From the NCBI GenBank assembly GCA_000004985.1, contig GG738850.1: a stretch of DNA of 64,000 nt; one strand, given 5' to 3'. Shown piece after piece: positions 1 to 64,000 of this stretch; positions within the stretch are counted from its first letter, which is position 1, and each line of letters starts with the position of its first letter. Below the pieces are notes generated by a model that was given only the letters and a program-made list of their open reading frames with translations, was not told the DNA's origin and did no database searches. The translations under genes were made by a program, and so were the position numbers. The stretch comes from Naegleria gruberi. Its lineage: Eukaryota.

Positions 1-3000
1 TCAATGCTGGTTCTTCCATATAATAACAAATTTCTGAAATTGTAAGAGCTGCATGTTTTCTAATTTCAATATCTTGATGTGGAACATAATTTGCAATAAT
101 TGAACCCAAAACATGTGATAATGTTTCATAGAGTTGAGAATTAATTGATGGAACAATACTTCTCAATATATGAAGTGCATTAACAATAGTCTTTTCAGGT
201 GGTTGAGGATTTGTCTTATTCAATAAACTAAAATCAACTTGTTGGAAAATTACATCAAGAGTATGCATTCTTAATGGTTCGAGATCAATGAATAGCCTCT
301 CCTTGAAAATTGTTGCAATTTCATTCAAGGAAATTGAAGCACCTCTTTGTGCTATTTGAGAAGGATCATCTTTTGTAGAATCTACTTGAGAAGCTGCATC
401 TTTCAATTCATTAATTTCATCTTCCTTAATAGAACTACCGCTAGCAGCACCGGTTGTAGTAGAACCCTTCTTTTTTCTTCCCTTCTTTTGCTTTTCCGTT
501 GTTTCAACTTCATTTGGTTGAGCATTTTCCTTTTCCAATGCCTTGTGTACAGTTATTTTTGGCATTGTCTTGGATAAGAGATCTAAAAGCTTCTTTACAA
601 TGGCTGAATTTGGTGGAGGTATTAAATCCTTACAAACAATTAACATTTTTGCAATGGATTTACATGCAAGTTTTTGAAGTGTTAAACTTGATGCTTGACT
701 TTCCACAGTTGAAAGAAGTTGAACCATCATTTTAGATAAAACTGATTTTTGTGGAACACCTCCTTGGAAAATTAAAGCAGATGACAAAATTGATAATGCT
801 CTATTTTGAATGAGTAACCAATTTGTAAAGTAAGTATCAAGTGCTGTCTTGACTCTACCAGCAAGAGTTTCCAATTCTTGAAGAAGTGTTGGATGTTCAA
901 CCAAATGTTGAGCATAATATTCACGATATTTCCCAATCAAATCTTGTGCAACAGCTGTTGACATGTTCAGAGATGGAAGACCTTCTTGATTATATGAATA
1001 AAAAGAAGAAACATCCCAGCCAAGTTTTGAATAAAATTGAAGAAGGTAATTACATTCAGTGACCAGTGGTGTGAAATAATGTTGAATTTCAACCATATTA
1101 CTCAAATTAACAGTATCCACTATTTGAGAAAGTAGATTTAAACCCGTTTCTGGTAAATTAAATGTTACATTTCTTTCTCCACAAGTTTGGAAAATATTTT
1201 GAAGTAAAATACCAGCTGTTTCTTTGTGAAGTGCAAATGCTGATCTTAACAACAAGTCAAAAGTGGTGAAAAGTTCGTTCAAATTTTGTGGTTGAGTTAT
1301 CGATATGGTAAAAAGTGCAATAGCCTTTGAAGTTGCAATTCTCATTAAAGTGAGTTCTTCCATATCTGAAACTTGTAACCTCATAGAGAATGTTTGTTTT
1401 TCTGCGTTATCCAATGATTTAGATCCATCATATTTTCTCTTAAGAGAATCTGTTGCTCCCCATCTATTAGAAATTGAATTGTAAACTTCTTCTGGTAAAG
1501 TCATTAATGAAAGGTCAAAATTATTTCCAACTGGAGTTGACATTAAAGAAGCCCAAGCACCAATATATCTCGCCATGATCGGTGTGAGGTAATCTTCTGG
1601 AATACGTCTAATGAAAGCTTCCCAAACAATCAAAGACTTTTCTACTATATTTTCTTTAGGATCCAAAATTAAATTTTGGAAAATAAGAGCAATAATATGT
1701 TTTAGCACATTTTCTTTAAGAATCCAAGAATTTGCTGTAATTTCAGTTCTTTGAATAAGCTCTTGAAGTGTTTCCAATGCTGACATTCTCACAGTTATAA
1801 TATTGTGTCTCAAGTATGGATATAATCTTGGTACCAATAAATGTAATCTATCTGCAAGAACAAGTTCATACATTGGAATGGAATATAATTTAGCTAATAA
1901 TGTCATTATACTTGCTGTTGAAGATGATAAATCATCCATATCAATAAGTGAATCCCATAAAATTGAAAAGATACCATTCACATAATTTCTATCCATTCTC
2001 ATAACATGTTCAGCAATAGGAACCAAACAATCAGCAGCAACTGCTTTAACATCATCGGCAGATGTAGACCCAGCTTCATCAGATAAACACATAATTATGG
2101 CAGGAAGAACCATTCCAAATAATTCATCTATTGCCTCTGTTCTAAGCGCAACAGCATATTTCAACCCCAGCAGTGCATTGTGTCTAACTTTCCATTCTTG
2201 ATCATGTCCCATAAGAATAACTAAATTTGTAATCACATGTCTCACTGTTTCACTATTAAGATATTTGAAAATTAAACCTAGAATTTGAGCTCCTGTTTCA
2301 GTAATTGGAGATATTGGTAAATCCGATAAATAATCTGTAAATTTGTCAAGTGCAAATAAACACAAAACTCTAACACAGCAATCTTCTAACCACAATTCAT
2401 TTGCATATTGTAAATTTTGAGTGAATATTGATTTACCAGCAGATTGAAGTTGTTCTGGTACTTTAAGAATTTCTCTAATTGCAATAGCTGCACCATGTCT
2501 TATTGTCCAAGATGAATTGAACAAATCAACTAGGAGACGTTCAGTTAAAATTTGGAATGGCCATCTTTCATGTTCAAACATATCAGATGTATCTACAGCA
2601 CTTTCAATCACTATTTTGTTTTCAGATTGTGGTTGTTCTGTAATGACTGTTTTCATTTTCTTAGCTTGTCTTTGATCTTCCTCGATTTGTTCATCAATAG
2701 ACTGATTATTTTGTTTCTTATTTTGTTTTTGCATGAATTTTTCTCTTCTTTCTTTTGCACTTAGGGGTTGACTGTTTACTTCTTCAGCTTCATGATTGTT
2801 TACAGGTTCCTTCTCAGTTGCACAAAGCAACAAGGATTGTTTTTCTTCAAATGATAAATATCCTAGACGCCCATAAATTTGACGTTTGTGAAATGCTAAT
2901 TTGTCTTTAGGTTTGAGGTGTTTAATTTGTTGTTCCTCATCGGGCACTGCAAGATTTGAACCATATAATGGTATTCCATTCTTTACTACATGCCTAATAT

Positions 3001-3343
3001 TAAAGTTGGCAAAACGGAATTTCTCTTGTTGTGTCTGGTAGTCTTCTTGTAATTTTTCATAATTTCGTACTTGTTGTTCTTGTGTTAATTCTTCCTTTTT
3101 AATATTTGCTTGTTCTGGTCTGTAGAGAGGAACATTTTGTGCAATAGCATTGATTGCTTCACCAGCAGCAGAACGTGTTTCCCAAGAACTTGATCCTAGT
3201 AAAACACTAATTTTGCTCAATACAGAAGGTATTTCGGCTTGATGAAATTTTGTTGCTTCTGCTATTTGTTTAGCAGCCGCGGATCGAACAGCAGGTGAAC
3301 CACTGTCCAACAGATTGAGTAATCTATCAAGACGAGAAGTCAT
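1..3343 (-). CDS. BTAF1: TBP-associated factor Mot1/BTAF1, N-terminal HEAT-repeat region. Partial: the ATG is at 3343 and the CDS runs off the window start; the C-terminal SNF2 ATPase lies outside.
   Basis: The minus strand reads continuously from the ATG at 3343 (MTSRLDRLLNLLDSGSPAVRSAAAKQIAEA...) to coordinate 1. The N-terminus resembles Mot1/BTAF1 (MTSRLDRLVILLDTGS...). The track omits it because no stop is reached in the window. Confidence 0.7.
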   Translation of the reverse strand, partial: MTSRLDRLLNLLDSGSPAVRSAAAKQIAEATKFHQAEIPSVLSKISVLLGSSSWETRSAAGEAINAIAQNVPLYRPEQANIKKEELTQEQQVRNYEKLQEDYQTQQEKFRFANFNIRHVVKNGIPLYGSNLAVPDEEQQIKHLKPKDKLAFHKRQIYGRLGYLSFEEKQSLLLCATEKEPVNNHEAEEVNSQPLSAKERREKFMQKQNKKQNNQSIDEQIEEDQRQAKKMKTVITEQPQSENKIVIESAVDTSDMFEHERWPFQILTERLLVDLFNSSWTIRHGAAIAIREILKVPEQLQSAGKSIFTQNLQYANELWLEDCCVRVLCLFALDKFTDYLSDLPISPITETGAQILGLIFKYLNSETVRHVITNLVILMGHDQEWKVRHNALLGLKYAVALRTEAIDELFGMVLPAIIMCLSDEAGSTSADDVKAVAADCLVPIAEHVMRMDRNYVNGIFSILWDSLIDMDDLSSSTASIMTLLAKLYSIPMYELVLADRLHLLVPRLYPYLRHNIITVRMSALETLQELIQRTEITANSWILKENVLKHIIALIFQNLILDPKENIVEKSLIVWEAFIRRIPEDYLTPIMARYIGAWASLMSTPVGNNFDLSLMTLPEEVYNSISNRWGATDSLKRKYDGSKSLDNAEKQTFSMRLQVSDMEELTLMRIATSKAIALFTISITQPQNLNELFTTFDLLLRSAFALHKETAGILLQNIFQTCGERNVTFNLPETGLNLLSQIVDTVNLSNMVEIQHYFTPLVTECNYLLQFYSKLGWDVSSFYSYNQEGLPSLNMSTAVAQDLIGKYREYYAQHLVEHPTLLQELETLAGRVKTALDTYFTNWLLIQNRALSILSSALIFQGGVPQKSVLSKMMVQLLSTVESQASSLTLQKLACKSIAKMLIVCKDLIPPPNSAIVKKLLDLLSKTMPKITVHKALEKENAQPNEVETTEKQKKGRKKKGSTTTGAASGSSIKEDEINELKDAASQVDSTKDDPSQIAQRGASISLNEIATIFKERLFIDLEPLRMHTLDVIFQQVDFSLLNKTNPQPPEKTIVNALHILRSIVPSINSQLYETLSHVLGSIIANYVPHQDIEIRKHAALTISEICYYMEEPAL

Positions 3344-3828
3344 GTTGTATGACAACTAAAAACGATAAAAAGAAATATAAATTGTTTTGTAGGTTATGTG
3401 TTGTTTTATTTTTTTGCGGTTGGTTAGAGTTAATTTTGTTATTCTCCAACGCATGTTTCGGTTGTGTTCATTACAACCCGCAAAACCAATCAAAAACAGA
3501 CAACAAATAGTTACAATGAACTGTTTGTGCGCATTGTCCATACAAACAATGCAATTCGATAACACGATCAATTCAATCTAAACCAAATTTTTCAATGCTC
3601 AATTCAATACTGTTCTTGTAATTGGGAAAGAAAAACTCTATACTGAACATATTCTCTTTCTCTCTTTATTTAGTTTTCAAAAATAGCTTCAAGAACCTTC
3701 AATTAGAAGTATTTGACTCATTTTACACCCATGTTCACTCTGGCTTCTATTTTCTGTGGGGATTGCAAGCCTTGTTGATGTGGTGTTAAAAAGCCTTTGA
3801 TTAAAAATCAATAATTATAAGCAAAAAA

Positions 3829-6381
3829 ATGTCCCTACATGTGATGACTTCAAAGTCATCATCATCTGGCAAGACAACAACAAACAAATCATCATCTTTG
3901 TCATCAACAATTAATTCCGAAGATGAATTATTGAAAAAAGTATTTAAAGTTATTGATGAAAGTAAACAACAACAACAAAATTCAAGAGAATGTTTAAATA
4001 AGATTATGATTGATCATGAACATGCTTTATCAATTCAATTGGATAATTTAAGCGAAATTCAAACACAAATTCAATCGATTGAAAAGAGAGCAGTACAATT
4101 AGGAAAAACAATTTCCAATACATTTAAATTAGCTGAAGGAGTTAGTTCTAAAGTAAGACAATTACATGGTGTTCAAGAACGTGTACAATTAGCTATTGAT
4201 GCTGTTGAAGCAAGTATTGGAATGAAAAGTTGTGTTGAAGGAGTTGAACAAGCTATTAAAATTGGTGATTATGAAAAGGCTGTTGAATATGTCAGTCGAG
4301 TTTTACATATTAATAGTGATAGTAATAGAAGTAAATTAGCTTTACAATTAAATCAATCACAAAATGGTGATCAACAAGAAAGTGAAGATGAACAAGAAAG
4401 AAGAAATACTTTATTTAAGAAATCAGAAAAGAAAATCAAGGAAATTGTTTCTTCAAAGATGAAAGAAGCTTTGAGAGATGAAAATGAAACTCAAATTAAG
4501 AGATTTTCTAAATTATTTTCACCTCTATGTATGAATGAGGATGGTTTATCATTATATGTTGACTTTTTATCAGATAAATGCAGAAAGGAGCTTGAATCAC
4601 TTGTTCATGATAGTTTGGATAAAGTATCGGATTTACCAATTGAACTAAATGCTATTGAGGACGAAGTAGAAAGATTAACATATATTAGAAAACAACAACA
4701 ACAATATGTTAGTTTTATTGATATTATCACCCAAATTTTGGATATTATTGTATCATATATCGAGGATTGTGAAGATTTTGTAACAAGTAATTTTGGAGGA
4801 GAAAAATGTACTATATATTTGATTAATTCACTCCAACATGTTTGTGACAAGATGGTAAAAAAGGTTTTAGATGTTTATGAAAAAAAGAGAGAATTGAATG
4901 ATATTTTAACAGCTGTTTCTAAAAAACCTAATACATTACCAATCAAAAAGGATCTTAATACTAGTAGATCTCCTTCACCTGTTCCAAATTCTATGGAATC
5001 ATTTTTGAAACAAACAAAAATTAGTCCAGATGATCCAAGAGTTCTTGATCTTATTTTGGAAGAAATTGCAGAAATATCATCTAATATTGAAGTTTACAAG
5101 CAATTTATTGCTGGTAAATGTATTAATATTAAAACTGATGGAAAGAATGAAATGTATACTTTAACAAAAGAACCAATTATTTATAGAAGAATTCAAGAAT
5201 TGATGAGTTTTTATATTCCCATTGATATGTCCTTTATGAAACAAAGTTTTTTCAAAGCCATTCAATTGGGTGACACGAACCAAATTAGTTTAAATGCTAA
5301 TACAGACTTTTTTGAATCTGATAGTGAAGAAGAGGAAGAAAGCGATGAGGATGAAGATGAGTCATCAAAGTACTCTTCCATTATTAATGATGTATTTTTC
5401 ATTTTACAAAAGAGTCTTAGTAGAGCTATGGATTCTCAAAATGTTTCAGTAGTTTGTGCTATTGTGAATCATATTAATGGAATACTTGCCACTGATTATT
5501 TTGAATTTGTAAAGAAGGATGTTAGCCTGATATCTCTCATCCAATCAAATAATAAGGATGATTTTGTAAAGATTTTGGTACGTACTAATAGAAAGATTTT
5601 ATTTTTATTTACACATTGAATCAAGAAATCTTTAAACAATATTCAAATATCGAGTGAATACATTCTCAAGTTAAAGAAGGAATTTGAAAGAAGTTATGAA
5701 ATCAAATTCTTCAAGAACAAGAAGGCTGAACCAAACTCTCCAGATAGAATGAAATTGAAGAGTGGAGCATCTGATCTTGTTCAAACCTCAATCTTCTTTT
5801 CTGATGAATTAAGACGATACACTCAAAAAATGGTCAGCGCCAAGGAATATTGTTTGAGTTTAGAACAAGACATTAGTTTTTTATTGGATAGTGAGCTTAA
5901 ACATCCTGCAAATAGTATTGCTTTTTATAATTTATCAGAAAGCCAATTTGCTGCAAGAGAGCTTAACAATATATTCACTACCAAATTCATTGCAAATATG
6001 GAGAAGGTATTGAATGTATATAAGAAGTATTTAACCAAGTTTAATTTCGAGGAACTGGTTGAATTAGCTATTATCATTCTTTGTGACTATTTGGAAAGAC
6101 AAATCTTTGCTAAAAGATTTAGCTCTTTTGGAGGTTTACAATTGGATAAGGATGTAAGAGAGTTTATGGATTATTTCAGTAGCAAGACAGATAGATCTGT
6201 TAGAGACAAATTTTCAAGATTAACACAAATAGCTTATTTATTGAAAATGTCAGAAGTGGATGATATTTTGGAAATTTGGGAATCAGCTCAACATTGGAAA
6301 TTATCAGTTGGTGAGATTAAGAATGTTTTATCTTTGAGACTAGATTTCAAACAAGAACAAATCCACAACTTGTCCATTTAG
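3829..6381 (+). CDS. COG4: Conserved oligomeric Golgi complex subunit 4 (COG4). Two exons: join(3829..5565,5626..6381), about 830 aa.
   Basis: Track ORFs 3829..5619 and 5749..6381 are in the same frame, separated by a TGA. The frame upstream of 5749 is open back to 5626 and reads KSLNNIQISSEYILKLKKEFERSYEIKF, matching the COG4 segment [36 protein letters not shown] donor at 5566 joined to an AAG acceptor at 5624-5625 gives a 60-nt intron containing a TACTAAT branch-like motif. The N-terminus matches the COG4 Vps51-like region (LAEGVSSKVRQL) and the C-terminus matches COG4 (FGGLQLDKDVRE...RDKFSRLTQIAYLL). Confidence 0.75.
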
Positions 6382-6456
6382 AATAAAATCAATAAAATGT
6401 ACAAGATTATCTTTTCTCCACCACTCACTAATCATATGAAATGATTGTGGAATAAT

Positions 6457-7092
6457 TTAACGTCTGTGATAACCTCCACCACCACCTCTATGAGAAGGTG
6501 GTCCCATATCTTCTTCCTTTGCAATTTTTCTCTCTGCATTCATCTTTTCGAAAAACATTTTACCACCATCATTTTCACTTTCATTAATCTTTGTATCAAA
6601 CTTAGGATGGGAAAATTTACAATTTGGACCTTTAGCGCAAAATCCAGCTAAATAATCTGGACAAGCAATTTTTCTTAAATGTTTTAATCTACAATCAGGT
6701 CCATGTTTACAAAATCCTCTTTCATACCAAGGGCATGTTTTAATTCTGTCTTCAGGTTTAATATGCAAAAAGATACATTCGACATTACTACATTCTCCAT
6801 ATTCAGAAAAGAAGTGACATTCTGGCATTTTACCAGCTTTGTATTGATGAAGAAATTCACATCCGTCACCTTTTTTACATAAACCTCTCAGCCAATGTTT
6901 ACATACAACTTCCTTTTCTTTCGGAGCTTGTCTTTTATCATGAGAATAACTACAAGCATCTCCTTTACGACATTGCCCTTTCATAAAAAATTTACAAATG
7001 GGTCTATCCTGTTCCCTCTCCTTCATATCCTCATCATCCAATTTATATTCAAAATTAAATTTTAGATCAAGTGTATCTTCAAGTCGCAGCAT
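6457..7092 (-). CDS. CPSF4: Cleavage and polyadenylation specificity factor 30 kDa subunit (CPSF30/Yth1) with five CCCH zinc fingers.
   Basis: 211 aa with repeated C-x8-C-x5-C-x3-H fingers. CKHWLRGLCKKGDGCEFLHQY and MPECHFF are almost identical to Yth1/CPSF30. Confidence 0.85.
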   Translation of the reverse strand: MLRLEDTLDLKFNFEYKLDDEDMKEREQDRPICKFFMKGQCRKGDACSYSHDKRQAPKEKEVVCKHWLRGLCKKGDGCEFLHQYKAGKMPECHFFSEYGECSNVECIFLHIKPEDRIKTCPWYERGFCKHGPDCRLKHLRKIACPDYLAGFCAKGPNCKFSHPKFDTKINESENDGGKMFFEKMNAERKIAKEEDMGPPSHRGGGGGYHRR

Positions 7093-7308
7093 TTTTTTTA
7101 AAATTGTTAATCAAAAAAATTTTATTGTTTTTTTTAAAAATAGATACGAGTTAAAGTTAAATTGAGACCTTTTGATTCAATTTGTTTTGGTCAACTGAAG
7201 AAACAACAAATAACATTATTAAATCAAAAGGTTAGACAATAATTATATTTAATATACATAATTCATTTCACCTAAATTTAATTTGGGCTGAAATGAATAA
7301 ACCGTAGT

Positions 7309-8886
7309 TTACCAGTCATCGTCTTCATAGTCGCTTTCATTTTCATCTTCCTCATCTGAATCACCTGCAGCATTACCGAACTTTTTACTCAAAATATCAG
7401 CAACACTCATTGACTTTTCTTCTTCTTTTGGAGCTGCCAATTTTCTTTCAGCTACAGATTTCAATTTAGCACCAAGTCTGATATCTTCCAACAAGTTACC
7501 TCTACCAGTAGTTGCCATAACCTTAGTTTGAGCCTTACTAGCTTCAACAGATTTCATAATATCAATGTTACCTTCACCACCACTACTACTAGATTGTTGT
7601 TGAGGAGGAGGTGTAGAAACTACAATATTATTACTTGGAGGAGGTGGAACATTGATAGCACGAGTTGGAGGAGGTGGTACATTGGAAGGAGGTGGAGGAA
7701 CACTAAATCCATTATTATTATTATTAATTGGTGGAGGAGGAACACTATAACCACCATTATTACTGACAGGTGGAGGTTGTGGAACACCATATCCACTATT
7801 ACCACCAATTGGAGGTGGAGGAACAGTCTTTACAGGTGGAGGAGGAACACCATATACACCACTATTAATTGGTGGAGGAGGAACACTTGTATTATTGACA
7901 GGTGGAGGAGGAACACCATATCCTTGATTAGTATTGGTAGGAACAGGTGGAGGTTGTCTATAATTTGATGAGTCCATATAATTATTTGAGGAATTATTTG
8001 GACTATATTGTTCATCCATTCCACTTCCAACACTTGATGAGTTTGGAATTTCCATATTTCTTGTAGAGGCAGCTCTAGACAATGATTGACTTGAACCACT
8101 TTCAACCAATTGACCTTCAGAATTGTACTTTTTACGATGGATTTTCATTTGCTTGACTTGTTTCTTTTCAGCAGTTGCTGTTGCCTTTGAACGTTCAGAA
8201 CGAGCCTTCTTACGTTCTTCCTTTCTCTTTTGTTTGGCCTTCTTTAAACGTTCCAACTCACGTTTAGCCCATTCATTGAAGAAGAAATTAGAATCAGTAT
8301 ATGCTTCAATGCAAGTCTTGTACTTTGGCAATGTGTTGATTCCTTGTTGTTGTTGTTGTTGTTGTTCTGCTTGTTGTTGTGCTTCCTTTTCAGCTTGTTG
8401 TGATAATTGTACGTGAATTTGATCCAACAATGGAGAGAATTCAGGAGGAGGTAAACAATTATTTGTATATTGCCAATTCAATGGAACTGGATTGTTTTGT
8501 TTGGAAATGTTTTGATGATCCTTCTTGTACAAGACTGCTAAATTGGCTTCAGTTAATTCATACAATGAAGTTGAGAAGAGTAATTTAGAATTATTCTCAT
8601 GCATAAATTGTTCATATTGTGGAAGTTTGTTGTTAATTTGTTGAATACGTGTATTGAGAGCATTTAATCTGTCAAATGTTTCACGTGCTGATTCATTCAG
8701 AGAGTTGAAAATTTCAGAGGCAGTCAAGGCTAATGATGATAATTGGAAAAGAATACCATTCATTGAATTCATATTTCTACCTTGAAGTACATGTCCACTG
8801 ACACTACTACTTTCAATCAGTGAATTACCAGCATTACGATAGCCATAACTATCAAAATGTTCAAGTGGACGTTTAATGACCACCAT
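7309..8886 (-). CDS. SCAR/WAVE actin nucleation-promoting factor (SCAR homology domain, poly-Pro region, WH2, acidic C-terminus).
   Basis: The N-terminus (IFNSLNESARETFDRLNALNTRIQQI) matches the SCAR homology domain. It has a basic region, a long Pro-rich (VPPPP)n stretch, a WH2 motif (LLEDIRLGAKLKSV) and an acidic tail ending in W (DSDEEDENESDYEDDDW). Confidence 0.8.
   Translation of the reverse strand: MVVIKRPLEHFDSYGYRNAGNSLIESSSVSGHVLQGRNMNSMNGILFQLSSLALTASEIFNSLNESARETFDRLNALNTRIQQINNKLPQYEQFMHENNSKLLFSTSLYELTEANLAVLYKKDHQNISKQNNPVPLNWQYTNNCLPPPEFSPLLDQIHVQLSQQAEKEAQQQAEQQQQQQQGINTLPKYKTCIEAYTDSNFFFNEWAKRELERLKKAKQKRKEERKKARSERSKATATAEKKQVKQMKIHRKKYNSEGQLVESGSSQSLSRAASTRNMEIPNSSSVGSGMDEQYSPNNSSNNYMDSSNYRQPPPVPTNTNQGYGVPPPPVNNTSVPPPPINSGVYGVPPPPVKTVPPPPIGGNSGYGVPQPPPVSNNGGYSVPPPPINNNNNGFSVPPPPSNVPPPPTRAINVPPPPSNNIVVSTPPPQQQSSSSGGEGNIDIMKSVEASKAQTKVMATTGRGNLLEDIRLGAKLKSVAERKLAAPKEEEKSMSVADILSKKFGNAAGDSDEEDENESDYEDDDW
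7620..7965. repeat. Imperfect tandem coding repeats of ~45-60 nt encoding G-Y-G-V-P-P-P-P-(V/I)-N-N units inside the SCAR gene.
   Basis: Variants of ggtggaggaggaacac...tat/att recur about seven times on the plus strand; on the minus strand they encode the proline-rich linker. Confidence 0.6.
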
Positions 8887-9263
8887 TTTTTTTAACTTTG
8901 ATCACTTGTTGATGATGATAACTCTTCACAAGAGAGAAAAACTAGTTAATAATTTTGAAAGCCACCAGCAGCTGTTGAATTTTTTTTTTAATGATGACTT
9001 TGTGCCAGTTGATGGTTGATTGATTTTTAGGCTTCCTCGTGGTGAAGAGTAACAAGGAAGAAGTGAGTTCACTCTTCAATCTATTGGGTAAAGTGTTACA
9101 ACTCTAACAAGAGCAAATCTGAAAAGTTAAGATGGTTAAACTTCTTTTAATTTCTTTGTTTCAGATATTATTTCCATTAAATACTTAATTGTTTGTTGGT
9201 GATTCTAATTAATTCACAAGTTCTTCATGAGAAACGAAATTAAGGTAAAAATAGTTCAAAAAA

Positions 9264-10091
9264 ATGTCTGTTTTCAATGATCTGGTTTCTTTCACGTTGA
9301 TAGATTTTTCTTTTGGCAACACTTCGGATCACCAACTTAAATTAACGGAAAAATACAAATTACTAACAATTCATAGAAGAAAAATTGAGGAAAATATTCA
9401 AATATTCATCAAAGCAGGAAAGATTAAAAACGAACTGAGAAATGATGAAGAATATTGTTTCAGAGTAGTTCAGATTGATGGAACTGCTTTGAGTAAAGTT
9501 AAATGTCAGAATAGAAAAATTGCATTGGCCGCTGTTCAACAGAATGGACATGCATATGTTTATTTGAGGAAGGAATTTAAAAAAGATTTGGAGATTTTAT
9601 TCGAAACTGCAAAATCCTGCTCTTCTATTATTGCTTGTCGAATACTTTCAGATATGGATTCAAATACTGACATGCCCATTAATGACAAGGTTTGCTTGGC
9701 AAGGTATTTCTTTCAGAACAAACCTGAGTATTCAACCTTTCTAGGTTATAGTATACCATTGTGTTTGAAATTAGAAAGAGAATTTATTTTGGAATTAATT
9801 AGTAATCATTTATCGATCATTCCCCCTTTTTTGATTTCATGTTTCAATAATGACAGAAATTTCATATTGGAAGTTTTGAAAAAATTCAAGCATCCAATAA
9901 GTGCCTATTTTATTCAAGGTTTGTCTACTGAATTGAGAAATGATTTGGAGGTTGTATCAGAAATTATTAAGAGAAATAGGGATTTAATTAAATATGTTCC
10001 TGAACTATTAAAATCCAAGTTAAAGATTTTTGAATCTGTTAAAGAAGATTACAATGCCTCAAAAAGGCTATCTCCACTCGATTCTTATTAA
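9264..10091 (+). CDS. Hypothetical protein with DUF4116-like repeats.
   Basis: 275-aa ORF with an ATG start. The motif RNDEEYCFRVVQIDGTALSKVKCQNRKIALAAVQQNGHAYVYL resembles DUF4116 repeats (ELRNDkevvLaAVkqnGwALkya). Confidence 0.45.
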   Translation: MSVFNDLVSFTLIDFSFGNTSDHQLKLTEKYKLLTIHRRKIEENIQIFIKAGKIKNELRNDEEYCFRVVQIDGTALSKVKCQNRKIALAAVQQNGHAYVYLRKEFKKDLEILFETAKSCSSIIACRILSDMDSNTDMPINDKVCLARYFFQNKPEYSTFLGYSIPLCLKLEREFILELISNHLSIIPPFLISCFNNDRNFILEVLKKFKHPISAYFIQGLSTELRNDLEVVSEIIKRNRDLIKYVPELLKSKLKIFESVKEDYNASKRLSPLDSY

Positions 10092-10178
10092 ATTAATTCA
10101 TCCTCCAAACATTGTATCACCAGAAATAGTCCAGCTTTGGGCATCTATCCATTTCCCCTACGTTTTCCAAAGGTAACA

Positions 10179-11930
10179 ATGTATCGACTTGATGATGTCA
10201 AGAGGTGCGAAACAGAAATAATAAAAAAAGAATTAAAAAAAATGATGACGACTTTGCTGGCGAGAAAGAGACATCAACAATCATTCTTTCATCTCACTCT
10301 TCTCTTAATTTTAATAGGAGTGGTTGCTGTAGTAAAGTCTGAAATATTTAATTTTAAAGATTCTAAAGTACATTATGGATCATTCATAGTAAAAAGATTA
10401 TCCATTGTTACGGAAAAGAGAGCATCATCATCTTTTTTAACCTTGTCTAAACTCCGAAAGCCATCTCTCACTTTGGATTTTAATATTAATCATGAAGAAG
10501 GTGTAGATAATACAATGTTTTCTATGGTTGTATTTGGTGAAGATTTGCAAACATTATTTAATAATGCATCGGAGAATTATTATTCGTTGAGTAGTCTTTT
10601 AACTGATAAAGTTTGCGAAAATCATGTTGCCATATCAAAGAGATCACATTTAACTCGTTTCACTCATAGAATGCATGCAAAATATGAAGATTTTACAAAA
10701 TCAGGAATTTATTATGCAATTATTTTGAATTGTGACACTGATAGTAGTCAAAAGTCAATGACAATTACCACTGGTACTATCAGATACACTAATCCTTTTG
10801 GTCAATTGAGTGCTGAACAATATAGTAATCTTCCATTTTATGCTATCATGTCTATTGCTACGTTCAGTATTGGTATCATTTACATTCTTTCAGTTCTTGG
10901 ATTTGAAATTGAGTGCAAGAGACCTTTTGGAATTCAATTTATTAAGAAATTGTTATTCTGGAGAAAGGATACTACTAGGGAAACACAGGCTCCAAAGAAG
11001 AAACCAGAGAAACTTGTTGGATCTTATTCTATTATAGTCTGGATTTGTGTTGTACTTTTATTATTCCTCTTTGAAAATTCATTCTCTTTTGCCATGTATC
11101 AATATATTGATATGAATGGATTGAATAGTAACTTTTTATATACAGGAGCTTCATTATTCCACATGCTTAGAAAATTGTTCAGCAGAGTATTTATTTTATT
11201 GTTGTGCATGGGGTATGGATCTATCAGAGATATCATTGGAGGTGTCAAGTCAATTTTAATATGGACCTATGCTTTTGTTTATGCTATGGCAGTTATTGCA
11301 AGTGAATTGGTAGATATGCTTTTCATCAAAGTTCATTTAATGAGCCCATTTGTTGCCAGTATCCTATCAACACCAATCATTTTCCTTGATATCATTGCAT
11401 TCTTATGGATTATTGGTGAACTCTTCACACTCATGAAACAACTAAAGAGAAAGGGTCAAGGAGATAGATTAAGCGTATTTATTTCCCTCACAGTAACAAT
11501 TATTTTCTATTTTATTGCTACTGTTGGTTGGGTTGTTTACTCTTACTTTATTCTTGATAACTCTGATCAATTCCAATATGATAAGAGGTGGGAAACTAAT
11601 TGGACTGTTGGAGCTGTATGGTCAATTATATTTATGGTTGTAATGATTGCTATTATGGTTATCTTCAGAAAGAGTAACATTATTAAGGTCCAAAGATTAG
11701 GAATTGAAAAGGAACAAAAGTATGCCCAACTTTCACAAAATGATGACGAAGATCAAGATGTCAAACAAATTCATGAAAAGTTAGAAAATGAAGAAGAATT
11801 AGATGAAATTATTGACAGAAAAGTCCAAAAGAAGGAATCGGTTGACACTAAACGACCAGGTTTTACAATTGATGATATTAGTGAAGAGGAAGATGATGGT
11901 GATCTAGAAGCTGTTGTCAAAAACAACTAA
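10179..11930 (+). CDS. Seven-transmembrane protein with an N-terminal lumenal domain, GPR107/TMEM87 (Lung_7-TM_R)-like.
   Basis: The track ORF starts at a TTG at 10137; the first ATG is at 10179 (MYRLDD..). A later MMTTLL start ahead of a signal-anchor is also possible. A lumenal segment of about 170 aa is followed by seven hydrophobic helices and an acidic tail. The family assignment comes from topology only. Confidence 0.45.
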   Translation: MYRLDDVKRCETEIIKKELKKMMTTLLARKRHQQSFFHLTLLLILIGVVAVVKSEIFNFKDSKVHYGSFIVKRLSIVTEKRASSSFLTLSKLRKPSLTLDFNINHEEGVDNTMFSMVVFGEDLQTLFNNASENYYSLSSLLTDKVCENHVAISKRSHLTRFTHRMHAKYEDFTKSGIYYAIILNCDTDSSQKSMTITTGTIRYTNPFGQLSAEQYSNLPFYAIMSIATFSIGIIYILSVLGFEIECKRPFGIQFIKKLLFWRKDTTRETQAPKKKPEKLVGSYSIIVWICVVLLLFLFENSFSFAMYQYIDMNGLNSNFLYTGASLFHMLRKLFSRVFILLLCMGYGSIRDIIGGVKSILIWTYAFVYAMAVIASELVDMLFIKVHLMSPFVASILSTPIIFLDIIAFLWIIGELFTLMKQLKRKGQGDRLSVFISLTVTIIFYFIATVGWVVYSYFILDNSDQFQYDKRWETNWTVGAVWSIIFMVVMIAIMVIFRKSNIIKVQRLGIEKEQKYAQLSQNDDEDQDVKQIHEKLENEEELDEIIDRKVQKKESVDTKRPGFTIDDISEEEDDGDLEAVVKNN

Positions 11931-12213
11931 ATAGTATGAGCATTATATTTAATTTATTGAGAATATAAAAAAACAATATTCAAATTAGAAGAGGATTGTA
12001 ATAAGAGTGTCCAGTGTGTTTGAATAATATCATTGTGAAAATCCTTTTGCATCATCGAAAGATTGTATTTCATGTTCACTTGTTCCATCAACACTTTGGA
12101 GCGAAGAGACACTTCCTTATCTCCTTCAAGTTCATAAACGGGTACAAGTTTTTTAAAAACTGTACGGTTTTTGGCGGTTTTATCAAATAACCTCAATAAA
12201 AAAAATAACGAAA

Positions 12214-14455
12214 ATGCCTCTCAATTGTTGCGGTAAGAAGAAGAAGGGCGAAAATGGAGTAGAGGAAAAGGATGATTTTGATAAGAAACAAGTCCCATCA
12301 GAGTATGGTGTAAATAGAAAAAGATCTTGTACCGATGTATTATGTATTCCAGTGTTTATTTTGTTCTGGATTGGCTTATTTATTATTGCTGGTTTCGGTT
12401 TTTGGTCAGGAAATCCAGCAACTCTTGTAGAACCTTTAGATTATGCTGGTAATATGTGCGGATATGCTGTTGGAAAAGGAAATTCTAATGTCTTTGATTT
12501 ATCGAACAGGACATATTTATGGTATCCTTTCGAGTTCAGACCAGACCAATTGAAAGATATTACTACCTCTAGGTTAATTTCTGCCTTAGGGCTTGGCATT
12601 TGCGTGGAATCCTGCCCTGAGAATGTAGTCAGCCTTATTAGCCCTTTAACAAATCCTCTATGGGATGCAATTGTTTGTAGATATGACTCTAATGCAACAA
12701 CTGCTTATGATAAGGCCTTGCTTGCCTACAATGGTGATGGCTGTTATTTCAACTATTTTACTCATGAACCATGTAAGCATTTCTTTTTACATTTAACTTC
12801 AACAACAATCAGTCTTTAAAAGATGCATTCCAACCTTTGAAAATTCAACCATTGATTCATTTACTAAATTAACTTTCCAACAAACTTTGAAAATTTCAAA
12901 TGGACTCAAACAGGGATTGAGTGAGGTTGGAAAATCATGGCTGCCGATTCTTATTTCATCAGTTTTATGCGTGATTTTATGTTTTGTATTTGTATTATTT
13001 ATGAGACTATTTGTTGGAATTGTAGTAAGGGTTATTGTTATGGCATTCGGTATTGTTTTGGGTGTTGCTGGTGGTTATATTCTATATATCGGTGTCAAGA
13101 AATATGTTGCATCAGAAGTAGATGGTGTTATTGACACTGATTTAAGAACTGCTGCAAATTGGTGGTTGGCCATTGGTGGTATTATTTTATCAATTTTACT
13201 TATTTACTTAGTATTAATGATTTTCCTTTGGGGTAGAATTAGTAAGGCTATTGCAATTATTAAGGAAGGAAGTAGAGCTGTTAACAAATTCCCATCTATG
13301 ATTATTATCCCAGCAGTTATGTTCTTTTTAATTTGTGGTTTAACAGTATGGTGGGCAACTGTTTCTATTTTCCTTCAAAGTACTCAAAAGCCTGTCACAA
13401 TTAGCTCAACTGATGCTAGATGGGCTTCCTATATGAATTCTATATCGGACTTTATGAACACCTCTAGATTGGCAAATAGTTCAATTACTATTGATCAAGG
13501 AACAACAGCTCTCCAAGTATTGAACTTGTATAATTTATTTTCATATTTCTGGGCTGTTGCATTTGTAGATGCCTTGGCATATGTAACAATTGCAGGTGTA
13601 GTTGCATCTTGGTATTTTGGTGGTATTGGTGATGACAAGAAGTCTGAAAAATTCTCAGTTGCAAAGTCATTTTGGAGAGCAATTAGATACCATATCGGCT
13701 CCATTATCTTTGGTTCGTTGGTAGTTGCGATTGTTCAGATGATAAGGTACCTATTTAAGAAGTTAAAGTCGCGGTTTGAAAATTTAGCAAAAGCAAACAC
13801 AGTAGCTACATGGATTTTGAAAGTATTTGATGGAATATTGTGGGTGATTGAAAAGATTGTCAAGTTTATGAACAAGAATGCTTACATCATGATTGCTATT
13901 CACGGTGGAAACTTTTTAATGAGTTCTTCTAGAGGTTTTATGATCGTGCTTGAAAATATTTTGATTGTTGGTACTACTAACACAATCAGTGATGTGGTCT
14001 TGTTCCTTGGTAAGATTTTGTTAACAGTTGTTAGCTCTGTAATCTGCTATTTGATTATTGACTTGAACAATATGTATCTCTTCTTTAACCCAGTACTTCC
14101 AGCAATTGAATATGGTATCATTCCCTCTCTTGTTTGCGCTGTCATTACTTTCATTATCACCACTCTTTTCATGAATCTTTACGATACAGCTATTGATACT
14201 ATTTTATTGTGTGTCAGTTATGAGTTGTGGATCAATCCTGGTGAATGTAAGGGCCCATACTTTATGACCTCAAGATTGAGAAAGATATATCTTGGAAAGT
14301 TAAAGATGGATCGTATTGGTGATTTCTCAAGTTGTTGCAGTTGTTTCAAGAAGGACAAGGATGAAAACAGAGTCACCACAGTGGACAATAAGGAAATGGA
14401 TACTTCCAATAAGGACACGAAATCCAAAGCATCACAAGATAAAAACAAAATGTAA
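12214..14455 (+). CDS. Choline transporter-like (CTL/SLC44) membrane protein. Two exons: join(12214..12772,12813..14455), about 733 aa.
   Basis: Exon 1 has the CTL N-terminus (RSCTDVLCIPVFILFWIGLFII). Exon 2 has the CTL core (WRAIRYHIGSIIFGSLVVAIVQMIRYL...FMNKNAYIMIAIHGGNFLMSS). The two track ORFs are in different frames. A GTAAGC donor at 12773 and a CAG acceptor at 12811-12812 give a 40-nt phase-1 intron and restore ...HEPFFKRCIPTF..., which is conserved with CTL (GRCFPW). Confidence 0.75.
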
Positions 14456-14468
14456 ATAAATTATCAGT

Positions 14469-15755
14469 TTAGAAAAAGTCAATGTCCATTAATTTGTTTT
14501 CATCTAAAAATCGTTCGTTATCCATTTCTATATCAAATGGTTTGGTGAATGTGATAGAAAGTTCAGATTTTCTCTTTTCTTCTTCTTCTCTTTGTTTCCT
14601 GTCCAGAATTGATTTGTGTTGGTGTTGTTGATATTGGAAAGCTGTTACTGCAGCTTGATATTGTCTTTGTTTGAGTGTTTCTTCATCCATTTGATTCAGT
14701 TGTTTCTTATTATGTTGAACTCTTCCCCAAGAAACTCTTACTCTATTTCCTTGAATTTCTATACCGTTCATTTCAATAATTGCTCTTTCTGCATGTTCTG
14801 TTCTTGTAAAATTAATAAAACCACAATTACTATTAGTTGGTATCTTTACAGAGGTAATTGGTCCATAACCTTGGAAAAATTCTCTTAAAATCTTTTCATC
14901 AGTATTAGGTGACAAGTTACCAACATAGACAGTTGTATTTTCTTGTTCAAGTGGATCAGTTGTAATAATTGTAGTTGGCATTAAATCTTCTGGAATAGTT
15001 TGTGGAATTATATTTGTTGGTATAGATGGTAATGCATTATTATTAAATAAATTTTGAGAAAGACCAGTTCCAGCCAAAGTACCTAGAGCTCCCTGACTCT
15101 TGAAATTATTGGTAGCATGTGAAATTTTAACAGGTCTAGAAGAAATATAAACTCCTTGCATTTCAGTCATTGATCTCATCATATCATCTTCATCAGCAAA
15201 TTTTACAAAACCATAACCTTTAGAAATACCACTTTTTGGATCCATAACAACTTTAGCACCTCTAACACTTGGATATCTATTTCTAAATGTTTGTTCTAAC
15301 ATGTAATCATTCACATCAGGTGCTAAATCACCAACGAAAATAGAAACAATATTTTCCTTTCCACCTGATGATGGTTTTCCACCAGGTTGACTTGAGAATA
15401 ATGGATTTGATCCTTGATTTTGTGCTGCCCAATTTAATCTATAAATCTTATTCGGAAGTGTTGGTATTGGTTTTCCTGCATAGGACTCTAAAACTGCTTT
15501 AGCAATTTCTATTGATGCAAATTCTACAAATCCGTAACCAATAGATTTTCCTGTATTTCTATCTTTAATAATCTTTACAGAATTAATTGATGGTCGAATA
15601 TCATTAGCAAATAATTTCTTTACATATTCATCGTCCATAGAATCATCCAAATCACCCATCCACAATGTTCTTGCTTTTTGATTACTTTTATCGTTCATTC
15701 CTCCCGATGATGATGATGGAATGAAGCCTCCTCTCTGTTCACGTCTATTAAACAT
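14469..15755 (-). CDS. RNA-binding protein with three RRMs, TIA1/PUB1/Nam8-like.
   Basis: Three RRMs with RNP1/RNP2 motifs (KSIGYGFVEF, KGYGFVKF, CGFINF). The ATG is at 15755 (MFNRREQRGG); the track extends to a non-ATG start at 15857. Confidence 0.75.
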   Translation of the reverse strand: MFNRREQRGGFIPSSSSGGMNDKSNQKARTLWMGDLDDSMDDEYVKKLFANDIRPSINSVKIIKDRNTGKSIGYGFVEFASIEIAKAVLESYAGKPIPTLPNKIYRLNWAAQNQGSNPLFSSQPGGKPSSGGKENIVSIFVGDLAPDVNDYMLEQTFRNRYPSVRGAKVVMDPKSGISKGYGFVKFADEDDMMRSMTEMQGVYISSRPVKISHATNNFKSQGALGTLAGTGLSQNLFNNNALPSIPTNIIPQTIPEDLMPTTIITTDPLEQENTTVYVGNLSPNTDEKILREFFQGYGPITSVKIPTNSNCGFINFTRTEHAERAIIEMNGIEIQGNRVRVSWGRVQHNKKQLNQMDEETLKQRQYQAAVTAFQYQQHQHKSILDRKQREEEEKRKSELSITFTKPFDIEMDNERFLDENKLMDIDFF

Positions 15756-15937
15756 TTTTTTTATTTGATCTTTTTTTGAATGTGTTGTTTGCGAATGAAC
15801 AGAAATTAAATAATTGAATAATTGTAAATATTTAAACTTACTGATTTGATAATACATTCAATTACTAAAGCATTACGATAATTAATGTGCACTAAAATAT
15901 TCTCTAAATTTCAGTTAATTTATTTTTAATAGTTTTT

Positions 15938-16240
15938 TTAATTCCTATCATTGATTATTCTTTTAATTTCCAAATAAATTTGTTCTTCTGTACTGCTTCT
16001 TGTCACTGAGACTATTTTACATTTGGAGACAGCTTCAAAATATTGGAGTGCAATTTGTACATCAGAGATTTGACTGGTTGGAGCTTGTTCATCCTTAAAG
16101 TATATACACATTTCAAATTCATTAATTTCTTGTTCCGTATTGACAACATCTGCTATTGTTTGTGGATAATTAATTAACATGAAATCTCTGTAATTTGATA
16201 TTTCCATATATTCTTCGATTTCAACTTTCAATTCTTGCAT
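15938..16240 (-). CDS. Hypothetical 100-aa protein.
   Basis: ATG-initiated ORF immediately downstream of the DPY-30-like ORF, in a different frame. I found no splice that joins the two. No family recognised. Confidence 0.35.
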   Translation of the reverse strand: MQELKVEIEEYMEISNYRDFMLINYPQTIADVVNTEQEINEFEMCIYFKDEQAPTSQISDVQIALQYFEAVSKCKIVSVTRSSTEEQIYLEIKRIINDRN

Positions 16241-16313
16241 ATTTGGGAAGTTTTTAGTGTTAATGCTAGTTTTTAAATCAATTATTCCAATTTCTATTCA
16301 AAACATGCAATAC

Positions 16314-16652
16314 CTACATTTTCATGTTCATATCTGTTGCAATATGTTTGATGGCTTGATGTATTTCAAAATCTTCCTTAGTGTCTGTAATAATACCTAT
16401 CAATCTTGGCTTTGGAGATGTAGTAGCCTCCATTCCAAATTCTTTAATTTGTTTTAACCGATCCACCAATGCAGGATATGCTTGATTAGGTCTATGTACA
16501 ATCAATTCATAAATTAATTTTGAGAATAATTCCTTAATTCTATGTGATGCTAAATAATCTTGTGCTTGTTTGATTCTCTCCAAATTTTGTTTTTGTTCCT
16601 CCGATGTTGGCAATGAACCATACACCATACCTGCTTTCTCCTTTGATGACAT
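16314..16652 (-). CDS. Small protein with a DPY-30/RIIa-type dimerisation-docking motif.
   Basis: 112 aa. YLASHRIKELFSKLIYELIVHRPNQAYPALVDRLKQI resembles the DPY-30/RIIa helix-turn-helix (YL.q.v.piL..gL..l...RP.dPi.fLa.yL). Confidence 0.5.
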   Translation of the reverse strand: MSSKEKAGMVYGSLPTSEEQKQNLERIKQAQDYLASHRIKELFSKLIYELIVHRPNQAYPALVDRLKQIKEFGMEATTSPKPRLIGIITDTKEDFEIHQAIKHIATDMNMKM

Positions 16653-16789
16653 TTTTTTTAAATAAGTTATTGTTGTAGATTAAAAATGGCGGGAAATGAT
16701 AGTCTTTGATAATAGTAATTAAATAAAGTTCAAACTGGTCATTGACTGCAAAATATTTTCAAAGTTACAAAATTGAAGGATTTATTGAA

Positions 16790-18076
16790 CTAGGCCCAAA
16801 ATATTTTAATGTGTTCGGATACAGTTCTACAAAGTGGACACTCTTTCTTAGTTTCTACCTTCTTTAATTGATCTACACATTCATGACAACATACACAATG
16901 CTTACACTCTAAAAATACAATATTTCTTAATTTTTCATTACAAATAACGCACAACAGGTGATCTTCTTCAATTTCTAATTTTTCTAGTTCACCAAACTTG
17001 TCAGATGTTTGTTTTTTCAAATTTTCCAATCCTTTAGTCTTTTTCCAAATATTTAAATGCTTTACATCTACAAAGTGTTGGAATGTATGATCGTGAAGGT
17101 GAATAGGGTTTTCAGTTCCGAACTGTTTAAAATTCTCATGGCAATCTTTACATAAACAATAATCCTCACTTGGTGACAATTCAAAACATGTAACACATTG
17201 ATGAATATTGGTTGATACTGAAGCACTACAACAGTGACATTCCTTTTTTTCCTTGTTTTCAGTACTAGTGGCAGTGCTACTACTAGGAGCTACATTTGAA
17301 GAAGATGGTGGTATAATTTTTACAGCAGAGTTCAAAGTTGTGCTTGTAGTCAATGGAGTTTGATTAATGACAGTACTTGTTGTCATTGGATTGCTAGAGA
17401 TACTACTGCCTACAACACTCGGAAATTGTTGTGGATAGGATGGTGGAGGAGGATTGCTTCTTGGATAGGATGGTGGTGGTTGATAGATATTATTATTCAT
17501 ATTTGACGGATAAGAGCTTGTGATTATTGGTTGTTGAGGATTGTAAGGTCTTGGAGGTTGATAAATCATACTATTTGACATATTATTTGATGTTGTACTA
17601 GTAGTGGTTGGTATTGTTGATGAATTAATCATTGGATTATTCGTCAACATGTTATTATTATTTCTTGATGGTGGATTATTTACAATAACTGAAGAGGAAA
17701 TTGGTTTTGATGAAGTCATCATACTATTATTATTACTAGCAGAAACTCCATGAGTTAGGAATGTATGAAAAGAAGGATGAGAAATTCCCTTTTTCGTATG
17801 AAAACAATTCTCGCAATAGTCAAAATTGCCACACGTTGCACAATGATATCTAACTCCAACAATAGGCTCTACAGAACAACCATCACATCGATAACTGGTA
17901 TGAACAGTTGCTTGTTGTTGTTGAGCAGATCCTGTATTATTATTTGTCGTTGTATTACTCCCATTCACTGATGAAAACATTCTATTACCACCATGATTCA
18001 CCATAGAGGAGGCTAATGATGGTGAAGATGATGAAAAGTTGAACATTTTTTTTAATGGTGTTGTTTGATGTTCCAT
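16790..18076 (-). CDS. ZZ-type zinc finger plus C-terminal RING-HC E3 ubiquitin ligase, Ser/Asn/Pro-rich.
   Basis: ZZ finger (CDGCSVEPIVGVRYHCATCGNFDYCENCFH) and C3HC4 RING (CVICNEKLRNIVFLECKHCVCCHECVDQLKK..CPLCR). The probable ATG is at 18076 (MEHQTTPLKKMFNF); the track start at 18151 is a TTG. Confidence 0.7.
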   Translation of the reverse strand: MEHQTTPLKKMFNFSSSSPSLASSMVNHGGNRMFSSVNGSNTTTNNNTGSAQQQQATVHTSYRCDGCSVEPIVGVRYHCATCGNFDYCENCFHTKKGISHPSFHTFLTHGVSASNNNSMMTSSKPISSSVIVNNPPSRNNNNMLTNNPMINSSTIPTTTSTTSNNMSNSMIYQPPRPYNPQQPIITSSYPSNMNNNIYQPPPSYPRSNPPPPSYPQQFPSVVGSSISSNPMTTSTVINQTPLTTSTTLNSAVKIIPPSSSNVAPSSSTATSTENKEKKECHCCSASVSTNIHQCVTCFELSPSEDYCLCKDCHENFKQFGTENPIHLHDHTFQHFVDVKHLNIWKKTKGLENLKKQTSDKFGELEKLEIEEDHLLCVICNEKLRNIVFLECKHCVCCHECVDQLKKVETKKECPLCRTVSEHIKIFWA

Positions 18077-18425
18077 GTTACACCATAAAGCAAATGTTCT
18101 AAATATAAAATAGAACGTGAGAAGAATTCCTTTGTTTTGTAAACGTGGCAAAATTAATGATGGGTTTCCTTAATGATAAAGGTATTTCAATTTAGAATCT
18201 GTTCTTCTGAGAAACAATTTCTTAAATCTTTATTAGCCCATTCAGCAGTAGTTTATTCAGATAAGAATAGTGGAACGTGTTGAACTCCCAAACAGTAGCC
18301 AAGAATACAAAGGTACGGTTTTGTTTAAATCTGTTTCTTCAGCTATTATTCTTTGAAAATGCACTCACAGATCAAATGCTTGTGCATATTTTAAGTTACA
18401 GGAACCTTAATTTAAGATGGTTTAT

Positions 18426-18543
18426 GACTACGGCCATATCACGATTCATGCACCTCATCCCGTCCGATTTGAGAAGTTAAGCATCGTCGAGCCACATCAG
18501 TACTGAGGTTGGAGACAACTTGGGAACCTGTGGTGCTGTAGTC
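18426..18543 (+). rRNA. 5S ribosomal RNA gene (~118 nt), dispersed copy.
   Basis: The sequence GACTACGGCCATATCACGATTCATGCACCTCATCCCGTCCGATTTGAGAAGTTAAGCATCGTCGAGCCACATCAGTACTGAGGTTGGAGACAACTTGGGAACCTGTGGTGCTGTAGTC has the conserved 5S blocks (GGCCATA, CCCGTCCGAT.TG.GAAGTTAAGC, AGTACT, TGGGA.ACC, GGTGCTGTAG). Its 5' and 3' ends pair (GACTAC/GTAGTC) and a T5 run follows. Confidence 0.9.
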
Positions 18544-18548
18544 TTTTT
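18544..18548 (+). terminator. Pol III terminator (TTTTT) immediately 3' of the 5S gene.
   Basis: gtcTTTTTat follows directly after the 5S 3' helix. Confidence 0.6.
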
Positions 18549-18662
18549 ATTCTTTCTAATATTGAGCTTTATCGATAAAGTAATCGAGTAAACATACAAG
18601 TATTTATCTATCCATCTCTATCATTTGAAAATTTTGGCAAGTTAAAATTGATATCATTCAGA

Positions 18663-18733
18663 TGCGTCGACCGGGAATTGAACCCGGGTCACGGCGATGG
18701 CAACGCCGTATTCTACCACTAAACCATCGACGC
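18663..18733 (-). tRNA. tRNA-Gly (anticodon GCC).
   Basis: Reverse complement is GCGTCGATGGTTTAGTGGTAGAATACGGCGTTGCCATCGCCGTGACCCGGGTTCAATTCCCGGTCGACGC(A). It folds as a cloverleaf: 7-bp acceptor stem, A box TAGTGGTAGAAT, B box GGTTCAATTCC, anticodon loop TTGCCAT. Confidence 0.9.
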
Positions 18734-19073
18734 TTCTTACTAAGGTATTAAGGATTGTTTGGTTCTAGAAATTAAAGTAAATTGCCTTTATAATCTGACA
18801 ATTGTCAAAGTTGGAGCTTTCCTCACAATATACTGCTTCGGATTCCTCTGTAGCAATGTTTTAGAATACTTAAACCTTGTGTTTGATTTGTCAAATACTT
18901 GTTTCAAGTTCTCTGTGAAGATATGATTGTTCCATACTTGTATACCTGCTTAATTGCTCACAATTCTTCAATAATGATATTTGTTTAATAAATATGTTTT
19001 GAAAGAGTGATAACAGATTAAAATATCAATATTCCATTCAATGCAAATACAATACAAAATACAAGTAGCTTTA

Positions 19074-20291
19074 TTACAAAAACATTCCAATCAATGCCAA
19101 CATGACAATTAAAACGCTTCCAAACTTAATACTAACAGCATCACTTGTGGAAGATGCAGATGTATCCTCAGTACCAACACTAGGGTCCCAAATGAAATTG
19201 GAAACTTGTTCAGTGAAGGAAACATAAAATCTAACAACCTTTGCACTGGAAATATCAGCAGTAATGGCACCATAAGCCAATGTATTAGTATTTGCAATGG
19301 TGGCTGTTGAAGTTGAGGTAGAAACCAAAGTGGCTTTGGAAACAACAGTAGATCCAGTGCTATACTTGGAAACATAGGATTGGAATGAAAAGTATGGCTT
19401 TGGAATATTGAAAGTACTTGACAAATTCCAAGAAGAGAGGAAACTAGATTGATCGAATTGGAAAACAATTTGATCAGATGAGGCAGAATCTGGTCTTTCT
19501 TCTGAGGTGGTTGCAAATAAATCTCTGAGACTTCTACTGGATGCCTTCTTGGCCAATGATCCACGATAGGCAAGGAGTGTGGAAATTGCCAATTTACCAT
19601 TTGAATTCAAATAATTAATTCCAGTAAATTCCAAAGATGACTTGTAGGATGATGGAACTAAAACTTGTGAAACTCCTGATCTAGCAACCAATGATGAATC
19701 AGAGAATGTAACCTCATTAGTTGTTAAATAGCCAGTGAATTTAACAGTACACAAAGTTCCAACAGATGCACTTGTTGTAACTTGATAAATATAGGCAGAT
19801 GAAGAAGATGAAATGGAAGTTTTCACAAGAGTTGGAGTTGACCAAGTAAGACCAACCAAAGGATATTCCTTGACAATTGTATCTCCATTTCCTTCTTGAT
19901 ACCCACTAACTCCATCATTGTCCAAATATTCAATTACTTTGTCCACACCGAATGCAGCTCCAACATCAATAGAAATAGTGGTGGACAAGAGAGAGGTAAT
20001 CTTGATGGAAACTCCAGCACTGGCAACAGCTTTAACCATTGGGATAGTACCAAAAGCAGCATAGAATTTAAGTTGAGTGAAGGTTGACAAGCTTGTTCTG
20101 TTAGTTCCCAAATCACAGGTGGCAGCAGAAGTCAAGGAAACTTGTGAACTTGTTGTGGATGTGGTTACATCTCTCTTACATGAGAGATTGTTAGTTTTCA
20201 AACTGAAACTGACAGATGATGCAGCACTAACGACTTGGATAATGAGAAGCAGTAATAAACTAGCTCCAATTACAACGTGTTGTTTTGACAT
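19074..20291 (-). CDS. Ser/Thr-rich secreted, probably GPI-anchored, cell-surface protein (hypothetical).
   Basis: N-terminal signal peptide (MSKQHVVIGASLLLLLIIQVVSA), 405 aa with about 35% S/T, and a C-terminal hydrophobic tail (SIKFGSVLIVMLALIGMFL) typical of a GPI-attachment signal. Confidence 0.6.
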   Translation of the reverse strand: MSKQHVVIGASLLLLLIIQVVSAASSVSFSLKTNNLSCKRDVTTSTTSSQVSLTSAATCDLGTNRTSLSTFTQLKFYAAFGTIPMVKAVASAGVSIKITSLLSTTISIDVGAAFGVDKVIEYLDNDGVSGYQEGNGDTIVKEYPLVGLTWSTPTLVKTSISSSSSAYIYQVTTSASVGTLCTVKFTGYLTTNEVTFSDSSLVARSGVSQVLVPSSYKSSLEFTGINYLNSNGKLAISTLLAYRGSLAKKASSRSLRDLFATTSEERPDSASSDQIVFQFDQSSFLSSWNLSSTFNIPKPYFSFQSYVSKYSTGSTVVSKATLVSTSTSTATIANTNTLAYGAITADISSAKVVRFYVSFTEQVSNFIWDPSVGTEDTSASSTSDAVSIKFGSVLIVMLALIGMFL

Positions 20292-20979
20292 TTTTTTTTG
20301 AAATGTTCTTTGCAGAGAACATTATGTGCCTTTTGTTCGCTCTCTTAGATCTTGTAAAGTGACGAAAGAAATGAAAATGGCACCTAGATTACTTGATTGA
20401 GTTGGTTAGGAAAGTGTTCAATCAGTCACTCAACGGAAGTTTAAGGTTCTAAAAGAGCGAAATTAAGAGTGGACCATTCCAACGTCTCTACATGGGCTTA
20501 TTGTATCTACTCATTACAATATTCTAGTTCCTTTTGTGAAAATCATGCTGAAATTAATTGCATTCTCAGGTTCCAATTCTATAACTCTTCTTCAACAGTT
20601 TAATGATTATTCATCTTGTTTGAGGAGTTTGAGCAACATGATTGAGGAAGTGAAGAGGGATAGAATTTATCATTCATTCCTTATATCAGGAATTTATTGA
20701 CTAGGATTGTAACTGAATCATTGATATTAAACAAATTCATTGAAGATAATAAGTGTTACCAGAGAGGTTTTGCCATTCTTCATATTTTCAAATTGTTTGG
20801 TACAAAAAACTTTGAAAAAATAAATATAAAAAATTCCTTCAAAACTGTGATAATTTTCTAGATGATTAAAATAGATGAAAACATGAAATTTCAGATTTAG
20901 GTAGACACAAATGTCTACTTTTATCTATAAAAAATTGAATTATTGAGGTTTAGTATCTATAACCTAAAAAAGTAATTCC

Positions 20980-21050
20980 TGCGTCGACCGGGAATTGAAC
21001 CCGGGTCACGGCGATGGCAACGCCGTATTCTACCACTAAACCATCGACGC
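20980..21050 (-). tRNA. tRNA-Gly (anticodon GCC), second identical copy.
   Basis: Identical to the 18663..18733 copy across the mature tRNA and 11 nt of 5' leader (cttagtaagaa on the coding strand). A T6 run lies about 8 nt downstream of the 3' end. Confidence 0.9.
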
Positions 21051-21623
21051 TTCTTACTAAGTAATGAAATTTTACAAGCACGATACAACCTTATTGGGTT
21101 AGAAAATATTAGCTGAAGTAATAAAACTACCACATCATACTAGAGCTAGTATTAGAAGAGTTTCGGCTCTTTCGAAAATGAAATTTTTCTTCAAATATAC
21201 ACATTCATTTTCATGTATAATTTAAAATAGGTTCAAATTCAATTTGGTAGAATTACAATTGAAAAGAAAATTGCTTGTAAAATTTTCCTTATGTTCCTTA
21301 AAGAAATTGGACCACCATTAAATAATGATCACGAACATTCTAATGAAACGTAAATTGATTATTATATAATACATAAAATCCAATTCAAAGTCAAGGATAT
21401 TATACTAGTTATCAAATAATACCCATCTATTGTATAGATAATGGATCAGGTATTAACATGTTCGTAAAAAATTCCTGGTATTCCTTCCTTTTTGTGCAAT
21501 TCAAAAAGTAGGAACAGACAACTATCATTGTCAAGCCTTTGCTAAATATCTTCTTTAATAAATTAATTTTATTTTTTAAAAAATTCATGAAATTGTGCTG
21601 AAGCCTAATAATTGATCGGAAGA

Positions 21624-23717
21624 ATGACAACAAATATACCTTCATCTAATCATCAGAATGGATTGTTGTTGGCGAGGAATAAATTTAGAGAAATGAATAA
21701 TGATATTTACAGTGTAATCATGTCCTTTATGGATGTGATGAATTCATCATCGTTTTATTCATTCCTCTACCAGAAATATAATGATCAGAGTGATGAATTG
21801 TTGAAATTTATATTCCCAGCACTTTATAATTTGAGTAATAATTCTTCATCATCGGATCAGCCAACAAATAATAATACTACTATTAAAGTTAATAGTGAAT
21901 TGACTGAGATAACATTTATATTACATTGCCTTGGATTAGTGAATCAATTAAAATCAGCAGTTACATTTAATTCACTGCCTCCTTTGGAAGTTTTCCCTAA
22001 CATTGACTTGTACAAGGAATGTGATAATTTTGTTTCCTTGTTGGAGTTGATTAAAACCGAATATATTTACTATAAGAAAGTTGACCGTCTAAAATTATTT
22101 AAATTTGTAATGAATTTAGATTGTTTGGCAAGATATATTGGATATGGGCTTTCACACTTTAATTTAAAAACAAAGTCTTTGAAAGATTCCTATTTTACAA
22201 CATTTTCAGCTTTACCATTCTTGAAGAAGGTAAAGGAAACTCTTTTAGAAAAGTTTGAACCAATCCAACTTTTTGAAAAGTATCACATACCAATTACTTC
22301 ACGTGCAATGAAGGAAATTTTGAATCAAATGACCTTTAGATCGAATAAGTATATCAGCTCATTCTATTACTCTACGTATGGTTACTCTCTATGCATGGAT
22401 ATTATAAGAGTTACTGAACATGAAATTATGGAGGAAGATTTTGTCAATACTCTTTCTTATTCATTTAAACTTAATTTTTTGAAGGATTTACATATTTGGG
22501 CGGATTTCAGAAAGATAAAGAATGAGAAATTATTTTTTGATCAGCTTTTGAAGCTCATCGCAAATTTGAACAATAATTTGAATTTGCTCTACATAGATAT
22601 TGACTATTACGAAAATGAAGATCAACTTGTCAAATTAATGGAACTACTCAACTCGGTAAAGAAGAATTTGCACCATTTGACAATATCTACATATACAGAA
22701 TCAAAAGATATGGATCCTTTCGTTAAAATTTCAAAACTTGACTTTACTCACAATATCAAACACTTGACTCTCATCGATAAGAATAATTTCAACTTGTTGA
22801 ATAGGCTAATTTTCAAGAATGCTTCCAGTTCTGAAAATTCAAAACTTGAACAGCTAACAATATCAAATATTGACTATTTATACATGTTTTTGAATGCTCA
22901 TACATCCCTTAAGAGACTTGATTTTTATGGGAATTTGAATTCAACTAATGAGAGCTTTAACGATACAAACCTTATCAAGGAATCATTTATGAACCTCAAG
23001 TCCTTAGATACTGTCTTTATAGATGATAGAAATGAAGCATTGGGATACTCTGTTCTTGGAAATATGGGAATTTATATCAATAACATTATCTTCAAATATA
23101 GTAAGAATGGATATACACTTTCCTCTCTCATTGAATGCTTTAAAAGAAACGCCAGAAGAGTTGACAAATTAACTATTATTGACAATACTAACTTTGGCAC
23201 AAATATCCAATTATTGTGTAAGATTGTTTCATCATTTTTGTTTGATAATATTCTGAACCAATTGGTCATACACACAAGACATGTGTCATTGTTGAACGAA
23301 TTGACCTTCTCAATCCACCACATGTTCTCACCAACTGAGCTCGAATTGAAATATCTTCAGATTATTAAGAAGTTGAATTCTATTGATTTTATTCTATTTA
23401 TTGGAAAGGCTAATAATCCAAACAATAACTTTACCAACTCGAATTTAAATGTAACCATAACAATAGTTCATAGCATACCAATATCTGGAGAATTTAATAT
23501 CAAGGATGAAATTATTGATAAAAGAGCAGAAATAGAAAGTGTAATGAGTAATGTCTGTATTTTGGGAAGTAGTGTCCAATTAGATCAGGTTGATATTCAC
23601 ACATTCAGACCACCTTTCAATCATTATTTATTCTATAGATTTTTGCATTCACTCTCATTTTCCAATAATTTAACACTGACTAGATCATCACTTTATCAAT
23701 TAATGATTGTGAAATAA
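21624..23717 (+). CDS. Hypothetical protein with leucine-rich-repeat-like segments.
   Basis: About 698 aa from the ATG at 21624; the track start at 21612 is a TTG. Repeated L.xL.L..N patterns (NLNLLYIDI, LTISNIDYL, KHLTLIDKNNFNLLNRL) suggest an LRR or F-box-LRR-like fold. No firm family. Confidence 0.55.
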   Translation: MTTNIPSSNHQNGLLLARNKFREMNNDIYSVIMSFMDVMNSSSFYSFLYQKYNDQSDELLKFIFPALYNLSNNSSSSDQPTNNNTTIKVNSELTEITFILHCLGLVNQLKSAVTFNSLPPLEVFPNIDLYKECDNFVSLLELIKTEYIYYKKVDRLKLFKFVMNLDCLARYIGYGLSHFNLKTKSLKDSYFTTFSALPFLKKVKETLLEKFEPIQLFEKYHIPITSRAMKEILNQMTFRSNKYISSFYYSTYGYSLCMDIIRVTEHEIMEEDFVNTLSYSFKLNFLKDLHIWADFRKIKNEKLFFDQLLKLIANLNNNLNLLYIDIDYYENEDQLVKLMELLNSVKKNLHHLTISTYTESKDMDPFVKISKLDFTHNIKHLTLIDKNNFNLLNRLIFKNASSSENSKLEQLTISNIDYLYMFLNAHTSLKRLDFYGNLNSTNESFNDTNLIKESFMNLKSLDTVFIDDRNEALGYSVLGNMGIYINNIIFKYSKNGYTLSSLIECFKRNARRVDKLTIIDNTNFGTNIQLLCKIVSSFLFDNILNQLVIHTRHVSLLNELTFSIHHMFSPTELELKYLQIIKKLNSIDFILFIGKANNPNNNFTNSNLNVTITIVHSIPISGEFNIKDEIIDKRAEIESVMSNVCILGSSVQLDQVDIHTFRPPFNHYLFYRFLHSLSFSNNLTLTRSSLYQLMIVK

Positions 23718-23718
23718 A

Positions 23719-24891
23719 TTATTTCCATCGTTTAATTTGTGAAATTTCTTTAGAACATATTGGACAGTTCACAATATGCTCACTCGAATCGTTCAATAAT
23801 GCACTTTGAATACAGTAATAGCAAAATCGATGTTTACAATCCCCATCATGACTTGTGAATGGAATAAGTATTGGGTTACTGTTACAATATGGACATTCAT
23901 CATTCAGTTTGTCAACATCTACACCGTCCTGACTAGTCAAATTCTTTGCAATAATACTTGCTGTGGAATTTGGTGTACTTTCTCCAAGATGGAAAATTTG
24001 TGATTTGATTGTCAAATAGAATTTTCTGTACAAGAATGTAAAAAGCTTTTTGAAATTGATAAGGGGAGCAATAAATAATATTGTCTCTGCTAACCCATTC
24101 CAAATTAATTCAGTATTCATGTAATCAAAAGATAATTGTCTTATCATAAACCTAGTGGCATAAACCTTTCTCCAATTAAAAACTCTATCTATTACAGACT
24201 TGTACTTTCCCTGGTAGAGGAAAATTACAAAGTTTATAAATTCCAATAATTTGTAATAATATTCAAATTTTTTCAAATAATTAAATGATTCTCTTTTAGA
24301 TAATCGTTCAAATAAATATGGAATACCTATACAAGAAAGTCCATATATTACTTTCGAAATTGTTGATGGATTTTTTAAATTGACTGTATTATATTTTAAA
24401 TTCTGTATTCCATCACCAAAAGATTGATTATTATCAAAAATTGAATATTTGTATATAAATATTCTAATAAATAACATTATTTCCGGTTCATAATTTTCAA
24501 CACTATTAAAATGTTTAAATACTCTTTTAAAATAGCCTTTTAAATAATTTTCAATTTCGAAATCTAATCGATCCGAATCCAATTGATTAACTTTTAAAAT
24601 TTTAATATCATTCAACATGTTGTGATGATGTAAAGATGATGATCCATTCCTCTGATGACTTAAATATTCTTTCAAATTAAAGTATTGTTCCGATTCTGAT
24701 TGATTACTTGAAGCATGATCCAAGCCTTCGTTCCCTTCCATCATTGATGAATTCCCATTGTATGATACATTACCATCACGTGCTTCACTAACAGATGGGA
24801 ATTCATTCTCTTCACTGTTCACAGGAGAGTTTGTTGCAACACCATTATTGTTATTAATAGCAGACAATGTCGATGGTATTGTAGAAGACAT
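23719..24891 (-). CDS. PEX2: Peroxisome biogenesis factor 2 (PEX2), RING-type peroxin.
   Basis: N-terminal Pex2/Pex12 domain and a C-terminal RING (ECPYCNSNPILIPFTSHDGDCKHRFCYYCIQS...CPICSKEI) close to the PEX2 RING ([24 protein letters not shown]). The probable ATG is at 24891 (MSSTIPS); the track start at 25002 is a TTG. Confidence 0.75.
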   Translation of the reverse strand: MSSTIPSTLSAINNNNGVATNSPVNSEENEFPSVSEARDGNVSYNGNSSMMEGNEGLDHASSNQSESEQYFNLKEYLSHQRNGSSSLHHHNMLNDIKILKVNQLDSDRLDFEIENYLKGYFKRVFKHFNSVENYEPEIMLFIRIFIYKYSIFDNNQSFGDGIQNLKYNTVNLKNPSTISKVIYGLSCIGIPYLFERLSKRESFNYLKKFEYYYKLLEFINFVIFLYQGKYKSVIDRVFNWRKVYATRFMIRQLSFDYMNTELIWNGLAETILFIAPLINFKKLFTFLYRKFYLTIKSQIFHLGESTPNSTASIIAKNLTSQDGVDVDKLNDECPYCNSNPILIPFTSHDGDCKHRFCYYCIQSALLNDSSEHIVNCPICSKEISQIKRWK

Positions 24892-25037
24892 GGCTCGAAT
24901 TATTTTTAAAGAAGTGAATTGATGAAAAGCAAAAGAGAAAATTCTTAAGAAAAAAAAGGCGCAACTTATCTTCAACTTCGACTTTTTCTCTCCAGCACCC
25001 AACTAATATTGGCCAACTCCCCAGAGAAGAATAAAAA

Positions 25038-27167
25038 ATGTATCCAGGAGGCAACAACGATCCCAACAATGTTGCTAGGATGGCTCAGCTTTTGAAAAAT
25101 CCGCAGTATTTATCCATGTTGGCCAACAAGATGAACACTCCTTTTTTGCAAGGCCAGCCAACTTTGATACATCACCCAACGGCTGGCACTACAATTACTC
25201 CCAATGCTATGGCATTAATTCAATCAGCTGCTCTTCAACAACAACAACAACAACAGCAGGCTAATATTAATGCAACAACAAATGGAGGAGCTAGAATAAT
25301 GCCATCAACAGCTAGTATTATTCCTAATGGTAATGGTGGAGTAAATAATAATAATAATGGAGCAGTTAGTAAATGGCATGACGATTTGAGTAGACATACA
25401 AGACAGGAATTATTCAATACAATAGTAGAGATTAAAACTGGTAAATCGTTTAATGGTGACAAATCATCTATAGACAGCAATTTGAGCAAATCTATTCTTA
25501 ATCAAATCAGTAGGATATGGAAACAAACAAATTCTAAAGAACAATTTGCTCATGAGTTATCACAATGGCTTGCAACTGAAAATACAGGTGTTTCTGAAAC
25601 AGATATTGAAAAGAAATTGTTGGAGCTCATGAACAAACCTGGTCAACAACAAAAACCATCTTCATCTGTGGGGGTTGAAAACTTGTTTGGAATGATGACA
25701 ACAGCTGCATCATCAATAGGTACAAACAGTTCATTCCCAAATATTACAAATCCCATCAATTCAGCCAAAAACCCAACTGGAGGAACAAATACAACAACAG
25801 CCACAAGCACTTCTACTACCACAACAACATCCAACACAAACACTTCCACTACTACTAATACAGCTGTAAATAATACCAATGGTGTAACCACCACTAGTGC
25901 ACCTCCTGTGCCTAGCACCAATCCAACTAATCCACCCATCAAGAAAATTTCTCCACAAGACATTGAAAAGTATTTAGGATTTGCCGATTTCTTAAAGCAA
26001 CACGAGGATATGATTAGACAATACATTAGATCAGTTGCTACGCAGCATGCCGATTTAACTAAACGACTCAAAACTTTTTCAGTACTCTCATCTGAGGAAC
26101 AAAACAAGGTAAAAGCTAGTATGCAAAAGAATCAAATGATTTTAGCAGAATCTAAAGCACTAGATAAGTTACTTTCATTGACTACTAGAGAAGATCGTGT
26201 GAAACTTTTGGAAAATTTAACTCAAAAATCCTTTGCATTTGCAGTTCATATTAAGGATGTTATCGAGAAGAAATTAAAACCTGTCAAAACTGATACTGCT
26301 CAACCTCCAACTGCTACTGCTCCTCCACCTCCACCTACCACTTCAGCAACAGCCACAAATAATACAAGTAGCACAACCGTTTCTTCAGTATCGTCTACAT
26401 CCTCAATCAATAACGCTACTGCTGTTCCTGTTACAAATCAACCTAGTGTTACTCCAACTCCAACTCAATCGGCAAATCAACAAACAGCACCTGCTAGCTC
26501 ATCTAATCCTCCTTCAGCTGTCCCTTCCACAAATCATAAAAAGGAATCTGGTGATGATGGATTTTTCAATTTGAAAAAGATTGGAGAATCTTCTATTATA
26601 ACATTTAATCAAGATTCCTTTTACTCTGCTTTAGGAGAAATGAATATCAAAAATCTAACACATTCTACTAAGAGAAAACTTATACCTGAGTCTACAGAAC
26701 ATGAAAAAGTTCTAAAGAGAGTCAAAACTCCAATCGACATTTTACAAAACAATTTAACTAATTTAATTGAGTTTGATAATGTAATAGAATTTAAAAATAC
26801 AATTAATATCAAACTTATCGAAGATGCTAGATACCAACTCGATTTTATAATTAACCCTATTGAAAAAGGAATTTTGAATTTACCAATTTTAACTTTATGT
26901 GTAATAGTTAATCATAATGAAATAATACCGTATTCTATATCATTTTCTCAAAACTATGCCAATGAGAAGAATTCTATATTTGTAAATATTAGAAAATATT
27001 TTAATAATTTATTGATTGAAAACACAACTAGTTTTATTAATACAAGTGACATGTTGAGCACCCAAAACAACACTTACCACATACAAAGATATAACCTCTC
27101 CTTGAATTGTATTTTAAATAGTTGGATTACCTCAATTAATACCGTTGTAAAAAAAGAATTGCAATAA
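25038..27167 (+). CDS. Gln/Asn/Thr/Pro-rich low-complexity nuclear-type protein; a weak KIX-like N-terminal segment suggests a possible Mediator-tail/coactivator-like role.
   Basis: 709-aa ATG-initiated ORF. WHDDLSRHTRQELFNTIVEIK resembles the Med15/ARC105 KIX helix (DWR..L.pe.Rq.lVnkIvdtLkrh). The functional call is weak; the ORF itself is long and well supported. Confidence 0.55.
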   Translation: MYPGGNNDPNNVARMAQLLKNPQYLSMLANKMNTPFLQGQPTLIHHPTAGTTITPNAMALIQSAALQQQQQQQQANINATTNGGARIMPSTASIIPNGNGGVNNNNNGAVSKWHDDLSRHTRQELFNTIVEIKTGKSFNGDKSSIDSNLSKSILNQISRIWKQTNSKEQFAHELSQWLATENTGVSETDIEKKLLELMNKPGQQQKPSSSVGVENLFGMMTTAASSIGTNSSFPNITNPINSAKNPTGGTNTTTATSTSTTTTTSNTNTSTTTNTAVNNTNGVTTTSAPPVPSTNPTNPPIKKISPQDIEKYLGFADFLKQHEDMIRQYIRSVATQHADLTKRLKTFSVLSSEEQNKVKASMQKNQMILAESKALDKLLSLTTREDRVKLLENLTQKSFAFAVHIKDVIEKKLKPVKTDTAQPPTATAPPPPPTTSATATNNTSSTTVSSVSSTSSINNATAVPVTNQPSVTPTPTQSANQQTAPASSSNPPSAVPSTNHKKESGDDGFFNLKKIGESSIITFNQDSFYSALGEMNIKNLTHSTKRKLIPESTEHEKVLKRVKTPIDILQNNLTNLIEFDNVIEFKNTINIKLIEDARYQLDFIINPIEKGILNLPILTLCVIVNHNEIIPYSISFSQNYANEKNSIFVNIRKYFNNLLIENTTSFINTSDMLSTQNNTYHIQRYNLSLNCILNSWITSINTVVKKELQ

Positions 27168-27345
27168 TTGTAAATAAACATTGCTATGTACATTCAAATA
27201 TTAAAATAACTGACTTTTGTATAACGTGCACTATTCGAAACTTGTCTAAAGCTTTTTCAATAGATTTAGTAATAAGGGGTATCATTAATGGAAATAGATA
27301 TTTGTTTATTACAATTTGGATATCATGTTCAAAAGAAAGATCAAT

Positions 27346-28395
27346 TTATTTGAAATATTTAACAAGTGAATAGCCTAACAAACCTGTTAAACCAACACCT
27401 AATAATGCAGAACCAATCATTTTGCCATAATATTGAACTGGGTGATGATGCTTATAGTCAATGTCATATATTCCAAACCAATTCTCAACCTTGTTAACAA
27501 CAGAGTTGAAATCCTTCCTTGTTCCAATAACTTGAATATCAAACCTATGTTCGAAACCAATCTTTTCATAAATTGGTCTGCCATCCATTGTTGCATGCAA
27601 TACACAATATTTGTAATTATTGAGTAGAGCAATTTCTAAAAGTAGAGTAACCACCAATGAAGCAAAGCCCTGACCCTGATAATCTGGTCTTGTTGTAATG
27701 GAAAATAATGAGGATATTTCCCTTCCCTTAATGAGTTGACCACATGCAACAACTCTTCCATCCTTTTTAACAATGACCCATTCATAAACTTCTGATTTCA
27801 ACACATATTGAGCATATAATTGACTTGCATCTTTTGGTAATTCTTCACCATAGAATGCTTCATAGTAAGTTTCTGCAATTTCAACTGCTTCTTCAGAAGT
27901 ACTCAAAGTTTTAATTACAAAGTCCTTTCCTTGAGCTAGAATAACTCCAGATTCATGTTGAACTTTTTGTAAACTTTCCTCAATAAATCCAAACTCATTT
28001 TTCAACTTTTCCAATATTTTCTCTCTCAATTTCCTACTCTCCATCAAATCACAAATCATTCCAGTACTAACTTCAATCCAACTAATTGGCATCTTGTCAA
28101 AAATTGTTTTTTGCAATCTATCAAACTTTTGTGTCCTATTTTTCGAATCATACATTGGAATAAATAAATAAACAGGTACACCATCCGATTGTTCCCGAAC
28201 AGTTTCCATAAATTGTAAGCTATTTTCACTCCTGGTAACATAGAAAAGTTCAGGTGCTGGCAATTTTTTCAGTATTTCCTTCTTAAATCCTGGCATGCTT
28301 GTATTCTCATTCTCATACAGGTCAAAAACAGAGGGAAAACCTTTAACAAGTGCTGTGTTATAATCAAAGAGTCCATCAATGATGAGTTTGTTCAT
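27346..28395 (-). CDS. GNAT-family N-acetyltransferase domain protein with a C-terminal transmembrane helix.
   Basis: GNAT motif A (VACGQLI...TRPDYQGQGFASLVV) in the C-terminal half; hydrophobic C-terminus (MIGSALLGVGLTGLLGYSLV). Confidence 0.65.
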   Translation of the reverse strand: MNKLIIDGLFDYNTALVKGFPSVFDLYENENTSMPGFKKEILKKLPAPELFYVTRSENSLQFMETVREQSDGVPVYLFIPMYDSKNRTQKFDRLQKTIFDKMPISWIEVSTGMICDLMESRKLREKILEKLKNEFGFIEESLQKVQHESGVILAQGKDFVIKTLSTSEEAVEIAETYYEAFYGEELPKDASQLYAQYVLKSEVYEWVIVKKDGRVVACGQLIKGREISSLFSITTRPDYQGQGFASLVVTLLLEIALLNNYKYCVLHATMDGRPIYEKIGFEHRFDIQVIGTRKDFNSVVNKVENWFGIYDIDYKHHHPVQYYGKMIGSALLGVGLTGLLGYSLVKYFK

Positions 28396-28697
28396 TTTTT
28401 TTGTGGAAGTAAAAGAAAATTCATTATTTTTTCACACAACAAAGAATTAAATAATTATTGAGAGAAAATTGTAGATTATTGAATGAATTTATTGTCAATA
28501 AATTCGAAAGAAAGTAAATTGGTAATGACAAGGTTGGATAATTTAGATAATGATATCAAACTCTACTTTTGAAAAAAAGATTTCACATGATGAACTTTAC
28601 ACACCATGATTTCACCTCAACTCTTATTACACTTAAATCAATTTGACCAACATCAATCAATTGTCAACTATTTGATAGCCAAATAACAATAAAAAAA

Positions 28698-29306
28698 ATG
28701 AGTGAACAAACAACACCACAAATTTCCAACAGAAGAAGAAGAAAGCAACAACAAGAAGATGCAGCAATCACTACACCATCTTCACCTCAACACACACCAG
28801 TTGACACACCATCCTCACCAATCAATGCCTCCAACATTCCAACACAAGTCGAACAAAAAGATATCAAAAAACTCTGTGAAGAATTACAAAATAACAATCC
28901 ACTGATTACCACTGTTGATTTGAGTCATCAAATTCTCTCAGTGAATGATATTGCTCTCCTATTGGATGCTCTAACAAAGAATCACTATGTAGTAACTGTG
29001 GATATGACTGCATGTGGTATTATTGATCAGGCTGCTGAGTTTATTGGTGAATTTATTGGTATGAATCATAAGAGTATTAGACATTTGTATTTGGATTTGA
29101 ATCCATTCTCTGATGAAAATGCAATTCTCTCAATTTTGGATGGTTTACAGGAAAATCATCAAATTGTGGATATGACTTTGAATGAAAGTCTTTTACCTCA
29201 AGAACATTTAGATGAAATGGATAGATACTTGTTACGTAATGATGATAGTAATACTACTCTCTTAATATTTTACAAAATATTGATGATTAAAATGATAGGA
29301 AATTAA
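28698..29306 (+). CDS. Small leucine-rich-repeat (RNI/tropomodulin-cap-like) protein with an S/T/P/Q-rich N-terminus.
   Basis: 202-aa ORF with short LRR-like units (LITTVDLSHQILSVNDIALLLDAL; IRHLYLDLNPFSDENAILSILDGL). Confidence 0.5.
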   Translation: MSEQTTPQISNRRRRKQQQEDAAITTPSSPQHTPVDTPSSPINASNIPTQVEQKDIKKLCEELQNNNPLITTVDLSHQILSVNDIALLLDALTKNHYVVTVDMTACGIIDQAAEFIGEFIGMNHKSIRHLYLDLNPFSDENAILSILDGLQENHQIVDMTLNESLLPQEHLDEMDRYLLRNDDSNTTLLIFYKILMIKMIGN

Positions 29307-29609
29307 TTTCCTTTTTTTAATTATTATTGTCTCTTGTCAATTTACAACAACAACTCGACGATCTTCCTATTTGATGATGCTTGTGAATGTTGTTTAATAG
29401 TCAATAATAACACGATTAAATATTTTTGTAAATTTTAAATAACACAAAAACTTTTGTTTCTCTCAAAATAAAATTTAAGCAAAAAAAATACATCAAAGGC
29501 TTTTTCCTTGCCGTTTAAAACTGATTACAAGCGTTTGAGTTTACAAGTATATAAATAATTTAAATCCACCAAATAATTAACAACCTTAAACATTCATCGG
29601 ATCAGAGAG

Positions 29610-31202
29610 ATGGAGTTTCTCAAAAGAAAGTTTGATGCTCTTGCTGATTATTTTGATGAATGGAAATTTAGAATATTATTCTTTTTTGATGAGGATATTT
29701 ATGATTACCTTTCAGAAAATGTCTTGTTTTTAATTTTTATATTATTACCAAATATTTTGGTATTAGTGTGTACTTTTAATATTTGGCCATTCAAGCCAAT
29801 GTATACATTTATATTATTATTTTTATTTAGTGTATATAATAGTATTGTCTTTTTTGAAAGAAAGAGGACTTATCAAATATTTAATTCAAATATTAATGAA
29901 TTGGATAATCTCTATTCTATTAATAAGAAGGATGAAACTAATTTTACTCGTGGTAATTTTTTTAATGAGAGGCCAAGACCTGGAATTCCAAATTTCAGAA
30001 AATCTGTACATCCCTTACTTGGTGCTCGATATGAAAAGGAACACCAAAAACCATTTATTCTTATTAGATTATTTAAAATGATTTTGGGAATTTTGGAAAT
30101 TGTCTTTCATTTTCTAACTGTTGGAGCTCTCAGAAACAAACGTGTGAGGAAGAGCAGATTATTTAAGGAGAGGGAAAAGGTCAATAGAATGACCTACTCA
30201 GAAAAGAAGAGACAGGAGGAAATTGATAATAGACCTGCCAATATGACTACATATTATGACGATATGGTAAGTTGTCTCAAGAAATTTACAATAACCAATT
30301 CAATTAAGGGACCCAAAATTGAGCCACAAGCCTCTGCACCTACTCATGAATCTGAAAATAATATCTATGAAATTGAAATGTGGGAATACTCTCAGTATGA
30401 CAGAGTGTTGGTGACCTACTTTTCTCCAATTCAAGTCTTGTTCATGTTTGCCATTTACTGTTTTGTAACTGGTAATTCCTCTACTATTATACTTACAAAA
30501 GCTGTACTTGTTCTATGTGTATATGTACAGTCTATTTTCTTAGATAGAATTATGATTAATTTGGAAAAGAAAGAATCTGATAAGAAAATTATTTATGCTC
30601 AAGCTCAAAAAGAACAAATTGAGTTTAATAACAGATTTAATCAGGTCAAGAATCAATATTTGACCAATATTATTAGGGAAAATAATATAAATATATCATT
30701 ACCAACTGATTACCATCCATTACATATTGTTGGTAATTCTATATTAAGCAATTCTAACAATGGAAATAATACAGATGAAATTATTGAAGAGGATGAAATA
30801 ATTATAGAAGATAGAAATCCAAATCAAAACAAACAAGCACACCAAACCACTAGGAGAGAAGAAATAAGGACAGATAGATTTCTGGTACCATCATCCTCAA
30901 GGCAATCAAATTCAAATCCAACCAACTCAACCACTAACAAGATGCAACTAATTGTCAATCCCAGCGAAACCTCAATTTTTGAGTCAAGAAATGAGCATAG
31001 CAGAGTAAGGGAAGAAATAAGGCAACAAAACCTCCTAGATATGGATTTGGATGAAAGTAGAAGAAACGATAATAGAAAACAACCAACTGTAAGTTCATCC
31101 ACAACTTCATCATCAGTTGATGAGGAAAACCAAAAAAAAAGAAAAGAAAATGAAGGAAATATCTTCCAAAAACACACCAGAAAAAAGGTAAAGCATGATT
31201 AA
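29610..31202 (+). CDS. Hypothetical multi-pass membrane protein with a charged, Asn-rich C-terminal tail.
   Basis: 530-aa ORF with three to four hydrophobic helices in the first 320 aa, then a basic/acidic low-complexity tail. No family recognised. Confidence 0.55.
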   Translation: MEFLKRKFDALADYFDEWKFRILFFFDEDIYDYLSENVLFLIFILLPNILVLVCTFNIWPFKPMYTFILLFLFSVYNSIVFFERKRTYQIFNSNINELDNLYSINKKDETNFTRGNFFNERPRPGIPNFRKSVHPLLGARYEKEHQKPFILIRLFKMILGILEIVFHFLTVGALRNKRVRKSRLFKEREKVNRMTYSEKKRQEEIDNRPANMTTYYDDMVSCLKKFTITNSIKGPKIEPQASAPTHESENNIYEIEMWEYSQYDRVLVTYFSPIQVLFMFAIYCFVTGNSSTIILTKAVLVLCVYVQSIFLDRIMINLEKKESDKKIIYAQAQKEQIEFNNRFNQVKNQYLTNIIRENNINISLPTDYHPLHIVGNSILSNSNNGNNTDEIIEEDEIIIEDRNPNQNKQAHQTTRREEIRTDRFLVPSSSRQSNSNPTNSTTNKMQLIVNPSETSIFESRNEHSRVREEIRQQNLLDMDLDESRRNDNRKQPTVSSSTTSSSVDEENQKKRKENEGNIFQKHTRKKVKHD

Positions 31203-31217
31203 AATAATTCAAAATGA

Positions 31218-32342
31218 TTAATTTGTTACAATATTTTGATACTTTTTCAATTCAGTATGCTTAGGTTTGTATAAAACAACAGTACAAAACTTGTCCTTGT
31301 ATCTTTGAGTGACACCAACCTTATTCATGTTATCTCTTTCAGCAAAGTAAGCATGGTTAACAGTGACGTGAAGTGGAATTGGTAAAAGACCTGGATCATA
31401 GTGGAATCTCTTGCTACTATTTAATGGAGTGTAACGCAAGTGAGGAGGTAAAATTGGTGGGTTTTTCTTATTTTCTGGGAAGATTTCTTCTTGATATCCA
31501 TATACATTACTATATTGTTTGGCTTCGCCATCCTTAGCTTCAGTTTTTTCATTTTCCTTTGTGTGATGAGCTGTTGTAGTGTGTGGTTGATGATGTGGTT
31601 GTTTTACAGTTGGAGAAACCTCATGAGTTGGAGAAGTATGAGATTGATGATGTGGTTGTTGTTGACCTCCGTAGGCACCAACACCAACTGGTTGTGGAAC
31701 ACTAGTGGTGGCTCTTCTTGGTGGAGAAGAAGCAGGAACACCAACGTGAGATTTAATTTCATGTTGTCTATTATTTCCTCCAATAACAATTGGTGATGAA
31801 GTTGTGTGATGATGATTTGATGACGATGATGAATTTGATGAAACATCTTCTTCATCTTCCTCTTCTTCTTCTACTTCCTCACTTTCTTCATCAGCTGTTA
31901 TTTCAACAACATTACTCAAATAGCCATGTTCATCCTTCTCAGTAGGTGAATTCAAATCAGTTGTATATTCTCCATCAACAATAAACTATTTTCATCAATA
32001 AATATTAAAATCATCACCATATCGGTTATAAATAATAATTCCAATTAATAAAACACATACTCTATAAAAGTGTTTTCCAACAGAAACGTTCAAAATAACA
32101 ACGAAAGCCTCTTCTTCGCTATTGTAGGACATTGGTATCTTTTCAGACCAATTATTAAAGCTACCAATAATATAAACTTTTCTTCCTCCGTATGGCCAAC
32201 GAAACATTGTTGGTACTTTGGTTTCATTAAAAGCAGCTGGCACATAATTATCATAATATTTATCATCCTTTGGAGTTTGAGCATGAGGAGAGTGGGCTCC
32301 ACCAGATGGTGTTGCTGGATTTTTACTTCCGGTCACACCCAT
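31218..32342 (-). CDS. AMP-activated protein kinase (SNF1 kinase) beta subunit. Two exons: join(31218..31985,32061..32342), about 349 aa; the N-terminus fits the MGxxxS myristoylation motif.
   Basis: Exon 1 holds the CBM48/glycogen-binding domain (KVPTMFRWPYGGRKVYIIGSFNNWSE...VGKHFYR) and ends at a GTATGT donor. A 75-nt intron (31986..32060) ends in AAATAG. Exon 2 continues FIVDGEYTTD... and ends with the ASC domain (VNHAYFAERDNMNKVGVTQRYKDKFCTVVLYKP). The track start at 32348 is a GTG; the ATG at 32342 gives MGVTGSK. Confidence 0.8.
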
Positions 32343-32629
32343 TTTCACTATTAAAATTGATCATCATTAATAATAATTATATTATCCAATATATAATATA
32401 CATATCATATAACACCATCATCATCAACAATCAAAATTTTCAATACATAAAACAATCAGAAAACAACGTACATTAAAGTATTTTGGTGGTGGAGGATATT
32501 TTTTTAGAGTTAGAAGGAAAATAAAAATAGCCTTCAAAAGAAAAAACAAGCAAATTGGGTTATTTTGAATAACCAAGTTGAAAATATCCGAAATTGGGTT
32601 AAAGAATAAAATTCACATTGAAAAAATGT

Positions 32630-33853
32630 TTATACAGTTGATAAACCCATTAATTTTCTCAATTCTTCATAGAGAGGAAGTGTAAGTAAGCAATGAGATC
32701 CAATTCTAATATAATTTGGTACAAATCCACTTGCAAAAGCTCTCACTCCATTGTTTTTCAAAGTTTTAACAGTACAATCAATTAGACCTGTATATTCAGT
32801 CTTGGATGCCATCAATCTGGTTTTGATAACATCAGCTGGATTAGTTGTAATGGTACTCAAAAGACCAGCAACAAGAGAAGCTGTCACGTGAGTATAGATA
32901 TTATCTTGGAAGTAATCAGTTTTGAGAAGTAAATGTTTCACATGATCATAGGTCGATAATTGAGTTGCAGTTAAAATTGAGGCACGTAAAACATTTGGTG
33001 TTGATCCTCTGAAAAGTCCCATAATACCACCTTCGTATTTGGTAATATTATTTACAATTTTAACCCAATTATCAGGTCTTTGTTGAGTAGCAGTTTTAAC
33101 AAATCCTTGCTATTTAATTATTTAATACAAAAATTCAATAATAATTATTAATATATAATTATTCAGTTTTTTGTATTTTTAGATTATTAAAATTCAGTTA
33201 TTAAATAAGATTAAGGTTTCTTGAAATACATACCTGACGAATTTTAACTAAATCACATCCATTACTAACAATACTTCCCAACGAACCTGAAATAGCTCCA
33301 GATAATATTTTAGTTGTCAATCCAACATCTCCACTAACAGTTTGTCCATTATGAACAATATTAGAAATGACACTTTTCAATGGATCATACATTCCCATTC
33401 TTACAGAGCTATAAAACTGCTCTCTCACAACAGCAGCAAATAATCCTCTTCCCACAAGTATTCCAAATCCCTCCTCCTTATACAAATTATAATATGACTT
33501 GGTGAATGATAATTTTTGATGTGTTAATTGGAGACGTGTTTTAACATGATCTGGAGAATTCATCAATCCAGATACGATACCTGCCGATATACCTCCTTTT
33601 GACAGAATTACAATTTGGCCATTTGATAAAACTTACCTGCAACAAACTTGAGCACAGTCTTGTAAATAGATTTGTTCTCTTCCAATCTCTTTTCATATTG
33701 CAAATGTTCATAATTTATCTTGTCATCATGATGTTCGGAAGTTAACAATGACGATGATTCGGTTGTTGGAGCAACTAGAGAGAATTGAACATCAGCAGTT
33801 GTTGTTTGTTTATTATTGCCAACGATATCGGAAGTGGACTTATTGAGCGACAT
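32630..33853 (-). CDS. Mitochondrial carrier (SLC25) protein, UCP/dicarboxylate-carrier-like. Three exons: join(32630..33109,33234..33595,33637..33853), about 352 aa.
   Basis: Three track ORFs carry the three carrier repeats (P.DHVKTRLQ; DLVKIRQ; PADVIKTRLM). Exon 1 ends VLKFVAG|GTAAGT. A 41-nt intron ends in AAAAG and restores the canonical F.AGG.AG...P.D..K.R.Q motif. Intron 2 (33110..33233, 124 nt) runs from GTATGT to AAATAG. Confidence 0.8.
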
Positions 33854-33990
33854 TTTTTTTCACACTTTAAAAACCCTCCCTGCAGATTTGATTGTATCGA
33901 CTTTACTCTTAATTCTTCCTTTCAAGTGGTACTGTAGTGAAGATTCTTAACTGAACGATAATTTACAATGTAAAGTTTATTAAATAATAT

Positions 33991-34860
33991 TTATAATTCA
34001 TCACGATGGATGGTTGTGTTCGATTGGTTGGATTGACTTTGGTCAGAGAGATGAAGATTTCGAATGATTTGACTCAAATCCTTAATTTCCTCATCAGAAA
34101 CAAAGTGACCAACACCATTGTAGATTTTAGTTTTCATATTTTCAACCTTGACTTGGGTTTTCAAGTATTCAAAACCAATATTAGCAAAATCAAACTTGAT
34201 AACAGGATCTGAATCTCCATGCAAAATATGAATTGGAATAAATCTATTACTATTCTTGAATGTTTCATCATCCTTGTAGAGAGTAACAAATCCAGAGGTA
34301 GAAATTATACCTCCCAACTTGTATTTACTTCTCAATCCAACTAAAATACTCATAGAACCTTAATGAATCGAATGTGAGATGACAATGTTGAATTGAAACA
34401 ACATGCATAATTTAGAAAACTCACCTCCTTGTGAAAAACCACCAACAATGATTCTATTTGGTTGAATATTGTTGTCACTGATTTGTAATTGAATAATTTC
34501 ATCAATTAAATTCTTTGATTCTAAAATTCCATCCCTATCCCAATCAGTAGAGCCAATCTTTTTCACATTGAACCATGCATTCATCTTTTGATTATTTACA
34601 GTTATGGTTCTAACGGGAGCATTTGGAATAATTGCCAACATGGAAGGAGGTAAAATGTTCTTAAATAAATTGGAAAATCCTCGATAATTATCACCCAGTC
34701 CATGCATCCATATCAATACCGAGTCCACCTTGTTATTGTTTGGTGTTAAAATTGCACAATTTAATTTTCCAATTGTGGAGTGTGAAATTGTATGTTGGAG
34801 GGACATTTCTATCAAAAACGAGAAAATGAATAGGAGAATGAAACTTTGTCTTGTGTTCAT
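33991..34860 (-). CDS. Phospholipase/carboxylesterase (acyl-protein thioesterase-like, Abhydrolase_2) with an N-terminal signal peptide. Two exons: join(33991..34358,34425..34860), about 267 aa.
   Basis: Nucleophile elbow GGFSQGG, split after GGFSQG-G by a 66-nt intron (GTGAGT...ATTAAG, 34359..34424). Downstream HGDSDPV carries the catalytic Asp and His is in the following region. N-terminal hydrophobic leader. Confidence 0.75.
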
Positions 34861-35036
34861 TGTTTTTTAAAAATTCAACCATTAAATGTTCTCTTAAATA
34901 TTAACAGGTAAGTAAACTAATTTGTACGCACTCAACGTGGTCTGTCGGATTCTATTTACATGTTAAGGAAAACCATTCTTTTTGAAGAACTCAACTATGT
35001 TTGGATTTAAATTCATGATGGTTCTATGTGTACTGG

Positions 35037-35948
35037 TTATGAATCTAAATGAAGGTAATTGGCGAATAACTCTATATTTCCATCTTGACTTTCAATATCA
35101 CACAAGGAAATCAATAAAATTGATTTTGTAAGAACTGGTGAACTATCATACGGTTGTTTGTAGAAAACATTTGGAATATATTGTCTGAGGTGATATGGCC
35201 AGTCATTGTATAAAAAGTCATATTCAAAGTACATGACATTACTCTTAAACTTGTTATCTTCAGAAACTGGTGAATTGATATAATGTCCAATATTTAAATG
35301 GTTTAAAATTGAGTATTGCTTTCTAATTTTCCAATAATTTTCAACATTTCCATCATCGTGAATATATTTGAAATTTAACCAGCTTGAATCACATTGCTTA
35401 ATGTATTGTCCATTTGAAAGAATGATATTATCTCTATTAGCATATGATTTAAAATAAATTTTTGATATAAATCTATCATTTCCATCCACTCTACAATAAT
35501 CAGATCTTTGATTAATAAACATATTTCCAATAGATTGAAAGAATATTGGATCACTAAAATCGTATACTAATCCAGGATATAGACAAAGAACTTGTCCTTT
35601 CTTCACACTTCCTTTCAGAAATATGCCATCTCCTTTAATATTTTCCAAACTTGTCTCCTTTTTCAATAACATGAATTGGCTATTTGTATCTATTAACTCC
35701 TTTCTTTCATGATAATCATGAATTGATTTAAAATAATTTAATAATTGATTTGTTATGTAATCATGAGAGAGGCAAGCCTTGTAATTTTCATCCTTGGTCA
35801 ATAATTCATTTCGGAATGGATCTTCGCCTGTTTGAATATTTGTGAGTTTAAATCTTTTCTGATGATTATCACAAATAATATTAACAATTTTACTTGATAA
35901 ATTCCGATGATGAAGAGATTGGATGAAAGGGCTTTGAAGTTTCTTCAT
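35037..35948 (-). CDS. SET-domain protein (putative protein-lysine methyltransferase).
   Basis: GDGIFLKGSVKKGQVLCLYPGLVY (SET N-region), NIGHYINSP (NHSC-like) and GNIELFANY (ELtfdY-like) in a 303-aa ORF. Confidence 0.6.
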   Translation of the reverse strand: MKKLQSPFIQSLHHRNLSSKIVNIICDNHQKRFKLTNIQTGEDPFRNELLTKDENYKACLSHDYITNQLLNYFKSIHDYHERKELIDTNSQFMLLKKETSLENIKGDGIFLKGSVKKGQVLCLYPGLVYDFSDPIFFQSIGNMFINQRSDYCRVDGNDRFISKIYFKSYANRDNIILSNGQYIKQCDSSWLNFKYIHDDGNVENYWKIRKQYSILNHLNIGHYINSPVSEDNKFKSNVMYFEYDFLYNDWPYHLRQYIPNVFYKQPYDSSPVLTKSILLISLCDIESQDGNIELFANYLHLDS

Positions 35949-35970
35949 TTTTTTAAAGTTTATTTACAAT

Positions 35971-38900
35971 TTATCTTCTGTATTCACGTTGTCTTTCTAA
36001 TTCGACATCAATGAGAGGAGTGTACTTCTTTCTCAATGTTTGAACCTTTTCGTGTGTAATCTTTGAGAAACCGAATGCTGTCTTCATAATCTTTTGACAA
36101 TCAAATTGAGTTTTAACAATATCTTGCATTGTTAACATAATTTCAGAAACATCTGTGGTCTTTAAGAGAGCATCTTGATTCAATTTGAGAATGGCCAAAA
36201 CAGTTCTGAACATCATTTGACTTCCATAACATAAGAATGCATCCCAGAATCTCAAAGTTGTTTCAATTGGGAAATCCACAGTAAATAGTTTCATAAAGAA
36301 GGACATTGTGAAAGTGGAAATCTCAAAATCTATTGACTTGAAGTGGCAAGCTAACTTGTACAAATTTACACTCAATAATTCATCAAATACCATGGCATCA
36401 ACAAGTACACCCTTCAGCTCTGGTGAGTAATAGTTGGCAGGTAAATAATCTTCCAAAATTGCAACAAACAACCAGAAAACTTCTTCCTCTGACAAGTGGA
36501 GTAACATTAAGCCAGCAATATAATTGAAGCTTTGAGAGTAGGAGACGAGAGGATTTCTCCAACAGTAAGCAATTAAAACTCTTCTCAAAGCAGCTTGAAC
36601 CTTTTCGTCATTGTTAAAGTATGGGTGTTGAACATAGGTTCTCTTCAAGTCCTTTTCAATTTGGTCTAACCATGGTGTCTTATTCTTGTTTCCATGAACG
36701 GAAAGAATCTTCTTGTAGTAGCCAGTGTTTTCATTTAGTTTTTGTTGAGCTCCACTGATTTCCATCCAAATTCTAGGTCTAAATATTGGACTGATACCAT
36801 ATTTCTTAATGAGATTCTTAATTCCGCTTGGATTTGAAAGCATTTCATTGATATTCTTCTTGGTCCATTCCTTTTCAAGCTTTTTAGATTTTGAAGTGTA
36901 GGATTTCTTCCATTGTTGATAGAGTTTGTATTCGTTGAGATTTTGTGGTTCTGGGAATCCCAAATTATCCATGACAAAATATTTTCTATTTTGTGAAAGC
37001 AGATTACCAGCAAGCATTTGGCTGAATTGTTCAAGCTTTTCCAATTCAGTAAACTTATCAAGACAATGGTCCGAAATAGCTTGCATTTGATCGTAGGCTT
37101 CATGTAAACATTTTTGATCAGGATAGGTTGAATCTGATAATTTGAATGCCATTTCTTGCAGCCAGTTACCATAGAATTGTACTCTTTCGATTGGAATCTT
37201 TGACAAGACATCTGACAATTTGATTATAGATTTTCCTGCTCTGAAGGTAACAGAACCATTACTGAAAATAGTGCTTCCAATACCCAAAGGTGTACCCATT
37301 GGTCCACCTCCTGAAAGATTAATACTAAGTCTATTACTGCTTGAAGATGATACTGATTGTGAGGCGCCTGCATAAACACTGAGTCCTCTGGTTCTTGCAG
37401 AGTTTTGAGTAATTGGGTTGTATTTGTAATTTTCCTTTTGATATTCAGAAATGGCTTCAACCAATTCTGGGAGGACAGTCTTATCATAGTAAGAACTGTA
37501 TGCAGTATTCTTGCTTTCAATCTCAGCAAGGGTTTGTAAAAGTCTTTCTAAATTGTTAGAGTATGTCTTGTACAATCTCATAGTTGGTACTCTCTTCAAA
37601 ATTAATCTACCAATTTGAATTTCATCAATCTTCTTTGGATCATCATTGCATGTTGTGTAAACATTTTCTAATTCTGTAAACAAGTCCTTGTTTATCATTC
37701 TGATACAATCAAAATCACTAAATATCTCGCTATGTTCTTGCTTTCCAATGTATTGTTTGATGTTTTCATTGGTAACTAAGTATTTGTCAATAATTTCCAA
37801 AATACTCAAGTATAGTTTTTCAGATTGGTAAAAGTTAGTTATCTTTTCAACACGACGATCCAAAGTAATTTCTCCATTAGGTTTCTTTGGAGTAAGTGGC
37901 TGTCTTGGAGTACTGTTTGGAGTTTCAGTTTTCTTTTCTGCCGTTGAAACACTCAAATCATCCATATCGTCCAAGTAATCATGAGATTGAACTCCAATAT
38001 TTGCCAAAATATCCATATCATCTCTATTTTCATCCACCATTACATCAGAATCAGAGTCAGAATCGTTTTGAGCTTGAGTGACCTCGATAAATGTTGAAGC
38101 TTCGAAGGCACTTGGTGTTGTGTCATCGAGTTGTGAATCTGAATCTGAGTCCACTCCTGTGAATTCACTCACAACATCTACTCCCAAAGAAGGTGAAGAT
38201 TTGTTAAGGAAATCGTTTGCAGTCTTTGGAGTGATTGCCTGTTCAGGTTCTTGTGTGTGAAGATTGAGAGATGGAATATGAACCTTTTCGTGTGTGGCAG
38301 GAGATGGAAGTTTTGCTTGTTCCTTTGGTGTTTCTACCACAACTTTCTTTGGTTCTGGTATTGGTTCAACATTTTTGATAATAGGTTTAACTATTTCAGG
38401 TTTCTTTTCTACAATAGGTTCAGGTTTAACTTGCTCTGGTTCCTTAATCTTTACTTCCTCAACTTCTTCTGTTGGTTTCACAGTTGGGGTTGCTTTTTGG
38501 ACTGGAACTTGTTTAGGAGTTGAAGGTTTTTCTTCAACATATTTCATTGTGGATTCAATAATCGCTGGTTCTCCCTTTGAAATAGTGACAACTGGCTTCT
38601 TTTTCTCAATTGTTGGTTTCACAGTAGATTCAGTTTTGATAACAGAGGAGAATTTTCTCTCCTTAACTGGAGAGGATAGGTTTTCAGTGTCCTGCTTTTG
38701 AACATGAACTGCTGCTGCCTTCTTGAACTTGTCTGTTGGAATGACAACTTCCTTCTTTTCCTCTTTTGCTGGAGTTTTAACAGGTTCAATAACTACAACA
38801 GCAGGTTCTGGTTCTTTCTTTGGAGATACAAGTGGCTCTGAAGCATTGAACCCCTGAATTATGGAATCTTCCTCTCCAGAAATACTTCCCCAATGTCTCA

Positions 38901-40976
38901 AAATGTTTCTTACTTGTGCACTTTGTTCTCTTGTTGGTCGAGAGCTGGATGGTGTTTGAGGAGGTTGGTAGACAGGTTTTTCAGGAGTCTTTACTTCAGG
39001 TAAGTCATTGTTAACCTCCTCAACCTGAACGCTTAAGCTTTGTCTTTCAAAAGCCATAACTTCCTCTTCATCAGTTGAAGAATTTGTTGATTTGACTTCG
39101 TCATCTTCATCATCTGATGAAATATCTGATAGAACTTCCTCTTCCTTTTTTCTTAATTGAGATTCTACCAATTCTTCCAAATTAGTTTCAGGAAGGAGAT
39201 GAACAAGAGGTTTCAAACCACCAACTTCTTCGATTCTCTTAAGATTCTCATCTTGGAGCATTAAATTCCACAATGTATGGGCAGCCTTCTTCTTAACATT
39301 ATTAACATCAACAATTGGTGATTCTGATGTCTCAATATCCTCCTTAACGGGATCAATGGATACAATAGAAACCAATGACTCGATACCACCTTCTTCACGG
39401 ATACTATTTGAAGATTCGTCATCAATAGCCATATTTGTAAGAATATTTGATGCTTTTTCAGCAATTTTCAATTCTTGAAGTGATTTGTAGCTCTTCAAAA
39501 ATTGAATAACAATAGGAATACCTCTCAATTCATAGATTTGCTTTCTATTTTCCTTTACAATTGACAAATTGTTTAACAATGTTAAAACGTTTTCCAAAGT
39601 TGTAAAATTATCACTTTCACTAATTGGATAAAGTTGTAACGAGTTGAGCAAAGATGGTATGAGATTTGAATTACTACCCATAATCAACGCATTCTCTTCA
39701 TCTAGAGAAAGTGAGGCCATGGCACCTGTCACTTTATAGACAACATCTCTATACATTTTCATATTCTTAGATGACAACTTGAGAGCAGTCAAAATAATAC
39801 TGCAAAGAATTTCTAAACCTTTCTGTTCTCTTATTTTGTCTCTAACTTCGCGACTATTTCCAGCCATATTCCATAGAATACCACTGGATGTTTTCACTTG
39901 TTCAATATCGTTAATTTTGATAGAACTTGCGGATTGTTTGATTTCTGTGAGTAATTTTTGGATCATTTCACTACTTTCGAATAAATTGTCATTGACAGGA
40001 GTATTATTAGTGGAAGGAGTATTGTTATTGCCAGACTTTTCATTTCTTGGAGATAAAATAAGTTTAGATGAAAGAATCTGAATGATATGTGAAGTATTTC
40101 TCTTCACATTCGCAAATTTAGAATTAGATAATATGATTAACTTTTCCACTAGGATCTTTGTGTCAATAGTATTTTGATTCAAATTTGGAATCATGACAAA
40201 TCTTTTAACATTTTCAATCAATAATAAATTCCACAAGCAGGCAGTCACACCTTCAATTATTTCCTGTGGGTGATCTTCTTCACTACCTGCATTGATTTTA
40301 CAAATCAATGAACAGAGGAAAGTAACTCCACCTAATTTCATAACCTGTTCACCAATTGTACTTTCTAAACAAAGAGATGAGAGTGCAATTAGTAAATTAT
40401 AAATAGTTGTTACATTCTGCTCGTCAACTAATCCACTAGAAACTAATTCTTCTAATGTCTTTATCATATTATTCAAATATTCATTGACTTTTCCTAATCC
40501 AACAAAGTATTCTCTATTCTTTTCATCAATAAATGTATTCAAAAAAGTACAAGTAATGTTTTCCAATACGGAAATATCTTCTTGATGTTCTGGCTTCATT
40601 CTTTCACACAAACTTTCAATGAGTGTGTGCTTTCTCATGACGGAACCACATTGCTCAATTGCAGAAATGTTACACAAGGTAGCAACAGCTCTCTTTCTTG
40701 TTGTTGCATCAGAACTTGCTATTAAATTTGTAATATTTGCAAATCCATTATGTTTTTCTAACTCCTTGACATCATTTTCTATAAATTTCAAATATTCGAT
40801 ACAAGAAGAATCAATAATATTCAACAACAAATTGGTGATTAATTATTACTATTTAATCATAATATCCACATACCTTCTTTAATTAATTTTTGAAACATGC
40901 CAGCAATCTGTGATCGTTTCTTATGATCATCCGAAGGTGTTGTACCTTCCAAGCTACACAACTTTTCAATATTCAT
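35971..40976 (-). CDS. Large Armadillo-repeat plus TBC-domain Rab GTPase-activating protein. Probable two exons: join(35971..40778,40874..40976), about 1636 aa.
   Basis: The main ORF (35971..40830 in the track, which begins at a TTG) has N-terminal ARM-like repeats, a long acidic/Pro/Lys-rich linker and a C-terminal TBC RabGAP domain (IEKDLKRTYVQHPYF...YSQSFNYIAGLMLL). An ATG at 40976 opens a 34-codon mini-exon (MNIEKLCSLEGTTPSDDHKKRSQIAGMFQKLIKE) ending at a GTATGT donor. A phase-1 TTTATAG acceptor at 40779-40780 joins in frame, giving a 95-nt intron. The first exon is less certain than the main body. Confidence 0.65.
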
Positions 40977-41516
40977 CTCCTATCCTAATCTAATGGAAAC
41001 TTGTCAAAGTTGCTTGGGTCAAAGAGAGAAAAAAAGATTTGCTTCGTTTTTTTTAAATGTCTACTTTCGTTCGGGCTATCTTGCGTCACTGGAAACCAAC
41101 AAACATCATCAAATGATTCGTAGTTGAGCAATATTTGTTTTTGGTAATTTAGGAGGAGTGGAAAGGAAATGGTAATTAACTTCGGTTTGTGTATCGTTTT
41201 CTGATGCAGGCTAGTACCACTCTTCATCGATCTATCACTGCAAGGCTATAAATGATATTTCACCAACGTTGGCAGAACATCAACACATATTAATATCACA
41301 TCTTTTATGAGTGCTGTAATCATCAGTGATGATTTTAAAAGAGTTGTGCGTTGATCTATGAAGGTAAATGAACAATTTTTACTTCCTTAATTTAATTGTG
41401 GTCCTATTATCAATGCAAATGTAACTTAATTGCTTGTAGGGGAATTCCTTGTTATTGTTGTTCAATTTTTATAAAAAATAAAATTTAAGAAAAATTATTT
41501 ATTGAATTTCAAAAAA

Positions 41517-44048
41517 ATGCCAAGCACCGTTGCTTCCATCGCTTCTGCTGGCGGAAAGTCATCAACAAACAATAACAATAATTTTAAAATGGATTTAATG
41601 GATCTTTTGGATAGGTCTCAACAATTGTTACCGGTTGTTGATAATTTTATTCAAAAAGATTTGGAATCTATTCATGAACAATCTAAAAAATTAATTCAAA
41701 AAACAGCAAGAGGAGATGTTCAATCAAAAGGAGATTATTTGCTTGCTGCTCACGGATTTGATGTGGAAAAGTATAGAAGAACAGTTAGTAGATTAGATCT
41801 TAAACAAGCCTTTGAACCTTTGGAACCTATCGGAGAAACAGATATTGAAGGTTATTTAAAACACGAACACGATATGATTCTTCTCTCTTCTGTAGAAGAA
41901 TCTAAAAGACATACTAGTAGTTGTTTTTATAAGAACTTTAATGATCACTTGGAGGATGATTGGAAATCAGCTAAAGAAAGCTTGATGAAAACTTTGAACT
42001 TACACAAAGCTTACCAAAGTCAACAATTTAGACCATCTCTTGGTTTGAATGACTCTGTCAGAAAACCATCTAAGTATTCATCATTCATTGTTTCATCAGG
42101 AAATTCTACACCATTCTCGTCTCCTATTAATCAAAATACAACTCTTATGGCTCCAACTCCAAAGAGAGGTAAGACTACAATGGACGAAAGAATGATTGCC
42201 TATAGCACTGTTGTTTATAATATTAACAAGACTATGAAGGCAGACCAAACTACTAGAATTATTGATCAATTCTCTGAAGCTGCCAAATATATTGAAGAAT
42301 CAGTAGCAAGGAAGAGAGAAGTTACAGAATGTTGGAGGTTATTGAGTTTCATGATCAATGAAAATAATGTTCATGGTGAAATCTCACAAAAGGACCTTTT
42401 ACGAGGAGCTAAAGAATATATGGAAACTTCCTATGTTCAATATATTAAAGATTTATTAGGTATTGAAGGAGAAGTTCCTGATAAATTGAAGCTCATTGAA
42501 CAATTTGTTGCTGAAACAACTAAGAATATTTTACCGGAACACCTCGGAGAATCTATTAATGGAAATTATATTTGGCCAGTATTATTTTATTGTTTAAGAT
42601 GTGGTTTCATAGAAGAAGCTCTTAGATTCACCAATGACCATATTGCCTATTTCTCTCAAGTCATTATTAGTGCTTTGGAAAATAAGAAGGAAGCTCAAAC
42701 TTCTAGCTCTTCAAGCTTGGAACAACAATTGCACGAATTATATAGAAAGATACCACCAAATAGATTATTCCAACATGCTGTATACTTGGTTTTGGGTAGA
42801 TGTGACGTGAAGAAGACCATTCCACAGATTTTCTCTAAAACTGAAGACTTTATGTGGTTGAAACTTTCCATAATAAGAGACGATTCAAATTATACATTAC
42901 AAGATTTACAAAAGATTGTTACATCACATGGACCAAAACATTTCTGTCCAAAGAAGAACTCTCTACTCTACTTTAAGCTTTTGTTATGTACTTTGCAATT
43001 TGAAAGAGCCATTCAATATCTCTGTAGTCGTCAAAGTGAAGGATATCACGTTGAAGCTGTTCACTTTGCATTCACCCTTTACTTCTACGATCTCCTTAAC
43101 GTTTCCGAAGACACTAGTGCTCCTCTTTTGACAGAGAAGGATGGTTGTCAACTTAACTTCCACTTCTTAATCAAAGATTACATAAGAATATTCGCCCATA
43201 CTGACCCATGTATTGCTGCTTCATACTTTTACATTTTCTATAAGAGAGATGAAAAGAAGAAATACTTCAAGTCTATCAAGGAATTGATAATTGAAGGAAA
43301 GGATGTATCTGTACTTTTGGGTCATGTAGATATTGATGGAAAATTGAAGAATGGATTTTTACACTACTTCTTAGATTCTTTTGATTTCCTGGAATTGGCC
43401 GAGTCATGTGCTCAATTATACAATGAAGCAGGTAGATATAGAGATTCAGTAGATATTTATTCAATGGCTTTATTATATAACTTTAGTTTAATGCCAGATC
43501 TTTCTGTTGATACACCAAATCGTTTGAAGAAATATATTCATTCTATTCTTGCCATTATGATTGATGAATTGAGTCAAGTATTGACCGGAGGTGAAAATAG
43601 AGAAGAAGTTAAGCAACTTGCCTCTAAAGTCTTTAAAAACTTTACTGATAACAAGATTCTTCAAATTATTGAACAAAGCAACAAGAAGAACTTTGAAACT
43701 TTCAAGATGCTTCTCAGTCTTACAAAAGTATTTGACAGCTTCTTGAATAGAAATTACGATCGTACTCTTGCAGATTTACAACAACTTCAAATTGTTCCAT
43801 TCAAAAAGCAAGAATTGGAGAGTATTTCATTAAGACAACTCGATAAGAAAATACAGAAGAAACTACCAGATATCTTATTTGTAGCTATGTGTACTCTTTG
43901 CCATTTACATTCTTCATCCAGATCTCACTCTCAAAATGAAATCAAGGATATGGCCTCGAATGTAATGTCATTTGCTGGTCTTAATGAAGAATTGGTTAGC
44001 AGTGATGTAACTACTCAACTCTTGCAATTCGTAAATAGAATGAAGTAA
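41517..44048 (+). CDS. NUP93: Nucleoporin Nup93/Nic96.
   Basis: 843 aa from the ATG at 41517; the track start at 41502 is a TTG. AFEPLEPIGETDIEGYLKHEHDMILLSSVEESKR matches Nup93 ([34 protein letters not shown]). The rest has Nic96-type alpha-solenoid character. Confidence 0.8.
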   Translation: MPSTVASIASAGGKSSTNNNNNFKMDLMDLLDRSQQLLPVVDNFIQKDLESIHEQSKKLIQKTARGDVQSKGDYLLAAHGFDVEKYRRTVSRLDLKQAFEPLEPIGETDIEGYLKHEHDMILLSSVEESKRHTSSCFYKNFNDHLEDDWKSAKESLMKTLNLHKAYQSQQFRPSLGLNDSVRKPSKYSSFIVSSGNSTPFSSPINQNTTLMAPTPKRGKTTMDERMIAYSTVVYNINKTMKADQTTRIIDQFSEAAKYIEESVARKREVTECWRLLSFMINENNVHGEISQKDLLRGAKEYMETSYVQYIKDLLGIEGEVPDKLKLIEQFVAETTKNILPEHLGESINGNYIWPVLFYCLRCGFIEEALRFTNDHIAYFSQVIISALENKKEAQTSSSSSLEQQLHELYRKIPPNRLFQHAVYLVLGRCDVKKTIPQIFSKTEDFMWLKLSIIRDDSNYTLQDLQKIVTSHGPKHFCPKKNSLLYFKLLLCTLQFERAIQYLCSRQSEGYHVEAVHFAFTLYFYDLLNVSEDTSAPLLTEKDGCQLNFHFLIKDYIRIFAHTDPCIAASYFYIFYKRDEKKKYFKSIKELIIEGKDVSVLLGHVDIDGKLKNGFLHYFLDSFDFLELAESCAQLYNEAGRYRDSVDIYSMALLYNFSLMPDLSVDTPNRLKKYIHSILAIMIDELSQVLTGGENREEVKQLASKVFKNFTDNKILQIIEQSNKKNFETFKMLLSLTKVFDSFLNRNYDRTLADLQQLQIVPFKKQELESISLRQLDKKIQKKLPDILFVAMCTLCHLHSSSRSHSQNEIKDMASNVMSFAGLNEELVSSDVTTQLLQFVNRMK

Positions 44049-44060
44049 AAATAATTTTAT

Positions 44061-45941
44061 TTACTTATCCTTTAATTTCTTTTGGTACAAAACATTGGAT
44101 GTCTCATCCAATGTTTCGTGTTGGTCTCGTTTTCTTTTTACATTTTCTGAATCTTCTTCAATGTTATTTACATCTTGATTGGAAATATTGTTAGTGTTGA
44201 TTGTGTAGTTTGGTGGTATTGCCAAGTAAGGGAATTGATTTGTGTAAAAATAATATTGTGGTATCATTTGTGGTGGATATGTAATAAAAGATGCTTGTGT
44301 TGTGTCTATTGAGCTATTACCTTGATTTGTAAGTGTGTTTGTTAACACACCTGATGGATTTGGTTGAGTAGTTGTGTATATTTGTTGTGATGGTTGTGTC
44401 AAGGCCCACTGAGCATACGGAAAAACAGTTGGGAATGTTGTAGCATTGGAAGTGGTAGTGTTTTGTGAAGTATTATAAATACCAGTTGTAATATTACTAG
44501 AAGTGGTTGAGGTAAGTGCATTTGGTGGAATGGCCATAGCAACCATTCCATTTGGTAAAACAGTTGTTATAGAAGAAGGTGGTGTAGATGTGTGAAGTTG
44601 ATGATGTGGGGAAAGTGTTGGTGTGTTTAAATTAAGTTGATTGAGTTGATGGTGTAGTGGAGATGGTGGTGCTGATGTATTATTTCCCATTATCATCATT
44701 AACTTGTTTTTGGAATATCCAATAGGTGATTTTGAAGGGCTTACTTTGATTTGTTTGACACTTCCTGCAATTGTACATCCACTTAATCTTAAAGCTCTCA
44801 AAGTACTTTGCTTATCTTCGAATTCAATAAAACAAAATCTTGTTTCGTATGATTCTGTATCTCCAGCCATAGCAATTCTGTGAATGGCTCCACATAATTC
44901 TTCAAAAAATGCTTTAACATGATCTTGTGATAGTTTTACGTCAATGCCACCCACATGAATTGTCCTCTCGACTAGGTCTCTATATTGTTTATCAATTAGT
45001 GACTTCTTAGGTGGTGTTTGAATGGCAGTTTTTGAGTGAGATACCTTGAGTTTAGATTTTCCCCAAAGTGAACCATTAACCATTATAGCCTTAAGTGACT
45101 GTTCAGTTGTGGCATATTCAATGAAAGCAAACTTGGTTTGTAGTTGTGTGTTAGAATTAGATGATTGTTGGTCATTATTACACAGTCTATAGTTAGTAAT
45201 ATCGCCATATACACTAAAGTAATCCAATAATTCATCTTCAGAAAATGAACTATCAATCCCAGAAATGTGAATTGTTCTACTTGCAGCAGAGTTAGCATCT
45301 ACAATGCTACTATTTGATATTGGAGAAAGTCCACCCAGATAAAGTGACGATGGGCTTGGTGGCAGATAATTGGGTGGGAGAGTGGAAGTTTCTGGTGATT
45401 CTACCTTCTTCTTTCTGATCGGATCTGTTTTCTTCTTGTTATTATTTTGAGGAGTAATTAGTGGGGGAAACACAACTGGCTTTTCAATAAGTGGAGTTAA
45501 ATTGCCATTATTACCATTGTTATTATTATTATTTGTGGAGGCAGAATTTTGTTTGCTATTAAAATCGTGTTTAGCCATAGAGATTTTCAAATTTTGTCCC
45601 ATAAACTCGGTACCATCTAAACTTAGGGATAATTTAGCTTGGTGATGATCTACAAATTCAACGAATGCAAACCTCTTAGCATAGGAAGGATCACCAGCTA
45701 ATTTAATATTTGTTACTTGACCATATTTTGAAAATAATAATTGAAGTGATTCTACGGTCGTATAACTAGAAATATTTCCAATATGTATTGTTCTTGATGT
45801 GTAATTATTTGATGATGATGATTGATTATTCGATTGGTGATGATTCTTTCTCGTGTGACTGCTGGAATTAAAAGATTTGTTATGATTCATTTTTTTGTGT
45901 AATTTCCCGCCAACAATTTCTTGAATTCTTTTACTGGGCAT
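44061..45941 (-). CDS. RNA-binding protein with three SREK1-type RRMs, N/S/T/Q-rich.
   Basis: Three RRM-like domains each beginning RTIH(I/V)G, with KLAGDPSYAKRFAFVEF, TKFAFIEY and TRFCFIEF RNP1-type motifs resembling SREK1/SFRS12 (AGDETQPTRFAFVEF). Confidence 0.65.
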   Translation of the reverse strand: MPSKRIQEIVGGKLHKKMNHNKSFNSSSHTRKNHHQSNNQSSSSNNYTSRTIHIGNISSYTTVESLQLLFSKYGQVTNIKLAGDPSYAKRFAFVEFVDHHQAKLSLSLDGTEFMGQNLKISMAKHDFNSKQNSASTNNNNNNGNNGNLTPLIEKPVVFPPLITPQNNNKKKTDPIRKKKVESPETSTLPPNYLPPSPSSLYLGGLSPISNSSIVDANSAASRTIHISGIDSSFSEDELLDYFSVYGDITNYRLCNNDQQSSNSNTQLQTKFAFIEYATTEQSLKAIMVNGSLWGKSKLKVSHSKTAIQTPPKKSLIDKQYRDLVERTIHVGGIDVKLSQDHVKAFFEELCGAIHRIAMAGDTESYETRFCFIEFEDKQSTLRALRLSGCTIAGSVKQIKVSPSKSPIGYSKNKLMMIMGNNTSAPPSPLHHQLNQLNLNTPTLSPHHQLHTSTPPSSITTVLPNGMVAMAIPPNALTSTTSSNITTGIYNTSQNTTTSNATTFPTVFPYAQWALTQPSQQIYTTTQPNPSGVLTNTLTNQGNSSIDTTQASFITYPPQMIPQYYFYTNQFPYLAIPPNYTINTNNISNQDVNNIEEDSENVKRKRDQHETLDETSNVLYQKKLKDK

Positions 45942-46358
45942 TAATTGTTATCCGATTTCTTCATGTCATTTGTGACCGTACTAATCATCTTAAAGCAACT
46001 CTTTTCAATCAAATTTGATGCCTTGCATTGATTGTCGTCGATAAATTGGCAAAGTTCATTTGTAAACTGAAATCCATTTGAAAATTTGTAAAAGGTGAAC
46101 TCTTCTCAACACAAATTGTTCCCAATCTATGCATAATCAAAAAAGAACTCAATATTACGTAGCTGATCCTTATATATCACTGGAACAACTGTTCTTTGTT
46201 CTTGTGTGAATTATGGAATCAAAAATTCAAAACTTTATTTCTTGATATAATAATTTAAAAATGTAGGTACATGAGATAAAGTGATTCTCTCTGAGATGAA
46301 TCGAATAACATCATATTGATGAATAATACAATTTCCAGTAAATACAGAATATTAAAAA

Positions 46359-46772
46359 ATGAAAAATGAAAAACTCAAATCGTCATCGGATCAACAAGTT
46401 TTTAATTTATCAAAAATTGATTTAAATAACAAGGAATTGATTAAAGCTCTGGAGAGATTACCAACTACAGAACAATTCATGACAAATGTAAAGCAAAATA
46501 ATATTGAATTTATAATTCCGGATTTGAGAAGTATTCATAATGTGGTGAAGGAATTATTGCCCAAACCAAACAAGGGATTGTGGGAACCACAGTTTAATTT
46601 GGATCCATTCATATTGTCCTATATGGCTTTGTTATATCAGAATAGGGATAAGAAGAATCAACAAGAAAAGGATCAACAATCTGGTAAACAAGAAGAAGGA
46701 AACAATGTAGAGGCTAAGCCTTCGGAGGACAAGAAGGAAGATACTACACCACAGAGAATTTCAAAGTTGTAG
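46359..46772 (+). CDS. Hypothetical small protein (137 aa).
   Basis: ATG-initiated ORF with a charged C-terminus. No family recognised. Confidence 0.4.
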   Translation: MKNEKLKSSSDQQVFNLSKIDLNNKELIKALERLPTTEQFMTNVKQNNIEFIIPDLRSIHNVVKELLPKPNKGLWEPQFNLDPFILSYMALLYQNRDKKNQQEKDQQSGKQEEGNNVEAKPSEDKKEDTTPQRISKL

Positions 46773-47013
46773 AATAATAGGCTTTTAGGAACTATTCTAC
46801 AATTTGAAACAAGAATAGCATTGGTGTAATTAATTACATCAATTAATTGGAAGAGAAATTAGGTTGCATCAGAATATTTAACTGTTCGAAAAACTAGAAT
46901 ATCATGAGAGTGCTCCAATAATATTAGTGCAAATTCACATCAAATAATCATCACGATTATTTAATTGTTTAATAACAAATTCACTTTATATTATTTATTA
47001 AATAAATAAAAAA

Positions 47014-48397
47014 ATGTCATCAGAAACAAAAGTTGTATCGGATACATCAGTGCCACTCTATCAGGTCGATGATACCAATAAATTGCAATGCTCTACACCA
47101 ACATCATCAACTATTCACTTGTTCACCAAGTCAATATTAACATCAAATAAGCAACAAATAATTGGTGATTTAAATAGTGAAAGTACTACTCAACAACATC
47201 CTATTGAACCTGGTAATATTCATTGTAGTAGATTAGCTTCCGATTTAAATCAAGCCTCCACAGTATACTTTATTAACAAATCTAAATTATTCAAAATTAA
47301 ATATGAATTACCTAGTAGTGAAGTAAATGTATGGAAACCAACCAAGAATGCTAAATTACCTTATCCTTTACTTATTTCCGATATTGATGTTACTAAAATT
47401 TATCAATCCACATTAGATGTTAATTTCCAAGGTATTGAAATCGATAAGAATAGAATTGGTTTAACTGATGATATGGGAAATATTTATATTTTAAATAACA
47501 CATTTTCTACTAGTAATAATGAGGAAGATGATGAGGAAACTGATAACAGTTCAAAGAAGAGAAAAGTTGACGAAAAGAGTACTATTCAATGTGTTTACAA
47601 TAATATTGATACAATTAAATATCATGTTAAAGGTCACACTTCACTTAAATTCCATCCAACTAATGAAGCTGTTATTATTAAGAGTACTTTTGAAACTAAG
47701 AACGTTTCTATTTTTGATATCAATAACCAAAAGAGCATATTTTCTGTTAACACAATGCAAAATCCAACCAAATTGCATACCTTTGAAATTCCACAATCAA
47801 ATAATACATTATTAGCAATTGGAGAATATAACAATGTTTCAATTTGGGATTTCAGAACAAACAAACCAGTTAATAGACTGACTAGAACTAGAGGAATTGT
47901 TTATGATATGGATATTACAACCAATGTTAAATGTGGTAAAAATAATTCTAATGCCTTATTGGGTGTTATTGGAAGTGACAGAACTGTCTACATGTATGAC
48001 ACTATGAAATGGTCTCCAATTCACAAGTGGCAAAATTGTTTGAAATATGCTGTAAGTAGACAATCTTTTGAAAGATTCTTTAATCAATGTATTATTATAG
48101 CCATCTTACTTATCCTTCTCAAATATTAATAAGGAATTGTGCTACGTTGCTGGTTTTGATAATAGTGAATTCAAATGTGGTAATTTCGTTGATCAAAAAC
48201 AACAAAGAAAGGGTAGAGGTCATGGTCTCTATGCTGACAATAGATGGATTGGTATGACTAAACCGAATGCGCAAGATACTATCGTTGGTATTAGTATGAA
48301 TGGTTCTTTATATGTTATTGAACATCCACACCGAATGGCTCCAAACTTGAATGATTTAGTTCCTTCTACAGAAGCTCAAGATGTCATGGACGAATAA
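47014..48397 (+). CDS. WD40-repeat-like protein, hypothetical. Probable two exons: join(47014..48051,48134..48397), with an alternative acceptor at 48100.
   Basis: The first ORF ends at a GTAAGT donor at 48052 (..CLKYA|GTAAGT). The downstream ORF frame is open from 48101. The AAG acceptor at 48132-48133 gives an 82-nt intron and avoids translating a pyrimidine tract. The TAG acceptor at 48099-48100 gives a 49-nt alternative. WD-like strands (VSIWDF, YMYD). Confidence 0.5.
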
Positions 48398-48416
48398 ATC
48401 AAACTATTTATTTCTA

Positions 48417-48865
48417 TCAATCCAGCTTTTTCATTGATAAGTGGTTAAGCAATTCCTCAAAATACCTGGAAAGTTTTGAACACAACAAAGTTTCCGATAG
48501 TTCTTTTTCTTTGATAAAGCTCATCAATCTTTCAATTGTATCCAATGTATTGGTTATGTAAAAACCTATATCGTCAAAATAGTTCTCATGTGTTTCAAAG
48601 TTAGCATAAATTATCTCAAAATCTTCTAAATTAGAAAATAAATTAAAGATTTGTTTATATAATTCGCATGAATCACATCGGGTTTCCTTTTGCATTGTGT
48701 AGGCTTGCATCGTATGCAATATGAATAATTGTGCAATGTTATGAAAATCACTCGTTTAAGCAATAGTGTTTTGTCTTTGAAATCCTCTGCTAGCATTTTT
48801 CTATTATTAACAAGCACACAATTCCACCAATATTCAAATTTGGTGTTGCAGAGCAAACTGAACAA
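48417..48865 (-). CDS. Possible small gene (two overlapping minus-strand ORFs of 79 and 100 aa in different frames); structure unresolved.
   Basis: Only ORF evidence. The track start of the 100-aa ORF is a TTG. It may be a spliced small gene or noise. Confidence 0.2.
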
Positions 48866-49023
48866 CCAGAATTATGAAGTGTAAGCCAGTAATAATATAT
48901 TGGAGTGAATACACAATATCATCTGTTGAAAGGCAATTTCATTAGACAGGGTGAGCTTGGGGTCATGCAAAGACTTTCCAATTCAGAAGAAAGTTGATAT
49001 TACTATTTATTTGTTTTGGTCTT

Positions 49024-49302
49024 CTATTTAAAATAATACATTGCAACTACCAAGAAAAACATACTAAGTAAGGTTACTTGTAATCTGTTATTTCCATCCA
49101 CAATTGCTTCTAATAACTTATCATTGCTTTCTAATAACTTATCATTGCTTTCTAATAACTTATCATTGCTTTCTAACAACTTGGCATTGCTTTCTAACAA
49201 TTTGGCATTGCCTTCTTCCATAGTTTCTTTAAGGCTTTGGATTTGGGCTCTAACTGAGTGGTTGGATGATCCTCCTGATGAACTGCTTGTGTAGCCTTCC
49301 AT
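49024..49302 (-). CDS. Tail-anchored small protein, paralog 1 (92 aa), with five copies of the 7-aa (S/G)N(A/D)KLLE repeat.
   Basis: MEGYTSSSSGGSSNHSVRAQIQSLKETMEEGN, then (NAKLLES)(NAKLLES)(NDKLLES)x3, then a C-terminal transmembrane segment LQVTLLSMFFLVVAMYYFK. ATG at 49302. Confidence 0.6.
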   Translation of the reverse strand: MEGYTSSSSGGSSNHSVRAQIQSLKETMEEGNAKLLESNAKLLESNDKLLESNDKLLESNDKLLEAIVDGNNRLQVTLLSMFFLVVAMYYFK

Positions 49303-50814
49303 TTTTTTAAATTAAATATTATTTAAAAATAGAGAAACGCTCAAAACTTACCTTCTTCTTAAACACAATAAACGATGAGGAGTTGTAATGAAAAACTTAC
49401 ATCTTCCGAAAACATATCACCATTAGCGTGAAATGCATCAAGGTGAGAAGAGGAGCCCATTGTTGCAGAAGTACTATCACTTCCAGTAGATGATGTATTT
49501 TGGTTGTTTTTTGTTGTTTTGTTGGGGAAGGTTGTTCCTCAATAACTCACATTTAAGCAAAAAAATTCCACATCTAATGAAACACATGATGAAGCATGGA
49601 TGTTCCAACGACGCTATTGAGCAACTTTACAAAATCCACATCCAATTAAAACATGTTGTTTGTCTTCCTTACAATCGCTGCGAGATCCCTTAATATAACG
49701 CATCTGGTATCCTCACTGTTTTCACTTATCAAAAACGATTTTACAAGTCATCCACATAATCAAGGCAATACAGCCAACCTTAAAGACTCGGGAGGAATGG
49801 TAGCATAAATAATACTGCTAATACAAAGAAATGCTCAATGATCCTATCATTGTGTAATGACACAAAAATATGAAACGCAAGACTTAAACCCAACATATTT
49901 AGCTATAGCTTCCTTTTAGTGCTTTAGAAACGCGGTTTGGACATTCTCGCTTTCATAGGTTTCTTAAGGACAAAACATTAAGCTGACACCTTGACAAGAC
50001 TTCTCTTTCTTGATGGTATTTTTTTTGGACTTTCTTTTAAATATTAATTTTTACAATAAATATTTGTATCCTTAATATCCTTGACAGGAGCCAAAGGGCA
50101 AATATTTTGAGATGATAAATTGCCATGCCATTAAATATTATTTAACTTCGAGCTTAAGGATTGTAGTTGTTATCTGTGCATAATAGGAGACCGAACACTG
50201 CTATTATTTTGATTTGAAGAATTATTAATATTAAAAAAAACCTCATCAGCTGATTGGAAAAAACCAATATTCTTTCTCATTAATAAGAATACTCACTCAA
50301 AAAATTCAAAGGGGAAACGATGTCATAAGAGTTATTTTTAGTTTTTAAACTTTGTTCATATTAAATACTCGGTGAAAACAAAAGGAAGAAAAGTAAGGCA
50401 AGCTAAATTACTGAATGTGAGTATTACATATCTTAGAGTTTTACCAAGTGTCGTTTTCCAAATTCTACCAAGTTTTACACCCACTCTTCTAAAATTTGAT
50501 TAAAGACTCAGGGAAAACGATTCAAGTGATGGATTATGGTATTTGTGAAACGTACCCTAACTTCCGATAAAAGTGAGCCAATTCTATTGAAGGAAAGATA
50601 AGATACACTTGAGTTTGATTCATGAGAAGCTTTTAAGAAGGTTGATGAGGTAAATGAAACTAGTTTTGTTTCCAACGCACACTATTTTAGCCCACTCACC
50701 AAAAGGTTGGTAATTTCACCGAAACTATGGTTTTCACTACAAACTATTTTTAAGGCAGAAATGTTATCTCTAAAGATTAGAAGAATATCTATATTTATTC
50801 ACTTTTTTGGCCTT

Positions 50815-51051
50815 CTATTTAAAATAATACATTGTAATCACCAAGGAAAACATACTAAGTAAGGCTGCTAGTACTCTGTTATTCCCATCCTTAATTGCTT
50901 CTAATAACTTATCATTGCTTTCTAACAACTTGGCATTGCCTTCTAACAACTTAGTATTGCCTTCTTCCATAGTTTCTTTAAGGCTTTGGATTTGGGCTCT
51001 AACTGAGTGGTTGGATGATCCTCCTGATGAACTGCTTGCACTGTCTACCAT
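50815..51051 (-). CDS. Tail-anchored small protein, paralog 2 (78 aa), with three heptad repeats.
   Basis: MVDSASSSSGGSSNHSVRAQIQSLKETMEEGNTKLLEGNAKLLESNDKLLEAIKDGNNRVLAALLSMFSLVITMYYFK. ATG at 51051. Confidence 0.6.
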   Translation of the reverse strand: MVDSASSSSGGSSNHSVRAQIQSLKETMEEGNTKLLEGNAKLLESNDKLLEAIKDGNNRVLAALLSMFSLVITMYYFK

Positions 51052-51415
51052 TTTTTATTAACTATTGTTTAAAAATAGAGAAATGCTCAAAACTAACCTC
51101 GTGGTCTAGTCCACGCACCTTAAATTGTAATGTAGGCTTAATTATTCAGTAATATTAGGTTCATCCATTGAAATATAATATTGAATGCAGTGACAAACCA
51201 TTTGTTTCGCACACATAATTTGCTAATTAACCTGAACAGAAACCCATATCTTAATCTATTATTTGAATACCTGAAATTTGCTCCGTTGTGATAGAAAACA
51301 ATTCAACTGATCCCTTATAGTTTCAATTTTAAATAAATCATTAACGATTTTTTAGTAAGAAAGGTTAGAACAAAAATTGGAAGAATATATTTATTCAGTT
51401 TGTTGGTTTGGCCTT

Positions 51416-51631
51416 CTATTTGAAAAAATACATTGCAACCACCAAGGAAAACATACTAAGGAAGGTTACTTGTAATCTGTTATTTCCTTCCACAATTGCT
51501 TCTAATAACTTATCATTGCTTTCTAGCAACTTAGTATTGCCTTCTTTCATAGTTTCTTTAAGGCTTTGGATTTGGGTTCTAACTGAGTGGTTGGATGATC
51601 TTCTTGATGAACTGCTTGTGTAGCCTTCCAT
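51416..51631 (-). CDS. Tail-anchored small protein, paralog 3 (71 aa), with two heptad repeats.
   Basis: MEGYTSSSSRRSSNHSVRTQIQSLKETMKEGNTKLLESNDKLLEAIVEGNNRLQVTFLSMFSLVVAMYFFK. ATG at 51631. Confidence 0.6.
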   Translation of the reverse strand: MEGYTSSSSRRSSNHSVRTQIQSLKETMKEGNTKLLESNDKLLEAIVEGNNRLQVTFLSMFSLVVAMYFFK

Positions 51632-52039
51632 TTTTTATTTTAAATTGCTGTTCGTGATGTTCAGCTTGTAACTTTACAACTTATTTTGCCAAATACTTAC
51701 AAGTAATATCGGAGTTAGAGAAGCTCAATCTTAACACTGTTTTAATACAATTAGTAATGAAGGAGCCAAATACTTTGAAATGAAACAATTTACAAAACTT
51801 TATATCTCCAATGATATTCCTTAATTGAACCAATTCTTTACAAGTGGATGATGTAAATCAATTTAATTAATACTTTATTGTAAACTAACACCACTAACCT
51901 TTTGTTAAATTTCCTCTCTATTTGGTTCGACAGTATCAACTTTTCGGACCTCAATCACTGACACAAATCGAAACTCTACTGCACACAACTAAATTATCCG
52001 CTCGAATGTTATTGATAGCAAGAAAAAAAAACTTTTCAC

Positions 52040-54055
52040 ATGAAAACCCTATTGTCGTTAGCAGGCAGACTAACAAGTCTCACCATGCTGTTATTCTTAT
52101 ATTGTTTACTTGTTGCTTTAAACAATTCGACAGTAGAAGCATCCATTGATCCACTCTATAAAATGTCAACATTTATTGGTGGTGGCACATCACCCATTAC
52201 AAATGGCATACTCACTACAAATGCTACACTCTCTAGACCTAGTGGTTTAGCTTTATACAGAGGAGAAGTCTATCTAGTAGATTCTGCAAGAATTCTAAAA
52301 GTTAACAATCATAACAATTCCCTTACTATTATTGCTGATGTAAATGCAATGTTGAATAATCCATTTGGTATTTGTTTGAATGATGAAGGTGAAATTTTTA
52401 TTGTTGAGCGAGCTTCACATGTGGTTCGTAAAATTTTGACAAATGGTACAATTATTGTATTTGCTGGAATTGTTAATCAACAAGGTTATTCTGGGGATGG
52501 TGGTTTGGCTGTAAATGCAGCTCTTAATTGGCCATATGATGTAGCATGTGATTTAAAGACTGGTGATGTTTACATTTCAGATAATGAGAATCAACTTATT
52601 CGAAAGGTGTTCAAAAATGGAACTATTACAACAATTGCTGGATCTAGATCTGGAGGCACAACACAAGATGGATCTTTAGCCACCCAAACTGTAATTAATC
52701 GACCAATGATGATGTCTCTGAGTTCGAATGGTAATCTCTACTTTACTTCAAATATTTGTACAATTCGAAAGATCAGTACGAATCAAACTATTTCAACAGT
52801 TGCTGGCGATGGTCAAAATAATAATTATCGTAAAAATGACATTCTAGCTACATTAGTAACTCTGGATGTACCATTTGGAGTCGATGAAGGTCCATTTGGT
52901 GAATTGTACATTGCAGAAACTTACCTTAGTGCTATTCGAAAGGTTTCTCCAAATGGAATAATTTCAAAAATTGCTGGAACTTTCCAATCAGGAGTTTCAC
53001 TGAATACCGTTTTAGATGCTTCCAAAGCTCAAATAACCGATCCATATGATGTCATAGTTGATCCTTCTACTGGAATAGTTTACTTTTCCGAATATTCATC
53101 AGATGTTAAACGAGTTGCTAAATTGGAGCCATACTGTACATTTCCTTTTGAATTAATTAATGGAACATGTACTTACTCATGTTATGGAATTGGATATGAT
53201 GATGCAAGAGTTTGTGCTGGGCATGGAATTTGCCTTTCGAATAATACATGTCAATGTGAATCAGGATGGAAAGGTAATAATCAATGTTCCTTACCTTCAT
53301 GTGAATTATTGAATAATTGTACTGGAAATGGAATGTGTATTTCAAATAATACTTGTGAATGTAATTCCAAATGGAAACATATTGATTGTTCCATTAGTAT
53401 TTGTATTCCATATTTGAATTTAAATAGTCAATTACAATGTTCTCAAGATTTAAATAGTCAATTATTAACATTTAATGAATTACAATCAAATATTAATTTA
53501 AATCCAATTAATTTAAATGAAAATCAACAAATTACTTTTATTTTAGGTAATAATTTTACAAATAATTTGGAAAATTCAAAATATTTTATTAGTTCATCAA
53601 TTTCTCAATCAAATTTACAATTTTATTCAAATGTTACAAATTTAGTTTTACAAAATTCAAATTCTACATTCATTCAACTCCAATTATCAAATTCAATTCA
53701 ATTCCATTTCAAAAATATCGACATTGAACTGTCATCTTTCAATTATACATGTTTAAGATATGACTATTTGTTAAATAGATGGACAAATGAATCAATTTCT
53801 ACAATAATAGATTTATCCGTGAATGAAATTACATGTTCAACTAATTATTTATCTACATCAATTGTTATTCAGAGATATAGAATTATTGAAGTAGTTCCAT
53901 CAAAGTCAAATGTCATCCCAAAGGTATCGAATAGTAATGGTGGAACTGTTGTTAATCCAAAAGAATCTAATAGAGGAATTATTAGTCATGCAATTAGACT
54001 TGTCGGTTCAACAACTTTGACTGTTGTAATAATGATGATATTTAACATTTTGTAA
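52040..54055 (+). CDS. Secreted or surface protein with N-terminal NHL-repeat beta-propeller and tenascin-type EGF-like repeats, Asn-rich C-terminal region and hydrophobic tail.
   Basis: Signal peptide (MKTLLSLAGRLTSLTMLLFLYCLLVALN). Repeated NHL-like blades (PSGLALYRGEVYLVDSA; PFGICLNDEGEIFIVE; PYDVACDLKTGDVYISD; PMMMSLSSNGNLYFTS; PFGVDEGPFGELYIAE). Cys-rich EGF-like modules (CAGHGICLSNNTCQCESGWKGNNC; CTGNGMCISNNTCECNSKWKHIDC). C-terminal hydrophobic segment. Confidence 0.75.
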   Translation: MKTLLSLAGRLTSLTMLLFLYCLLVALNNSTVEASIDPLYKMSTFIGGGTSPITNGILTTNATLSRPSGLALYRGEVYLVDSARILKVNNHNNSLTIIADVNAMLNNPFGICLNDEGEIFIVERASHVVRKILTNGTIIVFAGIVNQQGYSGDGGLAVNAALNWPYDVACDLKTGDVYISDNENQLIRKVFKNGTITTIAGSRSGGTTQDGSLATQTVINRPMMMSLSSNGNLYFTSNICTIRKISTNQTISTVAGDGQNNNYRKNDILATLVTLDVPFGVDEGPFGELYIAETYLSAIRKVSPNGIISKIAGTFQSGVSLNTVLDASKAQITDPYDVIVDPSTGIVYFSEYSSDVKRVAKLEPYCTFPFELINGTCTYSCYGIGYDDARVCAGHGICLSNNTCQCESGWKGNNQCSLPSCELLNNCTGNGMCISNNTCECNSKWKHIDCSISICIPYLNLNSQLQCSQDLNSQLLTFNELQSNINLNPINLNENQQITFILGNNFTNNLENSKYFISSSISQSNLQFYSNVTNLVLQNSNSTFIQLQLSNSIQFHFKNIDIELSSFNYTCLRYDYLLNRWTNESISTIIDLSVNEITCSTNYLSTSIVIQRYRIIEVVPSKSNVIPKVSNSNGGTVVNPKESNRGIISHAIRLVGSTTLTVVIMMIFNIL

Positions 54056-54214
54056 ATAAATCGAGCAAGGATTGTATAATACCTCGACTTCTTGTGATGA
54101 TCACCTTGAGATTACAACTCACGTTTGGAAACCAAATTGTTACAAAATCACGTTTCAGATTTCATTTAAATTCAACAATAGCATTCTACCTAACATTCAA
54201 AACACAATTAAAAA

Positions 54215-54931
54215 ATGGCCTTTAGAAGTTTCATTTCCACATCCTCTATTACATTATTATCACTTGGAAGTTTGTATACTAGTGTGAATACAAGTGAAGC
54301 CCTAAATGCAACTAGAAAGTATTTAGAGACAACTGAAAAAGTTGCCACAACTCAAAATACCATGTTTGATAAAACAGTCAATGCATTACAAGAGGTTGAA
54401 CAGTTAAAGAACATCCAATCTGAATTGGTGAAAAAACTTAGCATGGAGTCAACTCAACTTCTTTCATTAGAAGAAGAACTTGCTTCATTAAAAACTCAAA
54501 GAATAGTTGATGTTTTAGCCCCTTGTTTGATTGCAGGAGGTACTATGTGGGCAATCTATTTCATTTATAAATATTTCAGCAAGTCAAAGAAATCAAACTC
54601 TGAAGAGGAAAGAAATATGCCAAAAATACTTTTGACATTCTACATTGAGAAGGATCATTTCTCTGATTCATTGGAAGAAAAAATTACAACTCGTTTAGAG
54701 GCAGTTCAACATTATGGATTCCAATTCAAAAGAACATTTTCTTCACAAGGTTCTCACTTTACAATCGTTAGTAGTGAAAAACAAGTTATTGAAGATTCTA
54801 GAATTTTACTAACAATTGGAATGAAGGAAGAAGAAGGTTCAAATGAAGTAGCAGTTAGAAAGGATACTTCTGGAGATGTTCACTTCGATACGAGAGTTGT
54901 GAATAAGTTGATAAGCAAATTGCAAATTTAA
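54215..54931 (+). CDS. Hypothetical membrane protein: signal/anchor, lumenal coiled-coil, one TM, ~110-aa cytoplasmic domain.
   Basis: 238-aa ATG-initiated ORF. Hydrophobic N-terminus, heptad-rich segment (LQEVEQLKNIQSELVKKLSMESTQLLSLEEELASLK) and TM (VLAPCLIAGGTMWAIYFIYKYF). The C-terminal domain has an alpha/beta-like pattern (KILLTFYIEKDHFSDSLEEKITTRLEAVQHYGFQF). No confident family. Confidence 0.5.
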   Translation: MAFRSFISTSSITLLSLGSLYTSVNTSEALNATRKYLETTEKVATTQNTMFDKTVNALQEVEQLKNIQSELVKKLSMESTQLLSLEEELASLKTQRIVDVLAPCLIAGGTMWAIYFIYKYFSKSKKSNSEEERNMPKILLTFYIEKDHFSDSLEEKITTRLEAVQHYGFQFKRTFSSQGSHFTIVSSEKQVIEDSRILLTIGMKEEEGSNEVAVRKDTSGDVHFDTRVVNKLISKLQI

Positions 54932-55101
54932 CCAAATAACAAATTGTTCAATGATTCAAAATTTTGGAAGTTTCTTGTAATCATTTCGTTATCTTATTGA
55001 ATAGTCTACCACAATGAATAAACCATAAGAGAAAAAGTTACTTCTTTACATTGCTTTTTTTCAAATTGTTTGGAGTGATGTAAAAAGCAAAGTAAAAGAA
55101 T

Positions 55102-55174
55102 TGCTGACGGACGGGATCGAACCGGCGACCAATGGCTTATTAGACCAACGCTCTACCGACTGAGCTACGCCAGC
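55102..55174 (-). tRNA. tRNA-Ile (anticodon AAT), with one C-U mismatch in the T stem.
   Basis: Reverse complement is GCTGGCGTAGCTCAGTCGGTAGAGCGTTGGTCTAATAAGCCATTGGTCGCCGGTTCGATCCCGTCCGTCAGC(A). A box TAGCTCAGTCGGTAGAGC, B box GGTTCGATCCC, anticodon loop CTAATAA, 7-bp acceptor with one G-U. T stem GCCGG/CCGTC has a 50-64 C-U mismatch and the anticodon stem has a 27-43 U-U mismatch. Confidence 0.7.
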
Positions 55175-55554
55175 TTAAATTCATTGTGAAATTTCTTAAT
55201 AATTCACTTATACAATAATTAGCTAATCGAAATCGTTCAAGATATTTTCAGAATAAATCTTTAGGAATAATCTTTGGGTTGTGCGGTACTGATACTTCAT
55301 TGAACAGAACATTTGGCACATCTTTTAAATTTAGGAAGAGATGTTACAGATTCGTGTGATGATTTTGCAAGTTGTGTTGGTTGTGAGTAATCCATCATGA
55401 GGGTTGTGTCCTCAGCCACTAATTGCTCTGCAGCACCATCTTGGTCTTGAATTGATTGATAGAGTGGAGAATGCATGTTTAGTGTTTGTTTTTTGCTGAT
55501 GGTGTTTTTCAAAATTGATTTTCACACAGGTTCAAGTTGAAATAAATATTCGAA

Positions 55555-56541
55555 ATGGAAGGTAATTCGAATAGTGGAGTATTGATTTCCAGAAGAAAGT
55601 TGAAAAAATCCTTCATTAACAAGCTTAAAACTAAAATTAAATTCCATTCAATATTGAAAAAAATGAGTCATTCCTATAGCGAAATTGAAGAACTAGGCAA
55701 TTTGCCATCCGAGCAATACCAAACCGAATCATTCAGAAAATTAATTAATCAGTTTCTTGAATTGTTACAAAAACATCCTAATCTTTCACCTTTTCAGGTA
55801 CCTGCATATTTTGATAAACAATTCTTTTGTTGTTTGTGGTTGGAACTGAATAAAGTACTTACTCCAGAACATCAATACAATGTCTCTCGATCGAGAATGA
55901 AGAGGAAAGACATGATTGAAATGAGTGCTAAACATAGAGAAGTGGTTATGGAAGAAATGAGGAAACTTGTGAAAAAATTGGAATGTGAGGAATATGTATG
56001 TTCTCATACGGTGAAGGAAGTGGAATCGAGTGGAATTCGTGGAATGGTGGATTTTGGAGTGAAGTTTGATGGAAAGATTGTCAAGATTGGAACTGCTTTT
56101 GTAATTAATCCAAATTTTGAGGAGGGAAAATCATTGATTACTGTTATTAGTATGCAAAAGGGATGCTATCCATTCTTGCCCCCTTATGAATTTAAACCCC
56201 ATTCAATTATATCATATCCATGGAACTTGATGAGAAGAAGTACAGAATCACAGAAGGAAATTGAGGAAAAGATGGAAAATTTCTCCAGTGTTATACCAGA
56301 TCAGTCAGATGTTGGATATCTCGATACTTTCATAAAGAATAATTCCAAGAAACGTTCGATTGAAGATTTGGATGGAAGTAAACTGGTAGAAATGAACAGA
56401 AAGCTACTGAAACTGTCAAAGGATTTAAAAACAGAAAATGAAGAGTTGAAAGAATCTAAAAAAGCTCTAGAGAAAGAAAATTTAAAGCAAAAGAATTTAC
56501 TCCTCGCTCTAAGGGCCATGATGGATGCGTCTAGTCTGTAA
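55555..56541 (+). CDS. Hypothetical protein with a C-terminal coiled coil (328 aa).
   Basis: ATG-initiated ORF with a Lys/Glu-rich heptad C-terminus (LVEMNRKLLKLSKDLKTENEELKESKKALEKENLKQKNLL). No family recognised. Confidence 0.5.
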   Translation: MEGNSNSGVLISRRKLKKSFINKLKTKIKFHSILKKMSHSYSEIEELGNLPSEQYQTESFRKLINQFLELLQKHPNLSPFQVPAYFDKQFFCCLWLELNKVLTPEHQYNVSRSRMKRKDMIEMSAKHREVVMEEMRKLVKKLECEEYVCSHTVKEVESSGIRGMVDFGVKFDGKIVKIGTAFVINPNFEEGKSLITVISMQKGCYPFLPPYEFKPHSIISYPWNLMRRSTESQKEIEEKMENFSSVIPDQSDVGYLDTFIKNNSKKRSIEDLDGSKLVEMNRKLLKLSKDLKTENEELKESKKALEKENLKQKNLLLALRAMMDASSL

Positions 56542-56639
56542 TTTTAATAGATAAACCAGTTCTCCCCTAATTAATCTAGATTCCACAAGCTCTCAATTTT
56601 CTCAAACTCAAAAAAAGGATTACAAAATCTTTAAAAAAA

Positions 56640-57131
56640 ATGAATCAAAACCTCTTCAGCTCGGAATTACTTTCCCTCCTCAACAATACAAACTCAACGT
56701 TTAGCGATGAAGTATCTTTGGGTAGTAATTTAAATAATAATACAAAAAATGCAATAAATATTGATGATGAAGAAGAGGAGATCGGATTTCAAGACTCGGC
56801 AGAAAAGGAATTTATTAATAATATTCCACAATTAGGATTATATTTCGAACCAAAGGAAAAGATTTCAAATAATTCATCAATACCCAATGATTTCCTTCAA
56901 TATAATTTTATTAGAGTTCCTCCCATTATTTCGGAAGAGGAAAGGAAATCGTCTCTGTCAATGATTTGTGATGGAGAAATTATTAAAATTTCAAAGCCAC
57001 AAGATGAAAAATCATCGGCAGATATTGAATTGCATAGTATGGAAAGAATGAAAAATAATTTATATGATAATTTTGGAGTGGAAAATAATCAGCGAGCTAG
57101 ACTTGTATCATATCAAGAACAAAAATTGTAA
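56640..57131 (+). CDS. Hypothetical Asn/Ser-rich small protein (163 aa).
   Basis: ATG-initiated ORF 98 bp after the previous gene. No family recognised. Confidence 0.4.
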   Translation: MNQNLFSSELLSLLNNTNSTFSDEVSLGSNLNNNTKNAINIDDEEEEIGFQDSAEKEFINNIPQLGLYFEPKEKISNNSSIPNDFLQYNFIRVPPIISEEERKSSLSMICDGEIIKISKPQDEKSSADIELHSMERMKNNLYDNFGVENNQRARLVSYQEQKL

Positions 57132-57238
57132 AAATAATTGAATGAATTAATTTTGGAATTTACAAAAATATTTCAAGTGTAAAATTTAGAATTTTTAACA
57201 GTTAGCCTTAATATTTATTAAATTTTTTAATTATTTAT

Positions 57239-58582
57239 TTACTTCTTGTTTGGTTGTTGATCTTCATAGACCTTAGTGACGATACCGGCACCAATGGTGA
57301 GACCGCCTTCTCTGACAGCAAAGCTCAAACCTTCAATAATAGCAACGTGGTTAATCAAAGAAACGTTGATCTTCTTCTTGTCACCTGGCATAGCCATACA
57401 CTTTTCACCTTCAGCGATATCCTTACCTTCTTCTGGGTAGATCTTCATCTTACCAGTAACGTCGGCAGTTCTGAAGAAGAATTGTGGTGAGAAACCATCA
57501 ACGAAAGCAGTACGTCTACCACCTTCTTCAGCAGTCAAAACGTAAATGTCAGCATCGAACTTTTGACGTGGCTTCAACAAACCAGGCTTACAGATAACTT
57601 GACCTCTCTTAATTTGCTTCTTATCAATACCTCTCAACAAGATACCCAAATTGTCACCAGCTTGACCTCTATCAACCAACTTGTGGAACATTTCAATACC
57701 AGTAACAGATGACTTGAGAGCAGTTGGAGCAAAACCAACAACTTCAACTTCAGCACCTAATTTGAGTTGACCTTGATCGACCTTACCAGTGGCAACAGTA
57801 CCTCTACCTGAGATAGTGAAAACACCTTCAACAGGCATCAAGAATGGCTTGTTAATATCTCTTTCTGGTTCTGGAATATCCTTATCAACAGCATCCATCA
57901 ACTTTTGAATTGCTTGAGTACCGATTTCAGAGCTGTCTCCTTCCAAACCCTTCAATGCAGAACCTCTGATAATACTAATGTTATCACCATCAAATCCGTA
58001 TTGTTTAACAGTATCTCTAATTTCTTCTTCAACCATTTCAATCATTTCAGCATCAGGAACCAAGTCGACCTTGTTCAAAAAGACGACAATATGCTTGATA
58101 CCGACTTGTTTACACAACAACAAATGTTCTCTAGTTTGGAGCATAGGACCATCGTCAGCGGAAATGACAAGGATGGAACCGTCCATTTGAGCAGCACCAG
58201 TAATCATGTTTTTAATGTAGTCAGCGTGTCCAGGACAGTCAATGTGGGCATAATGTCTAGTAGCGGTAGCATATTCAATGTGTGAAGTAGAAATGGTAAT
58301 ACCTCTTTGTTTTTCTTCTGGAGCTTTATCAATTTGATCGTAGGCCAAAAAGCTGTTAGCCTTTGGATCCAATTCATTCAAATATTTAGTAATAGCAGCA
58401 GTGAGTGTGGTTTTACCGTGGTCAACGTGACCGATAGTACCAATGTTGATGTGTGGCTTGCTTCTGTCGAACTTTTCCTTAGCAGCAAATCTAACTTGGT
58501 TAGTGTTCATCATTTTAGAACCACTCACCAAGACATTGGTCTTGAGTTGTTGTTTGATAATGTTTCTAGATGAAGAGAACAT
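57239..58582 (-). CDS. TUFM: Mitochondrial translation elongation factor Tu (EF-Tu).
   Basis: 447 aa. G-domain motifs [24 protein letters not shown] and SAL follow an N-terminal presequence-like extension ([34 protein letters not shown]). High identity to bacterial-type EF-Tu throughout. Confidence 0.95.
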
Positions 58583-59014
58583 GGTTGGAGCAAGAAGAAA
58601 TATTTTTTTTGAGGTCGTTTTTTAAATTTCAATCATTTTGTGTGTTGGTGTGTTGACTTCAAACTTTTGCCGCTCGTTTTTTAAATCGCTAATTGAAAAT
58701 ACTAGTTGTTTGTAAATTGAAGCAAATGGTGTATGTGTCGGAATCATGTTGTGTGTTGTTGGATAACAATGAGTAATTATATTGCTTGATGATATATTAT
58801 TTGGATAACAAATTATTTTTCTATTGGGTTTTTTTGGAGGAGTTTTATGTTTCTCCTTTTTGGGAACCTCTAAGTCTTAAGACTTAAACAATCCAAAAAA
58901 ATCATTGTTGAATAGTCATCCTATGAGTTAAATAATAACTTATTCTGAATGGCCACCTTCCTTACTTTACACAATTTCTTTGCACAGACAGTTAACTGTT
59001 AAAACAAAACAATT

Positions 59015-59086
59015 CTCCCATGCCGGGAATTGAACCCGGACCTCCTGGGTGAAAGCCAGGTATCCTAGCCATTGGACTACACGGGA
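59015..59086 (-). tRNA. tRNA-Glu (anticodon TTC).
   Basis: Reverse complement is TCCCGTGTAGTCCAATGGCTAGGATACCTGGCTTTCACCCAGGAGGTCCGGGTTCAATTCCCGGCATGGGA(G). Anticodon stem-loop CCTGG-CTTTCAC-CCAGG, B box GGTTCAATTCC, and a T4 run a few nucleotides 3' of the gene. Confidence 0.9.
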
Positions 59087-59412
59087 ATACATTTACAATG
59101 AAAATATTTCACTGATGAACAAAACTGTAAATGACGGATATTGGAATTGTTTGCTTAATAATTTAAAAAATAATATTAGGGAATATATTTGCTGGTATGT
59201 TATTCAAAAATCAATTAAAAACTGAATGCAGAGAAATTCATTTAAATATTATTATTTCAGATGACAGTTTTCAATTTTGTTGTTTATTGTTTGTGAAAAT
59301 GAAATCTCTACTTATTTTCATCATTTTCCTCAAACTCAACATTATATTCTTCCATTCTTTCCTATAAATAGAGCAAGACATTTGCAACAAAATAATTTTC
59401 ATTAAATAAAAA

Positions 59413-62400
59413 ATGAACCCAAACAATCGACCACCTCATCCTACAACAGCAGGAGGTTATTATTCTTCATCATCTGGAAATAATAATAACGTGGTCGGCG
59501 GTGGTGGTTTTAATCAACAACAAAATCACTCTTCATCAGGAATTCCTCCACATAATAGACAAGGCTTTCCTACGGGACAAGGAAGAACAAATCAAAATGG
59601 CCCAATTGTACAAAATAGACAACAACATCCACCAAGAAATGTAAATAATCCTAATACAAATCCAAATAATATTCCATCAACAATGCAACAAAATAGAAAA
59701 AAACATCCATCAGGTAGTCAATCCTCATATCCAACACAACCTCATCAATCATATCATAACAATACAACAGGAAGTGGATTTAGTACACAAGCTGGACATA
59801 AAGCAACGTTTGGAAAAAAAGGTCAAGAAGTTGTTGTTGAACAATTATCAGCAAAATTAGGATTTCCGGATGTCTTTCTATGTGAACAAAATTCTAGTAG
59901 ACCGGTCATGGAATTGTCTTTTACACCTAGTACTGCTCGTGATGGTTATGTTGACAAGTCATTTTCATATATTGATCGTGAACCAATTGATTCTCATGGA
60001 ACTCACTTCTTTAATAATGATTTTTATAATTTATTAGAAAAATCTGAACAAACTTTAAGGGATGAGTACAAGACTTTTTCAACAAACAAAACAAGGGAAG
60101 AAATGAAACAAAGATTCGAAAATGCCTACAATTCTTGCAGTTGTACAGCTAATAATTCCTTCTTCCCAAAACTCACAGATACAGGTACTATGTTCAAAGC
60201 CCTTGCTGGAAGACCTGATGAGCAAAAAAGATCATCCCTTGCATCTTCAAGAACATCTCTTAGAGAATTGGCATCAAAACTTTCTAGATATTATGTTAAA
60301 CCTAACTTCTTTGAACTTTTAGCACAAAACAATATTCCATTCTTCAGAGCCTTATGGTACACTAAAATTCTTATTAGAGACATTAATACCAACATTACAA
60401 ATGTAAAGGATCTAGCACAAGATTTAACAACCAAGTTTTGTGACTACTTGCTTACATCTTGTAACGATGACAGTACAGATCCTAAAAAGAAGAACTCAAT
60501 TGTGTATACCATCAACTTTTTATCCTATTGCCTTGAAGAGAATTTATTGAATGAAAATGTTTTAGGACAAAGGCTATTAGAAATTTTAGAAATCAAGTTT
60601 GGTATCAAACCAAAAGCAAGCAAGGATACACCTCTCATGGATGCATACTTTTTCTCATTACTTTATGTTAAAACAAGTGATCAAATTTATCAACAACTGT
60701 CAACTACAATCCAATCATCTAAAAAGGTTGGCTCGGTGATCAAATTTTATGTATTACAATTATTTAAATTATTTATGATGCATTCTTCCGATCCAAAATT
60801 TACATTTGAAATTTTTAGAAGACTAAATCCTGGACAACAACAACTTTCATTAGACAGTGTTAAAAATCTATTTTGCAAAATTAAGGATGATATTTATGCC
60901 ATCAATGTACTTGATAGACATAATTGTAACATTCCAGAGTTATATAATATTCTCTTGAATAACAAGGAAGTTGGTGTTCAACTCATATCTACCATTTGCA
61001 AGTGGGCTATTACTCCAAAACGATTCCAAAACTATAGGCCATATATTGCAGGTACCTTGGTGAATAACTTTATCAAACAAAATCCTACAATGAAGAAACA
61101 AGTAGAAGATACCTTATTCAAAGAAGTTCTAAATTATTCAGAGGAGCCTACTCCAGATACTTACAAAAATATGTTGAAACTATTCAATGAGCTAATTCTT
61201 CAAAATAACTTTTCCATTAGTGAATATATCAAATATCTTACATCTAGAGGTTTTAATGTAGCTAAGACAGATGAATTTAACACTAGGCACACCAATATTC
61301 TCAAAAATTTGCCCTCATATGATCCTAACACAAAGAATAAGATTTACTCTAAACTCTATGGCACCAAACATGAAATTGTGAGGAAAAACCAGCAAACTGA
61401 AACTGAAATCCAAGAAAATATTTTCAAACTTATTAATGGAGGCAGTGATCATAATATTTCCTCCATTATTGAAAGTATGACTCTTTTACCAGAAAATGGA
61501 ATGCAGTTTGAAATTACACAACAAATAGCTGAGCATGTAAAGACTATGGATCTTGCATATTTATCGGAACAAACAATAGATAGTATTTTGGCAATTATGA
61601 TCTCAGTATCCAATCTTAGAGCTTTTAGAGATATTGTGTATAATATTACTACCAAACTCATCTCTGGAGAATTTAAATCTCCTAATCTAGAAATTAAGAT
61701 GTTTTCTATTATTAAGAATAGTCTCCAGCTCTTCATTTCTTTAGACGATTCAGATATCATTGATATATTCCAAAAACGATTCAAAACAACAAACAACAGA
61801 AATATTCAATCTATTATCCATAGATACATTACCGAAATATCAACAACTCCAAATGCTGACCCTTTCAAAACAAAAATAACCAAATTTACCAACGATTGTA
61901 ATGTCATTCCTGCTCCAATTAATATCGAGCAATCGCCTACAATCCACCCATTTACACAGTATATACAAAGCCAAGATATTATTTTGATACCGTCCAACAT
62001 CTTGGTTTCCGAATTAACCAAATCCCCTACCAAATTCTCCAACGATCAACTTAAACATTTAATTGAGGTACTATTCGAAAAATTCCAAAAGCATAGAGTA
62101 GACACTTACATAACAGTCTTGAGAGATATGTATACATTTAGTCATCTATTATCTGATACTTCAATTATTGAATGCTTTAAGGATTTCATTATTTCAACAC
62201 TTGACAGTACTCAGTACATTAGAGAAAAGCACTCTTCACTCATTCTATTCTGTATGAAAGCTGTAACTTGTGGTGTTCTCTCTGGATACACCTTCCTCAA
62301 TCATATATTATTTAACGTATTTGATAATCTCAAGTCTAAGGTTGCAACTATTTCTAAGCCTAATCCACAAGTCCAAGCCATTACATCTATTCATGCTATG

Positions 62401-64000
62401 TTATCATCTACAAAGACCAGTATCTTCCAACATGTAAACTTTATAAGAGTTTTCTCGAACTTTTCCAGATGCTTATCAAAAGAAAGAATAACTACTCTCG
62501 CTAATAATTGTGGTATATCTGAGGAAGTGGAAGCTGTTGACAGAGAAATTTATGAAGACGTCAAGACCACACTTCTCTATGATTTCCTTGGCCCTATAGA
62601 AGCAAAAGAAACCATCCACAAGATGTCAATTTCTTGCAAGAGTATTCATGATAACGTCAAATCAAGCAAGAAAAGTACAAAAGATATCTTTGCATTCAGT
62701 TCTCTTGTCTATGAAGCCATGATAGAAATACTATTGGATTATCTTTCTAATGAAAAGTCTTTGCAGGACATTAGTCGTACATTGTCCTACACTCAAGATT
62801 GTTTAGGACCACTTTACGAACTTCCATCTCTTCAAACCAAGCCAAAAGAAGGGGATGGCACAGGTAAAAGCAATTCCAAAGATAGTGATTATGGTAACAA
62901 ATATCAAGCCATCACAACTTTGGTTGCCAACTTGTGTAAACCATTTTCAACAATCAGAGATATGGTTCCTGAGAAGCTATTCTCCTTCCTTAGTCAAAGT
63001 ACAAGTATTAATGACTATCTTCAATTTATAATGTCTCTCTCCAATCAGAGTGACAAGTGGAGAATAGCGTTAGACTCCCAACTTTTATTCTTATTTATGT
63101 TTACTTGGAATAGAAGAAAGGCACTCACAAAAGAACAATACCATCACTTTGTCGCAAGAAAAGGTCAGGAAAATTCCTTCTACTTTTATGCCAAATCACT
63201 TTTACTTACCTCATTCTACCCACCTTTCTCTGAGCTACAAGATGTTATTTTAGATCATTTCAAATTATCAATCAACTATAGCGAAAAACGTCAACAAGAT
63301 ATTGAAGCTCTCTTACCTATTGTTGAAGAGCTTATTCGACTCGATTTTTCCAAAGCAGAAACAGCCTGCAAATGTATTCTGGATGCCATTCAAGCCATCT
63401 CCAATCCCTCCTCCTCACAATCCTCTACCCCTGGCACTCCTACTCCACATTCATTCCCTTCCACTCGTGAAAGACTTACTACTTGTTTATTATGTCTTAA
63501 AGAAATTATTTTCTCCTCTCCACTTTTGGAATCACATGAAGATAAATTTGGAGAAAGAAAGAGAACCACTACAGTTCCACAAATCAAATCAATTTTAATT
63601 AATTTATGTACCAACAAGATTTTGCCATCAGTATTTAACACACCTATCCAAAAACCAGAAGACGTAGCATTATATGATATTTATTATTTAATTTATGGAA
63701 TGTTAGCCAAGTTAAAGATACCCCAAGAAGAATTGAATAAGGAATTTGAAAAATTATTCCAAAAAGAGAATAATCTACAAGTCTCTAATCCAAGAACTAT
63801 ACAAGTTGGAACACCTGTCAGCACACCAACCTCCAGTAGAAGAACTCCAACACCTGGTGGTGCCAGCAAAATGTCTCCAATTATTAGCCCTCAACAATCA
63901 CCAGTTCCAATGTCTCCACAAGTTGCTACCGTTAGACAAGAGCAAAACAGGGTCATCAGCAGCTGGTTTGTAATTGAGGATTACGTTTCCAATTGTTCTC
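59413..64000 (+). CDS. MED12: Mediator complex subunit 12 (Med12/Srb8), N-terminal 1529 codons. Partial: the ORF runs off the window end.
   Basis: An uninterrupted reading frame runs from the ATG at 59413 to 64000. The Med12 N-terminal domain is recognisable (YVKPNFFELLAQNNIPFFRALWYTKILIRDI versus Med12 [25 protein letters not shown]). Q/N/P-rich N-terminus. The track omits it because no stop is reached in the window. Confidence 0.75.
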   Translation, partial: MNPNNRPPHPTTAGGYYSSSSGNNNNVVGGGGFNQQQNHSSSGIPPHNRQGFPTGQGRTNQNGPIVQNRQQHPPRNVNNPNTNPNNIPSTMQQNRKKHPSGSQSSYPTQPHQSYHNNTTGSGFSTQAGHKATFGKKGQEVVVEQLSAKLGFPDVFLCEQNSSRPVMELSFTPSTARDGYVDKSFSYIDREPIDSHGTHFFNNDFYNLLEKSEQTLRDEYKTFSTNKTREEMKQRFENAYNSCSCTANNSFFPKLTDTGTMFKALAGRPDEQKRSSLASSRTSLRELASKLSRYYVKPNFFELLAQNNIPFFRALWYTKILIRDINTNITNVKDLAQDLTTKFCDYLLTSCNDDSTDPKKKNSIVYTINFLSYCLEENLLNENVLGQRLLEILEIKFGIKPKASKDTPLMDAYFFSLLYVKTSDQIYQQLSTTIQSSKKVGSVIKFYVLQLFKLFMMHSSDPKFTFEIFRRLNPGQQQLSLDSVKNLFCKIKDDIYAINVLDRHNCNIPELYNILLNNKEVGVQLISTICKWAITPKRFQNYRPYIAGTLVNNFIKQNPTMKKQVEDTLFKEVLNYSEEPTPDTYKNMLKLFNELILQNNFSISEYIKYLTSRGFNVAKTDEFNTRHTNILKNLPSYDPNTKNKIYSKLYGTKHEIVRKNQQTETEIQENIFKLINGGSDHNISSIIESMTLLPENGMQFEITQQIAEHVKTMDLAYLSEQTIDSILAIMISVSNLRAFRDIVYNITTKLISGEFKSPNLEIKMFSIIKNSLQLFISLDDSDIIDIFQKRFKTTNNRNIQSIIHRYITEISTTPNADPFKTKITKFTNDCNVIPAPINIEQSPTIHPFTQYIQSQDIILIPSNILVSELTKSPTKFSNDQLKHLIEVLFEKFQKHRVDTYITVLRDMYTFSHLLSDTSIIECFKDFIISTLDSTQYIREKHSSLILFCMKAVTCGVLSGYTFLNHILFNVFDNLKSKVATISKPNPQVQAITSIHAMLSSTKTSIFQHVNFIRVFSNFSRCLSKERITTLANNCGISEEVEAVDREIYEDVKTTLLYDFLGPIEAKETIHKMSISCKSIHDNVKSSKKSTKDIFAFSSLVYEAMIEILLDYLSNEKSLQDISRTLSYTQDCLGPLYELPSLQTKPKEGDGTGKSNSKDSDYGNKYQAITTLVANLCKPFSTIRDMVPEKLFSFLSQSTSINDYLQFIMSLSNQSDKWRIALDSQLLFLFMFTWNRRKALTKEQYHHFVARKGQENSFYFYAKSLLLTSFYPPFSELQDVILDHFKLSINYSEKRQQDIEALLPIVEELIRLDFSKAETACKCILDAIQAISNPSSSQSSTPGTPTPHSFPSTRERLTTCLLCLKEIIFSSPLLESHEDKFGERKRTTTVPQIKSILINLCTNKILPSVFNTPIQKPEDVALYDIYYLIYGMLAKLKIPQEELNKEFEKLFQKENNLQVSNPRTIQVGTPVSTPTSSRRTPTPGGASKMSPIISPQQSPVPMSPQVATVRQEQNRVISSWFVIEDYVSNCS

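Follow-up and report, generated by a model that had tools for sequence, protein, structure and literature searches.

Neighbouring 5S rRNA and tRNA-Gly(GCC) genes at a Naegleria gruberi locus are very likely ordinary, independently transcribed Pol III genes

At one locus of Naegleria gruberi, a 5S rRNA gene converges on a tRNA-Gly(GCC) gene, and an identical second copy of that tRNA gene lies on the far side of a gene for a Ser/Thr-rich protein. The locus is part of a 64,000 nucleotide stretch of contig GG738850.1 (assembly GCA_000004985.1), the whole of which was analysed and is referred to here as the window. Such an arrangement raises the question of whether the three Pol III genes and the gene that they bracket belong together functionally, or whether they are simply neighbours. 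Our analysis indicated that the locus is very likely to consist of three ordinary chromosomal Pol III genes, each with its own predicted transcription, and not to be a functional unit. The features on which this reading is based are listed in Table 1.

Table 1. Position, strand and supporting evidence of the features at the Pol III locus, numbered from the first nucleotide of the window
Feature	Position	Strand	Evidence or remark
Block of about 17.8 kb, not represented in N. fowleri between the same pair of flanking genes	18152..35970		tblastn
TATA-like AT-rich element ATATTTTAAG	18386..18395	+	-40..-31 of 5S; direct reading, regex scan
Second TATA-like AT-rich element TTAATTTAA	18407..18415	+	-19..-11 of 5S; direct reading, regex scan
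5S rRNA gene, full length	18426..18544	+	Rfam RF00001, RNAfold
5S box A AGTTAAGCATCGTCG	18475..18489	+	+50..+64; 0 mismatches
5S box C GAGGTTGGAGACAACTTG	18505..18522	+	+80..+97; 2 mismatches to 18-nt consensus, canonical position
T5 Pol III terminator of 5S	18544..18548	+	direct reading
First T4 downstream of tRNA-Gly copy A, probable terminator	18644..18647	-	16 nt after mature 3′-end
tRNA-Gly(GCC) copy A	18663..18733	-	ARAGORN; RF00005, 66.9 bits; no intron, no encoded CCA
B box, copy A	18674..18684	-	B-box scan
11-nt 5′ leader, copy A, CTTAGTAAGAA	18734..18744	-	same in both Gly copies
Single-exon gene, 405-aa Ser/Thr-rich secreted protein (predicted), GPI-signal-type C-terminus	19074..20291	-	composition, hydropathy, homology
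T6 Pol III terminator, copy B	20966..20971	-	9 nt after mature 3′-end
tRNA-Gly(GCC) copy B, identical to copy A	20980..21050	-	ARAGORN; RF00005, 66.9 bits
B box, copy B	20991..21001	-	B-box scan
11-nt 5′ leader, copy B	21051..21061	-	same as copy A leader

Comparison of the 5S gene with RF00001, the check that an earlier sequence-only reading of this DNA had itself named, gave a score of 101 bits (gathering score 38, E 6e-21) across model positions 1-120, and only two non-canonical pairs were flagged in the CM alignment. The minimum-free-energy fold obtained with RNAfold was a three-helix junction of -38.2 kcal/mol (z = -2.46), which matched the CM architecture. The description of the gene as full length and followed by a T5 terminator was upheld. 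Box A, scored against the consensus that Feng et al. (2012, PMC3369914) had applied, and box C, scored against an 18-nt consensus in which many positions are degenerate, both lie at the canonical positions of a Pol III type 1 gene, and the T-run comes directly after the gene. Feng et al. (2012, PMC3369914) described an internal control region and an upstream TATA box for N. gruberi 5S genes; they found TFIIIB and TFIIIC in the genome and did not find TFIIIA, so the exact reading of the type 1 promoter is uncertain. From these elements we infer that the 5S gene is transcribed from an internal type 1 promoter of its own and that transcription would end at the T5 run; the AT-rich elements around -40 and -19 probably aid it.

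The list of Feng et al. contains entries that are clearly truncated and entries of low similarity, so decayed 5S copies are present in the N. gruberi genome, and the present copy could in principle be a silent or non-functional pseudogene amid the many dispersed ones, given its two mismatches to the box C consensus. Against this, the copy is full length and scores far over the threshold, none of its helices is disrupted, box A matches perfectly and the terminator abuts the 3′-end, and we consider a pseudogene very unlikely.

The rDNA of N. gruberi is an extrachromosomal circle with only 18S, 5.8S and 28S genes, so every 5S gene of this organism must be chromosomal. Table S1 of Feng et al. (2012, PMC3369914) lists 279 genes as putative 5S genes, which its authors scored as lying apart from the rDNA units. 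Re-analysis of that table placed the 279 genes on 117 scaffolds; neighbours on the same scaffold were a median of 33.9 kb apart, and only one spacing was under 1 kb. The 5S gene of the window is very probably one of these entries; the set comes from the same organism, its members are of similar length (117 nt in the list) and they too have T-run terminators. Both the composition of the rDNA circle, which had been proposed as a check, and the scatter of the 279 genes agree with the earlier claim of a dispersed 5S organisation unlinked to rDNA. The premise from which that claim had been argued, that 5S genes are often confined to rDNA repeats, is mainly true of hemiascomycete yeasts; in most other eukaryotes the 5S gene is outside the rDNA unit (Acker et al. 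2008, PMC2566860). The scattered 5S and tRNA layout at the locus is normal, and already published, for N. gruberi. Table 1 of Feng et al. ticks 'tandem arrangement' for this organism, whereas their own coordinates show scattered 5S genes. Another free-living amoeba, Acanthamoeba castellanii, has about 100 5S genes dispersed over most chromosomes (Matthey-Doret et al. 2022, PMC9528979). It belongs to the Amoebozoa, a different supergroup from Naegleria, and the same study gave no evidence of circular rDNA in A. castellanii, whereas the large rDNA of Naegleria is an extrachromosomal circle.

ARAGORN and Rfam agreed on the two minus-strand tRNA-Gly(GCC) genes that had been read from the sequence, and the RF00005 score of each stands against a threshold of 29 bits. 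The B-box scan identified GGTTCAATTCC in both copies, and the A-box region was read directly as TGGTTTAGTGG. The 3′-ends of the two genes are GCA/TCT and GCA/GGA, with the boundary after GCA, and CCA is not encoded. Downstream of copy A there are T4 runs only, the second of them at 32 nt. Both genes would be read from their internal A and B boxes by successive action of TFIIIC, TFIIIB and Pol III, and transcription would end 9-16 nt downstream, at the T4 or T6 run. The 5′ leader would then be trimmed by RNase P and CCA would be added post-transcriptionally.

The tRNA-Gly copies start 2317 bp apart and have the same orientation. A comparison of the two showed identity over exactly 82 nt, made up of the 71-nt tRNA and the 11-nt leader, just as the sequence-only reading had it; the flanks beyond these 82 nt were unrelated on both sides. 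The leaders of the other two tRNA genes in the window differ from CTTAGTAAGAA. The pair probably arose by a short DNA-level duplication, or by gene conversion, spanning the gene and its 11 nt leader. Counting against our reading of the locus, the sharp identity of the 11-nt leader finds no explanation in simple neutral decay of a segmental duplication. An RNA-mediated (retroposed) origin of the duplicate was considered because the identity spans roughly the transcribed 5′ leader and the tRNA; it was rejected, as the copies had no CCA, shared 3′ trailer, A-tail or target-site duplication.

In its 64 kb the window contains four tRNA genes and one 5S gene. B-box matches were confined to the four tRNA genes (4 vs 0.28 expected), and the intergenic DNA contained neither an ORF of more than 74 aa nor a repeat family suggestive of a retroelement, which bears out the earlier statements that neither an ex-B-box nor a retroelement remnant is visible near the tRNAs. 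AT-rich stretches were found at about -10 to -40 upstream of the four tRNA genes and the 5S gene, and an AA(A/T)TTTCA-like run was found upstream of three of the tRNA genes. In intergenic DNA with a GC content of 32%, a candidate upstream motif of this kind was indistinguishable from background, and a common motif was rejected. Additionally, an snR76-like C/D-box candidate on the minus strand (20502..20597) was weak (22 bits, threshold 55, E 0.57) and was taken as a chance match.

The gene between the two tRNA genes had been described as encoding a Ser/Thr-rich GPI-type surface protein. The 405-aa ORF matched a predicted protein of the N. gruberi annotation with 100% identity. Its Ser and Thr content was 30.1%, whereas twelve other long ORFs in the window had 13-22%. 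Hydrophobic segments were present only at residues 4-27 and 385-405. A hydrophobic C-terminal tail, preceded by Ser/Ala/Gly-rich sequence and with zero residues after it, was found in 22 of the 23 members of the family. The Ser/Thr-rich and GPI-type parts of the description are supported at the level of the sequence, and location of the product at the surface is presumptive.

A search of 1.84 billion proteins yielded 30 representatives of the family at E <= 0.001. Judged by homology, the family is small and distantly NCU-G1/GLMP-related, and its named members are all heterolobosean. The Pfam model PF15065 (NCU-G1) was matched by 6 of 23 family members at E <= 0.01; the homologues P0014 (43% identical to the window protein) and P0025 scored 27.1 and 33.2 bits, the cut-off being 27, and the window protein itself gave no match to PF15065 at the Pfam threshold. 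Like NCU-G1/GLMP proteins, the ORF product is of about 400 aa and has a predicted signal peptide, and its homologues align to the Pfam model over profile positions of about 60-260. In animals, GLMP is a membrane protein of type I whose cytosolic tail is short, whereas the present family ends in a GPI-signal-like hydrophobic tail with nothing after it. An AlphaFold2 model of the ORF product, built from a three-sequence alignment, had a mean pLDDT of 34.5 and was unusable, and a profile search of PDB sequences gave no match at E <= 1. N. gruberi also encodes a paralogue of the ORF, P0002.

Five related loci, which together span about 105 kb of N. fowleri, N. lovaniensis and Willaertia magna DNA, yielded no tRNA or 5S gene; among them is the one that carries the bracketed gene's closest N. 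fowleri homologue. Comparison of the window ORFs by tblastn with one locus each of N. fowleri (L004) and N. lovaniensis (L002) revealed that in N. fowleri the genes on either side of the 17.8 kb block of the window directly adjoin each other. The Pol III cluster, which is the left edge of this block, therefore sits at a synteny breakpoint.

Several readings would give the arrangement a function. In Yarrowia lipolytica, 48 of the 108 5S genes are fused to the 3′ side of a tRNA gene and expressed in that form (Acker et al. 2008, PMC2566860), and a dicistronic tRNA-5S transcript of this type, bypassing TFIIIA, would suit a genome in which TFIIIA was not found (Feng et al. 2012, PMC3369914). The 5S genes of Y. 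lipolytica, like the one described here, are scattered outside the rDNA and adjoin tRNA genes. They lie, however, a few nt 3′ of a tRNA gene on the same strand and are co-transcribed with it, whereas the 5S gene and tRNA-Gly copy A are convergent, with 119 nt between the end of the former and the tRNA 3′-end, and each appears to have a separate promoter and terminator. Because the tRNA gene is downstream of the 5S gene and on the opposite strand, Yarrowia-type dicistronic expression is excluded at this locus; the plus strand upstream of the 5S gene has no tRNA-like sequence, and the 5S gene carries a box A and a box C of its own. We give this reading next to no credence. A role in chromatin, in which the tRNA-Gly pair and the 5S gene would be TFIIIC-bound boundaries insulating the glycoprotein gene, was also weighed, the sequence-only reading having put forward the tRNA pair as a boundary or insulator. 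The two tDNAs bracket a single Pol II gene in the same orientation, and both carry apparently intact B boxes, the predicted TFIIIC sites. Boundary activity of tDNAs and TFIIIC has been documented in yeasts and animals (for example PMC3395662 and PMC7567086), and the boundaries of budding yeast, fission yeast and human (for example PMC3395662) share with the present locus tRNA genes that carry intact B boxes and flank a Pol II gene. An intact B box does not discriminate an insulator, however, because it is true of any functional tRNA gene, and the Naegleria locus shows a resemblance to these boundaries only, without their boundary context or positional conservation. No heterochromatin or repeat domain is marked in the nearby sequence; in N. 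fowleri, the 10 kb on either side of the closest homologue of the bracketed gene are free of tRNA genes; and neither tRNA nor 5S genes occur in the regions of N. fowleri, N. lovaniensis and Willaertia that are syntenic to one or the other flank. A compact genome with about 924 tDNAs is expected to contain a tDNA-flanked gene now and then. We regard an insulator as highly improbable and the original proposal as speculation, positional conservation being absent across the related loci.

A further reading holds that Naegleria Pol III genes are non-randomly clustered, with 5S genes beside tRNA genes, and that the clusters mark sites of chromosome rearrangement. A precedent is Leishmania major, which like Naegleria belongs to the Discoba and in which tRNA genes accompany each of the eleven dispersed 5S genes, the spacers being about 200 bp long (Padilla-Mejia et al. 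2009, PMC2695483). The present locus is alike in that a dispersed chromosomal 5S gene stands beside tRNA genes, which in L. major may be on either strand. The L. major clusters, however, lie between polycistronic Pol II units, whereas the Pol II neighbours in Naegleria are monocistronic, only one locus was seen and chance suffices to account for it. Clustering is favoured by the four tRNA genes and one 5S gene of the window, where about 1.4 and 0.4 would be expected from genome-wide counts, and by the position of the cluster exactly at the edge of a block that N. fowleri does not have between the orthologous neighbours. It is also favoured by a metagenome scan with a 5S core pattern, in which about 12 of 120 environmental 5S-bearing contigs had a tRNA gene within 1 kb; the best of these contigs was 79% identical to the 5S gene of the window and none was Naegleria-like, so that the scan gives only a rough base rate for 5S-tRNA adjacency. 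On the other side, this is a single locus, picked after the fact. For N. gruberi 924 tDNAs have been reported, and the genome paper reportedly gives a genome size of 41 Mb. On the assumption of random placement in a genome of that size, this number of tRNA genes leads to an expectation of 1.5-3.6 cases per genome, by chance alone, of a 5S gene within 120 bp of a tRNA gene. The other two tRNA genes of the window have no 5S gene nearby, and since the five related loci are without any Pol III gene, no clustering trend is visible in them. We consider non-random clustering unlikely. Distinctly unlikely, too, is the extended form of this reading, in which Naegleria 5S genes are parked beside tRNA genes in Pol III islands favoured for rearrangement and for the insertion of lineage-specific genes, the GPI-glycoprotein gene of the locus being an example; if it were true, Pol III gene islands would be a genome-architecture feature shared among discobans.

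Three ordinary, independently transcribed chromosomal genes remain our preferred account of the locus. The closeness of the 5S and tRNA genes, and the bracketing of the glycoprotein gene, would on this account be by-products of the presence of many Pol III genes in short intergenic spacers. The locus opens no new question; by-products of the analysis are the disagreement between the 'tandem' label and the scattered coordinates of Feng et al., and a family of GPI-signal-bearing proteins that appears to be distantly related to NCU-G1/GLMP. It is a clean and typical example of Pol III gene organisation in Naegleria, in which the large rRNAs are encoded on an extrachromosomal circle and the 5S rRNA genes are chromosomal, scattered in hundreds of copies.

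Every feature observed in the sequence-only reading was confirmed. The segment from 18,426 bp, read as a full-length 5S rRNA gene with a T5 terminator, scored above the gathering score of the Rfam model and aligned across the whole of it, with only two non-canonical pairs flagged. By itself, the 5S strand folded into a three-helix junction (-38.2 kcal/mol, z = -2.46). Box A and box C were scored with consensus patterns taken from Feng et al. 2012 (PMC3369914). At the sequence level, this segment would be a working 5S gene. The 5S genes returned by a metagenome scan were ≤79% identical to it.

Features of the window (coordinates in bp; signed positions are those of the 5S gene)
Feature	Position	Strand	Remarks
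5S rRNA gene	18426..18544	+	Rfam 5S_rRNA, 101 bits, gathering score 38, E 6e-21
AT-rich TATA-like elements of 5S gene	-40..-31 and -19..-11	+
Box A of 5S gene	+50..64	+	0 mismatches to Feng et al. consensus pattern
Box C of 5S gene	+80..97, canonical position	+	two mismatches to Feng et al. consensus pattern
T5 run (terminator)	18544..18548	+	first T is the final base of the 5S gene
tRNA-Gly(GCC) copy A	18663..18733	-	ARAGORN and Rfam, 66.9 bits
Ser/Thr-rich protein gene, 405 aa	19074..20291	-
tRNA-Gly(GCC) copy B	20980..21050	-	ARAGORN and Rfam, 66.9 bits
RhoGEF/RabGAP gene	35971..40830
Small paralogous ORF, 92 aa	49024..49302	-
Small paralogous ORF, 78 aa	50815..51051	-
Small paralogous ORF, 71 aa	51416..51631	-
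tRNA-Ile(AAT)	55102..55174	-
tRNA-Glu(TTC)	59014..59087	-

Both tRNA-Gly(GCC) genes were recovered in the shared orientation in which they had been read; each had an intact B box and neither contained an intron or an encoded CCA. Runs of T were found downstream (T4 at 16 nt for copy A, T6 at 9 nt for copy B). Together with tRNA-Ile and tRNA-Glu this gives four tRNA genes in 64 kb, all on the minus strand; their density is about threefold the genome-wide mean calculated from 924 tDNAs. Beyond the 5S and the four tRNAs, no structured RNA was revealed when all 64 kb were scanned with Rfam at permissive settings. The B-box scan of the window returned four matches (0.28 expected), each within one of the four tRNAs; there are thus no orphan TFIIIC sites in the window, which agrees with the earlier observation of no ex-B-box near the tRNAs. 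An AA(A/T)TTTCA-like run was present 10–25 nt upstream of three of the four tRNAs. Additionally, part of the spacer between the Ser/Thr-rich ORF and copy B weakly matched the C/D-box snoRNA model snR76 (20,502 bp–20,597 bp, minus strand; 22 bits, gathering score 55, E 0.57), a hit that is probably due to chance.

The starts of the two tRNA-Gly copies were separated by 2317 bp. As had been claimed, the copies were identical through the 71-nt tRNA and an 11-nt leader (CTTAGTAAGAA), exactly 82 nt in all, and the DNA on either side of this block was unrelated. The leaders of tRNA-Ile and tRNA-Glu differed from that of tRNA-Gly, so CTTAGTAAGAA is not a motif found upstream of tRNA genes in general. 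As a chance match of 11 nt in the leader is very improbable, we infer that the pair arose through a short duplication or conversion tract which took in the leader; the alternative is that the leader has been kept by selection within the tRNA-Gly family. A retroposed origin of the duplicate was unsupported, there being no CCA, shared trailer or A-tail.

The ORF flanked by the tRNA-Gly pair had been read as encoding a Ser/Thr-rich GPI-type protein, and analysis of its product agreed with this: Ser and Thr made up 30.1% of residues, compared to 13–22% for twelve further long ORFs in the window, and the only two hydrophobic segments were at residues 4–27 (N-terminal, signal-like) and 385–405 (the extreme C-terminus). 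Within N. gruberi the protein had a paralogue at 49% identity, and N. fowleri had a homologue at 45%. When 1.84 billion representative proteins were searched exhaustively, only 30 relatives were revealed at E ≤ 0.001, and those that were named were proteins of N. gruberi, N. fowleri and Willaertia magna, all heterolobosean. Every complete member had a C-terminal tail resembling a GPI signal. In 22 of the 23 aligned family members the terminal hydrophobic stretch was preceded by a Ser/Ala/Gly-rich region and followed by zero residues, an arrangement predicted to be that of a GPI-attachment signal and not of a transmembrane anchor followed by a cytosolic tail. The window protein itself had no Pfam match. 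PF15065 (NCU-G1/GLMP) was matched by 6/23 members, two of which reached its curated cut-off of 27, namely P0014 (27.1 bits; 43% identical to the window protein) and P0025 (33.2 bits). Taken with the GPI-type tail, these matches suggest that the family is best described as a divergent, GPI-signal-bearing branch of the NCU-G1 family. The predicted structure of the window protein had a pLDDT of 34.5, too low to be of use, and no solved structure matched it by sequence.

The neighbourhood was compared with five related loci: the one that holds the bracketed gene's closest homologue in N. fowleri (L001), the Pex2 loci of N. lovaniensis (L002, PYSW02000014.1) and Willaertia magna (L003), and the N. 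fowleri ZZ/RING locus in two assemblies (L004, VFQX01000002.1, and L005). No tRNA or 5S genes were found in these loci, which total ~105 kb. The cluster lies between a ZZ/RING gene on the left and Pex2, a conserved single-copy gene, on the right. The ZZ/RING and RhoGEF/RabGAP orthologues of N. fowleri are 162 bp apart, compared to 17.8 kb in N. gruberi, so 18,152 bp–35,970 bp of the window, Pex2 included, has no counterpart at that locus; at its left edge this block holds the Pol III cluster and the glycoprotein gene. Nic96 follows on the RhoGEF/RabGAP side in N. fowleri, and the RRM, choline-transporter and GOST genes on the other side match the window order. The Pex2 segment of N. lovaniensis is elsewhere; it retains the orthologues of window 25–31 kb, includes the 701-aa gene as a relocated copy and has a second flank that is unrelated. 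In Willaertia, Pex2 is beside orthologues of the genes at 6.5 kb and 41–46 kb of the window. As judged from gene order, the neighbourhood is conserved, yet with much local reshuffling, and the comparison, together with the lack of tRNA or 5S genes in the related loci, places the cluster at an evolutionary breakpoint, with its position not conserved. The suggestion that the tRNA pair acts as a chromatin boundary or insulator around the surface-protein gene was therefore unsupported: the lack of positional conservation speaks against a conserved function, and no heterochromatin-like DNA, repeats or retroelement were found near the cluster, the last as originally observed. A lineage-specific boundary function is possible.

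The 701-aa ORF (plus strand, ending at 23,717 bp) is convergent with the Pex2 ORF (minus strand, stop codon beginning at 23,719 bp); there is essentially no intergenic DNA between them, so their 3′ UTRs must overlap. Elsewhere, three small paralogous ORFs were found close together, within 2.6 kb. Their products share a Ser-rich N-terminus (MEGYTSSSSGGSSNHSVRAQIQSLKETMEEGN...), (A/D)KLLESN heptads that vary in number and are encoded by a 21-nt tandem repeat, and a hydrophobic tail at the C-terminus (LLSMF.LV..MYYFK), and they look like a family of tail-anchored coiled-coil mini-proteins with copy-number-variable repeats.

The 5S gene and tRNA-Gly copy A were convergent, as read, their 3′-ends lying 119 nt apart. 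The N. gruberi genome is ~41 Mb, and random placement on it of 279 5S genes and 924 tDNAs would put a tRNA ≤120 bp from a 5S in 1.5 cases per genome, rising to 3.6 if placement is limited to the ~42% of the DNA that is non-coding. A single adjacency chosen by eye therefore needs no special explanation. The tDNA count is that of Bermudez-Santana et al. 2010. In Yarrowia, the 5S lies 3′ of a tRNA and is co-transcribed with it (Acker et al. 2008, PMC2566860), a mechanism excluded here by the convergent orientation. Leishmania major has 11 dispersed 5S copies, every one adjoining tRNA genes (PMC2695483), and by analogy a systematic association of this kind is possible in Naegleria. As a whole, the locus is an ordinary one: a set of Pol III genes, each probably transcribed on its own, that occupy the short intergenic spacers of a compact genome.

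The window, with a GC content of 32%, is nuclear chromosomal DNA of N. gruberi, since the product of the bracketed ORF matched an N. gruberi 'predicted protein' from end to end at 100% identity, the adjacent ZZ/RING protein showed 100% identity to an entry from the same 707,703-bp N. gruberi contig, and the neighbouring genes (Pex2, ZZ/RING, RRM and choline-transporter-like proteins) are eukaryotic in kind. When the rDNA unit was checked, no 5S gene was found to be reported on the extrachromosomal rDNA circle of N. gruberi; the 5S genes must thus be chromosomal, which leaves no rDNA-linked copy for comparison. A search of the JGI assembly by Feng et al. revealed 279 putative N. gruberi 5S genes, scored as apart from rDNA units and as possessing both a TATA box and an internal control region; TFIIIB and TFIIIC subunits were found in the genome and TFIIIA was not. 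Re-analysis of the coordinates in their Table S1 showed the 279 entries to be spread over 117 scaffolds, with a median distance of 33.9 kb between neighbouring copies on one scaffold; one spacing was <1 kb and 22 were <3 kb. Overall, the copies are scattered, though a degree of loose clustering is seen. Table 1 of the same paper ticks 'tandem arrangement' for N. gruberi, whereas its own Table S1 coordinates show scatter, and a statement in PMC5805870 is 'not literally true' in light of the chromosomal 5S gene in the window. Acanthamoeba likewise has dispersed 5S genes (~100 copies; PMC9528979), and the 5S lies outside the rDNA unit in most eukaryotes other than hemiascomycete yeasts (Acker et al. 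2008). The dispersed organisation read from this ordinary locus is correct but had already been published for N. gruberi, where it follows from the rDNA being extrachromosomal.

Follow-up and report, generated by a model that had tools for sequence, protein, structure and literature searches.

On the minus strand of a 64,000-nt stretch of the Naegleria gruberi genome (hereafter ‘the window’, meaning the whole stretch analysed), three neighbouring small ORFs form a cluster that we read, with a probability of roughly 0.55, as three unannotated, lineage-restricted paralogous genes for tail-anchored microproteins, varied by slippage and by short-segment copying or conversion. The ORFs are probably genes unannotated so far, encoding helical proteins of 71–92 residues that end in a membrane anchor, and all three agree exactly with the coordinates and lengths given in the first-pass annotation:

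49024..49302, minus strand: copy 1 ORF, 92 aa with five heptads (coordinates include the stop codon; codon usage 0.33 bits/codon)
50815..51051, minus strand: copy 2 ORF, 78 aa, three heptads (codon usage 0.30 bits/codon)
51416..51631, minus strand: copy 3 ORF, 71 aa, two heptads (codon usage 0.16 bits/codon)

The cluster lies within 3.6 kb that contain no conventional gene, and copy 3 is just 408 nt away from a divergent NHL/EGF gene. As this gap is so short and homology between the copies ends near the ORFs, we treat the three as stand-alone units. The copies differ by 14–24 substitutions per pair and each has unique flanks, which excludes an assembly artefact of a single gene. The amoebozoan setting assumed earlier does not apply: the source is the heterolobosean N. 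gruberi, and the window's Nup93 ORF (41502..44048) matches N. gruberi nup93 with 100% identity. The quoted Ser-rich N-terminus is exact for copy 1, but copy 2 begins MVDSASSSS and copy 3 carries RR where GG is expected. Each protein would combine a short disordered Ser-rich N-terminus, a long amphipathic heptad helix, a moderately hydrophobic 16–18-residue transmembrane segment and a single Lys.

The length differences between the paralogues amount to whole in-frame 21-nt units, as had been proposed, and translation confirms heptad copy numbers of 5, 3 and 2: GNAKLLE, SNAKLLE and three SNDKLLE in copy 1; GNTKLLE, GNAKLLE and SNDKLLE in copy 2; GNTKLLE and SNDKLLE in copy 3. The underlying arrays, as delimited by TRF, are:

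49103..49216, minus strand: 21-nt array of copy 1, 5.5 units
50894..50965, minus strand: 21-nt array of copy 2, 3.5 units
51495..51545, minus strand: 21-nt array of copy 3, 2.5 units

In copy 1 the unit TTCTAATAACTTATCATTGCT is present, as claimed, in three perfect tandem copies (49108–49170), which none of 100 shuffles matched; adjacent identical minisatellite units are a sign of recent expansion. When the ten units are compared, the codons for N, K, L, L and E differ synonymously only (AAA/AAG, TTG/TTA, TTA/CTA), and heptad positions 1 and 3 differ non-synonymously. The repeat numbers probably arose by replication slippage or unequal exchange within the minisatellite, with the reading frame kept for the mechanical reason that the slippage unit is 21 nt.

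Heptad periodicity is clear across seven heptads of copy 1, and AlphaFold2 predicts one helix spanning residues 13–91 (mean pLDDT 86). The earlier description of a ‘coiled-coil spacer’ is uncertain: Leu, Ile or Met fills one core position only, and the other is Asn, or Ser/Gly, depending on the register. Because Leu occupies just one canonical core position, a stable coiled coil is not assured. The GCN4-type leucine zipper, in which a single buried Asn specifies parallel dimers, offers a comparison: the repeat can be read as N-x-K-L-L-E-S with Leu at d and Asn at a, but here Asn would stand at a in every heptad (or Ser/Gly at d), so that any self-association would be expected to use a weak or non-canonical interface.

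All three proteins have a candidate for the proposed C-terminal transmembrane helix, each showing a single hydrophobic segment of 16–18 residues at the extreme C-terminus, followed by a lone Lys:

49030..49083, minus strand: codons of the C-terminal hydrophobic stretch in copy 1 (LQVTLLSMFFLVVAMYYF), then one Lys codon and the stop (KD mean 1.90)
50821..50874, minus strand: codons of the C-terminal hydrophobic stretch in copy 2 (VLAALLSMFSLVITMYYF)
51422..51475, minus strand: codons of the C-terminal hydrophobic stretch in copy 3 (LQVTFLSMFSLVVAMYFF)

Across the three segments the KD mean is 1.9–2.1 and the Hessa sum ranges from -1.5 to +1.3 kcal/mol; within copy 1 the lowest sum (-0.91) is that of residues 76–91. 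No second hydrophobic stretch is present in any copy, the maximum 19-residue hydropathy window being the C-terminal one. The N-terminal 52–73 residues are ~34% Ser/Asn/Gly and otherwise polar or charged, and the absence of a signal peptide is judged from this hydropathy and composition. The predicted topology is that of a tail-anchored protein: one hydrophobic segment within the last ~30 residues, a one-residue tail and no other transmembrane segment. Since there is no signal peptide and the sole hydrophobic segment sits at the extreme C-terminus, membrane insertion would have to be post-translational, of the GET/TRC40, EMC or mitochondrial-outer-membrane type, and the helix – about 61, 47 and 40 residues before the transmembrane domain (TMD) in copies 1, 2 and 3 – would be left in the cytosol. 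The last 18 codons carry nine non-synonymous changes, all of which keep or raise hydrophobicity; with a majority-rule ancestor only 0.16% of simulations do as well (P = 0.002), but the significance is lost with copy 2 as ancestor (P = 0.12).

Minimal tail-anchored SNAREs (synaptobrevin/VAMP, Bet1, Sft1) have much the same layout: they are alike in size (~70–120 aa), lack a signal peptide, and pass from a short unstructured N-terminus through a heptad helix straight into a C-terminal TMD with almost no luminal tail. Moreover, the Pfam Synaptobrevin profile (PF00957) aligns to copy 1 residues 15–87 with E = 0.37. That the three proteins belong, strongly diverged, to some known tail-anchored family, such as synaptobrevin-, Bet1- or Sft1-like small SNAREs, is nevertheless extremely improbable. 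The match scores 11.1 bits against a gathering cut-off of 26.4 and is absent from copies 2 and 3. While SNAREs possess a fixed 53-residue, 16-layer motif with a zero-layer Q/R, the helix here varies from about 40 to 61 residues (copy 3 being at the lower limit), its changing heptad number is incompatible with a fixed number of layers, it has no identifiable zero layer, and Asn or Ser/Gly stands at one core position in every repeat. The predicted C-terminal anchor is thus shared with SNAREs and the fixed motif is not, nor did the exhaustive profile search described below yield any SNAREs. Judged by its sequence, the family is not a SNARE, and homology to a known family that would explain the repeats, one of the checks proposed at the outset, was looked for and not found.

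All three ORFs are complete in themselves, from ATG to stop codon, and have an AATAAA each; they are accompanied by the following signals:

49006..49011, minus strand: AATAAA of copy 1, putative poly(A) signal, 12 nt past the stop
50794..50799, minus strand: AATAAA of copy 2, putative poly(A) signal, 15 nt past the stop
51390..51395, minus strand: AATAAA of copy 3, putative poly(A) signal, 20 nt past the stop
49305..49353, minus strand: upstream motif of copy 1, common to copy 2; begins AGGTAAGT, has GTAAGT at 49346–49351 and a TATA-like CTATTTTTAAA inside
51051..51099, minus strand: upstream motif of copy 2, with GTTAGT at 51092–51097
51695..51700, minus strand: GTAAGT, a hexamer resembling a 5' splice site, 64 nt before the ATG of copy 3

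The AATAAA is conserved in all three copies. Immediately before each ATG are 5–6 A's, an A-rich context also found in 11 of the 19 ATG-start ORFs of the window, and an in-frame stop lies 2–4 codons upstream of every ATG. The upstream motif that copies 1 and 2 were said to have in common is indeed there, with 88% identity.

The hexamers in these upstream regions could indicate a different gene structure, one that uses the GT[AT]AGT lying 44–68 nt before every ATG as a genuine 5' splice site, so that the ORFs would either have an intron in the 5' UTR or serve as terminal or alternative exons. GTAAGT or GTTAGT precedes all three copies against a background of 0.04 per 100 nt per strand; a bona fide intron of N. 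gruberi within the window has the form GTAAGT...TATAG and a length of only 49 nt; AG acceptors precede the ATG in copies 2 and 3; and a coding-like open segment of 59 codons (49362..49538) ends just beyond an ATG...GAAGAT/GTAAGT junction. We consider such a structure quite improbable all the same, as copy 1 has no AG acceptor between GTAAGT and the ATG, and use of the first shared AG would remove the ATG; with a TAA two codons upstream, this AG would have no coding exon before it to join in frame. The 408 nt before the NHL/EGF gene leave little room for upstream exons of copy 3, and the ORFs are complete as they stand. Spliced models through the upstream GTAAGT were tried and rejected: none extends the frame, and the copy 1 acceptor is missing.

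Codon usage points to the minus-strand frames. With 20 long ORFs of the window as the training set for the log-odds, for which the in-frame mean is 0.30 +/- 0.14 bits/codon, all three ORFs exceed the 99th percentile of out-of-frame windows (0.106 bits/codon), and the open antisense frames of copies 1, 2 and 3 score -0.07, 0.01 and -0.15 bits/codon. No other open segment of >=60 codons in 48300–52100 scores above 0.06 bits/codon; only two shorter segments there (59 and 40 codons) reach the level of the three ORFs. Over 216 aligned ORF nucleotides the only indels are whole 21-nt units, whereas the homologous flank (~100 nt) contains at least three indels. We infer translation of the minus strand from the open frames, the species-typical codon usage and the start and poly(A) signals.

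A very improbable alternative is that the minus strand is not protein-coding, and that the cluster is instead a structured or regulatory non-coding RNA, a DNA element or a plus-strand coding region (ORFs of 56, 48 and 71 aa overlap on that strand). Nucleotide conservation is equal at all codon positions and the plus-strand frame is nearly open too, with just 1–2 stops per copy. Against this, the antisense frame has non-coding codon usage and no conserved start, while the AATAAA and A-rich start context point to the minus strand. A structured RNA was rejected, since Rfam gave no match at E<=1 in 46000–52500 and folding energy is not in excess on either strand (z = +0.96 and -0.83). A mobile element was rejected likewise: consistent terminal inverted repeats are absent, and there are no further copies of the small ORFs elsewhere in the window.

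The recent tandem duplication proposed in the first-pass annotation is too simple an account of how the copies arose. Conserved flanking DNA does exist but is very short, homology ending 8–51 nt upstream and 13–73 nt downstream of the ORFs. The two spacers between the copies, of 1.5 kb and 0.36 kb, are unrelated and unalignable. Homology limits this close to the ORFs thus speak against a simple recent block duplication. Moreover, the differences are patchy: an 83-nt run identical between copies 1 and 2 lies beside clusters of changes, a run that is significant under uniform placement (P = 0.0008) but not if the test is conditioned on the polymorphic sites (P = 0.11). These patterns are better explained by copying of short segments or by gene conversion than by a recent block duplication, and the paralogues have probably been spread or homogenised over a roughly transcript-sized tract by short-segment duplication, gene conversion or both.

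The earlier proposal that no described family has such a layout agrees with the homology searches, including the suggested protein-level search. Copy 1 had no match, itself included, in a word-indexed search of a large protein collection; a three-sequence profile, run as an exhaustive HMM search against 1.84 billion representatives, recovered no homologue and four weak repeat-driven matches. Pfam gave no family above cut-off, the PDB sequence search returned designed helical repeat proteins only, metagenome and viral contig scans found no match, and the assembly index, which lacks this N. gruberi scaffold too, had no record of the exact sequences. Both large protein collections do contain annotated N. 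gruberi proteins of two other genes in the window, and so the three ORFs apparently lie outside the deposited gene set. In related genomes, tblastn detected no small-ORF relative at the loci fetched from N. fowleri, N. lovaniensis, Willaertia and a related ENA metagenome contig; these were reached through the WD40 and Nup93 neighbours, and the search covered those loci. Relative to N. fowleri and N. lovaniensis gene order is broken exactly at the cluster, and the true orthologous position was therefore probably not sampled.

A further possibility, on the unlikely side though deserving attention, is that the cluster is a non-functional locus or proto-gene: a segment with a chance open frame, copied three times or homogenised by gene conversion at a gene-poor rearrangement breakpoint, whose ORFs persist by chance and recency, with no useful protein and with drifting repeats. 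Among the three copies dN/dS is 0.42–1.28, that is, about 1, and ~22% of the 29 substitutions are synonymous, which equals the neutral expectation; hence there is no codon-position signature of purifying selection. The chance of all three frames staying open is P = 0.21, or ~0.09 after a further factor of ~0.44 for sparing the start and stop codons. The lack of homologues and of protein-collection entries, and the position in a stretch without conventional genes adjoining the synteny break, agree with a proto-gene as well. On the other side stand codon usage like that of real genes and above 99% of out-of-frame windows in all copies, the gene-like start context and AATAAA conserved throughout, the absence of frame-breaking indels despite indels immediately outside the ORFs, a hydrophobic tail that survives nine non-synonymous changes, and heptad core residues that differ synonymously only. 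We thus retain the reading of three young tail-anchored microprotein genes, which would be under little amino-acid constraint beyond the need to keep the frame open, the helix formed and the tail hydrophobic, as is typical of a young orphan family.

The suggestion that stalk length is being varied as a function found no support, because dN/dS is about 1 and slippage by 21 nt keeps the frame mechanically. In its fullest form this idea would see a very young, N. gruberi-specific and possibly de novo-born family with a leucine-zipper-like stalk changed by minisatellite slippage in 7-residue (~1 nm) steps, and with paralogues retained since their stalk lengths do different jobs, such as reach or spacing at an organelle surface; we regard this as quite unlikely. 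For the present, the cluster is mainly an annotation gap and an evolutionary curiosity, with no pointer to a new mechanism, and stalk tuning is speculation. If expressed, the three genes would be apparent omissions from the deposited gene set of N. gruberi, which is free-living and related to the pathogen N. fowleri; they would offer a clean small case of the birth and diversification of an orphan microprotein family through copying, gene conversion and in-frame slippage; and they would add to the few very small tail-anchored proteins known outside the SNARE, Sec61 and TOM families.

Tail-anchored tethers of the coiled-coil type (golgin-84, giantin, CASP) and adaptors, Mff among them, have several hundred to thousands of residues, are conserved across eukaryotes and carry defined partner-binding motifs, with helix length setting the reach of the N-terminus from the membrane. 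The predicted cytosolic helical stalk on a C-terminal TMD is common to these proteins and those of N. gruberi; however, the latter’s stalk is just 40–61 residues long and comes with neither homology nor a known partner. Differences between paralogues or strains in a coding minisatellite are familiar from yeast FLO and cell-wall genes and from protist surface antigens, mostly secreted or surface proteins with long Ser/Thr-rich repeats. There, too, in-frame units expand and contract by slippage or unequal recombination and yield length variants, but the unit described here is a helical heptad, and the tail-anchored protein that carries it is very small and putatively faces the cytosol. Finally, the only matches of the profile search are with two repeat proteins of unknown origin, P0006 (SNNKLWE units; E = 4e-7) and P0009 (SHGKLLE/SQGKTLE; Pfam DUF6944; E = 8e-4), in which a near-identical heptad consensus, S-x-x-K-L-[LW]-E, is tandemly repeated. 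The matches are to the repeats only, in several stretches, and both proteins have other flanking domains and neither the Ser-rich N-terminus nor the C-terminal TMD; the likeness looks like convergent low-complexity similarity rather than homology.

Three small open reading frames (ORFs) on the minus strand, referred to here as copies 1, 2 and 3, most likely constitute, as judged by their sequences, a family of tail-anchored helical microproteins that is unannotated and restricted to its lineage:

49024..49302, minus strand: copy 1, complete ORF of 92 aa with five heptads
50815..51051, minus strand: copy 2, complete ORF of 78 aa with three heptads
51416..51631, minus strand: copy 3, complete ORF of 71 aa with two heptads

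Splitting the ORFs codon by codon reveals a common four-part layout: a 30-residue head (M-x4-SSSS-GG/RR-SSNHSVR-A/T-QIQSLKETM-E/K-E), repeat units of seven codons encoding (G/S)-N-(A/T/D)-K-L-L-E, a linker (AI(V/K)(D/E)GNNR), and a tail of 18 hydrophobic residues, after which come a single Lys and the stop codon. Tandem Repeats Finder detects 21-nt arrays of 5.5, 3.5 and 2.5 copies in copies 1, 2 and 3, respectively, and in copy 1 the unit TTCTAATAACTTATCATTGCT forms a perfect three-fold tandem run at 49108-49170 that was recovered in none of 100 shuffles. The first-pass annotation had therefore correctly placed three paralogous ORFs on this strand, with 5, 3 and 2 repeats, the perfect triple run in copy 1 and, in each copy, the Ser-rich N-terminus, heptads and C-terminal hydrophobic segment; it erred in treating the host as an amoebozoan, as N. 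gruberi is a heterolobosean amoeboflagellate. An assembly artefact of a single gene is ruled out: the copies differ by 14-24 substitutions over 216 alignable nt and their flanks are unrelated, and they are thus distinct loci.

To assess coding potential, we used a codon-usage log-odds model trained on 20 long ORFs of the window. The minus-strand frames of copies 1, 2 and 3 score 0.33, 0.30 and 0.16 bits/codon, as compared to 0.30 ± 0.14 (mean) for true in-frame 75-codon windows and 0.106 for the out-of-frame 99th percentile; the antisense frame, which is nearly open, reaches -0.07, 0.01 and -0.15 bits/codon, respectively. In 48300-52100 all other open segments of 60 codons or more score at most 0.06 bits/codon, and two shorter ones, 49362..49538 (59 codons, 0.25) and 50173..50292 (40 codons, 0.27), score like the small ORFs. 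All three copies have a run of 5-6 A's immediately 5′ of the ATG, a context shared by 11 of the window's 19 ATG-start ORFs. Each copy also has an in-frame stop 2-4 codons 5′ of the ATG, and a conserved AATAAA, the putative poly(A) signal, 12-20 nt 3′ of the stop codon. Beyond whole 21-nt units, the 216 aligned ORF nucleotides carry no indels, and approximately 100 nt of homologous flank carry at least three (roughly P ~0.002 at equal rates, with A-runs raising the flank rate). All differences among the ten repeat units at the N, K, L, L and E codons are synonymous (AAA/AAG, TTG/TTA, TTA/CTA), and those at positions 1 and 3 are non-synonymous. In the hydrophobic tail all non-synonymous changes (9/9) retain or raise hydrophobicity, which was matched by 0.16% of simulated mutation sets with a majority-rule ancestor (P = 0.12 with copy 2 as ancestral).

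While these features, from gene-like codon usage, A-rich start context and AATAAA to flank-confined indels, synonymous-only unit codons and retained tail hydrophobicity, argue against the three ORFs being non-functional, that alternative is favoured by the Nei-Gojobori dN/dS values of the three pairs (0.73, 0.42 and 1.28), by a synonymous share (~22% of 29 substitutions) equal to the neutral expectation, and by random-substitution simulations in which all three frames stay open in 21% of cases and the start and stop codons are spared with P ~0.44. We judge a real, weakly constrained, young protein-coding family to be the likelier reading, with a probability of about 0.55, and non-functional ORFs to be less probable. 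Each small gene is also overlain by a plus-strand ORF (49124..49294, 50915..51061 and 51408..51623; 56, 48 and 71 aa) of non-coding codon usage, present because the complementary frame has merely one or two stops.

Homology between the copies barely exceeds the ORF bounds:

copies 1 and 2: 51 nt upstream of the ATG, 39 nt downstream of the stop
copies 2 and 3: 8 nt upstream, 73 nt downstream
copies 1 and 3: about 15 nt upstream, 13 nt downstream

The spacers of 1.5 kb (copy 1 to copy 2) and 0.36 kb (copy 2 to copy 3) are unalignable. Since duplication of a contiguous block would have left homologous spacers, the recent tandem duplication proposed earlier is disfavoured. Substitutions are patchy: copies 1 and 2 share an 83-nt stretch without a single difference (ORF nt 14-96; P = 0.0008 with uniform placement, P = 0.11 given the polymorphic sites), and the 15 copy 2-specific changes are grouped at nt 5-13 and 139-166. 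We infer that a transcript-sized tract was copied or homogenised, either by gene conversion within the paralogue cluster or by a duplication that was RNA-mediated or limited to short segments. A mobile element was rejected, as terminal inverted repeats and additional copies within the window are lacking. Weakly constrained, the family would diversify by gene conversion and by slippage of its repeats. Each additional heptad would add ~1 nm of helix (7 x 0.15 nm). Slippage of a 21-nt unit preserves the frame mechanically, so in-frame length changes are not evidence for selected length, and the functional reading once given to the stalk-length variation is unsupported.

AlphaFold2, run on the three-sequence alignment, predicts a single unbroken helix spanning residues 13-91 of copy 1 (mean pLDDT 86), preceded by about twelve disordered Ser-rich residues. 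The sole hydrophobic stretch in each protein is the last 16-18 residues (Kyte-Doolittle mean 1.9-2.1; Hessa scale sum -1.5 to +1.3 kcal/mol), immediately preceded by an Arg and followed by one Lys. Tail-anchored proteins are defined by a C-terminal sole anchor, post-translational insertion and a cytosolic remainder, and the three proteins appear to belong to this topological class: with no N-terminal signal and an anchor that leaves the ribosome only at termination, the tail would have to insert post-translationally, and the helix would face the cytosol. Being moderately hydrophobic, short and flanked by basic residues, the tail does not allow a firm choice between ER/Golgi, mitochondrial outer and peroxisomal membranes. 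The 'coiled-coil spacer' of the first-pass annotation is uncertain: heptad periodicity is clear over up to seven heptads, but just one of the two canonical core positions is hydrophobic (I21, M28, then the Leu of every repeat). The other is Asn if the unit is read with N at a and L at d, and Ser/Gly if it is read with L at a. The second Leu of the unit sits beside the core, creating a narrow Leu-Leu stripe. Self-association of the predicted helix is plausible, but it need not take the form of a stable, classical coiled coil.

A word-indexed protein search with copy 1 gave no match at all, neither to itself nor to its paralogues, and exact look-ups of all three proteins found no record. The same collections contain annotated N. 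gruberi proteins of two other window genes; therefore, the small ORFs are apparently missing from the deposited gene set. Pfam yields nothing above cut-offs, the best-looking architectural analogue being Synaptobrevin (E = 0.37, copy 1 only). SNARE membership was rejected on the failed profile test, the polar core position and the length of copy 3, too short with ~40 helical residues before the anchor. An exhaustive profile search of 1.84 billion representatives gave four matches (E = 4e-7 to 8e-4), all of them multi-stretch repeat matches. Two matched proteins, P0006 (tandem SNNKLWE units) and P0009 (tandem SHGKLLE/SQGKTLE units, Pfam DUF6944), share a near-identical heptad consensus with the Naegleria family but lack the Ser-rich head and C-terminal anchor and have other flanking regions; the shared S-x-x-K-L-L-E looks like convergence. 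A PDB sequence search retrieved designed helical repeat proteins only, and no relatives turned up in scans of metagenome and viral contigs. The suggestion that the proteins fall outside any described sequence family is thus borne out. In layout they are like tail-anchored helical stalk proteins in miniature. We regard them as a putative new orphan family, unannotated in N. gruberi, within a familiar class.

The cluster is flanked by two conventional genes:

47014..48397, plus strand: WD40 gene, two exons, 3′ end downstream of copy 1
about 48089-48137, plus strand: its confirmed 49-nt intron (GTAAGT...TATAG)
52040..54055, plus strand: NHL/EGF (teneurin-like) gene, 671 aa, single exon, divergent from copy 3

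The WD40 gene matches an N. gruberi 'predicted protein', and an 848-codon ORF (41502..44048) is 100% identical to the NCBI protein 'nucleoporin nup93 [Naegleria gruberi]'. The teneurin-like protein combines EGF-like modules with NHL repeats, visible in the DNA as four repeats spaced ~170 nt apart (52423-52981), and has a hydrophobic segment at its C-terminus; its gene is separated from copy 3 by 408 nt, on the minus-strand upstream side. Besides the three small ORFs, the 3.6 kb of 48400-52040 hold no conventional gene, unusually sparse for this densely packed window; on the minus strand, the codon usage of the longer open frames (48420..48755 and 48629..48871) is of the non-coding type. We compared the gene order of 21612..33512 and 41502..48397 with the N. 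fowleri and N. lovaniensis loci. In these species and on a related metagenome contig an LRR_TMOD-LMOD gene follows the WD40 orthologue; the N. gruberi LRR_TMOD-LMOD orthologue (28698..29306) lies 19 kb from the WD40 gene. Gene order is thus rearranged, and the cluster therefore adjoins a rearrangement breakpoint. In N. fowleri and N. lovaniensis the WD40 gene has a 1050-aa gene on one side and the LRR_TMOD-LMOD gene on the other. In N. gruberi it adjoins the Nup93/RRM pair, and there a mitochondrial carrier and Nup93 are about 7.5 kb apart, with three long ORFs between them that include a 1619-aa RabGAP/RhoGEF gene. In tblastn searches the three proteins matched nothing at the WD40 loci of N. 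fowleri, N. lovaniensis and the metagenome contig or at the Willaertia Nup93 locus; these loci probably exclude the true orthologous position, so species-specificity is not proven. The window also encodes two tRNA-Gly(GCC) (18663..18733 and 20980..21050, both minus strand, 2.3 kb apart), tRNA-Ile(AAT) (55102..55174) and tRNA-Glu(TTC) (59014..59087).

A hexamer resembling a 5′ splice site precedes each copy:

49346..49351, minus strand: GTAAGT, starting 49 nt upstream of the copy 1 ATG
51092..51097, minus strand: GTTAGT, starting 46 nt upstream of the copy 2 ATG
51695..51700, minus strand: GTAAGT, starting 69 nt upstream of the copy 3 ATG

The background frequency of GT[AT]AGT is 0.04 per 100 nt per strand, and the WD40 intron opens with the same GTAAGT. 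A 5′-UTR intron is possible in copies 2 and 3, where an AG acceptor lies between hexamer and ATG, but copy 1 has no such acceptor; no spliced model using the hexamer extends the reading frame. Alternatively, the hexamer may be no more than an element of a compact promoter, since a TATA-like CTATTTTTAAA follows it in copies 1 and 2, some 25-30 nt upstream of the ATG, or its presence may be coincidental. The 59-codon minus-strand segment with coding-like usage, which lies a short way upstream of copy 1, contains an ATG at 49460 and 20 codons (MGSSSHLDAFHANGDMFSED) that run right up to a GTAAGT (49395-49400). It could represent a small exon of a gene missing from the annotation, or have arisen by chance.
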